From a virus: DNA of 39,249 bases. Below, piece after piece: positions 1 to 39,249 of the stretch; the stretch's first letter is position 1; the number at the start of each line of letters is the position of its first letter. A program made the translations under genes and the position numbers. The stretch lies in the IMG/VR virus record IMGVR_UViG_3300045988_033237; one strand, 5' to 3'. The notes under the pieces were generated by a model. That model did not search any database. It saw only the letters and a list, made by a program, of their open reading frames with translations, and was not told the DNA's origin.

Positions 1-119
1 ACATAGGAAAGGAGAACGACATGGAAAAGAAATTCAATGAAGAAGTGTACAGAAACGGATCAGAAGTTGTTTGCGACGCCTGCGGATCTGTAATTAAACA
101 CATAAATGTGAAAGCAAGG
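1..119. repeat. Terminal direct overlap, copy 1 (identical to 39131..39249)
   Basis: Read by eye: acataggaaaggagaacgacatgg...aaagcaagg at 1..119 recurs exactly at the window end; implies a circular or terminally redundant 39,130-bp unit. Confidence 0.95.
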
Positions 120-398
120 ATCATCGCAAGACAGGCGGAAGGATTTAACGTGACAGAACAGTATTTTGCCTGTCAGGAATGCGGGAAGAAATACACAGTG
201 CTGATTGTAGATCATGAAATGCAGTTCTTGATTCAGAAGCGGCAGCAGGTGGAACGACAGATCAAACTGCATAGACAGATCCGAAGTCGGGCGCAGACGA
301 TCCAGCGTCTGGTCACAAAGATTGAAAAGATCAAGAAGCAGCAGGAAGAAAGAATGATTATGCTGAAGGAACAATACAAGGAGGAAATCGGATCATGA
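21..398 (+). CDS. Hypothetical zinc-ribbon-like protein with C-terminal coiled coil
   Basis: ATG after aggaaaggagaacgac RBS; two CxxC pairs (CDACGS, CQECGK) followed by a Lys/Gln/Glu-rich helical tail. Confidence 0.6.
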   Translation: MEKKFNEEVYRNGSEVVCDACGSVIKHINVKARIIARQAEGFNVTEQYFACQECGKKYTVLIVDHEMQFLIQKRQQVERQIKLHRQIRSRAQTIQRLVTKIEKIKKQQEERMIMLKEQYKEEIGS

Positions 399-586
399 TG
401 CAGATGAACATCGAAAGAATGATAAATGCAACAGGATCGTTGCTGATCTGGCTTGTGATGATACTGGCAGCAGTGATTCTTGCAGGTCTGATCATAATTG
501 CAGCAAAGGCAATCAGTCAGGGCATTAAAGATATGGACAGGAAAGGAGAAAGGAAAGATGCAGATAACAACACTTCCGAAAGATGA
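395..586 (+). CDS. Small membrane protein (one hydrophobic helix)
   Basis: ATGA overlap with upstream stop; LLIWLVMILAAVILAGLIIIAA hydrophobic segment. Confidence 0.5.
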   Translation: MMQMNIERMINATGSLLIWLVMILAAVILAGLIIIAAKAISQGIKDMDRKGERKDADNNTSER

Positions 587-950
587 TGTAAAAAGAGGAG
601 AAATCTATTATATAAGCCGGGGAGGATACAACACAGGAAGCGAACAGCAGGCAGACAGACCGGGCGTGATCGTCAGTAATGATAAAAATAATAAAAATAG
701 TCAGACATTGGAAGTTGTATATTTGACAACGCAGCCGAAGAATGAACTTCCGACACATTGCACGATTCGATCAACAGGGCGCGTCAGCACTGTTTTGTGT
801 GAACAGATCCACACAGTCGCTGTGGAACGCATTGGGAAATACATCGGAGTGTGTACAGCACAGGAGATGCAGAACATCGACATAGGGCTGATGATCTCGA
901 TCGGTTTAGGCGATGGGGGGGGCGACAAAGGACAAAACAGTTGTCGCTGA
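558..950 (+). CDS. PemK/MazF-family toxin-like protein (mRNA interferase fold)
   Basis: ATG 558 preceded by aggagaaagg; VKRGEIYY...RPGVIVSND...VVYLTT pattern typical of PemK/MazF; the 498 start in the ORF track is an upstream extension. Confidence 0.75.
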   Translation: MQITTLPKDDVKRGEIYYISRGGYNTGSEQQADRPGVIVSNDKNNKNSQTLEVVYLTTQPKNELPTHCTIRSTGRVSTVLCEQIHTVAVERIGKYIGVCTAQEMQNIDIGLMISIGLGDGGGDKGQNSCR

Positions 951-1104
951 TCAGAAAGAAGAGAAAAAAGCAGAGGAGAAAAAGACGGAAACGAAAGTCC
1001 AGATGGAAACAAACGAAGAACTGATCAAGGCAAGGACGGAAAGAGATATATTCAAGAAGCTGTATGAACAGATGACCGAAAGGCTGTTAGAAAGGCGAGA
1101 ATGA
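913..1104 (+). CDS. Hypothetical Lys/Glu-rich coiled-coil protein (possible antitoxin, or C-terminal extension of the MazF-like ORF)
   Basis: +1-frame ORF starting inside the G8 tract; ELIKARTERDIFKKLYEQMTERLLERR helix; alternative ATG at 1003. Confidence 0.35.
   Translation: MGGATKDKTVVADQKEEKKAEEKKTETKVQMETNEELIKARTERDIFKKLYEQMTERLLERRE
915..922. repeat. G8 homopolymer tract at junction of two overlapping reading frames
   Basis: cgat-gggggggg-cgac counted directly; lies in the 38-nt overlap between CDS 558..950 and ORF 913..1104. Confidence 0.95.
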
Positions 1105-1319
1105 GCAAAACACAGATTGTACTTGCGACAGGGGAAGTATACGACGTTGAAGACAAAGGAGAAAGAAGAATACTAATTCCGGTGGGATGCATAAAGCAGG
1201 AGGAAGAAAAGCATGAACAAAGTGATTTTAATGGGACGTTTAACACGGGATCCGCAGGTGAGATACACACAGGGGCAGGATTCAATGGCGATTGCAAGGT
1301 TTACACTTGCGGTCGATAG
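1101..1319 (+). CDS. Hypothetical small protein overlapping ssb start
   Basis: ATGA coupling to upstream stop; but 107 nt overlap with the well-supported ssb start makes the 3' part doubtful. Confidence 0.3.
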   Translation: MSKTQIVLATGEVYDVEDKGERRILIPVGCIKQEEEKHEQSDFNGTFNTGSAGEIHTGAGFNGDCKVYTCGR

Positions 1320-1647
1320 AAGAGGAAGAAAACAGGAAGGTCAGCAAGATGCTGACTTTCCTTCTTGCGTTGCTTTTGGGAAAAGTGCGGAATTTGTGGA
1401 AAAGTATGTGCATCAGGGAACGAAGATTGTATTGACTGGGCGGATCCAGACGGGAAGCTACACAAATAAAGACAATATCAAAGTATACACGACGGAAGTG
1501 ATCGCGGAAGACATTGAATTCGCAGAAAGCAAAGCGGCAGCAGAGGGATCCGGCGGAGCAGGAGGACATCAAAAACCGGAGCAGACGGAAAACGATGGAT
1601 TTATGAATATACCGGAAGGCATCGACGAAGAATTGCCTTTCAATTAG
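1213..1647 (+). CDS. ssb: Single-stranded DNA-binding protein
   Basis: MNKVILMGRLTRDPQVRY OB-fold N-terminus, Gly-rich linker, acidic tail IDEELPF; RBS aggaggaag. Confidence 0.9.
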   Translation: MNKVILMGRLTRDPQVRYTQGQDSMAIARFTLAVDRRGRKQEGQQDADFPSCVAFGKSAEFVEKYVHQGTKIVLTGRIQTGSYTNKDNIKVYTTEVIAEDIEFAESKAAAEGSGGAGGHQKPEQTENDGFMNIPEGIDEELPFN

Positions 1648-1670
1648 GCAAAAAGGAAGGATGTGACGAT

Positions 1671-2288
1671 ATGGGGCTGAAAGAAGCGTTTAGAAAAGTG
1701 GGACAGGTGATCGAAGAAACAAAAATGAAGATCGGAATGAAAAAATACAAAAAAGGCGGAATTCAGGTCGAAGAAAAAGACCAGAAGCCGGAAATGGTAA
1801 TTCCTATAAATGATATTCCGCTACCGGAAGAAAAAAGGGAAACAGAAGATGCAGAAATCCGAAAAATCGAAGATCTTCCGGCATATGAAGACAGAAAATT
1901 TTATATTGCGGCTAAAATGCAGGTTGAACCGGAGGAAGTGGAAAAAGTGATCAGAAAAACGGAAGCAGAATGGAATCTGTCGCCAGATAAGGCGGCAGAA
2001 ACATTGAAAATGATCAGTGATGCAGCCGTGAAGCTGAATATGGCATTTGCAGAAATGATGGAGAATATACGGCGGGTGGCTGACAAAATATCAGAGGTTT
2101 TCAGACGTATACATGAAAATAATACGATGACAGAAACACAGATCAGAAAAAGAGAATTATGGCGGCGATATTATGAGGAGAAAAGCCGGATGTCAAACAA
2201 TGAGCGCAGAAGGCGAGGAATTCCGATGGTAAAACGACCAAAACGGCAGCAGTATAGACCGCCGAAAAAGAAGACAACAAAAGGATAA
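1671..2288 (+). CDS. Hypothetical protein (acidic N-half, strongly basic C-terminus)
   Basis: Long ORF with RBS aaaggaaggatg; no recognisable motif. Confidence 0.6.
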   Translation: MGLKEAFRKVGQVIEETKMKIGMKKYKKGGIQVEEKDQKPEMVIPINDIPLPEEKRETEDAEIRKIEDLPAYEDRKFYIAAKMQVEPEEVEKVIRKTEAEWNLSPDKAAETLKMISDAAVKLNMAFAEMMENIRRVADKISEVFRRIHENNTMTETQIRKRELWRRYYEEKSRMSNNERRRRGIPMVKRPKRQQYRPPKKKTTKG

Positions 2289-2303
2289 TAAAGGAAGGAT
2301 GGT

Positions 2304-2804
2304 GTGGCAAATATGGAGCAGGAAAAGGAAAAGAATGAAGAAACCTTCGTGAAGAAGGTGGTGCAGACAGCACTGGAAGCGGAAAGACAGATCCGCAGGC
2401 AGCAGGTACTGCACAACACACGGATGCTGATGGAAGAATACATCGAAATGAAAAGACATATTGAAAGCGCAGTATCAGAGGAAGAAGAACTGAAGGAAGA
2501 ACAGTATGATGTATTCAGAGGAGAAGGCGCACATCTTGGAAGCGTTCGCAGATCAAAAATGAAGACAGCGATGATGATTGCGAATATTGACAGAGCAATG
2601 GAAGAACTGCGGGCGGAATATGAAACGAAAGAAATGATATACAAATACGATGCATTTAAGATGCATTATATTGATGGTGTATCGTATGAAGAGATTGCAG
2701 ACATCCAGAACTGCGGAAAGAACACACCGTCCAGATGGTCAAAAGAATTGATCAGGAAAATGTCAGTGAAGTTATTCGGGATAGATGGCGTTGAAAAATA
2801 TTAA
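2304..2804 (+). CDS. Sigma-70 region-4 / ArpU-like phage late transcription regulator
   Basis: C-terminal HTH-like YIDGVSYEEIADIQNCGKNTPSRWSKELIRKM; sits immediately upstream of the packaging module; GTG 2304 or ATG 2313. Confidence 0.5.
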   Translation: MANMEQEKEKNEETFVKKVVQTALEAERQIRRQQVLHNTRMLMEEYIEMKRHIESAVSEEEELKEEQYDVFRGEGAHLGSVRRSKMKTAMMIANIDRAMEELRAEYETKEMIYKYDAFKMHYIDGVSYEEIADIQNCGKNTPSRWSKELIRKMSVKLFGIDGVEKY

Positions 2805-2830
2805 AAAAGAAATCCTTTTTGCTTTTCTTT

Positions 2831-2874
2831 TTGGGGAAAAGTTGGGGAAACGCTGGGGTTTTAATGGTGGGATG
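2831..2874. repeat. Four 11-bp phased G-run repeats (ttggggaaaag / ttggggaaacg / ctggggtttta / atggtgggatg)
   Basis: Read directly; TGGGG cores start at 2832, 2843 and 2854, a degenerate copy at 2865; period 11 bp. Confidence 0.7.
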
Positions 2875-2910
2875 AAAGATGTAAACTGATAGCGTGGAAA
2901 GTTGCAAGAA

Positions 2911-2943
2911 GCGATTGTACAGAAATGTGCAGTCGCTTTTTTA
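2911..2943 (+). terminator. Candidate rho-independent terminator
   Basis: gcgattg (2911-2917) pairs with cagtcgc (2930-2936, one G-U), followed by tttttta. Confidence 0.45.
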
Positions 2944-3036
2944 TTGCCATTTCCACGCCCTTCTGAACACTGCGACGGGCATCTGCAAAGATGCCTGCGT
3001 GCAGTGTGTATATAGCACGAAAGAAGGTGGTACATA

Positions 3037-3504
3037 GTGCTATTACACAGATGTAAATGCGGGGCATTGATACCGCAGGAATTACGCCTGTGTCCGGACT
3101 GCGAAGCAAAGGAAAGCGACAAGATGTCAAGGCATATGGAATACAATCTGCGCCGAAGAAATAAGAAAGCGGCGGCTTTCTATGTGTCGGCGGAATGGCG
3201 CAAAGTACGGGCGTTTGCACTGTCTTTATATGACAGCTTGGATATGTATGCGTACTATGTTCAACACAAGATTGTTGTGGCTGACATGGTACACCACATC
3301 ACGGAGATAGAAGAAGACTGGACACAACGTTTGAACGTGGAAAACCTATTCCCGTTAAGCAATGGAAACCACGGGATCATCAGTGCGCTGTACAAGAAGG
3401 ATGAAGCAACGAAAAGACAGACGCAAGAGCTGCTGCGGAACATTATCCGGCAGCACTGGAAAGGGGTAGGGGGTATCGAAAAAGTTTTGACCGGGCTTGA
3501 TTAG
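3037..3504 (+). CDS. HNH endonuclease (terminase-associated)
   Basis: GTG start after aagaaggtgg; N-terminal CxxC...CxxC, then DMVHHITEIEEDW...NLFPLSNGNH HNH core; located directly upstream of terS. Confidence 0.8.
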   Translation: MLLHRCKCGALIPQELRLCPDCEAKESDKMSRHMEYNLRRRNKKAAAFYVSAEWRKVRAFALSLYDSLDMYAYYVQHKIVVADMVHHITEIEEDWTQRLNVENLFPLSNGNHGIISALYKKDEATKRQTQELLRNIIRQHWKGVGGIEKVLTGLD

Positions 3505-3571
3505 TCGCGCCCCCTCTATTCTGTGGAGAAAACTCCCCACGGAAATTTCAGATATAAGGGCAAACGGTCAT

Positions 3572-3588
3572 GTGTCAGATTCTGACAC
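3572..3588. promoter_or_regulatory. 17-bp palindrome gtgtcaga-t-tctgacac in the HNH-terS spacer (candidate cos/terminase recognition element)
   Basis: 8-bp perfect arms read directly; role inferred only from position. Confidence 0.3.
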
Positions 3589-3627
3589 AATCCGCAAGGA
3601 AAAGCAGCGGGAAAGGAGGTCGATATA

Positions 3628-4155
3628 ATGGCAGGACAACGACAGCCGATCGCGCTGGTACAAGCAAAAGGGAAGAAACATCTGACAAAGGCAGAGATCG
3701 CAGAAAGAGAACAGACGGAAGTGAAAGCACCGTCGGACAGAGTGACGCCGCCGTCATACCTGACAGCTACGCAGAAAAAGGCATTCAGAAAAACGGTGAA
3801 AGAACTGCGGGAGATCGACCTGATTTCAAACTTGGACGTGGAAGCACTGGCGCGGTTAGTGATCGCGCAGGAGAAATACAGAGAAGTGACAGAAACGATC
3901 GCAAAGCAGCCACTGATGGTAACTGCGGCATACGACACAGGAAAAAAAGATGCAGAAGGCTATCCGATCATGGCAGAACATGAGGTTGTGAACAGTCAGG
4001 TGGAACGTCTGGCGATCATTCAGGACAGGTATTTCAAACAGTGCCGACAGGGTGCAGCAGATTTTGGACTGACAGTATCGTCAAGATGCCGCCTGATTAT
4101 TCCAAAAGCACCGGAAGCACCGAAGACAAACAAATTTAAAGACAAGTTTGCGTGA
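3628..4155 (+). CDS. terS: Terminase small subunit, P27 family
   Basis: MAGQRQPIALVQAKGKKHLTKAEI...TATQKKAFRKTVKEL...LDVEALARLV pattern typical of P27-type TerS; RBS ggaaaggaggtcg. Confidence 0.85.
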   Translation: MAGQRQPIALVQAKGKKHLTKAEIAEREQTEVKAPSDRVTPPSYLTATQKKAFRKTVKELREIDLISNLDVEALARLVIAQEKYREVTETIAKQPLMVTAAYDTGKKDAEGYPIMAEHEVVNSQVERLAIIQDRYFKQCRQGAADFGLTVSSRCRLIIPKAPEAPKTNKFKDKFA

Positions 4156-5902
4156 TGATGCGATGCAGGACAGAACGACACAGTACGCTGCGGATGTCCT
4201 TGCGGGAAAAATAATTGCCGGGGATCTGGTAAAACTTGCCTGCAAGCGTCATCTGGACGACATCGAAAAGTCAAAGGCTGCGCCATATAAATACTATTTT
4301 GATGTGGAGCAGGCGGAAAGAATCATTGAATTCGCTGAAACATTGACCATCGCAGAAGGCGAAGAGGAAGAACAGGTCGAATGTTACGCATTCCAGTGTT
4401 TTATTCTCGGAAATCTGAACGGATGGCGGACAAAAACAGGCGGACACAGAAGATTCCGAACATCATATGTGCAACTTGGAAGACAGAACGGCAAATCTTT
4501 TCTGAATGGAATTCTGGCTGCATATTACGGAAATTTTGAGAAGTACAAATACGGTCAGATATACTGCACAGCAACGAAAAAAGATCAGTCACTGATCGTA
4601 TTCAATGAAATTGTGAAGTTTATCCGGTCGGATCCTGATCTGGATGAATGCTTCAATGTACACGAACACAACAGCACAATAGATTGTTTGCTGACGCATA
4701 GCAAAATAAAGGCACTTTCAGGAGATACGAAGTCAATCGACGGATTCCGCCCGTATCTCGGAATTGTTGATGAATACCATGCACACAAAAATGACCAGAT
4801 GTACAAACTTCTGGAAGGCGGAATCAAGAAGATGAAATCTGCGTTGATCAGCGTGATCACGACAGCAGGGTTCGATCTGAAGTCACCATGCTATGCGCTG
4901 TATGAATATTGCGTGAAGGTACTGAAAGGCATTGCACACAATGATTCGCAGTTTGTATACATCGCACAAATGGATGAAACAGACGACATGTGGACGCCGA
5001 AGAACTGGATCAAGGCGAATCCGATCCTGCAATATGATCTGGAAGCACTTGAAAACATGGTTCCGATTGCTGAAACAGCGAAAGAAATGGGCGGATCCAG
5101 TTTGCGCGATTTCATTGTGAAACAGCTGAACATGTGGATTCAATGGACGAATGATGTCTATCTGAAAGATATGGAATTGTGGCAAAATGGCGCGACAAAG
5201 AAGACACTAGAGGATTTTCGGGGACAGAAGTGCTATGTGGGGCTGGATCTTTCTGCTGGCGGAGATTTGACATCACTGGCGATCGTATTTCCGTTCTTGA
5301 AAGATGATGTCAGAAAATATTTTGTTCATGCGCACAGTTTCATACCGAAAAGAAGGGTTGAAGAACATATCAAAACAGACCGGACGGAATATGACTTATG
5401 GATCCGCGACGGACTTGTGACGGTAACAGAAACGATGGGCGGGGTAAAAACTGACTATCGGTATATTTTAACCTACTTGGAAAAAATCATCACCGATTAT
5501 GAACTGGATGTGCAATTTATTCTTTACGATCCGCATAATGCGTCAGCTTTCTTGACGGATCTGGAAGCGTTGGGATTCGACAGCGTGGCTGTAACACAGT
5601 CAGCAAAGGCACTGAATGATGCAACGGTTGACTTCAGACTTGAAATTGAATCAGGAAATGTGGAACACGATGGAAACGCGATGATCAAATGGTCGATCGC
5701 GAATGCAAAGACAACTTCCAACAGTTTCGGAGAAATCAAGATCGACAAAGAGTATCAGACAGAACGAATCGACGTGATAGATGCGATCATTGACGCATGG
5801 ACAGCTGCAATGAAAGGCGAAGTGAAACAGAATACAGCAGAATCGGTCGAAGAATGGCTGAAACTATATGAAGCAAGTAAGAAAAAACAGGCGAGGGGGT
5901 GA
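4148..5902 (+). CDS. terL: Terminase large subunit
   Basis: Length, position, Walker-A-like QLGRQNGKS and acidic IVDEYH segment; TTG 4148 per track, first ATG at 4163. Confidence 0.9.
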   Translation: MRDDAMQDRTTQYAADVLAGKIIAGDLVKLACKRHLDDIEKSKAAPYKYYFDVEQAERIIEFAETLTIAEGEEEEQVECYAFQCFILGNLNGWRTKTGGHRRFRTSYVQLGRQNGKSFLNGILAAYYGNFEKYKYGQIYCTATKKDQSLIVFNEIVKFIRSDPDLDECFNVHEHNSTIDCLLTHSKIKALSGDTKSIDGFRPYLGIVDEYHAHKNDQMYKLLEGGIKKMKSALISVITTAGFDLKSPCYALYEYCVKVLKGIAHNDSQFVYIAQMDETDDMWTPKNWIKANPILQYDLEALENMVPIAETAKEMGGSSLRDFIVKQLNMWIQWTNDVYLKDMELWQNGATKKTLEDFRGQKCYVGLDLSAGGDLTSLAIVFPFLKDDVRKYFVHAHSFIPKRRVEEHIKTDRTEYDLWIRDGLVTVTETMGGVKTDYRYILTYLEKIITDYELDVQFILYDPHNASAFLTDLEALGFDSVAVTQSAKALNDATVDFRLEIESGNVEHDGNAMIKWSIANAKTTSNSFGEIKIDKEYQTERIDVIDAIIDAWTAAMKGEVKQNTAESVEEWLKLYEASKKKQARG

Positions 5903-5908
5903 TGCGGG

Positions 5909-7324
5909 TTGAATGTATGGCAGAAGTTCAAAGGGTGGATTGCAAAAAAAATGAACTTCACCGTGGAAACATCACCAGCGATGAAGGAAGAATCATTTCT
6001 TGAATGGCTTGGTGTGAAAAGAAAAAACAAGGATGTGATGGCGGAAGTAACGTACTTCACATGTTTGAAAATGATGTCTGAAACGCTGGCAAAAATACCG
6101 TGGAAATATTATCAAAAAACTGAAAAAGGGATCATTGAACCAGAACTGTCGGATGTTGCGAAACTGCTGAAAAACAGACCGAATCCGTTTATGACGCCCA
6201 CAGCTTTCTGGAATGCCGTGGAAATGAACCGAAATCACTTCGGAAATGCGTATGTATATGTCAGGTCGAAGTTCAAAAGAAAAAAATACGGCGGAGAATA
6301 CAAAGTCATGGACTTGTGGATTATGCCGTCGAACTGCGTGCAGATTGTAGTGGATGATGAAGGATACTTCGGAGGAAGAGGAAAGATCTGGTATGTCTAC
6401 AACGATAAATACAGCGGGCAGCAATATGTGTTCGGGACAGATGAAGTTCTGCATTTCAAGACATCACACAGCTTGGATGGTATTACGGGGCTTCCTGTGC
6501 AGGCGATATTGAAGACGACTGTGGAGGGCGCAGCGGCATCACAGGACTATCTGAACAGCTTATATGAAAGCGGACTGACTGGGAAAGCAACACTGGAATA
6601 CACAGGAGATCTGAACAAAGATTTAAAAGAAAAACTGGTGCAGGCATTTGAAGAATTCGGATCAGGCGCAAAAAATGCAGGAAAAATCATTCCGGTTCCG
6701 CTTGGGATGAAGCTGACGCCACTGGATATTAAACTTTCGGACAGTCAGTTCATCGAACTAAAGAAATATTCAGCACTTCAGATCGCAGCTGCATTCGGAA
6801 TCAAGCCGAATCAGATCAATGATTACACAAAATCTTCGTACAGCAACAGCGAAATGCAGCAGTTGTCATTCCTAACAGACACGATGCTTTTTGTATTAAA
6901 GCAGTACGAAGAAGAGGTCAATTATAAGTTATTGACAGATGAAGAAGCCTTCAGCGAAGGAAAATATTACAAACTGAATGAAAAAGTTCTGCTAAGAACT
7001 GACAGCAAGACACAGATGGAGATTTTCGCAACAGGTGTCCAGAATGGAATTCAAAAAGTGAATGAATGCCGACGAAAACTGGATCTGATGGATGCAGAAG
7101 GCGGTGATCAGCTGATCGTGAACGGAAATTATATTCCGATCACAGAAGTTGGAAAGCAGTACGAAAAAGCGGGAAATGCACAGCAGCAAAGCGTGCTTCC
7201 TATACAGCCGGAAACGGATCAGAAAACGCAGAAGGATCCGGAAGAAGGAGATCAGGCAGACACGACCGGAACAGAACCTGATGAAAAAGAATCGCAGGAA
7301 GGAGGGGAAAACGATGAAGAATAA
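5909..7324 (+). CDS. Portal protein, HK97 family
   Basis: 471 aa directly after terL; acidic C-terminal tail; TTG start. Confidence 0.9.
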   Translation: MNVWQKFKGWIAKKMNFTVETSPAMKEESFLEWLGVKRKNKDVMAEVTYFTCLKMMSETLAKIPWKYYQKTEKGIIEPELSDVAKLLKNRPNPFMTPTAFWNAVEMNRNHFGNAYVYVRSKFKRKKYGGEYKVMDLWIMPSNCVQIVVDDEGYFGGRGKIWYVYNDKYSGQQYVFGTDEVLHFKTSHSLDGITGLPVQAILKTTVEGAAASQDYLNSLYESGLTGKATLEYTGDLNKDLKEKLVQAFEEFGSGAKNAGKIIPVPLGMKLTPLDIKLSDSQFIELKKYSALQIAAAFGIKPNQINDYTKSSYSNSEMQQLSFLTDTMLFVLKQYEEEVNYKLLTDEEAFSEGKYYKLNEKVLLRTDSKTQMEIFATGVQNGIQKVNECRRKLDLMDAEGGDQLIVNGNYIPITEVGKQYEKAGNAQQQSVLPIQPETDQKTQKDPEEGDQADTTGTEPDEKESQEGGENDEE

Positions 7325-8072
7325 ATTCAATTTTTCACGGAGAAATCCAAAAACAAAGAAGATTGAAAATACTGGATTTATGGAATTCAGAAATGTATCG
7401 AATAATGCAGCAGACCTGTATATATACGGTGACATTGTTTCTTCAACATGGGAAGCATGGTGCGATGAAGATACATGCCCGCAGGATATATCGGATTTTA
7501 TGAATCAGATTGAACCGGGGGCTGAACTGACGGTGTACATCAACAGTGGCGGTGGTGACGTATTTGCCGGGATAGCGATTCACAGCATTTTATCACGGCA
7601 TACCGGACATAAAACAGGCATCGTGGACGGAATGGCTGCGTCGATCGCATCCGTGATCCTGATGGCTTGTGATTCGATTGTAATGTCATCGGGAGCGCAG
7701 ATCATGATTCACAAACCGCTGTCATGGGCATATGGAAATGCGGATGATTTTCAGCGGCTGATCAGTGAACTGGATAAATGTCAGAAAAGCATCACGGACA
7801 TATATATGGGACGAGTGAAAGAAGGCGTGACAGAAGAACAAGTCACAGATCTGATCAATGCCGAAACATGGATGACGGCAGAGGAAGCAAAGGAAATCTT
7901 CGATGTGCAGATCGAAGAACGTCCAGCGGTCGCCGCCTGTGTTGGCTGGATGATGGAGAATTTCAAAAAAGCACCGGAAGGCATTAAAACACAAAGCGCA
8001 GATGATGTGACGGCGAAGATTACAGCCGAAGAAGAAGCGATCATCGAAGAAATGGAACTTTTCGGAATCTAA
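7314..8072 (+). CDS. Prohead maturation protease, ClpP (S14) type
   Basis: ATG 7314 after aggagggg; YINSGGGDVFAG...GMAASIASVILMA...IMIHKP Ser/His motifs; residues encoded from 7149..7313 are a portal-overlap extension. Confidence 0.9.
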   Translation: MKNKFNFSRRNPKTKKIENTGFMEFRNVSNNAADLYIYGDIVSSTWEAWCDEDTCPQDISDFMNQIEPGAELTVYINSGGGDVFAGIAIHSILSRHTGHKTGIVDGMAASIASVILMACDSIVMSSGAQIMIHKPLSWAYGNADDFQRLISELDKCQKSITDIYMGRVKEGVTEEQVTDLINAETWMTAEEAKEIFDVQIEERPAVAACVGWMMENFKKAPEGIKTQSADDVTAKITAEEEAIIEEMELFGI

Positions 8073-8085
8073 GGAGGAAAACAGA

Positions 8086-9327
8086 ATGAGCAAAGAAGCA
8101 AGGGCATTGCTGAAGAAGATCAATGACAAGAAAAATGCGATCAGAGGTCTTCAGGGACAGGGAAAAACACAGGAAATGAAGGATCAGATGGCGGAACTTC
8201 GTGGAATGCAGGAAGAATTCGACATGCTGATGGAAATGGAAGAAGACGATGACGATGGAATCAAGGATTCTTTACACAATGGGAAAGCGAAGGAAATTGA
8301 AGACGGTCAGAAGTCTAAAAAGTACAGCAAAGCGCAGGTGTGCAAAGCGTTTGTAAACAGGATCGTATGTGGTCTTCGTAAACGTGCTATGCCGGAAGAA
8401 GATCAGGAGATCATGGACAGCTTTAAAAACATGATGAAGGAAGGCGAAGACGAGGATGGAGGGTTTACGGTTCCGGAGGATGTAAGCACAGACATCATTG
8501 AACTGCGCCGTACAGAAAACGATCTGGAACAGTATGTCAATGTTGAAAAAGTAGCAACAATGAGTGGATCCCGTGTGATCGAGGTTGATGCAGACAGTAC
8601 ACCTTGGGGCGATGTGGATGAAGGCGGAGAATTTGAAGAGGAAGAAACACCGAACCTGAAACAGATCAAGTATGCAATCAAGAAAAAGGGCGGAATTCTG
8701 AAGACGACACGCGAACTGCTTCAGGATACAGCTGTGAATATCCTTGCATACCTGAATAAATGGATCGCAAAGAAGTCAAGAGCGACAAGAAATGCTGCAA
8801 TTCTGAATGTGATTAACACGATCACAAAAGGAAAAGAAGTTGCGGTTGCGACTTTTGATGATTTCAAAGACGTATTCAACGTGAAGCTGGATCCGGCGAT
8901 TGCAGTAAGTTCTATTGTATTGACGAATCAGGATGGCTTTAACTACATGGACAAGCTGAAGGATAAGGATGGCAAGTACATCATGCAGCCGGATTCGACA
9001 GATGCAACAAAGACACTTCTTTTTGGCAAGTATCCGGTAAAGGTTGTGAGCAATAAGACGCTGAAAAGCACAAATGTATTAAAAGGCGGATCGGGATCTG
9101 ACAAAAACGATGTGACTGGTTACAAATATCCGGTATACATGGGAGATCTGAAGGAAGCTGTTACCTTGTTTGACCGCGAGAAAATGACGATCGAACTTTC
9201 TACTGAAGCGGGAGATCTGTGGGCGAAGGATCTGACGGGAATCAAGGTTCGTGACAGATTTGACGTTCAGTCTGTCGATGAAACTGCGGTTGTTAAAGGA
9301 GAAATCAGCGTTGCTGTGGCTGGCTAA
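8086..9327 (+). CDS. Major capsid protein, HK97 family (with N-terminal delta/scaffold domain)
   Basis: 413 aa after protease; coiled-coil N-terminus then capsid-like body; RBS aaggagga. Confidence 0.9.
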   Translation: MSKEARALLKKINDKKNAIRGLQGQGKTQEMKDQMAELRGMQEEFDMLMEMEEDDDDGIKDSLHNGKAKEIEDGQKSKKYSKAQVCKAFVNRIVCGLRKRAMPEEDQEIMDSFKNMMKEGEDEDGGFTVPEDVSTDIIELRRTENDLEQYVNVEKVATMSGSRVIEVDADSTPWGDVDEGGEFEEEETPNLKQIKYAIKKKGGILKTTRELLQDTAVNILAYLNKWIAKKSRATRNAAILNVINTITKGKEVAVATFDDFKDVFNVKLDPAIAVSSIVLTNQDGFNYMDKLKDKDGKYIMQPDSTDATKTLLFGKYPVKVVSNKTLKSTNVLKGGSGSDKNDVTGYKYPVYMGDLKEAVTLFDREKMTIELSTEAGDLWAKDLTGIKVRDRFDVQSVDETAVVKGEISVAVAG

Positions 9328-9347
9328 TAAAAAAGGGGCGTGATGAT

Positions 9348-9635
9348 ATGAACCTAAAGGAATTGAAGCAGTATCTGCGCGTCGATTATACAGACGATGA
9401 CAGCATGATCGAACTAATGCATGATGCTGTCATCGACGAAATGAAGGAACTGATTCCGTCATTCGATCCGGAAAAGCCAACAAATAGGCAGAAAATACTG
9501 ATCTGTTCGTATGTGAAGGAATTATACGATCACAGGGATCGAATGTACAACAACGGGAAAATCACATCTGATTCAACAGAACGCATCAGGTACGCGATTC
9601 AGTCAATGATGCTGAAAGAAACGTTAAGGGGATAG
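9348..9635 (+). CDS. Head-tail connector (gp6-like) protein
   Basis: LKELKQYLRVDYTDDDSMIELM N-terminus typical of this family; synteny. Confidence 0.75.
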   Translation: MNLKELKQYLRVDYTDDDSMIELMHDAVIDEMKELIPSFDPEKPTNRQKILICSYVKELYDHRDRMYNNGKITSDSTERIRYAIQSMMLKETLRG

Positions 9636-9636
9636 C

Positions 9637-9960
9637 ATGGCAACAGCAAGGATCAAATTTTATAAGCGGAACAAAAGTCTGGAAAACGGACGGCAGCAGG
9701 AAAAAGAACCGACACTGTTTTATGAAGCATGGTGTGAGATCAGAAACCTTTACGGGCAGGAATTATATGAAGCACTGGATGTCAGACTGGAAAATGCAAT
9801 CGTATTTGAAGTGAGATATTGCAGACGTATAAAAGAGATTAAAGCACATGCAAAAGATTTCTTGATCGAATTTGAAGGCGACAGATATGACATTTATGCA
9901 ACGGATTTCAAACAGAATGACAGGCAGTATGTGCAACTGAAAGCCAACAGACGCGACTGA
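9637..9960 (+). CDS. Head closure / head-tail adaptor protein
   Basis: 107 aa, synteny, EAWCEIRNL...FEVRY pattern. Confidence 0.7.
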   Translation: MATARIKFYKRNKSLENGRQQEKEPTLFYEAWCEIRNLYGQELYEALDVRLENAIVFEVRYCRRIKEIKAHAKDFLIEFEGDRYDIYATDFKQNDRQYVQLKANRRD

Positions 9961-9975
9961 CAGGAGGAAACAGAG

Positions 9976-10407
9976 ATGGAAATATCGTTCCGATTTGAAG
10001 GATTTGAAGAAGTACAGCGCGGCGTGGAAGCCCTGTCGTCAAGTGCTGAAATCGGAGCGATCAATAAAAAAATATTTCAGAGATCCGCCGATATTACAGA
10101 ACCGAAGATGAAGGCACACATGGCAAGATCTGCTGACAATTCAAAGTCAGGACGGAATGGATACAGACCGCCGGGACATGCGCGGGATAACATTCCTAAA
10201 AAGGTAACGACCAAAAAAGGCGAAGTCGGATGGGAATTGAATGGCGACGCGCAAAACTGGTTTTACATGAAGTTTGTGGAGTGGGGGACATCGAAAATGC
10301 CGCCACGGGACTTCCTGAATAATACGAAATCGGAGTGCGAAAGCGAATATCACATGATAGCTGATCAAGAGTACCAGAAAGCATTGAACGAAAAACTGGG
10401 AGGATAA
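9976..10407 (+). CDS. HK97 gp10-family tail component
   Basis: NWFYMKFVEWGTSKMPPRDFL motif; synteny. Confidence 0.75.
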   Translation: MEISFRFEGFEEVQRGVEALSSSAEIGAINKKIFQRSADITEPKMKAHMARSADNSKSGRNGYRPPGHARDNIPKKVTTKKGEVGWELNGDAQNWFYMKFVEWGTSKMPPRDFLNNTKSECESEYHMIADQEYQKALNEKLGG

Positions 10408-10411
10408 AACA

Positions 10412-10768
10412 GTGGATGTTATTGGATTGGCGGCGGCAGCATTGAAGCCGATTTCAGATGAAGGAACAATCGTACAGCAAGGATGGTATGACGAAAGCCT
10501 GAAACGGCTTCATGTGACACTGTGGAAGCTACAAGACACAGAAAATGCACATTCAGATGATGAATGTGAAATTGAAGCGGCAAGCATACAAGTGAATATC
10601 TGGTCACGGAGTGATCAGCAGGCACTTGTGAAAAGAATAAAAAAACTGATGAAGGAAAACGGATTTCTATTTCAGGAAGGAAATGATCAGATTGAAACAG
10701 ATACGGGGATCTTCATCAATGCGATGCGATTTTTAATTTTAAAAGAAGCAGAGGAAACGGAGGAATAA
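10412..10768 (+). CDS. Putative tail completion/neck protein
   Basis: GTG start, position between gp10-like and major tail genes only. Confidence 0.45.
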   Translation: MDVIGLAAAALKPISDEGTIVQQGWYDESLKRLHVTLWKLQDTENAHSDDECEIEAASIQVNIWSRSDQQALVKRIKKLMKENGFLFQEGNDQIETDTGIFINAMRFLILKEAEETEE

Positions 10769-10770
10769 AC

Positions 10771-11382
10771 ATGGCAGCAGAAAAAGAGAAGATCGTGCGA
10801 AGCAGGACTGTATCGTTCAGAGATATTCATATCGCAAAAGTTACAGCGAATACAGAAACGGAATACGCGGCAGAAACACCGTCAAAGTTGGCACGCGCGA
10901 TCACAGGAAAGATCAGCGATGAATTTGAAACTGAAAAAATTTACAGTGATGATTCGGTTGAAGATGTAAACATGTCATACAAAGGGACAAGCGTGGAACT
11001 GGAAGTGAACAGTTTGGCACCACAGGATAAGTCACAGGTATTCGGGCATCTGTATGAAAAAGGATTCCTGATCAAGACGAAGGATGACAAAGCACCGGAA
11101 CTTGCGCTTGGATGGCGTGCGAAGAAGCTGAATGGCAAGTATGAATTCAAATGGCTGTACTGTGGAAGATTCGGTCAAGGATTTGAAGATAATTACGAAA
11201 CAGAAGGGGAAACAAAAACAACGCAGACAGCAACGTTGAAGGGTGATTTTTATGCCCGTCAGATGGATGGAAGATATGAATGCAGCGTTGATGAAAGCAA
11301 TCTTCTTGAGGAACATACAGAAGCAGCGGCGGCGATCAAAGACTGGTTTTCAAAAGTTCAGGAAAAACCGGATGCAGCATAA
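10771..11382 (+). CDS. Major tail protein (phi13-like)
   Basis: 203 aa, position upstream of chaperone pair, FRDIHIAKVTANTETEY N-terminal pattern. Confidence 0.75.
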   Translation: MAAEKEKIVRSRTVSFRDIHIAKVTANTETEYAAETPSKLARAITGKISDEFETEKIYSDDSVEDVNMSYKGTSVELEVNSLAPQDKSQVFGHLYEKGFLIKTKDDKAPELALGWRAKKLNGKYEFKWLYCGRFGQGFEDNYETEGETKTTQTATLKGDFYARQMDGRYECSVDESNLLEEHTEAAAAIKDWFSKVQEKPDAA

Positions 11383-11399
11383 AACAGGAGGGAAAAGAA

Positions 11400-11750
11400 A
11401 TGGCAGCAGCTAAAACAAAGAAAAGATCAATTATCATCGGCAACAAAGAATATACGATGCCGCAGAAGATGTCCACGATGGCATATTTGCACTATCTGGA
11501 AGTGCGCGACAGCATTATGGACACAGAAGCGAAACGGGCGTTGTACACAAGACAGCAGTTCATGGACATGATGGATGTTATTGTTGAAATGTACGGAAAC
11601 CAGTTCACAACAGATGACATGCTGGATGCTGAAACCGGAATGACACCGGATTCGATCGTGATGGAATTTGCACTGATGGATGTGTCAGTGGGTGAAAAGG
11701 TCGATAAAAGAACGGAAGACTTCGCGAAAAATTTTACAAATGGCAAGTGA
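11400..11750 (+). CDS. Tail assembly chaperone (gpG-like)
   Basis: 116 aa between major tail and tape measure; ends just after a slippery heptamer. Confidence 0.7.
   Translation: MAAAKTKKRSIIIGNKEYTMPQKMSTMAYLHYLEVRDSIMDTEAKRALYTRQQFMDMMDVIVEMYGNQFTTDDMLDAETGMTPDSIVMEFALMDVSVGEKVDKRTEDFAKNFTNGK
11729..11735 (+). promoter_or_regulatory. -1 programmed frameshift slippery heptamer A-AAT-TTT
   Basis: In zero frame gcg aaa aat ttt aca; the -1 frame is open from here into ORF 11747..12265. Confidence 0.5.
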
Positions 11751-12265
11751 TGCCGGAACTGATTCTGCCGTGTGGACACAAAGAATATGTCTGCACGACG
11801 ATTTCAGTGGAAATGTATCGCAGATATACGGAAATCATGGAACGGAATGACAGTGATTCGATCAGGGATGCTTTTGAAGCGAATACGAAGATCTTAATGA
11901 CGGTATTCGGGGCAAGACAGCAGGAGGTGGAAGAAGCCGATCCGGAAGATGTATTGTCAGCTGTGAAAGAAATCCATTTCATGATGCAGGATGTGATCAC
12001 GAAGAAATTTCTGGATCTTAATCCAGAACATCCTGAAAAGATACAGAAAGAAAAATCTGCTTTCGACGAATATGACGAAGAAAATGGATATAACGATGAA
12101 GATCCGGGTGAAAACCTGTGGAAGATATGCAGGGAAAATGTGGATCGGATAGTGAAGATCTGTATCAATCTTATGAAAAACTCATATCAGCAGTGCATGG
12201 AAGCGGACATCATGAGCCTTTTGGATCATGCGGCATTCGAGATTAGGACGGTCGATGAGAAGTAA
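11747..12265 (+). CDS. Tail assembly chaperone, gpT-like part (probably expressed as G-T fusion)
   Basis: ORF in the -1 frame relative to 11400..11750, overlapping its stop; acidic. Confidence 0.65.
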   Translation: MMPELILPCGHKEYVCTTISVEMYRRYTEIMERNDSDSIRDAFEANTKILMTVFGARQQEVEEADPEDVLSAVKEIHFMMQDVITKKFLDLNPEHPEKIQKEKSAFDEYDEENGYNDEDPGENLWKICRENVDRIVKICINLMKNSYQQCMEADIMSLLDHAAFEIRTVDEK

Positions 12266-12282
12266 AGAAAGGAACGCGAAAC

Positions 12283-15200
12283 ATGGCTAAGACCTTAATT
12301 GAGATTAGGGCAGAAACGTCGCAGTATCAGCAGGCAATGCGTCAGGCAGCAGCAGAAATGAAAAACCTGACGGCACAGCATTCACTGGCTGCGGCACAAG
12401 CAAAGTTAAGCGGATCCGCGCAGGACGCCCTGCGTGCAAGAGTGACCGAACTGACATCGAAGATAGATGTTCAAAAGGGGATCGTGCAACAGAATGGACA
12501 ACAGTATGACAACTTAAAACAGAAGTTGGAACTGCAAAAAACAGCGCACGATCAGCTGAAGACAAAGGTTGAAGCGGCAAAAAAAGCATATGAAGATAGC
12601 GCGAAAGCGACAGGCGAAGACAGCGAAGAAACACAGAAGCTGAAGGCAGAATATGAAAAGTTGTCTTCGCAGCTGTCCACCAGTGAAAGCCAGATCACAA
12701 AAACAGAAACAGCGATCACGAAGCAGGAAGCGGCAGTGAATCAGTCGAAAGCTGCGCTGACTGAAATGGAAGCGGAATTGAAAAATGTGAACGCAGAACT
12801 TGCGCATGCGCCGTTTGATGAATATGCAGCAAAAGCAGAAAAGGTTGGCGGCACATTAACGAGTGTGGGGCAGAAACTTCTTCCGTTATCGACCGGTATT
12901 GCAGGGCTTGGAGTTGCGGCTGTTAAGACGACAGCGGATTTTGACAGTGAAATGTCGAAAGTATCAGCAATTTCCGGAGCAACAGGAACGGATCTTGATA
13001 AACTGCGAGGAAAAGCCCGTGAAATGGGCGCAAAAACAAAGTTCAGCGCATCAGAAGCTGCACAGGGGATGCAGTATATGGCGATGGCTGGATGGAAGAC
13101 GCAGGACATGATGGACGGCTTGGAGGGCATCATGAATCTTGCGGCAGCATCAGGAGAAGATCTTGCATCGACATCCGACATCGTAACGGATGCCCTGACC
13201 GCCTTCGGACTTTCGGCAAAAGATTCCAGTCATTTTTCTGATATTTTGGCGGCAGCATCATCGAATGCAAATACCAACGTGTCGATGATGGGTGAAACGT
13301 TTAAATACGCAGCCCCAGTTCTCGGATCGTTAGGATACACAGCAGAAGATGCTGCGCTTGCGATCGGATTGATGGCAAATGCAGGTATCAAGTCCAGCCA
13401 GGCGGGAACATCTTTGCGAGGAGCCATCACGAACCTTGCGAAACCAACAGATACTGTCGCGGCTGCGATGGATAAGTATGGAATATCATTGACAGATAGT
13501 TCCGGTAAGATGCTTTCGCTGCGTGAACTGATGGAACAGATGCGGCAGAAGCTGGGTGGACTGTCAGAAGCGGAACAGGCACAGGCAGCAGCGGCATTAT
13601 TCGGAAAGGAAGCAATGTCCGGAATGCTGGCGATCATAAACGGATCAGATAAAGATTTTGAGAAGCTGGCAGGAGCGATCGACAACTGCGATGGATCATC
13701 TGAAAAGATGGCAAACACAATGAATGACAATCTTCAGGGACAGATCACGATCCTGATGTCACAGCTTCAGGAACTTGCTATCAGCTTCGGGGAAATTCTG
13801 ATGCCAAAAATCCGTGATATTGTGACACATATTCAGAACTTTGTGGACAAACTGAATGCAATGGACGAAGGACAAAAAGAAACAATTCTTCGCATCGGAA
13901 TGTTTGTGGCAGCACTTGCGCCGATGCTGATGGGATTGGGGAAAGTGATCACGTTCAGCGCAAATGTATCACGCGCACTTGGAACGCTGTCAGCCGGACT
14001 TGTAAAAGCAGGCGGATTTTCAGGAGTATTCACGAAAGCACTGGGATTGATTACATCACCAGCGGCGATTGTAGTGGGAGTGATTGCAGCAATTACAGCA
14101 GTCATTATTCATTTATGGAATACGAATGAGGATTTCAGAAATACGATCACGGCGATCTGGCAGAAAATCAAAGATGCATTCACAACATTTGCAGCAGGAA
14201 TCAGTGAAAGACTGTCAGCGTTAGGAATTACATTCAGCGACGTGACGTCAGCAATAAAAACAATCTGGGACGGATTCTGTAATTTGCTTGCACCAGTGTT
14301 GGAAGCTGCCTTCAGTACGATTGCAATCGCATTACAAACAGCTTTCAATGTCATTCTTGGAATATGGGATGTATTTTCTGCTGTATTCAGTGGCGACTGG
14401 TCTGGTGCGTGGGAAGCTGTAAAAGGAATTTTTTCAAGCATCTGGGATGGTCTGAAAGAATATTTTTCAACAATAATCGGAGCGGTCAAAGGTGTAGCGG
14501 ATGTTTTTCTTGGATGGTTTGGAACTAACTGGGAAACTGTCTGGAATGGAGTGAAAACCTTTTTTGAAGGAATCTGGAACGGAATTTCTTCGTTTTTTGA
14601 AGGAATCTGGAATGGGATTTCAACATTCTGCACAACGGTGTGGAATGGAATTGTTACAAACGTGACGGCGTTCTGCACGACCGTACACGATACGATCAGC
14701 ACAATCTTTAATGCTGTGAAAGATGTCGTGTCTAATGTGTGGGAAACAATAAAGAATGTGGTTCAGGTTGCGATCATGTTCATAGTGGAAGTTATCAAAG
14801 CAGCATTTGAATTGATAACCGTACCGTTCCGGTTTATCTGGGAAAATTGTAGAGATACGATCATAAGCGTATGGGAAACAATCAAAAGCGCGGTACAGAC
14901 AGCAATCAATTTTGTGAAAGATAATATCATCACGCCAGTGATGAATGCGATCAGCACAACGATCTCGACGGTATGGAATGCGATTCAGACGACATTCACG
15001 ACAGTGATAAATGCAATAAAGTCTGCGGTACAGACGGCATGGAATTTCATGAAGGATAATGTGATCACACCAGTGATGAATGCGATCAGCACAACGATCT
15101 CGACGGTGTGGAACACCATTAAAACAACATTCACGACAGTGATAAATGCAATAAAGTCCGCGGTACAGACGGCATGGAATTTCATGAAAAACAGCGTGAT

Positions 15201-15969
15201 CACGCCTGTAATGAATGGAATAAAAACCGTCATCACAACAGTGTGGAATGCGATCAAAACGGCGGTGCAGACTGTCGTAAATGCGATCAAAACGACGGTG
15301 CAGACTGTATTCAATGCAGTAAAAACAACAGTGACAACAATCTGGAATGCGATCAAAACAGGAACATCGACGGCATGGAATGCAGTGAAGACTGCGGTGA
15401 CAACACCGATCAATGCCGCAAAGTCAGCAGTGACATCTGCGATTAACGGGATTAAGTCAACGATAAGTTCTGTATGGAATAGCGTGAAATCAGCAACGTC
15501 TTCGACATGGAATGCAATCAAGAGAGCGATCACAACACCGATCAATGCTGCAAAAACCGCGGTAGGAAATGCGATCAGTGCGATCCGATCAAAATTCAAC
15601 TTCAGCTGGTCATTACCGCATTTGAGACTGCCTCATCCGTCTATCAGCGGATCATTCAGCTTGAATCCGCCATCAGTTCCACATTTCAGCATTAGCTGGT
15701 ATAAGAACGGCGGTATTATGACGAAACCGACCGCATTCGGGGCGGCAGGCGACACATTGCTGGCAGGAGGAGAAGCGGGAGCAGAAGCAATCCTTCCGTT
15801 GAAACAGTTCTATGACAGGCTGGGCGACATGCTGGATAAAAAGTTGGATGCAATTATGACAGGAACAACGGTATATGTCTATGTAACAATGGACGGCGAA
15901 GTCGTGGCAACGAAAGTATATTCAAAAGTGGAAGAAAAATTCACAGATGAAATAAAACGGAGGAGGTAA
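12283..15969 (+). CDS. Tail tape measure protein (TP901-type core)
   Basis: 1228 aa; N-terminal coiled coil, FDSEMSKVSAISGATG...MGAKTKFSASEAA core, TM segments, C-terminal WNAIKT-type repeats. Confidence 0.95.
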   Translation: MAKTLIEIRAETSQYQQAMRQAAAEMKNLTAQHSLAAAQAKLSGSAQDALRARVTELTSKIDVQKGIVQQNGQQYDNLKQKLELQKTAHDQLKTKVEAAKKAYEDSAKATGEDSEETQKLKAEYEKLSSQLSTSESQITKTETAITKQEAAVNQSKAALTEMEAELKNVNAELAHAPFDEYAAKAEKVGGTLTSVGQKLLPLSTGIAGLGVAAVKTTADFDSEMSKVSAISGATGTDLDKLRGKAREMGAKTKFSASEAAQGMQYMAMAGWKTQDMMDGLEGIMNLAAASGEDLASTSDIVTDALTAFGLSAKDSSHFSDILAAASSNANTNVSMMGETFKYAAPVLGSLGYTAEDAALAIGLMANAGIKSSQAGTSLRGAITNLAKPTDTVAAAMDKYGISLTDSSGKMLSLRELMEQMRQKLGGLSEAEQAQAAAALFGKEAMSGMLAIINGSDKDFEKLAGAIDNCDGSSEKMANTMNDNLQGQITILMSQLQELAISFGEILMPKIRDIVTHIQNFVDKLNAMDEGQKETILRIGMFVAALAPMLMGLGKVITFSANVSRALGTLSAGLVKAGGFSGVFTKALGLITSPAAIVVGVIAAITAVIIHLWNTNEDFRNTITAIWQKIKDAFTTFAAGISERLSALGITFSDVTSAIKTIWDGFCNLLAPVLEAAFSTIAIALQTAFNVILGIWDVFSAVFSGDWSGAWEAVKGIFSSIWDGLKEYFSTIIGAVKGVADVFLGWFGTNWETVWNGVKTFFEGIWNGISSFFEGIWNGISTFCTTVWNGIVTNVTAFCTTVHDTISTIFNAVKDVVSNVWETIKNVVQVAIMFIVEVIKAAFELITVPFRFIWENCRDTIISVWETIKSAVQTAINFVKDNIITPVMNAISTTISTVWNAIQTTFTTVINAIKSAVQTAWNFMKDNVITPVMNAISTTISTVWNTIKTTFTTVINAIKSAVQTAWNFMKNSVITPVMNGIKTVITTVWNAIKTAVQTVVNAIKTTVQTVFNAVKTTVTTIWNAIKTGTSTAWNAVKTAVTTPINAAKSAVTSAINGIKSTISSVWNSVKSATSSTWNAIKRAITTPINAAKTAVGNAISAIRSKFNFSWSLPHLRLPHPSISGSFSLNPPSVPHFSISWYKNGGIMTKPTAFGAAGDTLLAGGEAGAEAILPLKQFYDRLGDMLDKKLDAIMTGTTVYVYVTMDGEVVATKVYSKVEEKFTDEIKRRR
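14890..15294 (+). repeat. Tandem 135-bp (45-aa) in-frame repeats inside the tape measure gene, about 3 copies
   Basis: gcggtacagac... restarts at 14890, 15025 and 15160; copies 1 and 2 near-identical, copy 3 diverged. Confidence 0.85.
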
Positions 15970-15972
15970 AGC

Positions 15973-16671
15973 ATGATCATAAACGGGATTGACGTCAGAA
16001 GATACGGGGCGACATTACTGACGGCAGAAACAAAGCCCCCGAAGATGACGGCAAACTATGAAATGATGCCAAAAGCACTTCTTCCGACAGAGTACGACAC
16101 AGATATTCCACTGGGTTCTATGACAATGACCATATACTTCAGGGGAAAGAACAGGGCGACACTGGAAAGAACAATGTCATCTTTTATGCAGAATTTCAGG
16201 TCATCCTGCATTATGGAAGAAATCAGAGGATTCAAAGGAAAATACAAAGGTTTTCTGGCTGGCGATGATTACGAAAAAACGCTTGAAAAGGAAAAAAGAA
16301 TTCTGACATTAGAATTTGATGGATTCTTTTTTGACGATGAAGCAGAAGGGATATTTGATCAGGAACTGGAAGGAAAGCTGTACGCAGAAGGAAGCCGGGA
16401 TACACCTTGCATTATTGAAGTGACAGCAAAAGCGGATCTGACAAACTATAAGATAACACTAAACGGGGAACCGTACACTATTGAAAGCCTGATGAATGGC
16501 GAAACGATTGTGATTAACGGGAAGACCGGAAAAATAACAAAGGAAGGGGATAACGCTTTCGGATCCGTGGATCTGTGGGCGTTCCCTAAACTGAAAACGG
16601 GAAGAAATGACCTTACGTTTTCAACGAATGGCGCAAGGGTAACAGTCAGGTATTCCCCAATGTGGTTATAA
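15973..16671 (+). CDS. Distal tail protein (Dit-like)
   Basis: 232 aa immediately after tape measure; MIINGIDVRRYGA N-terminus typical of phage tail family proteins. Confidence 0.75.
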   Translation: MIINGIDVRRYGATLLTAETKPPKMTANYEMMPKALLPTEYDTDIPLGSMTMTIYFRGKNRATLERTMSSFMQNFRSSCIMEEIRGFKGKYKGFLAGDDYEKTLEKEKRILTLEFDGFFFDDEAEGIFDQELEGKLYAEGSRDTPCIIEVTAKADLTNYKITLNGEPYTIESLMNGETIVINGKTGKITKEGDNAFGSVDLWAFPKLKTGRNDLTFSTNGARVTVRYSPMWL

Positions 16672-16684
16672 AGGGGGATGATAT

Positions 16685-18403
16685 ATGCTTCAGATATATG
16701 ATGATCAGCACAGGAGAATTGCAGGAATAGATGATCCGGATGATCTAAAAATTGAAAAAACATTATCATCCGGAGATAAGCAGATTTCATTCAGTTATCC
16801 GAAAACAGGATCAGAAATTGAAAATCTGCGGGCTGAATATTATATCAGGACAAAAGATGATGAATATGTTCTGAAGGAAATAAACACAGGAGAAAATAAA
16901 AACAGTTATGTAGCACAGCTGAATATAGAAGAACTGGAATCACAGGAATTTCTGTACGGATTTGAGAGTGTAACACAGACGGCGCGCGCCTGCTTGGAAT
17001 TCGCTTTTGATGGAACAGGTTGGACGGTTGGAATTTGTACAGTAACAAAGCGGAGAACAGTCAGCATTGATGAAACGTGCAATGCTTGGGATGTACTTCA
17101 GGAGGTTATGGACACATACAGATGCGAATGCAAGATCGACAACATCCAGAAGAGAATAGACCTATATGAAGCGATCGGAATGGATCGCGGAGCGTATTTC
17201 ATAGAAGGATTAAACCTGCGGAAATTGACACTGAAATCAGATACATATGATTTCTATACAAGGATTTATCCAGTGGGAAAAGATGGGATCACACCGGAAA
17301 TTATGCTGGGGGTTCCGTATATTGACAATCATCAGTATTCAGATAAAGTGATTCCACGCTATTGGAAAGATGAACGATACACCATCACTGAAAATCTGAT
17401 CGAAGATGCGACTGCGAAGCTGGACACAGCATCGAAGCCGTATACAGCATATACTGCTGACGTTGCGGATCTAGCATCACAGAAAAAGGAATACAGCATT
17501 CTGGAATATGACATCGGTGATACAGTGCATCTGATTTCAAAAACGGAAGCTACAAAAGAAAAACAGCGGATCGTGAAGATGACGGAATATCCGCAACATC
17601 CGGATAAAAACACCTGTGAACTTTCTAATGCGACAAAGAGTTTTGCACAGCTTCAGGAAGAAACAGAAGAAAAAATGAAGTCCGATGCAGTGGATCAGGC
17701 ACAGGCAAGGACAAGGAAAACGCTGAACGAAGGATACTGGACAATCGAACAGGCGCAGGCTGCAATTAAATCTTCAGAAAGCGGAATCATGACATCAGTT
17801 CAACAGGTTAGAACAGAACAAAGGGATCTGACCTATGCAGCAGAACAGGAAGCGAAAGACTATGCTTCACAGCTGAATGAAAAGACCATTGAAAGAATGA
17901 CAAATGAATATTCAACAGCGCTGAATCAGACTGCAAATTCATTTGATATGTCTATTAAGTCGGTCGAAGAAACTGTGACATCGCAGGGCGACGAACTGGA
18001 AGAATTCAGAAAAGAGAATGAAACATATTTCCATTACACGGATGATGGAATGGAAATCGGAAAAAAGCAGGATGGCGGGGTGTTGCCGTTTTCAACATTG
18101 CTATCTAACAAAAGACTGGAATTCAGACAGGAAGGCGTTCCGGTGGCATATGTGCAGTACAACAAGCTGCACATTGAAAATGTCGAAGCGGTGCGAAGAT
18201 GGTCAGTCGGAGCAGCAGACGACGGAGGATACTTTGATTTCATATCTACACAGTACGGGATGGGCGTGAAATGGAGAGAAGCGGAGCAGGTGGAAGAAAC
18301 GGCAACACAGAGCGTCAAAAGGCAAAAACAGAAACAGAAACAGAAACAGGAATACAGACAGCTGATCGACGATGATGGAATATTCGAGGTAGTAAAAGTA
18401 TGA
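16685..18403 (+). CDS. Tail-associated minor structural protein (Tal-like)
   Basis: MLQIYDDQHRRIAGIDD...LSSGDKQISFSYPK N-terminal region typical of siphophage Tal; synteny. Confidence 0.75.
   Translation: MLQIYDDQHRRIAGIDDPDDLKIEKTLSSGDKQISFSYPKTGSEIENLRAEYYIRTKDDEYVLKEINTGENKNSYVAQLNIEELESQEFLYGFESVTQTARACLEFAFDGTGWTVGICTVTKRRTVSIDETCNAWDVLQEVMDTYRCECKIDNIQKRIDLYEAIGMDRGAYFIEGLNLRKLTLKSDTYDFYTRIYPVGKDGITPEIMLGVPYIDNHQYSDKVIPRYWKDERYTITENLIEDATAKLDTASKPYTAYTADVADLASQKKEYSILEYDIGDTVHLISKTEATKEKQRIVKMTEYPQHPDKNTCELSNATKSFAQLQEETEEKMKSDAVDQAQARTRKTLNEGYWTIEQAQAAIKSSESGIMTSVQQVRTEQRDLTYAAEQEAKDYASQLNEKTIERMTNEYSTALNQTANSFDMSIKSVEETVTSQGDELEEFRKENETYFHYTDDGMEIGKKQDGGVLPFSTLLSNKRLEFRQEGVPVAYVQYNKLHIENVEAVRRWSVGAADDGGYFDFISTQYGMGVKWREAEQVEETATQSVKRQKQKQKQKQEYRQLIDDDGIFEVVKV
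18326..18349 (+). repeat. (AAACAG)4 in-frame microsatellite (KQKQKQKQ)
   Basis: Counted directly near the 3' end of CDS 16685..18403. Confidence 0.9.
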
Positions 18404-19914
18404 GTACGACAAGAAGAGAAGTACCAGTCACAAGTATATATGCAAAGGCTGTCTTCACTGGGAACGTCAGCGGAGATGTGACAACAATCACATCCGTAAC
18501 GTTCACGCAAAATGAAGACGACTGGCTGCTGGGCGTAAAAAAAGAAGATATGCCATCAGTCATGATCATTGATGGAAAACAATACAGATGGACAGTGCAT
18601 TCCTACTTTACATTAAATACCATCGTAGCACAAGGAACATGGGTAAAAAAAGCAACACTGAACATTGGAACAAAGCTGACGATCAGAAAACCATTCTTCA
18701 AAATTGTATACGGTCAGAATCCGACACAAGAAGGAACAGAAATGACCTTTTCATTTTACGATCTGGGATCATTTGTGCCATACGGATTTGATCCGGGGGC
18801 TTCGGAATTTGAAATTGATGGAAAGACGGCAGTTCCTATCAATATAGAAAATGCAGATGAAGATTCACTGTTTTCTGTGAAACTGTCATCTGATGCAACG
18901 TACAGATTCAAGTGGGCGATTGGATCAAAGTCGTATACGCTGGACAAAAAAACGTCCGGAGCGACAAGGATCAATACAAGCTATACTATACCGAAAAGCT
19001 GGAATGAAGAGATAAAAAACAGTACAGCGGGTTCCTGTACACTTTCAGTTCAGGTACTGTTTGGATCGCAGGTATATCAATCAAGGGATACTGCGGTGAG
19101 GGCGACAGTCCCGGATGATTGTGTCCCGGTGATCAATTCCATATCCATCGCGGATACAAAAGGGCGTGTCCCTGCGGCGTGGGGGATGTTCGTGGAACAT
19201 AACAGCAATATAGCCATTACAGCAGCGAATATCACAAAGTCATACGGTGCGGATATTGTATCAGTCAATATGGAACTGAATGACAGGACATATTATGGAA
19301 CGCCTTCTGCATTGCCACAGTCATATATGTTGGAAGACTATGGGATCATGGACGTGACAGTGAAGATCCGTGATACAAGAGGACGGACGGCAGAAAAAAC
19401 TGCAAAAGTGACAGTCGTGGAATATAATCCGCCGACGATTCAGGTGGATTCTATGAGGTGCGGACAGGATGGAACACTGGAAAATGAAGGCGTATATTTT
19501 TTAGCGACGACAGACAGCACATATTCAACTTGCAACGGAAAGAATAAAGCAACACTTCAGATGCAGTATAAACTTTCAAGTCAGGGCGCATATACGTCAG
19601 CAGTGAAAGAACTTCCGATCGGGGAAGCGACAACTGTTTGCGGCGGGGATCTGAATACAGAATTTTCATATGATGTTCGTTATGTGCTGAAAGATACATT
19701 CAATACAGTGACCGTCATTGACTTCGTATCAACAGCGGTATATGCAATGCATTTTTTGCATGGTGGGCGCGGTGTGGCTTTTGGATCGAAGGCAACCGTG
19801 GAAAACGCAGTGGATTTTACTTTTGATGCGATATTCAGGCATGGGGTGAAATTCATAAAATCAGATGGATCCGAAGTGACAATGCAGCAGATCTTGAACA
19901 AACTCGGATTATAG
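18400..19914 (+). CDS. Tail/baseplate structural protein, uncharacterised
   Basis: 504 aa, ATGA coupling to Tal gene, beta-rich composition; function from position only. Confidence 0.55.
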   Translation: MSTTRREVPVTSIYAKAVFTGNVSGDVTTITSVTFTQNEDDWLLGVKKEDMPSVMIIDGKQYRWTVHSYFTLNTIVAQGTWVKKATLNIGTKLTIRKPFFKIVYGQNPTQEGTEMTFSFYDLGSFVPYGFDPGASEFEIDGKTAVPINIENADEDSLFSVKLSSDATYRFKWAIGSKSYTLDKKTSGATRINTSYTIPKSWNEEIKNSTAGSCTLSVQVLFGSQVYQSRDTAVRATVPDDCVPVINSISIADTKGRVPAAWGMFVEHNSNIAITAANITKSYGADIVSVNMELNDRTYYGTPSALPQSYMLEDYGIMDVTVKIRDTRGRTAEKTAKVTVVEYNPPTIQVDSMRCGQDGTLENEGVYFLATTDSTYSTCNGKNKATLQMQYKLSSQGAYTSAVKELPIGEATTVCGGDLNTEFSYDVRYVLKDTFNTVTVIDFVSTAVYAMHFLHGGRGVAFGSKATVENAVDFTFDAIFRHGVKFIKSDGSEVTMQQILNKLGL

Positions 19915-19929
19915 AAAGGAGGGAAGACA

Positions 19930-20736
19930 GTGGCACTTGGAAAAGTAATTCAGCGAATTGAAATCGAAATGTCGGGTGGGACAAAACAGTATATGGTGTC
20001 TGCAAAACAGGGAGATCGGGCAACAAGATATGTCGAAACCGTACTACTGAATCATGGGGAACCGTACACGATCCCGGCAGGATCCAGCGTCACAGCTTTC
20101 ATCAGAAAACCAGATAGACACAGGGTATATACACCGTGTGAATTCACGGACAATGTTGTGATGGTGGAATTGGACAGTCAGGCACTGGCAGCAGCGGGAA
20201 CGGCATTGTGTGAAGTGGAAGTGAAATCTTCAGATCTGATGCAGGTGGTAACATCGGTCACTTTTGAAATAGAGATTGAAGCAAAGGTGAAAGATGAAGA
20301 TGCGATCGTTTCGGGCGATGAACTTTCTATCTTCGATAAGACAATGAAACAGTATGCTGATCAGGAAACGAAACGTGTGAACGCAGAAGAAGCCAGAGTG
20401 CAGGCAGAAACAGGTCGCGTGAAGGCAGAGGAAGCCAGAGTGCAGGCAGAAACAGGTCGCGTGAAGGCAGAGGAAGCCAGAGTGCAGGCAGAAACAGGTC
20501 GTGTGAACGCGGAAAAAAGCAGAGTGTCAGCAGAAAGTGATCGCGTCACGGCAGAACAGGAAAGACAGAAGCAGGCGAATGAAGTTCTGGATAAGGCAAA
20601 TGAAGCTGTAAAAATTGCGGGGCAGATCAATGAAGCGTCATATATGTTGGATAAAGATGAAAATATCAAATATGCATATGCAATTTATACAGAACGGGGG
20701 ATCCCGCATCTGGCATTAACACCGATCAATGAGTAA
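19930..20736 (+). CDS. BppU-N-like fibre/baseplate protein with coiled-coil stalk
   Basis: GTG after aggaggga; N-terminal SAKQGDRATRYVETVLL...YTIPAGSSVTAFIRKPD resembles BppU N-domain; 14-aa repeat stalk. Confidence 0.6.
   Translation: MALGKVIQRIEIEMSGGTKQYMVSAKQGDRATRYVETVLLNHGEPYTIPAGSSVTAFIRKPDRHRVYTPCEFTDNVVMVELDSQALAAAGTALCEVEVKSSDLMQVVTSVTFEIEIEAKVKDEDAIVSGDELSIFDKTMKQYADQETKRVNAEEARVQAETGRVKAEEARVQAETGRVKAEEARVQAETGRVNAEKSRVSAESDRVTAEQERQKQANEVLDKANEAVKIAGQINEASYMLDKDENIKYAYAIYTERGIPHLALTPINE
20383..20508 (+). repeat. 3 x 42-bp tandem in-frame repeats (AEEARVQAETGRVK)
   Basis: Units at 20383..20424, 20425..20466 and 20467..20508, counted base by base. Confidence 0.95.
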
Positions 20737-20753
20737 ACAGGAGGAAAAGAAGA

Positions 20754-22463
20754 ATGGAAGGAATTGATTTATCATTTCCGTCTTATGCACAGCATGAGAG
20801 AATGGCGGCGGCACTGGAAGCGATCGCACTGAATGGCGGACAGAATTCGGCGGAAGCACTTGACGCTGCGTGCAGACAATTACTTGACGGAACAAATACA
20901 ACACGGGTTTTCTGGTCATGGTATCCGCGTGCGCTGGCAGCAGGAGAAACAGACAAGTATAAATTGCTTTCACGATTTGCAACAGCAGCAGCGCAGGCAT
21001 GGAATGGAAAGACATATACACTGCGAAGCTATGATCAGTCAGTATCAGGAATAACAAAAATGACACCGATGGATGATCTGGCAGATAAAGCGGCAGCACA
21101 GCTATGTACAGAAAATACTGAAGCGGTCGAGGACTGGGCGGATGAAGATCCGATGACATGGTATATCAGAGCAAACGCGCTGTCACTGGAAGACGGAACC
21201 ATGAACATCACATATTTTGAAGGTGAAGACGGTTTTGACATCACTGGTGAAGATGCACCAGTATATACATTTGCGCTTGCATTATGGATTAAAGAATGGA
21301 ATGACGGTGCATACGATTATATTTCATTCAGAACAACAAGGGGATCCGGCTATTATCCGGATGCGGGGGATGTGGATCCGAAAAATAAAAAGCGACTGAT
21401 CACATGGCACGCAACATTCCCCGGTGGTCTGGACAGCAAAGGCGCGTTGACATCCGGCGCAGGGATCAAGGCATATAACTTCGCATCAGCAACGGCAGGG
21501 ATCCAGAAGGCACGACAGAAAACAATTTATGAAGGACTGTGGAATGACTGCGATACAAGATGGATTCTTCGTATGTGGCAGTTAAGGCATTTTGATCTGG
21601 AAAACTCAAACATTGCCGAAGGATGCACAAATTACAACTATCAGTACATGGCGGCGTTGCCGGAAGAAAATGTGAAAAGGGTTCTTCTGTCTGCAAGTCA
21701 GGCAGCAGGATTCATTGTCGGATCCACGGTATCGGTTGGTGATATGGGCGCACAGTCGAATAAAGACAGATGGAATGCATGGATGCGTAACCTTGCGGAT
21801 CTGGTGAAAGTATCTTCAATCGAAAAAGTAACAGTAAACGGAACGGAATACACAGCGATCAATCTTGACATCAGCGGAACGATCACAACGACAGCAACAA
21901 CGTGTATTTCAACTATGCCGTGGCATTCGGGCGCAACAGAAGCATTGCCGGGACATAAAGACGGATGCACATTCAGCCTGACAGCAGGAAAGACACCGCT
22001 TCGTGTTGCTGGTGTAGAAGTTTTGGATGGATCATATACGATCGGACTGGATCCACTGTATGACACGACTGCAAACGAAGCAGGAGGATTTGATTATACT
22101 GTGTATCAGTGCCGCGACAGTCAGAAACTGTCAGGATCAATCACAGCGGACTATGAAGATACAGGCATTGTATATTCCGGTATGCCGTCCGGATGGAACT
22201 ATGTGAAAGCATTTATCAAGTCAAAGTTGGGTGTGCTGTTTCCGAAGCTGATCGGCGGATCTTCAACGACTTATTTTAAGTCGGCTTTCTACGGTGCCTA
22301 CTCCGCCGGGGTTCGCTGCCCGTGGCGTTTTGCGCTCTTGAGCTCTGGCGGGGCTGCTGGTCTGGCTGCGGAGGCTGGCAGCGTTGCGCCGGGTAGCTCG
22401 TACTGGTACAGTCGTCCGCGGCTTTGTGGCGCGGGTAAAAAGCGGGGTGAATGGTCTGCGTAA
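20754..22463 (+). CDS. DGR target protein: putative receptor-binding tail fibre protein with C-terminal variable (C-type-lectin-like) region
   Basis: 569 aa, last gene of tail module; last ~50 codons are the VR; NAGL...NNAPGNSNWN-type sequence (seen in the TR reading) is typical of CLec-fold DGR targets. Confidence 0.85.
   Translation: MEGIDLSFPSYAQHERMAAALEAIALNGGQNSAEALDAACRQLLDGTNTTRVFWSWYPRALAAGETDKYKLLSRFATAAAQAWNGKTYTLRSYDQSVSGITKMTPMDDLADKAAAQLCTENTEAVEDWADEDPMTWYIRANALSLEDGTMNITYFEGEDGFDITGEDAPVYTFALALWIKEWNDGAYDYISFRTTRGSGYYPDAGDVDPKNKKRLITWHATFPGGLDSKGALTSGAGIKAYNFASATAGIQKARQKTIYEGLWNDCDTRWILRMWQLRHFDLENSNIAEGCTNYNYQYMAALPEENVKRVLLSASQAAGFIVGSTVSVGDMGAQSNKDRWNAWMRNLADLVKVSSIEKVTVNGTEYTAINLDISGTITTTATTCISTMPWHSGATEALPGHKDGCTFSLTAGKTPLRVAGVEVLDGSYTIGLDPLYDTTANEAGGFDYTVYQCRDSQKLSGSITADYEDTGIVYSGMPSGWNYVKAFIKSKLGVLFPKLIGGSSTTYFKSAFYGAYSAGVRCPWRFALLSSGGAAGLAAEAGSVAPGSSYWYSRPRLCGAGKKRGEWSA
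22281..22428 (+). repeat. DGR variable repeat (VR)
   Basis: 148 bp aligning to 22538..22685 at offset 257; 20 mismatches, all at TR adenines. Confidence 0.92.
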
Positions 22464-22470
22464 GCAGACC
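22453..22470. promoter_or_regulatory. Hairpin ggtctgc-gtaa-gcagacc just 3' of VR, spanning the target stop codon
   Basis: 7-bp perfect stem and 4-nt loop read directly; the position matches the VR-flanking hairpin/cruciform known from the Bordetella phage DGR. Confidence 0.6.
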
Positions 22471-22537
22471 AGAGGGGCAAGACCACTCATACACACCTAA
22501 CAGGAAAAGAAAATAAAAAGGGTATGCAGGCGCGGGA

Positions 22538-22685
22538 TCGGCTTTCTACGGTACCAACTCCGCCGGGGTTCGCTGCCCGTGGCGTTTTGCGAACTTGAAC
22601 AATGGCGGGAATGCTGGTCTGGCTGCGGAGAATGGCAACAATGCGCCGGGTAACTCGAACTGGAACAGTCGTCCGCGAATTTATG
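22538..22685 (+). ncRNA. DGR template repeat (TR), template portion of the TR RNA
   Basis: Non-coding invariant copy of VR; 29 adenines; reads as 11 AAY codons in the VR frame; RT gene 195 bp downstream. Confidence 0.92.
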
Positions 22686-22880
22686 TATTTATGAAGGCAG
22701 GTGAAAACTTGCTGAAATGTGTCTGTATATCCGCGCATAAGCGAAAATCAGTAAAACCGGAAGCCGGGAAACCGGCATGTATAACCGTGGGTTATGCGTG
22801 CGGCAAGTAGTAACAAGACGAATTCTGATTCAAGGATCTGTCGCAACCGAAAGTCGCTTCACACATAAAGTAAAAATAAG

Positions 22881-24275
22881 ATGGCACATAAAAAGAGATA
22901 TAAAAAGTTAAGCAGGCAGCTGTGCGAACAGGCAGTTGTTGAATGTTTCAAAGGAAAATGGAGAAGAAACGATGTACTGACGTTTATTGAAAAGTATGCA
23001 GGAATTCCACGCGACGATATAAAAATAGATGATTTATCCGGATCGTGGAAGTATAAAAATGAAGCTGTTGAAGCGATTGGCTTGGTAATGCTTGGGATTG
23101 TGGAAGATCTGGTCGATCACGGAATAGAACCGGATGATATGGAACCAGTGACGATCCGGCAGCGTCCGGATGGAATGACAGGAAAGATCAGGGACATTGC
23201 ACTGTTGTGCATTATGCATCAGCTGATCGGTCATATTACGAAACTGATGATAGAACCATTGATTCAGGCGCGATTGCTTCCAACACAACATGCAAGCATT
23301 CCGGGACACGGGCAGACAATGCTGAAAGATCAGATGTTGCGTTATTTCCTGAAGGAATCGCTGGGAATTGAATATGTGAGAAAAACAGATGTTGTACATG
23401 CATATGCTTCGCTTCAATACGATGTATGCATAGATCTGGTGATGGTGGAGATTCCGAAAGCAAGATATGCGATCGGGCTGCTGAAATATTTGAAAAGCGT
23501 CGCACCGGGTGGACATCTGATCATCGGCGGGTATCTTGACGCATGGCTTTTTAATTTTACGATGTCGTATGCGATCCGCTATCTGTACACGCTGGGATCA
23601 ACGCGAAGAGGGAAAAAGATACCGTATGTTATACGCTGCGGAACATTTATGGATGATTTTTCGATAGGATCCGGATCTATAAAAGGAGAACAGCGGGCAG
23701 TGAAAGCATTGGACAAGTGGTTAACAAAGAATCAGCACTTGCAGATAAAAGAAACGACAGGAATTATTAAGCTGTTGCCGATTGAAGAAGAAAAGCGAAG
23801 GCGAAATCTGCCGCGTCCGGGGCAAAGGGGCGTCCCGATGCTGGACATGGCAGGATACAGAATCAGCAGAACACACATCACGATCCGGCGGCGCGTATTC
23901 AAAAGGGCAAGACGACAGCTGATACGCGGATATAGAGAACTGAAGCGTGACGGAACACTGCGCCGTGAACGGGCGCAGAAGATAATATCGTATAACAGCT
24001 ATATTGAACAATCTGATTCATTCCATTTACAAGAAAGATACCACACAGAAGAACTGCTTCAGGTGGCGCATCGCGTAAATGGATTCTATGGACAACTGGA
24101 ATATCAGAAAAGAATGGAGGAATTGCATGATTTACTTGAACGTAGATGCAGATCAGAAGCCGGAAAAGGTAATGATGGAAAATCTTCCGGGTGGCGCAAT
24201 GACCGTCAGGATGGCGGACAATATCAAGGAATACCGTCAGGAAGACGCAAAGGATCGGAAGATGTACCGTTTTGA
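22881..24275 (+). CDS. DGR reverse transcriptase
   Basis: RT motifs by eye: GKIRDIALL...HASIPGHGQ (1-2), YVRKTDVVHAYASL (3), IIGGYLDAWLFN (4), FMDDFSI (5), LQIKETTGIIKL (6), MLDMAGYRI (7); N-terminus CFKGKWRRNDVLTF resembles Brt; weak RBS; last ~50 codons overlap the next ORF. Confidence 0.9.
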   Translation: MAHKKRYKKLSRQLCEQAVVECFKGKWRRNDVLTFIEKYAGIPRDDIKIDDLSGSWKYKNEAVEAIGLVMLGIVEDLVDHGIEPDDMEPVTIRQRPDGMTGKIRDIALLCIMHQLIGHITKLMIEPLIQARLLPTQHASIPGHGQTMLKDQMLRYFLKESLGIEYVRKTDVVHAYASLQYDVCIDLVMVEIPKARYAIGLLKYLKSVAPGGHLIIGGYLDAWLFNFTMSYAIRYLYTLGSTRRGKKIPYVIRCGTFMDDFSIGSGSIKGEQRAVKALDKWLTKNQHLQIKETTGIIKLLPIEEEKRRRNLPRPGQRGVPMLDMAGYRISRTHITIRRRVFKRARRQLIRGYRELKRDGTLRRERAQKIISYNSYIEQSDSFHLQERYHTEELLQVAHRVNGFYGQLEYQKRMEELHDLLERRCRSEAGKGNDGKSSGWRNDRQDGGQYQGIPSGRRKGSEDVPF

Positions 24276-24528
24276 TGAAGTGGTGTTTGAACTTCCGGCG
24301 GACAGCACGATCACGACAAAACAGATCGAAGATGACTTTGAAAAATACTGGGAGTACGGGAAGACTGATCAGGCTGGAAAAGACGAAGACATGAAAGATG
24401 ATGAACCGGATCCGGAAAGTGGGGGAATGACGCGGGCAGAAATGACCGTTGAAATTCAGAAACTTCAGGAAAAAAATGAAATGCTGGAATCCTGTCTGCT
24501 GGAAATGTCGGAGCTTGTATATGCTTAA
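24127..24528 (+). CDS. Hypothetical acidic protein
   Basis: ATG 24127 after ggaggaattgc; upstream part of ORF 24079 overlaps the RT; C-terminal coiled coil EIQKLQEKNEMLESCLLEM. Confidence 0.55.
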   Translation: MIYLNVDADQKPEKVMMENLPGGAMTVRMADNIKEYRQEDAKDRKMYRFDEVVFELPADSTITTKQIEDDFEKYWEYGKTDQAGKDEDMKDDEPDPESGGMTRAEMTVEIQKLQEKNEMLESCLLEMSELVYA

Positions 24529-24580
24529 TTTTGTTAGGCATTCAATATACAAAATTTTATTCGGGAAGGAGGGTGAAACG

Positions 24581-24742
24581 ATGATGGCTATGTTATGGGC
24601 GCAGAAGATCATGTATGCGGAAACAAAAGAAGAAGCGATTGCACTGTACAAAAGAGTGCCGCGCCTTCTGAAAGATAAGGTCGAACAGATCCTGATCGAA
24701 AGCGGATGCGAAGATCTGATCAAAGAGAGCGAAGAACAGTAA
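24581..24742 (+). CDS. Small conserved phage protein (53 aa) upstream of lysis genes
   Basis: ATG 24581 after gggaaggagggtgaaacg; the upstream part of the tracked ORF lacks an RBS. Confidence 0.5.
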   Translation: MMAMLWAQKIMYAETKEEAIALYKRVPRLLKDKVEQILIESGCEDLIKESEEQ

Positions 24743-24754
24743 GGAGGGGCAGAC

Positions 24755-24982
24755 ATGGGCGAAGTGAAGGAACCGTATGAAGGCGGAACCGGAAGCCTGC
24801 TGGAAGTCGTCGACATGATGTGCGGCGTAACGGAAAAGCTGGCAGACATCGTCAGAAAACAGGCTGTCCTGATCGAGCAGGAGAGGATCGCGGGCGCGGT
24901 CTTCCCTGCCGATCTTTCGGAAGAAAGAAAACAGGCAGAAGATGATCTTGACAGGATCGAAATGAAACTAAGGAGGATATGA
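24755..24982 (+). CDS. Hypothetical protein
   Basis: RBS aaggagggg; 75 aa, no motif recognised. Confidence 0.55.
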   Translation: MGEVKEPYEGGTGSLLEVVDMMCGVTEKLADIVRKQAVLIEQERIAGAVFPADLSEERKQAEDDLDRIEMKLRRI

Positions 24983-24983
24983 C

Positions 24984-25415
24984 ATGAAAGAAGGAATCTG
25001 CACTGCTGTTGGAGTAGTGGGAAGCGCGATTGCAGCTGCTTTCGGTGGATGGGATCAGGCACTTGTGACGTTGGTGATCTTTATGGTGATTGATTATTTA
25101 TCGGGGCTGATTGTTGCGGGAATTTTTCACAACAGCAGAAAAACAGAAAATGGAGCGTTGGAAAGCAGAGCCGGATGGAAGGGGCTGTGCAGAAAAGGTG
25201 TGACATTGCTGTTTGTGTTGATCGCATACCGTCTGGATCTTGCGCTGGGTGTAAATTATATTCGCAATGCAGTGATCATTGGATTCATGGCAAATGAATT
25301 GATCAGCATCACGGAAAATGCCGGACTGATGGGAATTCCACTTCCGACAGTGATCCAGAATGCAATCGAAGTTTTGACACGAAAAGCATCTGTGTCAAAG
25401 GATGGTGAACAGTAA
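24984..25415 (+). CDS. Holin (phage_holin_4_1 / TcdE-like family)
   Basis: Multiple TM helices, VIDYLSGLIVA and NELISITENAG motifs characteristic of this holin family; adjacent to the endolysin. Confidence 0.85.
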   Translation: MKEGICTAVGVVGSAIAAAFGGWDQALVTLVIFMVIDYLSGLIVAGIFHNSRKTENGALESRAGWKGLCRKGVTLLFVLIAYRLDLALGVNYIRNAVIIGFMANELISITENAGLMGIPLPTVIQNAIEVLTRKASVSKDGEQ

Positions 25416-27058
25416 TGAAAAAAGAATATCTGACAATTTTGACCAACATTATCGGCGGCGTGGAATCTGGCGGGCAGACATACGGAAAAAGAAAATATGG
25501 TGCGTATGCCGGAAAAGCAGCAAATGCAGACAATGAAAAAACGTGTACATTAGGCTGGGCGCAAAATTATGGGAATGAAGGCAGAAGATTGTGTCAGATG
25601 ATCCTGAAGGCAGATCCGAAAGCCTTCAGGACTGCTGACACAGCAGGAATCGAAAAGAAACTGTCAGTAGACTGGGAAGCTACAAGATGGAATCCGACAG
25701 CAAAAGAAAAGGCTGCATTGATTGCGATTATCACAACGGATGCAGGAAAAAAGTGTCAGGATGATTTATTCAAGGAACTGATGGAAAAATACATCGCTGA
25801 AGCTGAAGCATATGGAGTTGATAATATACAGGCACAGATGATGTGGTGCGAAATAGAACATCTTGGTGGTTTGAAACCAGTAAAACGAATTTTTGCGAGA
25901 GCGAAAAAGCCATATACACCTGATACAGTGTATGCATCGCTGATCTTGGATCAGAAGGATACAAGCAATGATAATCAGGTGGGGGATAAAAAGTTTGAAA
26001 GCAGACATCAGTGTTGCGTGCGGTGGATTAAACAGTATGTTGTGGACAATGTGGATAAATCAGGGGAAGAAGGTGTAAAAATGTATTCAAGACAAGCAGT
26101 TGTGGATCTGGTAGAAAGCTGGATCGGAAAAAATGAAGCGGATGGATCATATAAATCAATTATTGATATTTACAATAGTTTCACAGGTGCATTCCCACGC
26201 GGGACAAAAATGGCGTATGAATGGGAGTGGTGCGCTTGCACTTGGTCGGCACTTGCCGTTGCGTTAAAATATACGGCAATTATGCCGATTGAAATCAGCT
26301 GCTATTATCTGATTGAAAGAGCGAAGCAGATGGGCGTATGGGAAGAAAATGACGCACACGTTCCGAAGCTGGGCGAAGCGACGCTGTATGATTGGCAGGA
26401 TAACGGTGTGGGCGACAATACCGGAACACCGCGTCATGTTGGAACGGTTACATACGTTAATCAAGCAGCAGGATATTTTGTCGTTACCGAAGGCAATTAC
26501 AGCGACAGCGTGAAGAAAAGAACTGTATCACTGAATGGAAGATATATTCGAGGATTTATCACACCAAAATATGACAGTGATCAGGCGGAAAGCAAGCCAG
26601 TAAATACGCCGGGAAAGAGCGTGTCAACCGTAGCGCATGAAGTAATTGCGGGACAGTGGGGGAACGGAGAAGCAAGAAGAAAAGCACTTTCGGCAAGCGG
26701 TTATGATCCGGATACTATTCAGAAAGAAGTAAACAGAATTCTGAATGGATCAGCGGCAACAACTGCGAAGCCACAGCCAGCAGATCAGACCATCAGCAAA
26801 ACAGTCAAGTCAACATGCTATGCGAGAGAGTACGACAAGAAACTGGCGGGATCCTACGTCACAACAGCTGATCTGTATTGCAGAAACGACGCTGGAAAGA
26901 ACAAAAAGGCTTTGTGCTGCATTCCGAAAGGAACCACAGTGCATAATTACGGCTATTATAATACATCGAATGGAACGAAATGGTTATACATTACTGTGAC
27001 GCTTGATGGAGTGGAGTATATCGGATTCAGTTCAATCAGTTACCTGAAAGCAAAATAG
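25415..27058 (+). CDS. Multidomain endolysin: unknown N-domain + CHAP + Cpl-7 (CW_7) + SH3b
   Basis: CHAP: WCACTWSA...RHVGTV...TEGNYSD; CW_7: VIAGQWGNGEARRKALSASGYDPDTIQKEVNRIL; C-terminal SH3b-like WLYITV...GFSSISYL. Confidence 0.85.
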   Translation: MKKEYLTILTNIIGGVESGGQTYGKRKYGAYAGKAANADNEKTCTLGWAQNYGNEGRRLCQMILKADPKAFRTADTAGIEKKLSVDWEATRWNPTAKEKAALIAIITTDAGKKCQDDLFKELMEKYIAEAEAYGVDNIQAQMMWCEIEHLGGLKPVKRIFARAKKPYTPDTVYASLILDQKDTSNDNQVGDKKFESRHQCCVRWIKQYVVDNVDKSGEEGVKMYSRQAVVDLVESWIGKNEADGSYKSIIDIYNSFTGAFPRGTKMAYEWEWCACTWSALAVALKYTAIMPIEISCYYLIERAKQMGVWEENDAHVPKLGEATLYDWQDNGVGDNTGTPRHVGTVTYVNQAAGYFVVTEGNYSDSVKKRTVSLNGRYIRGFITPKYDSDQAESKPVNTPGKSVSTVAHEVIAGQWGNGEARRKALSASGYDPDTIQKEVNRILNGSAATTAKPQPADQTISKTVKSTCYAREYDKKLAGSYVTTADLYCRNDAGKNKKALCCIPKGTTVHNYGYYNTSNGTKWLYITVTLDGVEYIGFSSISYLKAK

Positions 27059-27073
27059 GAAGGAGGGAAACAG

Positions 27074-27829
27074 ATGTTTTATGTTGGAAACACTTTCGAT
27101 AAAAAAGTAAATAAGGGATACAAAACAATCAAGAACGCAAAAAAGGAAGCAGAAAAGAATGGCTTGTCAGTATGGGATGAAGAAGGTGTAAAGCTGTATC
27201 CGTTGAAAGTTGAAGCGACAGATGACGTTCCTGATGATGCGGCACTGGAAGAAAAACCGGATGGATCTGTGAATGCATATGATGAAAACGGGGAAAAAGT
27301 TGGCGAAGTTCCGGCTGAAGAAGTGAAAGAAATAATGGATGAAATCACAGCAGAAGACATTGAAGCAGCGGCGGCAGCAGCAAGAAGCGAAGAAGAAGTA
27401 CAAGGTGTAAAGCTGTATCCGTTGAAAGTTGAAGTGACAGATGACGTTCCTGATGATGCGGCAATGGAAGAAAAACCGGATGGATCTGTGAATGCATATG
27501 ATGAAAACGGGGAAAAAGCTGGCGAAGTTCCGGCTGAAGAAGTGAAAGAAATAATGGATGAAATCACAGTAGAAGACGTTGAAGCAGCGGCGGCAGCAGC
27601 AAGAAGCGAAGAAGAAGTACATGGAACGATCCGCAGAGTGTTTGATGGAAGGCTTCGCCTTCGCAGAAGACCTTCGTTTGAAGACGATGCAATTTGTGGC
27701 GTGACGATGTTTGATGAAAAGAATGTCGAGAAGAAAGCAAAGATCGGTGACAGGGTACTTTACAAGACGACAGACGGGTACTGGATTTCAGGAGATCCAG
27801 TACACACAGAATTTATTCCGGAGGAATAA
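27074..27829 (+). CDS. Hypothetical acidic repeat protein with SH3-like C-terminus
   Basis: RBS ggaaggaggg; two 73-aa repeats; C-terminal GDRVLYKTTDGYWISGDPV. Confidence 0.6.
   Translation: MFYVGNTFDKKVNKGYKTIKNAKKEAEKNGLSVWDEEGVKLYPLKVEATDDVPDDAALEEKPDGSVNAYDENGEKVGEVPAEEVKEIMDEITAEDIEAAAAAARSEEEVQGVKLYPLKVEVTDDVPDDAAMEEKPDGSVNAYDENGEKAGEVPAEEVKEIMDEITVEDVEAAAAAARSEEEVHGTIRRVFDGRLRLRRRPSFEDDAICGVTMFDEKNVEKKAKIGDRVLYKTTDGYWISGDPVHTEFIPEE
27185..27622 (+). repeat. 2 x 219-bp tandem in-frame repeats (73 aa each)
   Basis: ggtgtaaagctgtatccgttgaaagttgaag... restarts at 27185 and 27404; only a handful of mismatches. Confidence 0.95.
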
Positions 27830-27831
27830 CG

Positions 27832-27990
27832 ATGGTTCCGGTATCGTACATCGTCACAGCGATCGTGTCTGCGGCGTTTGGATCTGTGACAACTATTTTT
27901 ATGTTATCAATAACAGCGGCAGCAAAGAAAGCAGACGAAGAGGAAGACAAGCTGTTTTATGAGTATCTAAAAGGTAAGAAAATGAAATAA
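27832..27990 (+). CDS. Small single-pass membrane protein (52 aa, below the ORF-track cutoff)
   Basis: ATG 27832 after ggaggaataacg; translated by hand MVPVSYIVTAIVSAAFGSVTTIFMLSITAAAKKADEEEDKLFYEYLKGKKMK. Confidence 0.45.
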   Translation: MVPVSYIVTAIVSAAFGSVTTIFMLSITAAAKKADEEEDKLFYEYLKGKKMK

Positions 27991-27996
27991 TGAAAA

Positions 27997-28027
27997 GGCA
28001 GCGATCAAAGAACGGTCGCTGCCTTTT
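27997..28027. terminator. Bidirectional rho-independent terminator
   Basis: ggcagcga (27997-28004) pairs with tcgctgcc (28016-28023); aaaa upstream and tttt downstream; sits between convergent genes. Confidence 0.7.
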
Positions 28028-28109
28028 GTGCAATATCACGAAAACAGATCAAATACATGATACTGATCGGGATCTATGCGATGACAATATGTACAAAAAA
28101 AGAAGAAAA

Positions 28110-28433
28110 TTATTTTTCTGCGATCTGTTTCAACAGGCGGATAATTTCTTCATTCTGACGCATAAGAATGAAATTCTGTTCAACCTGTGCGCGTGACATT
28201 TCAAGTGCGAAAGTTTCATTTGAATTTCCGCTTAAAAGACTTCCGAAAGAATACATTTTTGAACCTGCAAGACTGGATGCGATTTCTTTAAGGGATGCGA
28301 CATTCTTTTCTTTGATGTCGTCCGAAGTGTAACTGTCGAAATCAACACCGAATTTTTCCATAGCCGCCTTGTCTTTTGCTTCCTGCTCCGCCTGTTTCTT
28401 GGCGATTTTGTCATCTGCTTTTTTACCAAACAT
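28110..28433 (-). CDS. Hypothetical 107-aa protein, the only reverse-strand gene
   Basis: Internal ATG (28433) preceded by aaaggggg RBS on the minus strand; MFGKKADDKIAKKQAEQEAKDK...EQNFILMRQNEEIIRLLKQIAEK; longer tracked ORF lacks an RBS. Confidence 0.6.
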   Translation of the reverse strand: MFGKKADDKIAKKQAEQEAKDKAAMEKFGVDFDSYTSDDIKEKNVASLKEIASSLAGSKMYSFGSLLSGNSNETFALEMSRAQVEQNFILMRQNEEIIRLLKQIAEK

Positions 28434-28489
28434 AGGAAAAGCCCCCTTTGTTATATAATAATATTTGATCAGTTTTCCGTAATTCTGAT

Positions 28490-28552
28490 CATTAACACAA
28501 ATATAGGTGAAAAAAGTGCTAATGTCAAGAATGATGCTGAACATTAACACAA
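28490..28552. promoter_or_regulatory. Two exact 11-bp direct repeats cattaacacaa in the divergent control region (candidate operators)
   Basis: Copies at 28490..28500 and 28542..28552 between divergent CDSs 28433(-) and 28570(+). Confidence 0.35.
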
Positions 28553-28569
28553 GGGATTGAGAATGAAGG

Positions 28570-28827
28570 ATGAAGATATACACCTATAAAGGCAAAAAGA
28601 ATCTATGCGGTGACAGGATTCGGATTGAACGATTGAAAAAGCGAATGACGCAGATGGAACTGGCTGCGAAAATTCAGTTGCAAGGGATAACACTGGAACG
28701 CGACAGTATAAGTAGAATTGAAATAGGGACAAGGTTTGTGACCGATTACGAATTGAAGCTATTTGCAAAGGTTCTGAATGTGACGGTTGATGATCTGCTG
28801 GAAGAAGATGACACTATGGAATCATAG
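28570..28827 (+). CDS. XRE-family HTH transcriptional regulator (Cro/CI-type)
   Basis: GDRIRIERLKKRMTQMELAAKIQLQGITLERDSISRIEIGTR classic HTH_XRE. Confidence 0.85.
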   Translation: MKIYTYKGKKNLCGDRIRIERLKKRMTQMELAAKIQLQGITLERDSISRIEIGTRFVTDYELKLFAKVLNVTVDDLLEEDDTMES

Positions 28828-28850
28828 TGTTTTTTCTTTGCAAAAAAGTA

Positions 28851-28899
28851 GCTCAATGAGTAAAAAAAGATTGACATATAGGCTCAATGGGTATATAAT
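28851..28899 (+). promoter_or_regulatory. Consensus sigma-A-type promoter TTGACA-17-TATAAT with two gctcaatg(a/g)g repeats
   Basis: -35 at 28871..28876, 17-nt spacer, -10 at 28894..28899; repeats at 28851..28860 and 28882..28891, 31 bp apart; core CTCAaTGAG is a dyad. Confidence 0.6.
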
Positions 28900-28937
28900 A
28901 TAATTGTAACAAGGGAACAGCAGGAAAGGAGAAAACA

Positions 28938-29069
28938 ATGGAGAACGAAGAAATGAGCAAAGCCGATTTAATAGCGATGTTGGTATCAATTAGAGAAGTA
29001 GCAAGGACAAACGGAGAAATACATACCGTGGAACATATTGATAAAATACTTGAAGAAATAAGAAAATAA
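28938..29069 (+). CDS. Small hypothetical protein (43 aa, below the ORF-track cutoff)
   Basis: ATG after aggaaaggagaaaaca, 39 nt downstream of the consensus promoter; hand translation MENEEMSKADLIAMLVSIREVARTNGEIHTVEHIDKILEEIRK. Confidence 0.4.
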   Translation: MENEEMSKADLIAMLVSIREVARTNGEIHTVEHIDKILEEIRK

Positions 29070-29090
29070 AATAGAATAAGGGATCACACA

Positions 29091-29153
29091 GGGGGCGGAT
29101 ACCTAAACATTCCTGCTAACCGCCCCAAGTGCTTAATTAGATTATAGCAGGAA
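29091..29153 (+). promoter_or_regulatory. Candidate H-type RNA pseudoknot in intergenic spacer
   Basis: S1 ggggcgg (29092-98) pairs with ccgcccc (29120-26); S2 ttcctgct (29110-17, inside the S1 loop) pairs with agcaggaa (29146-53). Confidence 0.3.
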
Positions 29154-29181
29154 AAAAATAAAAGACAAGAGGTGCAAAAAA

Positions 29182-29460
29182 ATGAAAGCTGTAAAAGGAT
29201 ACACAAAGCATGATTATACCATGATATGCAAAGAAGAAGGCGGGGAAGTTTTTAGTTTTGCATCAATAGATGAAGCTGCTGGTTATTTTTCAATGTTCGG
29301 GCATGAGGTGCCGACCAATGTTGCACTTGATGGAATTTTAAATGATACTAATTGTGACTGGATAGTATTTGACGATGGAAGCGTTATCTTCAAATATTAC
29401 GGAAGCGGTTATGACGGAAACATTATCAATGAAATGATTGAAAAAGGATGCAGAATATAA
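29182..29460 (+). CDS. Hypothetical small acidic protein (92 aa)
   Basis: RBS agaggtg; no recognisable motif. Confidence 0.55.
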   Translation: MKAVKGYTKHDYTMICKEEGGEVFSFASIDEAAGYFSMFGHEVPTNVALDGILNDTNCDWIVFDDGSVIFKYYGSGYDGNIINEMIEKGCRI

Positions 29461-29473
29461 GGAAGCGGATAGA

Positions 29474-29638
29474 ATGAAAATAGAAGAAGCACGCAAACAG
29501 AAAAATATGAGCAGAAAAGAATTGTCAGAGTGGCTAGAAATTCCATATAGAACGCTGACAAACTGGGAAAATGGGGAAAGAAGTTGCCCTGACTATATTG
29601 AAAAACTAATTGTCGAAAAAATATTAAGGGATAAATAA
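29474..29638 (+). CDS. Small HTH (XRE-like) protein, 54 aa
   Basis: ATG 29474; MSRKELSEWLEIPYRTLTNWENGERSCPDY HTH pattern. Confidence 0.7.
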   Translation: MKIEEARKQKNMSRKELSEWLEIPYRTLTNWENGERSCPDYIEKLIVEKILRDK

Positions 29639-29659
29639 GGCTGTATAAATTACAAGGAA

Positions 29660-29696
29660 CCGCAGACGATCATGATCATCGCCTGCGGCTTCTTTT
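29660..29696 (+). terminator. Rho-independent terminator
   Basis: ccgcagacgat pairs with atcgcctgcgg (11 bp, one mismatch), loop catgatc, then cttctttt. Confidence 0.65.
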
Positions 29697-30780
29697 ATAG
29701 AAGGAGAAAGCGGAGATGGAAAGAACGTTCAAACATTTGACAAAAGCAGACCGGATCAGAATTGAAGCATTGATAAAAGCGGGAGTAAAAATCAAAGAGA
29801 TCGCGGACATGCTACATGTGCATAGAAGCACGATATACAGAGAGTTAAAAAGAGGACGTTTTACTGCGCTTAATTCAGATCTGACAACGGAAGAAAGATA
29901 CAGCCCTGATATTGCACATGATAAATATGAAGAAAATCTGAAAAGTAAAGGGGGCAGTCTGAAGATCGGGAATGACATCAAACTGGCAAATTATATTGAA
30001 GAAAAGATCGTGAAAGAAGATTACAGTCCGGCGGCGGTACTGGGGGAAATTAAGGCACAACAAAAAGAAAGCGAATTCAGCGTGATGATCTGCACAACAA
30101 CACTGTACAGTTATATTGATAAAGGGATCTTTCTACATCTGACAAATAAAAATCTTCCGGTTAAAAAGAATAAGAAACGCACATACAAAAAGGTCAAGAA
30201 AACGCAGGCAAGAGCGTCAGCGGGTGAAAGTATAGAAAAAAGACCGGAAGAAATTGAAACACGCGAAGAGTTTGGACACTGGGAGATGGACACGGTAAAA
30301 GGAAAGCGCGGGAAATCAAAGAACAGTCTTCTTGTGTTGACTGAAAGAAAAACACGCGATGAAATTGTGATGAAGTTGCCAGAGCATACGGCGGCAGCAG
30401 TTGTCAACGCGCTGGATGTGATCGAAAGAAAGTGGGGCGATATGTTCAAACAAGTATTTAAAACGATTACGATGGATAACGGAAGTGAATTTGCAGACTG
30501 TGAAGGAATTGAACGGTCAGCACTGGGAGCAGGCAGCAGGACAAAGACATATTATTGTCATCCGTACAGCAGCTATGAAAGAGGAAGCAACGAAGTGACA
30601 AATAAAATGATCAGAAGACATATTCCAAAAGGAACAAACTTCGATGAAAAAACGGATGAAGAAATATCTGCGATTGAAAGCTGGGTGAATAATTATCCGC
30701 GTAAGATCCACGGCTATCATTCAGCGGGCGAACTGTTTGAAGAGGAGATCCGGAAAATCAGTTGAAAAAAGTTAAAAAAG
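29697..30780 (+). mobile_element. Putative IS30-family element (boundaries not resolved)
   Basis: Extent guessed from the flanking terminator (29696) and promoter/operator (30781); I could not find convincing terminal inverted repeats. Confidence 0.3.
29716..30765 (+). CDS. IS30-family DDE transposase
   Basis: N-terminal HTH (IKEIADMLHVHRSTIYRELKRG), catalytic HWEMDTV ... TMDNGSEF ... YERGSNE spacing typical of IS30. Confidence 0.9.
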   Translation: MERTFKHLTKADRIRIEALIKAGVKIKEIADMLHVHRSTIYRELKRGRFTALNSDLTTEERYSPDIAHDKYEENLKSKGGSLKIGNDIKLANYIEEKIVKEDYSPAAVLGEIKAQQKESEFSVMICTTTLYSYIDKGIFLHLTNKNLPVKKNKKRTYKKVKKTQARASAGESIEKRPEEIETREEFGHWEMDTVKGKRGKSKNSLLVLTERKTRDEIVMKLPEHTAAAVVNALDVIERKWGDMFKQVFKTITMDNGSEFADCEGIERSALGAGSRTKTYYCHPYSSYERGSNEVTNKMIRRHIPKGTNFDEKTDEEISAIESWVNNYPRKIHGYHSAGELFEEEIRKIS

Positions 30781-30834
30781 TGTCGCATTTAATATTGACA
30801 TTTTTAACTATAAGTTTTAAAATTAAATGCGACA
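30781..30834 (+). promoter_or_regulatory. Promoter TTGACA-17-TAAAAT bracketed by 13-bp perfect inverted repeat
   Basis: tgtcgcatttaat (30781-93) and attaaatgcgaca (30822-34); -35 at 30795-30800, -10 at 30818-30823. Confidence 0.55.
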
Positions 30835-30884
30835 AGAGGTATTAAACCTCTGCCGCATTTATTTTTTTACACAAAAAGCAGAAT

Positions 30885-30919
30885 GCGGTAGAGCTTAAAA
30901 ACTCTTACCGCATTTTTTA
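30885..30919 (+). terminator. Leader terminator/attenuator hairpin
   Basis: gcggtagag pairs with ctcttaccgc (one bulge), followed by atttttta; an upstream near-copy of the 3' arm (ctctgccgcatt, 30848-59) can pair alternatively. Confidence 0.55.
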
Positions 30920-30945
30920 TTTACAAAGGAAAGGAGAATGAGAAC

Positions 30946-31146
30946 GTGGCAAGGAAATATAAAAGATTGAATTATGAAGACCGAAAAGCCATTGAAGCGA
31001 TGTGCAAACAGGGAAAGCGTGCAGAAGAGATAGCGGAAGCAATGGACGTTCACAGAGCCACCATCTACCACGAACTGAAAAGGGGTGGCGCAGAAAATGG
31101 AAACCGAAAGCAGTACAGCGCAGACATGGCACAGAAGGCAATATAA
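30946..31146 (+). CDS. Stand-alone IS30-type HTH (HTH_38-like) protein, 66 aa
   Basis: GTG after aaggaaaggag; YEDRKAIEAMCKQGKRAEEIAEAMDVHRATIYHELKRG parallels the transposase N-terminus. Confidence 0.7.
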   Translation: MARKYKRLNYEDRKAIEAMCKQGKRAEEIAEAMDVHRATIYHELKRGGAENGNRKQYSADMAQKAI

Positions 31147-31195
31147 TTTGTTCCCCGAAAAGGATCGGGGAAGTACATATGAAAGGCGGAAGAAT

Positions 31196-31516
31196 ATGAA
31201 GCTGAATATTAAAAAATTTATGATGACAGAAATGGGCGGAGAACTGGAAGAAACGATTAAGGCGTGGGATCAGGCACTGGAAGAAAGAAGAAAAGCGACG
31301 CCGGGAATTGGCGATCCGGATCAGGGACTGGGCTTCGGATACTGGGATCGTACCTGTAAAAGCTGTCAGGATAGATGGGAAGTTTTCAAGTTAGCAATCA
31401 GACAGTTTTATGGAATTGAATTCAACTTTACACGGACAGATGAATACTTCGGAATTTGCAACGATGATGAAACTATCTGGCTGATGAAAGAGAACAGAGA
31501 GGAGGAACGACAGTGA
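31196..31516 (+). CDS. Hypothetical protein (106 aa)
   Basis: ATG 31196 after aaaggcggaag; the upstream part of the tracked ORF overlaps the previous gene. Confidence 0.5.
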   Translation: MKLNIKKFMMTEMGGELEETIKAWDQALEERRKATPGIGDPDQGLGFGYWDRTCKSCQDRWEVFKLAIRQFYGIEFNFTRTDEYFGICNDDETIWLMKENREEERQ

Positions 31517-31716
31517 CAAAGAAAAGATCGACTGACATCCGGACATGTCCCGTGTGCGGACATCAGGTGCAACGAAGTGACATGCAGTTCACACGGGACT
31601 GCAACGGGATCCCGTTCAGACTGGTTTGCTGGGACTGCTACGATCAGCTAATGGCGAAAGGCTATGACGGGGAATATTACACGGAAGCAGATGAAAATAT
31701 TGATTATGACTATTAA
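31513..31716 (+). CDS. Hypothetical Cys-rich (zinc-ribbon-like) protein
   Basis: GTG start overlapping upstream stop; CPVCGH ... CWDC. Confidence 0.5.
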   Translation: MTKKRSTDIRTCPVCGHQVQRSDMQFTRDCNGIPFRLVCWDCYDQLMAKGYDGEYYTEADENIDYDY

Positions 31717-31725
31717 GCAAAGGAC

Positions 31726-32061
31726 ATGAAAATGGCAATCGAAAGAACAGTAGAAACGGACGTATATTGCGATGTATGCGGTGAGTGGATCATGGGCTGG
31801 AAATCTAATGATACAGGAGTTAGCAGAGCATGGGCGGCAGAATACACGAGGAGAAGAGGGGGAACGGTTGGAAAGAAAATCGTTTGCAAGAAGTGCAGGA
31901 TAAAAGAACGGATCCGGACATGTAGTTTGCAACGCAAGATCGGGAATGCAGGAAGGGATAGTGACGGGACATGTATGGGATTTGCAAGCGTGGTATCGGA
32001 CGAACCGATGGAAAGATGCAAAAGATGCATAGCCTGCACATCTTATCAATGGGAAGAATAG
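31726..32061 (+). CDS. Hypothetical Cys-rich protein
   Basis: CDVCGE ... CKKC ... CKRCIAC. Confidence 0.5.
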   Translation: MKMAIERTVETDVYCDVCGEWIMGWKSNDTGVSRAWAAEYTRRRGGTVGKKIVCKKCRIKERIRTCSLQRKIGNAGRDSDGTCMGFASVVSDEPMERCKRCIACTSYQWEE

Positions 32062-32076
32062 TTCAGAGGATAGAAG

Positions 32077-32103
32077 CCGAAACGGGGCGCAAGCCCCGTC
32101 CGG
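32077..32103 (+). promoter_or_regulatory. GC-rich hairpin with GCAA tetraloop
   Basis: acggggc-gcaa-gccccgt (32082..32099) extended by ccg/cgg; 16 nt after the upstream stop; no U-tract. Confidence 0.5.
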
Positions 32104-32105
32104 TC

Positions 32106-32145
32106 ACGATGGCAACGTGATCGCTGACGATGGCAAGCTGATAGC
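32106..32145. repeat. Two 19-bp direct repeats, 21-bp period (acgatggcaacgtgatcgc / acgatggcaagctgatagc)
   Basis: Read directly; 16 of 19 identical; a degenerate third copy starts about 32149. Confidence 0.6.
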
Positions 32146-32293
32146 CGTCCGATGAACACTGTGGAAAAATAGCGGCGGGCATAGACTGCCAGAATTCTAT
32201 GCGGATGTTCAACAGGTTTTCAGATGCTTTTTAATGCGAAAAGCAACAACGCAGCGTCAGATGTTGCCGGAAGGGGTGTGGTGATATATATGA

Positions 32294-32311
32294 CTGCGCT
32301 GATCAGCGCAG
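32294..32311. promoter_or_regulatory. 18-bp perfect palindrome ctgcgctgatcagcgcag upstream of the methyltransferase gene
   Basis: Self-complementary over its full length; preceded by tgatatata (extended -10-like). Confidence 0.6.
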
Positions 32312-32355
32312 ATTGATTATGCCGAAAGGCGGTACATAGAAAGGAAAATGAACAG

Positions 32356-33357
32356 ATGACAGCAACAGAAGAAAGACCAGTGCAGATTTTGGAACTATTC
32401 GGAGGAATAGGAAGCCCGCGATGTGCATTGCGAAATCTGAAGATACCAACAAAAGCGATCGACTACGTTGAAATTGATGAAAAAGCAGTCCGATCTTATA
32501 ACAATATGTTCAGTGAAGAACTGCTATACAAAACACAGTCTGTTGTGGGATGGAATCTGAAGCCGGACATTTTAATACATGGAAGTCCGTGTCAAGATTT
32601 TAGCATAGCCGGACATCAAAGAGGGGCAGACGAAGGAAGTGAAACAAGATCGAGTTTGATGTGGGAAACGATTCACATCATTGACCAGATGGGAGAATGG
32701 AAACCGAAATATGTAATCTGGGAAAATGTGAAAAATGTGACATCGAAACATATGATCGCGAATTTTGTGCGTTATCAAAAAGAGATGGAACGTATGGGCT
32801 ATACAAATAATTACGATGTTTTAGATGCAAGAGAATTCGGACTGCCACAAGCACGCGAAAGAGTGTTCACGATCAGTTGCCTGAATGGTGAAAAATTTGA
32901 TTTCACAAGCCTGATCAGGACGCCTATGCGTAAAATCAGCGAATTTTTGGAAGATAACGAAAACGTTCCGGAAGTATATAACGTCACACAGCCATCTGTA
33001 TATAACGTGATCGGCGCGTCGGGAATAAAAAGAGCGACAGTGATCAAAGACTTTGCTTATACGATTACAACGCGACAGGACAGAACACCAGCGCAGGTGA
33101 TTGACTGTGGATCAGGAAGATACCGATACTTGACAGAACGGGAATGCTGGCGACTGATGGGATATACAGACGAAGAATTTGAAGCAGCGAAAGCTGTGCA
33201 TGAGAGAAAAGGAAGATATTACATGACACTGTATAAACAGGCGGGGAATAGCATAGCGGTTCCGATATTTGAAAGCATCTTCCGAAAGATAATTCTGGGA
33301 GAGGAGAAAACAAAGAAGGATGACAGTGAACGTCAGAAAGGCGATGCAGGACGTTAG
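32356..33357 (+). CDS. DNA (cytosine-5)-methyltransferase, orphan
   Basis: Motifs I ELFGGIGS, IV GSPCQDFS, VI ENVKNV, VIII QARERVF, X GNSIAVP; no adjacent restriction endonuclease. Confidence 0.92.
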   Translation: MTATEERPVQILELFGGIGSPRCALRNLKIPTKAIDYVEIDEKAVRSYNNMFSEELLYKTQSVVGWNLKPDILIHGSPCQDFSIAGHQRGADEGSETRSSLMWETIHIIDQMGEWKPKYVIWENVKNVTSKHMIANFVRYQKEMERMGYTNNYDVLDAREFGLPQARERVFTISCLNGEKFDFTSLIRTPMRKISEFLEDNENVPEVYNVTQPSVYNVIGASGIKRATVIKDFAYTITTRQDRTPAQVIDCGSGRYRYLTERECWRLMGYTDEEFEAAKAVHERKGRYYMTLYKQAGNSIAVPIFESIFRKIILGEEKTKKDDSERQKGDAGR

Positions 33358-33376
33358 AAAAGCAGGGTAATATAAA

Positions 33377-33410
33377 AGCCTTCTGGTATGCTTGGCGGCA
33401 CCAGAAGGCT
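33377..33410. promoter_or_regulatory. 11-bp perfect-stem hairpin (candidate terminator or double-strand origin)
   Basis: agccttctggt (33377-87) pairs with accagaaggct (33400-10), 12-nt loop atgcttggcggc; no U-tract. Confidence 0.55.
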
Positions 33411-33569
33411 TCACAGTGGCTTCAGGACGATGCCCGAAAACCATAGTACACATCGAAGATATTGTACACCGGACAGCCTGAAAAGTCAATGAATCCGCGC
33501 TTTTTTGGACTTCCTAAAACGACCTTGTAATGGATACTAACAATTCAACTAACAAAGGAAGTAAAGGGA

Positions 33570-34478
33570 ATGGGAAAGAAAAGAAGGAAGGCTGTATATG
33601 TCCCTTATGACTATGAAACAGCGTATAAGAATAGCCTGGATAAGATGGAGGAAGCAAACGAAGAAAGGATCCTAAAGGAAGGCAAGGTGAAAAGCATCTA
33701 TGCAACGAAGGAGATCCGATCAGGTGATCAGCTGGAAGTGGAAATCTATCCAGAGTTTACAAAGGGGCAGAAAGACCAGATCCCGGATGAAGGGAAAAGA
33801 AAAAGACAAAGACAGGCACAGAAGAATCTGAACGATAAAAACAGTAAAAAGATGTGCGAAAGGGTGATCGGTGAGAACTTCACGGATAGGGATATATGGG
33901 CGACATTCACATACACGGATGAAAATATGCCTGCTTCGATGGAAGTGGCAACGAAGAACATGCAGAACTATATCAGGCGACTGAATTACCAGCGGAAGAA
34001 GCAGGGATTGAGTAATGCAAGATATGTGTATGTCACAGAATGCAGTGAAAAAGGACGCTGGCATCATCACATCGTTATGGATGGCGATGTGGATATGGAC
34101 ACGGTTGAAGCGGTCTGGAATCTTGGAAAAAGAAATGAGATCAGAAGGCTTCAGAGGGATGAAAACGGACTGGTCGGAATGGCAAGGTACATCACGAAAG
34201 AGAAAAGCAAAAAAGGAAAGTATCAAAAGACATGGTGTGCATCAAAGGGACTGCGGAAACCGAAAGAAAAAGTCAATCATTACAAAACAAAACAGAAGGA
34301 TGTGGACAGGATCGTAAAAGGAGATCTGAATGTCTGCGATCATTTGATGAAATGGTATGGCGATAAATATGATTTTGCTGAAGCAGAAGTGAAATACAAC
34401 ACGTTCAACGGCAGATTCTACATATACGGGCGGATGCGGTTGAAGAAAGGAACGGCACATGACAAGGGCAAGAAGTAG
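33570..34478 (+). CDS. HUH-superfamily rolling-circle replication initiator (Rep)
   Basis: Motif I WATFTYT, motif II RWHHHIVM (HUH), motif III MARYITKEK (YxxK); basic flanks. Confidence 0.65.
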   Translation: MGKKRRKAVYVPYDYETAYKNSLDKMEEANEERILKEGKVKSIYATKEIRSGDQLEVEIYPEFTKGQKDQIPDEGKRKRQRQAQKNLNDKNSKKMCERVIGENFTDRDIWATFTYTDENMPASMEVATKNMQNYIRRLNYQRKKQGLSNARYVYVTECSEKGRWHHHIVMDGDVDMDTVEAVWNLGKRNEIRRLQRDENGLVGMARYITKEKSKKGKYQKTWCASKGLRKPKEKVNHYKTKQKDVDRIVKGDLNVCDHLMKWYGDKYDFAEAEVKYNTFNGRFYIYGRMRLKKGTAHDKGKK

Positions 34479-35319
34479 GAGAACAGCACGAAGAAAGATC
34501 AAAAGACAGATAAGGAAGACTTTGAATATCATATGCGCTGTATGGGATTTCATTGCAAGACATCCGGCAATGCTTGCGATGCCGCTGATCATTTTTCTGT
34601 TGATGTTGACAATACAAATGCACGAATTTGAAAAGCAGGTGCAGGCGTGGGATCAGGAGATCCGGCAGCAGCAGGAGCAGATTGAAGAATTGTATGATCG
34701 GCAGGATCCAGTGGAGCAGACAGACATGACGGATGTATATGGATGCAAAAGTCTGTATGGTACATATGATTTTCCGTGGAATACAATGTCGCAGGACTGG
34801 GGGAGCGATCAAGTGACAGGATTTTATTATCATGAAATATCTGAAGAATGCAAGGCAGCAGGAGGAGAATTACCGACGATCATTCAGGTATACACATACA
34901 TTGTATGTGAACAGAATGGCGTCGATTATGAAATGGTTTTTGCATTGATCGAACAGGAATCCAGATGCAGATGGGACGCTGAAGGCGACAATGGAACGTC
35001 AATCGGTTTGATGCAGGTATCGGAAAAATGGCACATGCAAAGGATGGAAGAATTGGGAGCGTATGACCTGAAGAATCCATATCAGAATGTGTTGGTTGGC
35101 GTGAATTATCTGTCAGAAATACAGAACGATCTTCGTGGAACAGTATCAGATGAAGATCTTCCGTACTATACACTGGCAGTTTATAACTACGGGAAGCGGG
35201 GCGCAAAAGCGAATCTGTGGGATCAGGGCGTTGTGAAGTATACATACAACACGAAGATTATGGATCGAGCGCAACAGCTGAAGGAAGAGAAAAAGAAAGC
35301 AGAGGAGGGACGCAGATGA
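34459..35319 (+). CDS. Membrane-anchored lytic transglycosylase (SLT domain)
   Basis: N-terminal TM MLAMPLIIFLLML, coiled coil, then EQESRCRW...SIGLMQVSE...VYNYG. Confidence 0.8.
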   Translation: MTRARSRRTARRKIKRQIRKTLNIICAVWDFIARHPAMLAMPLIIFLLMLTIQMHEFEKQVQAWDQEIRQQQEQIEELYDRQDPVEQTDMTDVYGCKSLYGTYDFPWNTMSQDWGSDQVTGFYYHEISEECKAAGGELPTIIQVYTYIVCEQNGVDYEMVFALIEQESRCRWDAEGDNGTSIGLMQVSEKWHMQRMEELGAYDLKNPYQNVLVGVNYLSEIQNDLRGTVSDEDLPYYTLAVYNYGKRGAKANLWDQGVVKYTYNTKIMDRAQQLKEEKKKAEEGRR

Positions 35320-35435
35320 TCAGGAGCATCGCAAAGAAGATCCAGCACATGATCCGTATGATCAGGATCCAGCAATGCCATCACTGCTGCCTGTTCTGCA
35401 AATATTGGAACATATGCAAGGAGGAAGAAGAGTGA
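35316..35435 (+). CDS. Tiny Cys-rich ORF (39 aa)
   Basis: ATGA coupling and agaggaggga RBS; QQCHHCCLFCKYWNIC. Confidence 0.3.
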   Translation: MIRSIAKKIQHMIRMIRIQQCHHCCLFCKYWNICKEEEE

Positions 35436-35899
35436 ATCGAAGATACGCAAGAAGAAACGAGGATACAGAGCAAATGAGCGTCATGGACTGGGCGCGATGG
35501 AACCAGAACGCACATCCGGAACTGGAACTGCTGCATCATTGCCCGAATGGGGGGAGCCGCAACAAAGCAGAAGCGGTGAAACTGAAACAGATGGGCGTGA
35601 AAGCTGGGATTCCGGATCTATGTCTTCCGGTTCCGATGGGAATGTACAACGGTTTGTACATTGAAATGAAATACGATACCGGAAGACTGGAAGACAGCCA
35701 GAAGAAAATGCTGAAGGCACTGGCGGCAGCAGGACATTACTGCACAGTTTGCTATGGGGCAGAAGAAGCGATCCGGGTGCTGCAAGAATATATCAACCTG
35801 AAGAAAATTGATGCTGGAAAAAGAGAAGATACAATGTCAGAACAGAACCTGATGATTAGAAAGAACGGGAAAGTGAAATGTATTATTTTCAAAGAGTAG
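35432..35899 (+). CDS. VRR-NUC domain nuclease
   Basis: GTG 35432 after caaggaggaagaaga; GVKAGIPDLCLP...LYIEMKYDTGRLEDSQKKML PD-(D/E)xK pattern. Confidence 0.8.
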   Translation: MNRRYARRNEDTEQMSVMDWARWNQNAHPELELLHHCPNGGSRNKAEAVKLKQMGVKAGIPDLCLPVPMGMYNGLYIEMKYDTGRLEDSQKKMLKALAAAGHYCTVCYGAEEAIRVLQEYINLKKIDAGKREDTMSEQNLMIRKNGKVKCIIFKE

Positions 35900-36090
35900 A
35901 AGAAAGATCCAAACAGGCAAGGAAAGCACTGAAGAACTGCGAACTGGCGCAAAGGCAGAAAAAATTCGGATTCAAGGAAGCAGTGATCAGCAGCCGCGGA
36001 GAATGTACCGGATGCAGAAATCCAGATGACGGGGCGCTGGATCGAAAGTGCAAGCGTTGCCAGTATAACGAATACTATGAAGCGAAGTGA
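35878..36090 (+). CDS. Hypothetical Cys-rich protein
   Basis: CTGC ... CKRC. Confidence 0.4.
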   Translation: MYYFQRVEERSKQARKALKNCELAQRQKKFGFKEAVISSRGECTGCRNPDDGALDRKCKRCQYNEYYEAK

Positions 36091-36319
36091 CTATGCTTTT
36101 TCTTGCGGCGGCTGCATATGCAATCACTGCGCGAACAGCGTGGAAACGATAGACAACTGCACGGGAGAAGCAAAAGAACCTTGCTTCATATGCGATGAGT
36201 GCAGATGGTATGACGGAGATACGAAGAATCCGGATAAATGGAAACAGGAATGTGATGAATATATCATCACAGAGGAGCAGGCAAAAAGAAACAGAAAAAA
36301 ATTCAAAATTGTGAAATAG
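36077..36319 (+). CDS. Hypothetical Cys-rich protein
   Basis: ATG 36077; CGGCICNHC ... CFICDEC. Confidence 0.45.
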   Translation: MKRSDYAFSCGGCICNHCANSVETIDNCTGEAKEPCFICDECRWYDGDTKNPDKWKQECDEYIITEEQAKRNRKKFKIVK

Positions 36320-36331
36320 GAGGTACACATC

Positions 36332-37111
36332 ATGAAAACAATCGCAATTATGAACCAGAAAGGCGGGATCGGCAAAACAATGACGGCGGCTTCGATCGCT
36401 TACCTGCTGGGAGAAGAACAGGGAAAGAAGGTGTTGCTGGTCGATGCGGATCAGCAGGGCAATGTATCAATGCTGTACGATAGATACAAACCGGAAGGGA
36501 TCGGGATGTCCGAATTACTGGAAAGACACAGAAGCGTCGGAGGATCTTACAAGACAACAGACCTGATCCAGACAACACCGTATCACAATATTGACATCAT
36601 CACAGCGAATGGGTATTTAATGCGGACTAACATGAATCTGCTGCTGAACGAAAAAGAAGATCAGATCCTTCGTTTTGCGGCTGCAATGCTGGAAGTGCAG
36701 GATGTATATGATTATTGCGTGGTTGATTGCGGGTTGCTGCTGGATATGACCGTGACGAATGTTCTGGTGGCGACAGATCTTGTGATCCTTCCGGTTAAAA
36801 TCGGCGGATTTGAAATTGAAGCAATCGCAAACATGGATGAACAGCTGGAAGATCTGCGAAGCCTGAATAACAGGATTCGCATGAAGATTTTAATGACTAT
36901 GCGGCAGAAGAACCAGACAAGCCTTCAGGTGGAAGCGTGGCTGAAAGAATCATCTGGACAGGATTGCTTCGTGACGGCTGTTAGAAGATCCATCATTGCG
37001 GAAAAGGCAACCATGCAGCGCGTGCCACTTCCGAAGTTTTCTAAAAATTGCATTGTTACGCAGGACTATCGAAACGTTGTGACGGAACTGCTGAAAGATA
37101 TGGAGGGATAG
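36332..37111 (+). CDS. parA: ParA/Soj-type partition ATPase
   Basis: MKTIAIMNQKGGIGKTMTA deviant Walker A; VLLVDADQQGN; strong RBS aggaggt. Confidence 0.92.
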   Translation: MKTIAIMNQKGGIGKTMTAASIAYLLGEEQGKKVLLVDADQQGNVSMLYDRYKPEGIGMSELLERHRSVGGSYKTTDLIQTTPYHNIDIITANGYLMRTNMNLLLNEKEDQILRFAAAMLEVQDVYDYCVVDCGLLLDMTVTNVLVATDLVILPVKIGGFEIEAIANMDEQLEDLRSLNNRIRMKILMTMRQKNQTSLQVEAWLKESSGQDCFVTAVRRSIIAEKATMQRVPLPKFSKNCIVTQDYRNVVTELLKDMEG

Positions 37112-37113
37112 AC

Positions 37114-37494
37114 ATGGAAATTGATGGACAGGTAACGATCAGCCTGAAGACATTTAACCAGCTTCAGGACAGGGCAAAGCAGGCAGACGAACTGAAAAAG
37201 AAAATGCAGGATCTGCAAGAGGAGATCACAGACATTATTGATCAGATTGACGAATCGGAAGCGGAACCGATCTTTCGTGAAATTGATGATAGTAATATGA
37301 CGGATAAACAGATACAGAAAAGGTTCGATGAAGCGATTGCGAAGTTTAGGATCATTCTGGATCCGGAGAAGACAAAGCGTTTGATTCAGAAGTACATAGA
37401 AAAAGGCAGAAGTGATTCACACGCGGATGTGAAGAACGCAAGCCGGAAAGTGCTGGAACAGATAACGATCACGATGAAAGAAGAGGAGGAATAA
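37114..37494 (+). CDS. Hypothetical coiled-coil protein between parA and parB
   Basis: ATG 37114 after ggagggatagac. Confidence 0.55.
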   Translation: MEIDGQVTISLKTFNQLQDRAKQADELKKKMQDLQEEITDIIDQIDESEAEPIFREIDDSNMTDKQIQKRFDEAIAKFRIILDPEKTKRLIQKYIEKGRSDSHADVKNASRKVLEQITITMKEEEE

Positions 37495-37496
37495 AC

Positions 37497-38864
37497 ATGG
37501 CAGCAGGATGGAGCGTAATGGATGCCTTAAATAAAAACAGCAAAGCAGCAGCAGAAGAGAAACCGAAAGCAAGATTCCGGACACGGGACATTAGCATCCG
37601 GAAGATTTACAGCAATGACAGAAATTTTTATTCGATGCCGGGAATTGAACAGCTGGCACAGGAGATCTTGGCGGTTGGTCTGATGGAAAATATGACAGTG
37701 GCATATGCACCGTGTGAACGCGGAGAATATAAGATCATCGCCGGGGAAAGAAGATGGCGCGCATTGAATTTGTTACTGGAAAAGGGATATGAAGATTTTG
37801 AAACGGTGACATGCCAGATCAAAAGCGCAGCTGAAGAGAATGAAGAAATGGTACAGCTGATCATTGCGAATGCGTATCGTGACAAGACGATCGTGGACAT
37901 GTTGGAAGAGGAAAAACGCCTGAAGGAATCGCTTCAGTACATGAAAGATAATGGATTGACGCTTCAGGGGTACAAACTGGACAGCGGACGTCTGCGTGAT
38001 GTGATCGCTTCAATCATGAACACGACAGGAACGAAGATTGCACAGATTGAAAGTATTAACAAGCATTTGATTCCGGAATTTTCGGCAGAACTGAAAGAAG
38101 GTCGCCTGACCTTCTCAGCAGCATATGAAATTAGCGGAATGGCAGAGGATAAGCAGATGGAACTGCTGGAAAAGTACAAAGAAGGCGGGCTGTCATTAAA
38201 AGAAGTGAAACAGGCAAAGAAAGAGATCGAAGAAGCAACAGAGAAAGCAGAAATTCCGGGACAGATGAATTTGCCGGAAGATCCGGAGGAATGGGAGCAG
38301 GAGGAAGCAGAAGAGGAGCAGGAAGAAGAATGGCAGCAGGCACATCCGGAAAGCATCACATCACTTTGCTATTCATGCCAGCGATATTCAGAATGCAACG
38401 TGAAAACAGGGACATGTCAGGACTGTGATCGTTATGTTGATAAGGCGGAAGCTGAAAAGACGCCGGAACAGCGATATGACGAGGAACAGGCGGCAATCGA
38501 CAGGAAAACGGCGAAAAAGCTGACTGAAATGGAGCAGGAAGAAAAGATGCAGAACCTGCCTTCGGATGAAAAGAAAGCGCGGATGATGCGAGTGTCAGCG
38601 GAATTATTAAAAGACATCAAAGAAGGAAAGATCCGCCACATGATTGTGAAAGAGGATCAGGCAGGATACAAAGAAAAGGACATTTTGACACTGCTTGCAT
38701 TCCGTGATGGAAGATCAACAGGTGAACAGATGCGTGTATGCATCACATGCGCCGACGATGCACAGACATCCAGTGCGATCATTGAAGGATATGCTGTCAT
38801 CGGGATTATGGATGTCTACGATGCGGAAGCATTGGGGCTGATTGACTTGGAGGATGAAGACTGA
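37497..38864 (+). CDS. parB: ParB-like protein with extended C-terminus (Cys cluster + ASCH/DUF3850-like end)
   Basis: ParB N-domain YKIIAGERRWRALNLL; CYSCQRYSECN...CQDCDRY; C-terminal GKIRHMIVKEDQAGYKEKDILTLLAF...TGEQMRVCIT. Confidence 0.85.
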   Translation: MAAGWSVMDALNKNSKAAAEEKPKARFRTRDISIRKIYSNDRNFYSMPGIEQLAQEILAVGLMENMTVAYAPCERGEYKIIAGERRWRALNLLLEKGYEDFETVTCQIKSAAEENEEMVQLIIANAYRDKTIVDMLEEEKRLKESLQYMKDNGLTLQGYKLDSGRLRDVIASIMNTTGTKIAQIESINKHLIPEFSAELKEGRLTFSAAYEISGMAEDKQMELLEKYKEGGLSLKEVKQAKKEIEEATEKAEIPGQMNLPEDPEEWEQEEAEEEQEEEWQQAHPESITSLCYSCQRYSECNVKTGTCQDCDRYVDKAEAEKTPEQRYDEEQAAIDRKTAKKLTEMEQEEKMQNLPSDEKKARMMRVSAELLKDIKEGKIRHMIVKEDQAGYKEKDILTLLAFRDGRSTGEQMRVCITCADDAQTSSAIIEGYAVIGIMDVYDAEALGLIDLEDED

Positions 38865-39136
38865 TGGCAGATAAAAACAAATTTGTAAAACCGGAATTAA
38901 AGAAATACAGCGCGAAGAAGCTGTTGACACAGGATAGATTGATGAATGCCATGATCGGTATCAGAGAAATTCAGACAAAGCTATGGGAAACGATGCCGGA
39001 TGATCAGTACGAAAAGCTGGAACCGGAATTCGACACAGCGATCGCTGCAATGATGGCGCATATGTGCGGGGTGATGCCTGCACACGCGCAGCCGGATCAG
39101 GAAAACAGTCAAGATATCCTGATGCCTGCAACATAG
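38864..39136 (+). CDS. Hypothetical protein
   Basis: TGATG coupling to parB; stop lies inside the terminal overlap. Confidence 0.5.
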   Translation: MADKNKFVKPELKKYSAKKLLTQDRLMNAMIGIREIQTKLWETMPDDQYEKLEPEFDTAIAAMMAHMCGVMPAHAQPDQENSQDILMPAT

Positions 39137-39249
39137 GAAAGGAGAACGACATGGAAAAGAAATTCAATGAAGAAGTGTACAGAAACGGATCAGAAGTTGT
39201 TTGCGACGCCTGCGGATCTGTAATTAAACACATAAATGTGAAAGCAAGG
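39131..39249. repeat. Terminal direct overlap, copy 2 (identical to 1..119)
   Basis: Same 119 bases as the window start; contains the stop of CDS 38864..39136 and the RBS plus first 33 codons of CDS 21..398. Confidence 0.95.

Follow-up and report, generated by a model that had tools for sequence, protein, structure and literature searches.

Features of the locus

The window, meaning the whole 39,249-nt stretch of viral DNA that was analysed (IMG/VR record IMGVR_UViG_3300045988_033237), has a GC content of 44.3 %. The following features were located in it:

20754..22463, + strand: target gene, encoding 569 aa and closing the tail/baseplate module
22281..22428, + strand: VR, the 148-bp repeat copy within the target gene
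22291..22410, + strand: varying stretch of VR, with 26 positions opposite TR adenines (11 AAC codons plus TAC, ACC, GAG and AGT)
22411..22454, + strand: IMH-like, recipient-specific end of VR, with fixed differences and a conserved 21-mer
22452..22471, + strand: predicted hairpin/cruciform after VR, TGGTCTGC-GTAA-GCAGACCA, with the TAA stop codon of the target in the loop
22472..22488, + strand: second short predicted hairpin, GAGGGG-CAAGA-CCACTC
22538..22685, + strand: TR, the non-coding template repeat
22686..22880, + strand: TR–RT spacer, with a structured RNA core at 22743–22865
22881..24275, + strand: reverse transcriptase (RT), 464 aa, matching PHROG 1423 (E = 9.4e-36)
24127..24528, + strand: ORF2, encoding 133 aa (pI 4.28) and preceded by a GGAGG ribosome-binding site, overlapping the 3′ end of the RT gene by 149 nt in another frame
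29716–30765: one IS30-type transposase (HTH_38 and rve)

Genes for TMP, Dit, Tal, DUF859 and BppU_N proteins lie upstream of the target gene, and holin and endolysin genes lie downstream. An earlier note, made from the letters of this DNA, had described a diversity-generating retroelement (DGR) in which a non-coding TR and an RT diversify the C-terminus of a tail-module protein. This description was borne out by the adenine-only mismatches in the window, and also when 67 related loci and 88 target proteins were compared. Taken together, the sequence data give a probability of about 0.88 to a functional DGR of minimal target–TR–RT layout in a temperate siphovirus of human-gut Clostridia.

The VR/TR repeat pair

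VR is in frame and forms the last part of the CDS at 20754–22463. The distances from VR start to TR start (257 bp) and from TR end to RT start (195 nt) were the same as those given previously. In an ungapped comparison, VR and TR differed at 20 of 148 bp, all opposite TR adenines, with 20 of the 29 adenines substituted and 0 of the 119 non-A positions changed (hypergeometric P = 3.7e-18). This realignment reproduced exactly the count claimed in the earlier note. Read in the target frame, TR contains 11 AAC codons, all of them altered in VR to the residues previously listed (Y, L, S, S, A, A, S, V, S, Y and Y). No additional TR-like copy was found on either strand of the whole window.

The attribution of all 20 mismatches to mutagenesis stood for 17 of them. 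The last three (I to L, Y to C and a silent cga to cgg), at VR positions 22421, 22422 and 22426, were the same in essentially all relatives, and they are fixed IMH/IMH* differences for which mutagenesis is not the source. Because three of the 29 adenines are of this fixed type, the number of mutable adenines is 26, falling within VR 22291–22410.

Variation among related loci

The comparison set consisted of the 67 related loci together with 88 variants of the target protein (at least 93 % identical). An equivalent TR/VR pair, its mismatches nearly all at TR adenines, was present in 54 of the 67 loci, at RT identities from 39 to 99%. Among 11 close loci, 26 of the 29 TR adenine positions varied in VR and TR itself was identical in eight. 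For nine close loci, identity was 85–89% in VR, 97–100% in TR and 96.5–98.9% in the flanks. Compared between assemblies rather than among the reads of one sample, VR was therefore hypervariable and TR nearly invariant, with the variation confined to TR adenines, which is the pattern that the earlier note had proposed to look for. In two loci a change in TR recurred in the VR of the same locus (T14C in L010 and C38T in L050).

The target proteins gave the same picture at the residue level. Across the 88 near-identical variants, variation fell on the 11 AAC codons and four other A-containing codons, with an entropy of 2.6–3.4 bits at the AAC codons versus a mean of 0.04 outside VR, and 87 of the 88 VR peptides were unique. 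At A-containing codons, 1319 of 1320 residues were reachable by A-to-N changes. The related genomes support the view that retrohoming has probably been active recently in this lineage. At codons without an A, approximately 2% of residues also departed from the TR-encoded one, most notably A511 in 18 of 88 proteins, which counts against the DGR reading.

A direct repeat could also arise from a duplication that later diverged through ordinary mutation or gene conversion, in which case no DGR would be present. The existence of the repeat is all that speaks for this explanation. The probability attached to the A-only pattern, its recurrence in 54 related loci, the confinement of amino acids at the AAC codons to the 15 that A-to-N changes can reach and an adjoining RT closest to bRT, the RT of the Bordetella phage BPP-1 DGR, make it extremely improbable.

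The 3′ end of VR and adjacent hairpins

The last variable adenine of VR is at 22410. The IMH-like end that follows starts with the GC-rich stretch GTCGTCCGCGGC and includes a family-wide 21-mer, GGTAAAAAGCGGGGTGAATGG, at 22434–22454, which codes for GKKRGEW and is kept in relatives down to ~40% RT identity. The last 18 nt of TR (22668–22685, ending in CGCGAATTTATG) form an IMH*-like end. Judged by sequence, the two repeats have the non-identical 3′ ends of IMH/IMH* type expected of a DGR, and the VR end may have the role of the BPP-1 IMH as described in PMC5758913.

An inverted repeat after the IMH is found in 34% of DGRs. In the window, the DNA fold of 22405–22500 gave z = -4.97. When the best stem of either hairpin close to the stop codon was taken, its length was 8 bp in 15 of the 28 distinct loci, and 20 different stem sequences occurred. 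For the first hairpin, pairing of the stems was kept across loci despite sequence differences, and the hairpin after VR covaries and is conserved across the RT family. One mismatch interrupts the second hairpin in the window; in most relatives it pairs perfectly (AGAGGGG..CCCCTCT).

The reverse transcriptase

The RT homology proposed for 22881..24275 needed other evidence because the Pfam match was weak, with RVT_1 scoring 21.1 bits, under the cut-off of 29.6. This evidence came from the PHROG match, profile searches and structure comparison, so the assignment was retained despite Pfam. Among PDB sequences, bRT was the sole RT matched by the RT family profile (E = 1.2e-3), and hhalign of the RT against bRT gave a probability of 95.5% (E = 1.6e-8). 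The AF2 model had a pLDDT of 87, with residues 428–464 disordered, and its best Foldseek match was the DGR RT 8ub7_A (E = 3.2e-13, TM 0.75), ranked above group II intron, retron and DRT RTs. By predicted fold and by profile, the RT encoded next to TR is closest to the Bordetella phage DGR RT and belongs to the DGR group.

The reading frame is intact in the window and the catalytic residues are D170 and D258-D259 (FMDD). R104 corresponds to bRT R74, and D170, D258, D259 and R104 are invariant among homologues. DGR RTs carry the signature [I/V/L]GxxxSQ in the fingers/palm region (PMC7826257). In the window RT, I215-G216-G-Y-L-D220-A221-W222 aligns with bRT I181-G-S-L-T-S-Q187, so that IG is kept and the SQ of the signature is absent, being replaced by DA (AW in the hhalign register). 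Among 54 RT homologues, HLIIGGY and D220 are invariant and A221 is nearly so. The bRT mutation Q187P left A-misincorporation unaltered. The signature marks most known DGR RTs and is not required by the mechanism; its missing SQ marks this RT as a divergent lineage.

A structured RNA between TR and RT

The spacer contains a structured RNA core of ~123 nt that is conserved across the RT family. Its helices pair 22763–22766 with 22773–22776, 22777–22786 with 22789–22799, 22800–22804 with 22853–22857 and 22817–22826 with 22833–22842, and the conserved joining segments are AAAATCAG, GTAGTAAC and AACCGAAAG. RNAalifold gave 24 pairs, with compensatory changes at 20. In the MAFFT alignment, 91.2% of cells were paired, versus 35–47% with slid partners. 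A covariance model, R1, gave a single match per locus in 64 loci (E = 4.6e-24 for the window), and pairing in the R1 alignment was 92.5% versus 32–45% with slid partners. No Rfam family was found for the spacer RNA.

ORF2 and the accessory gene avd

The DGR had previously been called complete. This is accurate for the minimal target–TR–RT architecture; however, no match to the Avd family was obtained in the 40 window ORFs scanned with Pfam. BPP-1 requires Avd, and the avd gene of the BPP-1-type Architecture B, which encodes a basic four-helix-bundle protein, was not found. The element was filed under the Avd-less architectures rather than the BPP-1 type, because those ORFs gave no Avd match and the only small ORF that is conserved is acidic and bears no relation to Avd.

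The failure to find Avd among the scanned ORFs, together with the second-hairpin mismatch that relatives lack, could mean that the cassette of this particular genome is a relic which diversified its target in the past and is now inactive. Against this, genomes 96.5–99% identical in the flanks differ in VR, with the VR peptides almost all unique; the TR of the window is the same as in seven other close loci; the RT frame and catalytic residues are intact; and the spacer RNA core scores equal to that of relatives. Loss of activity is accordingly considered very unlikely, and a functional DGR remains the preferred reading.

The small acidic ORF is ORF2. Using a profile HMM, it was found in all 65 assessable loci, that is, those reaching far enough, with family members of 100–136 aa and pI 4.05–4.37. 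In 18 of 22 related loci measured it overlaps the 3′ end of the RT gene by 38–152 nt. It resembled neither Avd (0.09% in hhalign) nor any sequence in the PDB or family in Pfam, and the one match, to PHROG 37768, a family whose function is unknown, was weak. ORF2 is treated as a candidate component of the cassette, either a non-Avd accessory or a partner of the target, and the cassette would then reach past the interval given in the earlier note, to the end of ORF2 at 24528.

There is an about even chance that ORF2 is instead an ordinary tail or morphogenesis gene travelling with the target, the DGR being a truly accessory-free ‘Architecture A’. Accessory-free elements make up 29% of a curated DGR set (PMC5758913). 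In three loci (L048, L056 and L069) ORF2 lies between the target and TR, directly 3′ of the target and not of the RT, and its acidity also fits an ordinary gene, whereas Avd binds nucleic acid. An ordinary gene would, however, be harder to reconcile with retention in every assessable locus while holin, ORF3, ORF4 and BppU are lost with divergence, or with the RT overlap seen in most of the measured loci, a sign that the two genes may be translationally coupled. ORF2 was also absent from 50,697 phage records beyond a fragment of the window’s own phage, and in L048 it occupies the place of avd in BPP-1. Tentatively, and on balance doubtfully, this Clostridia-phage lineage may retrohome without Avd by means of its divergent, SQ-less RT, the ~123-nt spacer RNA and the RT-coupled ORF2. 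If so, ORF2 would represent a new class of DGR accessory factor.

The target protein

The target matched PHROG 17147 (8.5e-129) and, over aa 445–558, the ‘tail protein’ family phrog_5302; it had no Pfam or NCBIfam match. Its C-terminal 140 aa constitute the VR-bearing domain, which occupies the C-terminal position in 243 protein clusters (50% identity). The earlier note had likened this domain to the C-type-lectin-fold class of DGR targets, a fold that is treated here as a candidate. No Pfam match to this domain was obtained in 19 family members and 10 remote relatives, and its profile gave 0 matches at E <= 10 among PDB sequences; hhalign against Mtd gave 10%. The AF2 model of the target was poor, with nearly all of residues 389–569 at pLDDT < 50, and Foldseek with this model gave no PDB match at E <= 1e-3.

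The DGR-diversified C-terminus most likely alters binding by the phage tail. On gene order, we infer that this may amount to receptor-tropism switching. An active DGR could also diversify an accessory tail or decoration protein with ligands such as the glycans of mucus or of non-host cells, with no switch in tropism. The target matches no characterised receptor-binding protein, the upstream BppU_N and DUF859 tail proteins could do the receptor binding, and one prophage, at 98–99% identity, occurs in different genera. However, the target gene closes the tail module right after the BppU_N baseplate protein, its C-terminal domain matches PHROG 5302, and viral DGR targets are mostly host-attachment tail proteins (PMC8144416). 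A non-receptor target is thus judged unlikely, and diversification of host attachment is the preferred reading.

Proposed mechanism

By analogy with BPP-1, an RNA containing TR (22538–22685) and the structured spacer (22686–22880) would be produced, probably by read-through from the tail operon since no promoter- or terminator-like site lies in between. The RT would bind the structured spacer and cDNA synthesis would start near the 3′ end of TR, between 22667 and 22678, if priming is as in BPP-1. TR would be copied faithfully except opposite adenines, and the cDNA would take the place of VR. Following the BPP-1 model, the GC-rich IMH-like end, the 21-mer and the hairpin may label VR as the recipient and fix its 3′ boundary. 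The expected outcome would be random recoding of 11 Asn and four other codons, so that the target's C-terminal domain could take up to ~2e15 peptide sequences.

Comparison with known systems

In the prototype BPP-1 DGR (mtd-avd-TR-brt), too, a tail protein gene carries VR at its 3′ end, TR is non-coding and precedes the RT, a spacer RNA separates the two, and the differences are A-specific. It also shares a GC-rich IMH-like end with fixed differences from the TR end (PMC5758913), an inverted repeat with a 4-nt loop after VR and a position between tail and lysis genes, and bRT ranks first among the structural and profile matches of the window RT. The differences are that BPP-1 has avd and the window has no Avd match; that the window RT has 464 aa compared with 328 aa for bRT, is only 16–17% identical to it and reads IGGYLDA in place of IGSLTSQ; that the target has no detectable similarity to Mtd; and that BPP-1 contains neither a match to the spacer RNA model nor ORF2.

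‘Architecture A1’ and Lineage 3/3a (Wu et al. 2018, PMC5758913) likewise have a TR–RT core lacking avd, HRDC and MSL, a single adjacent target and a probable association with phages. In Lineage 3/3a a small acidic ORF, CH1 (pI 4.7), lies beside the RT, as ORF2 does here. Compared by description (PMC5758913), CH1 has 160–169 aa and is confined to Bacteroides and relatives, whereas the ORF2 family is shorter and occurs in Clostridia phages.

Arawn and Idris, cultured phages of Butyrivibrio (NC_048848) whose host belongs to Lachnospiraceae, carry an unannotated DGR. Their order is the same, with a tail protein bearing VR, a GTAA-loop hairpin containing the stop codon, TR, spacer, RT and then lysis genes, and all nine TR/VR mismatches are at TR adenines. 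However, their RT, which was interpreted by the authors as having an immunity function (PMC7372960), is only 26% identical to the window RT over 58% of its length, and Arawn has no ORF2 homologue and no match to the spacer RNA model.

The DGRs of gut Bacillota prophages (viral clades 1, 4 and 6, Roux et al. 2021, PMC8144416; ‘Hodor-associated prophages’, PMC12934698) likewise belong to phages of gut Firmicutes, with the RT between structural and lysis modules and a tail-associated gene that carries VR at its 3′ end. Unlike the window, those prophages are reported to encode Avd 5′ of the RT and to have GC contents of 47.6–58.9%. Since gut-phage DGRs and tail targets are well documented, the element is expected biology; systems of this kind are known, the lineage is common among gut phages, and Avd-less DGRs have already been described.

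The lineage offers a tractable example of Avd-independent retrohoming; Wu et al. 2018 (PMC5758913) had asked by what mechanism DGRs without Avd operate. It is very common in public assemblies, with 4688 members in the cluster of the RT and 8019 in that of the target, and prophage copies at 98–99% identity are carried by cultured isolates of Hominifimenecus and Fusicatenibacter. The conserved RNA, the hairpin and ORF2 are concrete parts to mutate, and natural populations already show the full A-to-N repertoire.

In ‘IScream’ phages, IS30-family transposases at the prophage ends serve as integrase in place of a canonical one (PMC12247996). One Hodor-associated group also has IS30 transposases at its ends, a gene type shared with the window.

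Template and variable repeats

The diversity-generating retroelement (DGR) comprises the following parts:
20754-22463, +, target gene (569 aa)
22281-22428, variable repeat (VR)
22538-22685, non-coding template repeat (TR)
22881-24275, +, reverse transcriptase (RT; 464 aa)

Direct alignment of VR and TR gave 148 bp without gaps and with 20 differences, located at 20 of the 29 TR adenines and at none of the 119 other TR bases (P = 3.7e-18 for this placement). Both edges of the repeat were abrupt. The VR lies in frame as the end of the target gene, and the TR read in the target frame contains 11 AAC codons, all altered in the VR. The earlier note had reported 20 mismatches in 148 bp, every one at a TR adenine; the realignment agreed, with no non-A mismatch, and the listed changes at the 11 Asn codons were identical on recheck. 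No third TR-like copy was found in the window on either strand, also with A positions disregarded, so a second target was rejected.

The attribution of all 20 mismatches to adenine mutagenesis did not hold for the last three (VR 22421, 22422 and 22426) but stood for the remainder. These three positions were uniform in nearly all relatives, being G, C and G in 10-11 of 11 loci, and L557 and C558 were present in 87/88 and 88/88 target proteins, respectively. They are fixed differences between a recipient and a donor end rather than products of mutagenesis, like those between the IMH and IMH* ends of VR and TR in Bordetella phage BPP-1 (PMC5758913). Because these end differences are fixed, the mutable stretch is VR 22291-22410, with 26 adenines. 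The potential repertoire is 15^11 x 4^4, or about 2.2e15 peptides.

Variation among relatives

Hundreds of near-identical versions of the target protein were present among public assemblies, and 88 aligned versions at least 93% identical were used to determine variation at the protein level. Each of the 11 AAC codons had a column entropy of 2.6-3.4 bits; values were 0.9-1.25 bits at Y513 (TAC), T515 (ACC), E540 (GAG) and S553 (AGT), and averaged 0.04 bits beyond the repeat. The VR peptide was unique in 87 of the 88 proteins. Almost all residues at A-containing codons (1319/1320) were explicable by A->N substitution, with Asn kept in 18.6% of cases.

Related assemblies were compared at VR and TR, as the earlier note had proposed, and variation was concentrated at TR adenines while the TR was nearly invariant. 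Nine loci with flanks 96.5-98.9% identical to the window had TRs 97-100% identical and VR cores just 85-89% identical, and across 11 close loci the VR varied opposite 26 of 29 TR adenines. The non-A TR substitutions T14C (in related locus L010) and C38T (in L050) recurred in the VRs of the same loci, and this mirroring directly shows information flow from TR to VR. GenBank also holds two human faecal fragments of this phage that end within the repeat, each with a different VR. The element is a genuine DGR, recently active at the lineage level, and a new, divergent representative of an already known DGR type.

Codon A511 (GCT, 22284-22286), at the 5' edge of the repeat, was V, T, S, G or P in 18 of the 88 close proteins although its TR codon has no adenine. 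This was the sole recurrent non-A variation and was not seen in the 11 close DNA loci. In related locus L006 (IMGVR_UViG_3300014798_000202), the TR (3658-3805) deviated from all others at adenine positions 18, 19, 55 and 60, and the VR shared the TR's bases at two of these four. This pattern could be VR-to-TR conversion (template self-mutagenesis) or an assembly chimera of both copies; a related target protein, P0266, has the appearance of such a repeat-copy chimera at the protein level.

Family distribution and hosts

Scans with the RT profile recovered 46 viral contigs and 21 genome contigs. RTs 98-99% identical were found in Hominifimenecus microfluidus CLA-AA-H215, Fusicatenibacter faecihominis CLA-AA-H277 and the gut genome MGYG-HGUT-00065, and remoter copies in MAGs of Oscillospiraceae and other Clostridia from deer, rabbit and rumen. 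A third search, which used divergent targets to extend the alignment, largely returned the same cluster.

A TR/VR pair, defined by at least 80% of mismatches falling at TR adenines, was present at the corresponding position in 54 of 67 loci. Of the 13 loci lacking a pair, eight were truncated upstream; L007, L018, L033, L057 and L062 each retain over 1 kb of upstream sequence. In 46 of 49 tabulated loci the target measured ~570 aa and carried the VR at its 3' end; the targets of L061, L064 and L065 were ~1000 aa. In most loci the TR started 52-120 nt past the stop codon, and the RT started 188-289 nt past the TR.

Reverse transcriptase

The assignment of 22881-24275 as an RT in the earlier note was weak by Pfam (21.1 bits to RVT_1, under the 29.6 cut-off), as was the phmmer match to the BPP-1 RT (bRT; E = 0.97), and was upheld by PHROG, profile and structure matches. 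PHROG 1423 'reverse transcriptase' matched at 9.4e-36. In a search of the sequences of solved structures with a 23-member RT profile, bRT was the sole RT matched (E = 1.2e-3), and hhalign of a 54-member profile with bRT gave 95.5% probability over 242 columns. The best Foldseek match of the AlphaFold model (pLDDT 87, pTM 0.81) was the DGR RT 8ub7_A (E = 3.2e-13, TM 0.75 on target), with group II intron, G2L4, DRT9 and retron RTs all ranking below it. The RT family has at least 389 proteins and its nearest 90% cluster has 4688 members. Among annotated phage records, no close relative was found besides unannotated fragments of the same phage.

D170, D258 and D259 (FMDD) and also R104 were invariant in the family; R104 corresponds to bRT R74, a residue that favours A-misincorporation. 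The DGR RT signature [I/V/L]GxxxSQ (PMC7826257) was half retained, with HLIIGGY and D220 invariant, A221 nearly so (IGGYLDAW) and SQ absent. Since this SQ-less family shows A-specific TR/VR differences (in 54/67 related loci), SQ is evidently dispensable for the outcome, in line with bRT Q187P, which misincorporates at an unaltered frequency.

Conserved elements after the VR and between TR and RT

The 21-mer GGTAAAAAGCGGGGTGAATGG, encoding GKKRGEW and located 3' of the variable stretch, was kept across the family. It is followed by a hairpin, which in the window is:
22452-22471, +, TGGTCTGC-GTAA-GCAGACCA, with the target stop codon inside the loop

Across the family this hairpin was perfect, with up to 8 bp and the stop codon in the loop, often GTAA. 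Its stems varied by locus (TGGTCTGC, TGGACGTC, TGGGCGGC and others) yet remained paired, and this persistence of pairing through sequence change indicates selection on the structure. A second hairpin, AGAGGGG..CCCCTCT, comes next, with one mismatch in the window. Counting either hairpin, the best stem near the stop codon was 8 bp in 15 of 28 distinct loci, with 20 different sequences. The post-VR hairpin corresponds to the GC-rich inverted repeat after IMH in BPP-1, which is required for efficient retrohoming and is present in 34% of DGRs (PMC5758913).

The spacer between TR and RT also showed conservation and structure. For 23 diverse loci aligned with MAFFT, RNAalifold predicted 24 pairs, 20 with compensatory changes. 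Pairing was possible in 91.2% of cells compared with 35-47% when partners were slid by 1-3 columns, and double-sided changes numbered 134 compared with 23-40; none of 500 shuffles attained the observed values. A covariance model of the 125-position spacer core had exactly one match per locus in 64 loci, including loci outside model building, always just 5' of the RT; in the window it matched 22743-22865 alone (E = 4.6e-24). The covariance-model alignment gave 92.5% pairing compared with 32-45% for slid partners and compensatory changes in 23 of 26 pairs, values biased towards structure because the alignment is fitted to the model's own structure. The model had no match in BPP-1 or in Butyrivibrio phage Arawn, and an Rfam search of the spacer returned no matching family. 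By analogy with its BPP-1 counterpart, the spacer RNA most likely provides RT binding and priming within the DGR RNA. Consensus scans found no sigma-70-like promoter or intrinsic terminator between the target gene and the TR, which makes read-through transcription plausible.

Candidate accessory gene

No match to the Avd family, the BPP-1 accessory protein, was found among 40 window ORFs scanned with Pfam. The sole small gene travelling with the cassette was ORF2:
24127-24528, +, GGAGG ribosome-binding site; 133 aa, pI 4.28; shares the final 149 nt of the RT gene, read in a different frame

The N-terminal domain of ORF2 (~80 aa) was found by tblastn in most loci, and a profile HMM recovered ORF2 in 65/65 loci reaching far enough; ORF3, ORF4, the holin and the BppU_N protein were lost as loci diverged. 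ORF2 was acidic throughout (pI 4.05-4.37). Among 22 related loci measured, 18 had an ORF2 overlapping the RT 3' end, by 38-152 nt. In L048, L056 and L069 it lies between target and TR, the position of avd in BPP-1. The hhalign probability of ORF2 with Avd was 0.09%, indicating that they are unrelated. ORF2 had no PDB or Pfam match, matched PHROG 37768 (unknown function) weakly, and had a single match in 50,697 phage records (the same phage's own fragment). Neither Arawn nor BPP-1 has it. DGRs that lack Avd have precedents: Architecture A accounts for 29% of a curated set, and CH1 is a proposed small acidic accessory of a Bacteroides DGR lineage (PMC5758913). An accessory role for ORF2 in retrohoming is tentative, with at best even odds; it may instead partner the target protein or travel as a passenger.

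The RT has a disordered, Gly/Arg-rich C-terminal tail, encoded at 24127-24275, with EDVPF as its last residues; the SSB of the phage (1213-1647) has the C-terminus IPEGIDEELPFN. The possibility that the tail mimics the SSB tip (DEELPFN) to recruit host factors was downgraded because the tail is encoded in the ORF2 overlap, where conserved MYRFDE codons force VPF-stop in the RT frame, because RTs with ORF2 elsewhere (L048) have no tail, and because remoter RTs overlap ORF2 far less and hence terminate earlier. The resemblance is probably a by-product of overlapping ORF2 codons.

Target protein and gene neighbourhood

The target and RT genes lie between the tail and lysis genes, with three small ORFs between the RT and the holin:
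12283-15969, +, tape measure protein
15973-16671, +, Dit
16685-18403, +, Tal
18400-19914, +, DUF859 tail protein
19930-20736, +, BppU_N baseplate protein, immediately before the target
24984-25415, +, holin
25415-27058, +, CW_7 endolysin

The C-terminal 140 aa of the target form a module that ends 243 protein clusters (50% identity) of 340 to 1160 aa. This module had no Pfam coverage, remote relatives included, no PDB sequence match and no profile similarity to Mtd, the BPP-1 target. AlphaFold modelled the target poorly (pLDDT 43.5 on average, and below 50 for nearly all of residues 389-569), and Foldseek on this model returned nothing meaningful in PDB and two uncharacterised phage proteins in BFVD. 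Roux et al. found annotated VR regions to be systematically CLec and suggested that VR domains not yet characterised could represent additional variants (PMC8144416). The CLec fold proposed in the earlier note is accordingly a prior expectation only. Tropism switching, also proposed there, would be the role of VR diversification by analogy, given the gene order and known viral DGR targets (PMC8144416).

Comparison with known DGRs

In its operation the window element resembles the BPP-1 DGR, and its layout corresponds to the Avd-less 'Architecture A1' defined by Wu et al. (PMC5758913). Gut-phage DGRs with tail-protein targets are well documented (PMC8144416), and DGRs of gut Bacillota prophages bounded by IS30 were described in a 2026 preprint (PMC12934698). 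Identity with the 'Hodor-associated prophages' of that preprint is unlikely, as GC content is 44.3% here compared with 47.6-58.9% and Avd is reported there. The cultured Butyrivibrio (rumen) phages Arawn and Idris were found to carry an unannotated DGR with a layout like that of the window; the paper describing these genomes interpreted the RT as serving prophage immunity and did not recognise the DGR (PMC7372960). The hairpin of both phages, GCGTC-GTAA-GACGC, encloses the stop codon, and the Arawn repeat pair (L072, NC_048848) is:
3234-3344 and 3476-3586, 9 VR/TR mismatches, all at TR adenines

The points of interest in the present family are the absence of SQ, the family-specific structured RNA, the stop-codon hairpin and the strictly co-occurring acidic ORF2, all of which cultured lysogens make testable.

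Rest of the phage genome

Outside the cassette, an otherwise complete siphovirus genome of ~39 kb contains a transposase and several further genes:
498-950, +, PemK/MazF-like toxin
29716-30765, +, IS30-type transposase (HTH_38 + rve; PHROG 4646 'transposase', 3e-143)
32356-33357, +, C-5 cytosine methylase
33570-34478, +, Rep (ORF2/G2P-like)
36332-37111 and 37497-38864, +, ParA/ParB pair

The scanned window ORFs included no tyrosine or serine integrase. The recently named 'IScream' phages employ IS30 transposases as integrases (PMC12247996), and the phage, with its IS30-type transposase, may be of this type. The toxin, methylase, Rep and ParA/ParB set suggests plasmid-like maintenance or replication functions. 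The window is probably the whole phage genome, because many relatives' contigs are 38.8-39.6 kb. Strand skew in the window was strong (GC skew 0.22, AT skew 0.25), and all called genes are on the + strand.

What the first reader, a model, noticed from the sequence alone, without database searches (positions are those of the whole stretch)
22464..24275. The DGR is atypical: no Avd-like accessory gene, and the RT has IGGYLDA where DGR RTs carry IGxxxSQ
Canonical cassettes place a small basic four-helix-bundle accessory gene (avd) between target and RT, and it is required in BPP-1. Here VR-to-TR is about 110 bp and TR-to-RT is 195 bp. The only ORFs in those gaps are the TR read-through (Asn-rich) and antisense shadows. 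No Avd-like ORF is evident anywhere else in the 39-kb genome. Aligning motif 4 by eye to Bordetella Brt (PIGSLTSQLFAN) gives IIGGYLDAWLFN, so the SQ dipeptide used as the DGR-RT hallmark is replaced by DA. The 20 A-only substitutions nevertheless show that adenine mutagenesis has operated. The RT is also long at 464 aa, with an insertion before motif 1 (RQRPDGMTGKIRDIA), a ~50-residue basic Gly/Arg-rich tail overlapping the next ORF, and almost no Shine-Dalgarno sequence. This may be a divergent, Avd-independent DGR lineage.
Basis: partly seen in the sequence, partly recalled or inferred. Interest (0 to 1): 0.75.

Follow-up and report, generated by a model that had tools for sequence, protein, structure and literature searches.

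The report
Avd-less gut-phage DGR lacking SQ motif
This is a working diversity-generating retroelement in a human-gut Lachnospiraceae phage, from a large lineage that has no Avd helper gene and has replaced the usual "SQ" hallmark of the enzyme with "DA"; Avd-less elements were already known, so it is a variant, not a new kind.

Summary
VR (22281-22428) and TR (22538-22685) differ at 20 positions, and all 20 are TR adenines. The gaps are 109 nt (VR to TR) and 195 nt (TR to RT). No Avd or HRDC homologue is detectable anywhere in this complete 39-kb phage genome. RT motif 4 reads I215-G-G-Y-L-D220-A221, which aligns to Brt I181-G-S-L-T-S186-Q187. The predicted RT fold is closest to Brt.

The element is clearly active. 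In 98-99% identical phages and prophages the TR is constant while every VR differs, only at TR-adenine positions.

DA is found in 111 of 112 close RT clusters. These form one clade, sister to an IIGGYLS[T/S/C] clade, nested among canonical SQ enzymes.

The atypicality is overstated. The nearest SQ-type relatives are just as compact and Avd-less. Published surveys report 29% of DGRs without accessory genes and 10% without SQ. The "insertion before motif 1" is three residues in the fingertips hairpin. The Gly/Arg tail is read-through into a real overlapping gene.

That gene is the most interesting by-product. It is a 133-aa acidic ORF (24127-24528) whose start lies inside the RT 3' end. A copy accompanies this RT clade in every locus examined that extends past the RT. 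It is a candidate accessory factor, untested.

The parts
20754..22463 (+). DGR target gene (569 aa), a tail or receptor-binding-type protein with the VR at its C-terminus
   Evidence: ORF. Matches phrog_17147 (E 8.5e-129) and the 'tail protein' phrog_5302 over residues 445-558. It follows the Dit, Tal, DUF859 and BppU_N tail genes. The C-type-lectin fold was not confirmed: no PDB sequence match.
22281..22428 (+). Variable repeat (VR)
   Evidence: 148-nt repeat of the TR with 20 differences, all at TR adenines. It differs between 98-99% identical phages, only at TR-A positions.
22419..22451 (+). IMH-like 3' boundary of homing (inferred). A GC-rich end of VR/TR identity (GTCGTCCGCG) is followed by VR-specific sequence.
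   Evidence: VR/TR identity ends at 22428-22430. The VR-side flank is strongly conserved across loci. The function is inferred by analogy with BPP-1 (PMC3240598).
22452..22471 (+). Hairpin immediately 3' of the VR. It has an 8-bp stem, and its GTAA loop contains the target stop codon.
   Evidence: Sequence. In an RNAalifold run on 12 loci, 5 of the 8 stem pairs are kept through changes on both sides. It is positionally analogous to the BPP-1 target-recognition hairpin (PMC3240598). A second GAGGGG/CCCCTC stem follows at about 22473-22488.
22538..22685 (+). Template repeat (TR), containing 29 adenines
   Evidence: Invariant or nearly invariant among close relatives whose VRs all differ.
22686..22880 (+). 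Spacer between TR and RT; presumed structured spacer RNA, the counterpart of the BPP-1 Sp segment
   Evidence: Conserved sequence blocks across 14 loci. 16 of 21 predicted pairs are kept through compensatory changes. No Rfam family matches. Priming site not determined.
22881..24275 (+). DGR reverse transcriptase, 464 aa. Motif 4 is IGGYLDA, the catalytic residues are D170 and D258-D259 (FMDD), and R104 corresponds to Brt R74.
   Evidence: phrog_1423 E 9e-36. RVT_1 scores only 21 bits, below its cut-off. AF2 model has pLDDT 93. Best PDB fold match is bRT 8ub7_A/8ubd_A, E 3e-13, TM 0.75-0.80 normalised to the target. Alignments.
24127..24528 (+). Small acidic ORF ('sORF', 133 aa, pI 4.3). It overlaps the last 149 nt of the RT gene in another frame. 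Candidate accessory or phage gene of unknown function.
   Evidence: A GGAGG lies 7 nt before its ATG. The start M-[ILFY]-[YL] is conserved and the ORF is present right after the RT. Present in 71 of 80 SQ-type loci by HMM and in the other 9 by eye. In the overlap its frame is more conserved than the RT frame in six of seven comparisons and equal in the seventh. No Pfam match; matches phrog_37768, function unknown. AF2 pLDDT 80, with no PDB fold match.

Best explanation
This is an active diversity-generating retroelement of a temperate siphovirus-like phage of human-gut Lachnospiraceae. It diversifies the C-terminus of a tail or receptor-binding protein.

The layout is target/VR - 109 nt - TR - 195-nt structured spacer - RT, with no Avd. 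The RT belongs to a large clade of Clostridia-phage DGR RTs that all share this compact Avd-less layout. Within that clade, one sublineage changed motif 4 stepwise: IGSYLSQ, then IGGYLS[T/S/C], then IGGYLDA.

Shown:
- A-specific VR/TR differences, and VR turnover between near-identical phages.
- Conservation of the catalytic Asp residues and of the two residues known to promote adenine misincorporation in Brt (R74 = R104, I181 = I215).
- Absence of any Avd or HRDC homologue.
- A covarying hairpin 3' of the VR and a covarying spacer.

Inferred:
- TR-spacer RNA is reverse-transcribed by the RT with misincorporation opposite A, as in BPP-1, and the cDNA replaces the VR using the GC-rich boundary and hairpin.
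- In BPP-1, Avd braces the RT N-terminal extension and holds the spacer RNA. Here that role is taken over by RT-intrinsic additions, by the longer spacer RNA, and/or by the co-translated acidic sORF. The RT additions are a larger four-helix N-terminal extension, a basic insert at about residues 299-316, and an extra 36-residue C-terminal helix.
- The Ser and Gln of the 'SQ' hallmark are therefore not required for adenine-specific infidelity, even though Gln187 touches the incoming nucleotide in the Brt structure.
For: - A-only mismatches, 20 of 20.
- The same architecture with 9-23 A-specific mismatches in about 30 of 39 DA-type viral loci analysed.
- TR constant and VR different in 98-99% identical phages and in prophages of Hominifimenecus and Fusicatenibacter.
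- RT fold closest to bRT.
- R104, I215, G216, D170, D258 and D259 essentially invariant in about 190 homologues.
- DA in 111 of 112 close clusters. The DA clade is monophyletic and nested among SQ enzymes.
- No Avd or HRDC by Pfam or by a bAvd profile, with the positive control recovered.
- SQ-type sister loci are equally Avd-less.
- Hairpin and spacer covariation.
- Literature: roles of R74 and I181 (PMC7826257); Q187 contacts the incoming dNTP base, and Avd braces the N-terminal extension about 40 A from the active site (bioRxiv 10.1101/2023.10.23.563531); Avd-less architectures (PMC5758913).
Against: - No experiment shows that target, TR and RT alone suffice.
- Avd proteins are 'very poorly conserved', so a very divergent helical homologue could escape profile searches. 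Against that, there is no room for one in the cassette. The only gene that always accompanies the RT (the sORF) is predicted to be beta-rich plus one long helix, and acidic, so it is not Avd-like.
- The SQ-type relatives lack Avd without having all of the extra RT insertions. The 'RT-intrinsic compensation' idea is therefore not cleanly supported.
- The tree is neighbour-joining without support values.
- The C-type-lectin fold of the target was not verified.
Confidence: 0.8

Rival explanations
1. The small acidic ORF overlapping the RT 3' end (24127-24528) is the accessory subunit of this DGR clade. It would be translationally coupled to the RT and would functionally replace Avd, making the element 'Avd-independent' but not accessory-free.
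For: - A copy lies at the RT 3' end in every locus examined that extends beyond the RT (one exception below), whether DA-type or SQ-type. This holds for RT identities down to about 24-26%.
- It is also present in Butyrivibrio phage Arawn, and in 70-, 85- and 176-kb faecal phage scaffolds with different neighbours.
- Its start usually lies inside or abuts the RT stop. In the window it has a strong SD while the RT has none.
- In locus L055 it sits between the target and the TR, which is the canonical avd slot.
- In about 50,700 phage genomes, tblastn with four different sORF queries gave hits in three of the searches, and every full-length hit lay next to such an RT; two further queries found nothing.
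- Precedent: CH1, a small acidic (pI 4.7) accessory gene found only in avd-less DGRs.
Against: - It is acidic (pI 4.1-4.3), with no nucleic-acid-binding signature and no known fold.
- In most loci it is followed by an XkdX-like ORF and the lysis genes. It therefore occupies the position of a tail-fibre-associated gene (XkdW-like slot) and could simply be a phage gene beside which TR-RT always sits.
- Linkage could not be tested against DGR-free phages, because the profile was too divergent for collection scans.
Confidence: 0.3
2. An Avd-like factor is supplied in trans by the bacterial host or by another prophage.
For: Avd proteins are poorly conserved, and only the phage genome and cassette flanks were searched here.
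Against: - The whole RT clade lacks avd, across hosts in Lachnospiraceae, Oscillospiraceae and Ruminococcaceae and across free phage genomes.
- Wu et al. searched the genomes of avd-less DGRs with a profile and found none.
- Dependence on a host gene would be fragile for a phage-borne tropism switch.
Confidence: 0.05
3. The cassette is a decayed relic: an RT with a broken hallmark motif, and a VR/TR pair frozen from past activity.
For: RVT_1 scores below Pfam's cut-off. SQ is absent. There is no Shine-Dalgarno sequence before the RT.
Against: - Catalytic and fidelity-modulating residues are invariant, and the RT is under strong conservation in hundreds of clusters.
- VRs differ between 98-99% identical phages while the TR stays constant.
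- The AF2 model is very confident.
Confidence: 0.02

Closest known systems
Bordetella phage BPP-1 DGR (mtd-avd-TR-brt)
   Same: - TR/VR pair with adenine-only substitutions at the 3' end of a phage tail-protein gene.
- GC-rich homing boundary, followed by a hairpin with a 4-nt loop 3' of the VR.
- A structured spacer between TR and RT.
- The RT fold is the best PDB match (8ub7/8ubd).
- Brt R74, I181 and G182 and the catalytic Asp residues are conserved.
   Different: - No avd; the VR-to-TR gap is 109 nt instead of an avd gene.
- Motif 4 ends in DA, not SQ.
- The RT is 136 aa longer (N-terminal extension, internal basic insert, C-terminal helix).
- Sequence similarity to Brt is near noise (phmmer E about 1).
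- The spacer is 195 nt versus about 140 nt.
Avd-less DGRs: 'Architecture A' and 'Lineage 3' of Wu et al. 2018 (PMC5758913)
   Same: A TR-RT core adjacent to the target with no Avd, HRDC or MSL. Those authors already inferred an Avd-independent mechanism.
   Different: Membership in their named Lineage 3 could not be checked, because the supplementary tables are not held. The DA motif and the conserved RT-overlapping sORF are not described in the text read.
CH1-type accessory genes of avd-less Bacteroides DGRs (Lineage 3a; Wu et al. 2018)
   Same: Small acidic proteins (pI 4.7 versus 4.1-4.3 here) with no recognisable motif, flanking DGRs that lack avd.
   Different: CH1 is 160-169 aa and found in Bacteroides. 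The sORF here is 100-136 aa and found in Clostridia phages. Homology could not be tested because no CH1 sequences were at hand.
Non-SQ DGR RTs listed by Schillinger et al. 2012 (PMC3521204)
   Same: The I/V/L-G part of the motif is kept, the last two residues vary, and the VRs still show A-only changes.
   Different: The reported variants are SP, SH, NQ, PA, AQ and VQ, as scattered cases. Here both positions are replaced (D, A), and the change is fixed in a large, abundant lineage.
Butyrivibrio phages Arawn and Idris (NC_048848, MN882554)
   Same: Cultured Lachnospiraceae phages with a related RT (26% identity). The order is tail protein - 376-nt gap - RT - small overlapping ORF - XkdX-like ORF, and no avd is annotated.
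   Different: The RT is shorter (381 aa). It is a distant member, and its TR/VR was not examined here.

Membership tests
Diversity-generating retroelement (DGR) | TR/VR repeat pair whose differences are confined to TR adenines | tested here: met
   20 of 20 mismatches are at TR adenines. The same holds in about 30 related loci.
Diversity-generating retroelement (DGR) | RT belonging to the DGR RT clade | tested here: met
   The best PDB fold match is bRT. The RT groups with SQ-bearing RTs that themselves sit next to A-biased TR/VR pairs.
Diversity-generating retroelement (DGR) | Signature motif-4 sequence [I/V/L]GxxxSQ | tested here: not met
   The motif is I215-G-G-Y-L-D-A: IG is kept and SQ is replaced. 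The literature already records about 10% exceptions, so this is a hallmark, not a strict requirement.
Diversity-generating retroelement (DGR) | VR at the 3' end of a target ORF, followed by an IMH-type boundary and a hairpin | tested here: met
   The VR ends 35 nt before the stop codon. A GC-rich end of homology is followed by a covarying 8-bp hairpin with a GTAA loop. IMH function is inferred only.
Diversity-generating retroelement (DGR) | Ongoing diversification of the VR with a constant TR | tested here: met
   In the ten near-identical loci compared with the window, every VR differs from the window's while TRs are constant or nearly so.
Diversity-generating retroelement (DGR) | Target variable region displayed on a C-type-lectin (or Ig) fold | tested here: inconclusive
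   No PDB sequence match for the C-terminal 219 aa. Only a 'tail protein' PHROG match.
Canonical BPP-1-type DGR (Architecture B: avd-TR-RT) | Avd gene (basic four-helix-bundle protein) in the cassette | tested here: not met
   No PF22296, PF05635 or HRDC hit. The bAvd HMM found nothing. The intergenic gaps of 109 and 195 nt are too short.
Avd-less DGR (Architecture A, Wu et al. 2018) | TR-RT core next to the target, with no Avd, HRDC, MSL or CH1 accessory gene | tested here: inconclusive
   Avd and HRDC are absent. However, a conserved acidic ORF overlaps the RT and may be an accessory gene. Homology to MSL or CH1 was not testable.

The most novel reading that the evidence does not exclude
The RT-overlapping acidic sORF (24127-24528) is a previously unrecognised accessory subunit of a large clade of Clostridia-phage DGRs. 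It would be co-translated with the RT and would take over the scaffold role of Avd through a completely different (beta-rich, acidic) fold. The DA-for-SQ change would mark a sublineage whose nucleotide-binding pocket achieves adenine-specific infidelity without the Gln that contacts the incoming dNTP in Brt.
Probability: 0.3. Interest if true: 0.65.

Novelty: new variant of a known kind. Interest (0 to 1): 0.45.

Why it matters
1. Mechanism. In the Brt cryo-EM structure, Gln187 of 'SQ' contacts the base of the incoming dNTP. A large natural lineage that keeps adenine-only mutagenesis with Asp-Ala at these positions shows that SQ is dispensable. It also points to R74/I181-type contacts, which are conserved here, as the core determinants.

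2. Annotation. These RTs score below Pfam's RVT_1 threshold, and most clusters carry no Pfam label. Yet one 90%-identity cluster alone holds 4,688 sequences. Pipelines that rely on RVT_1 or on the SQ motif will under-call a common gut-phage DGR type.

3. Engineering. Avd-free cassettes of about 2 kb (TR, spacer, RT, with or without a 133-aa ORF) are attractive for programmable mutagenesis systems, which currently carry bRT plus Avd.

4. Biology of the cassette. The invariant RT-sORF pairing gives a concrete, testable candidate for how Avd-less DGRs work. Wu et al. 2018 left that question open.

Tried and rejected
- phmmer of the RT against PDB sequences gave only a near-noise hit to bRT (E about 1). 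Fold comparison was needed.
- NCBIfam gave no useful RT, target or neighbour hits. An NCBIfam scan of 44 small ORFs lists only the top 25 of 83 families, so it cannot exclude weak four-helix-bundle hits.
I therefore could not scan IMG/VR for sORF copies lacking an RT.
- A scan with the upstream tail protein returned only near-identical phages.
- sORF: no Pfam family, including XkdW. No PDB sequence match and no PDB fold match. BFVD gave only uncharacterised gut siphovirus proteins. tblastn with two SQ-type sORF queries found nothing in the phage collection.
- Rfam gave no family for the VR-TR-spacer region.
- Target C-terminus: no PDB sequence relative, so the CLec fold is unverified.
- The supplements of Wu et al. 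are not held, so Lineage 3, CH1 and PAG membership could not be checked.
- Rejected: the sORF as an Avd homologue (predicted beta-rich and acidic).
- Rejected: mis-registration of motif 4 (three alignments agree).
- Rejected: the 'insertion before motif 1' as a lineage-specific feature.
Full report
**Context.** The window is a complete phage genome. Its first 119 bases are repeated at its end. The large genes all lie on the + strand. They include small terminase, head-completion, tail-tube, Dit, Tal, BppU_N, holin and endolysin genes, plus SSB, ParA, VRR-NUC and a MazF-like toxin. Prophages with 98-99% identical RT occur in Hominifimenecus microfluidus, Fusicatenibacter faecihominis and a gut Eubacteriaceae MAG. 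Two human faecal phage contigs are 96-97% identical over the cassette. It is therefore a temperate siphovirus-like phage of human-gut Lachnospiraceae.

**The observation.**
- A 148-nt direct repeat links the 3' end of a 569-aa tail-module gene (VR, 22281-22428) to a non-coding copy (TR, 22538-22685).
- All 20 differences are at TR adenines, and 19 of 20 fall in codon positions 1 or 2. The chance probability is about 7e-15.
- The gaps are 109 nt (VR to TR) and 195 nt (TR to RT).
- The RT (22881-24275, 464 aa) is divergent. RVT_1 scores 21 bits against a cut-off of 29.6, and Brt is hit by phmmer only at E about 1. It does match the phage RT family phrog_1423 at 9e-36.
- An AlphaFold model built on 92 homologues is very confident (pLDDT 93). 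Its best PDB matches are the Bordetella bRT cryo-EM structures 8ub7 and 8ubd, with E 3e-13 and TM 0.75-0.80 normalised to bRT.

**Motif 4.** Three alignments put Brt P-I181-G-S-L-T-S186-Q187 on I-I215-G-G-Y-L-D220-A221: a 20-sequence family alignment, a 198-sequence MAFFT alignment including Brt, and an L-INS-i alignment.
- DA is present in 111 of 112 close 90%-identity clusters, with one DS.
- Among 50%-identity representatives, the close ones are DA, EA or DS. An intermediate group is IIGGYLS[T/S/C]. The more distant ones (about 22-30% identity to the window RT in the family alignment) are mostly canonical IGSYLSQ.
- In a neighbour-joining tree rooted on Brt, the DA sequences form one clade. 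Its sister is the S[T/S/C] clade, and both nest among SQ enzymes (no support values).
- The residues shown experimentally to promote adenine misincorporation in Brt are R74 and I181 (PMC7826257). Their equivalents R104 and I215 are essentially invariant, as are G216 and the catalytic D170, D258 and D259.
- In the Brt structure, Q187 contacts the base of the incoming dNTP (bioRxiv 10.1101/2023.10.23.563531). Its replacement by Ala in an active lineage is therefore mechanistically informative.

**No Avd.**
- BPP-1 Avd belongs to Pfam PF22296.
- A Pfam-A scan of 47 window ORFs of 40-260 aa on both strands (selected from ORFs of at least 40 aa, dropping those overlapped by more than 35% by a longer ORF) found no Avd-type or HRDC family at E<=1.
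- A profile built from Brt's Avd plus 120 homologues was searched with all filters off against 23,060 six-frame ORFs of the window and about 145 related loci. It recovered only the BPP-1 control.
- 46 IMG/VR loci carry DA-type RTs. About 30 of the 39 analysed show the same layout: VR, then about 90-150 nt, TR, then about 190-290 nt, RT, with 9-23 A-specific mismatches. Loci that scored otherwise had tandem repeats that outscored the pair, or a collapsed repeat.
- The nearest SQ-type relatives are just as compact. 80 IMG/VR loci were fetched. 36 of 37 analysed have a repeat pair with VR-to-TR gaps of 77-160 nt, and the mismatches are A-biased in all but one.
- Avd absence is thus a property of the whole clade, not of the DA sublineage.

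**Activity.** Eleven distinct loci with near-identical cassettes were compared, including the window, three prophages and IMG/VR contigs. The TRs are identical or differ by 1-4 bases. Every VR differs from the window's, almost exclusively at TR-A positions. This is direct population-level evidence of continuing adenine-specific retrohoming.

**Cis elements.**
- VR/TR identity ends in a GC-rich stretch (GTCGTCCGCG).
- The VR-side flank is highly conserved. It is followed by an 8-bp hairpin (22452-22471) whose GTAA loop holds the target stop codon. Five of its eight stem pairs are kept through double changes across loci. This parallels the target-recognition hairpin of BPP-1 (PMC3240598).
- The 195-nt spacer has conserved blocks, and 16 of 21 predicted pairs show compensatory changes. 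No Rfam family matches.
- The priming nucleotide could not be identified.

**Corrections to details of the finding.**
- The 'insertion before motif 1' (RQRPDGMTGKIRDIA) is the fingertips beta-hairpin. It is three residues longer than in Brt and is shared by SQ-type relatives.
- The real extra elements relative to Brt are about 25 residues in the N-terminal helical extension, a hairpin before motif 5, a basic insert at about 299-316 (in the DA and ST groups only), and a 36-residue C-terminal helix.
- The Gly/Arg-rich tail (about residues 425-464) is predicted disordered. It coincides with an overlap with the next gene.
- In that overlap, the other frame is more conserved: 0.59-0.76 identity versus 0.42-0.58 in the five closest comparisons. 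It is higher in six of seven comparisons and equal in the seventh.
- The conserved 'EDVPF-stop' is simply 'KMYRFD' read in the RT frame.
- Where that gene lies elsewhere (locus L055), the RT stops at 430 aa without the tail.
- No SD precedes the RT ATG.

**The overlapping gene (sORF).** An ORF starts at ATG 24127, preceded by GGAGG at a 7-nt spacing. It encodes a 133-aa acidic protein (pI 4.3).
- Homologues start 44-149 nt inside, or abut, the 3' end of the RT gene in every locus but one that extends beyond it. This includes all DA-type loci, 71 of 80 SQ-type loci by HMM and the other nine by inspection, and Butyrivibrio phage Arawn.
- It also holds in faecal phage scaffolds of 70, 85 and 176 kb, where the downstream neighbours differ.
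- In L055 it sits between the target and the TR, which is the avd position.
- It has no Pfam family and matches a PHROG of unknown function.
- Its predicted fold is a four-strand sheet, two short helices and a long C-terminal helix. It has no PDB counterpart and is clearly not Avd-like.
- Two readings remain. It may be a DGR accessory protein; CH1, an acidic accessory found only in avd-less DGRs, is a precedent. Or it may be a tail-fibre-associated phage gene in the slot before an XkdX-like ORF, beside which TR-RT always sits. I could not search for RT-less copies. I rate the accessory reading at about 0.3.

**Comparison with what is known.**
- Wu et al. 2018 report avd in 74% of 372 DGRs. An accessory-free 'Architecture A' makes up 29%. 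A 'Lineage 3' lacks avd. RTs range from 300 to 500 aa, and 20% carry C-terminal extensions. They explicitly infer Avd-independent homing.
- Schillinger et al. 2012 found SQ in 90% of DGR RTs and list SP, SH, NQ, PA, AQ and VQ exceptions with A-only VR changes.
- Roux et al. 2021 describe virus-only DGR clades in gut Firmicutes phages but do not discuss Avd.
- The cassette is therefore a DGR by every functional criterion. It fails two 'hallmarks', Avd and SQ, that the literature already treats as non-universal. What is new is that both SQ positions are replaced (DA), that this is fixed in an abundant lineage, and that the RT clade has an invariant overlapping acidic ORF.

**Verdict.** This is a new variant of a known kind, of moderate interest (0.45). 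The main follow-up value lies in the DA pocket as a natural probe of adenine mutagenesis, and in the sORF as a testable candidate for how Avd-less DGRs function.

Noticed in passing
window 24127-24528 (+), overlapping RT 22881-24275: A 133-aa acidic ORF starts 149 nt inside the RT gene in another frame and has its own GGAGG. In the overlap its frame is more conserved than the RT tail in six of seven comparisons. Homologues accompany this RT clade in every locus seen that extends past the RT, including distant SQ-type RTs and 70-176-kb phages.
   Followed up: yes
window 1-119 and 39131-39249: An exact 119-bp terminal direct repeat. The window is a complete, circularly closed or terminally redundant phage genome of about 39.1 kb.
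   Followed up: partly
L055 5102-5422: In one 46%-identical relative, the acidic sORF lies between the target gene and the TR (the canonical avd slot) instead of after the RT. There the RT ends at 430 aa, without the Gly/Arg tail.
   Followed up: partly
L014 3938-4078: A 99%-identical relative has a single hybrid copy where the VR and TR should be: the 257-nt VR-to-TR interval is missing. This is either a VR/TR recombination deletion or an assembly collapse of the repeat.
   Followed up: partly
L173 1988-2497 (MT835469.1, 176-kb faecal phage): An RNase H-like ORF (169 aa; DG...E...H...NE.AD pattern, recognised by eye) lies immediately upstream of a related DGR-type RT and its sORF.
   Followed up: no
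window 20365-20574, within ORF 19930-20736 (BppU_N protein): Tandem 21/42-nt repeats encode a reiterated AEEARVQAETGRVK coiled-coil segment. The copy number differs between relatives: L014 aligns with an 84-nt shorter interval, and L003 has a different repeat set.
   Followed up: no
window 22473-22488: A second conserved stem (GAGGGG...CCCCTC) lies directly after the VR hairpin. In the window one arm carries a mismatch (CCACTC). Function unknown; it may be a terminator or part of the target-recognition structure.
   Followed up: partly
window 498-950 (+): A PemK/MazF-like toxin gene (Pfam E 1e-20) sits in the phage early region, followed by a small Lys/Glu-rich ORF (913-1104) that could be its partner.
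   Followed up: no
window 27074-27829 (+): A 251-aa ORF after the endolysin contains an internal, near-perfect duplication of about 85 aa (GVKLYPLKVE.TDDVPDDAA...AAAAAARSEEEV).
   Followed up: no
window 24581-24742 (+): An XkdX/CD1375-like small ORF (MMAMLWAQKIM...) follows the sORF. The same order (RT, sORF, then an XkdX-like ORF) recurs in many but not all related loci.
   Followed up: partly
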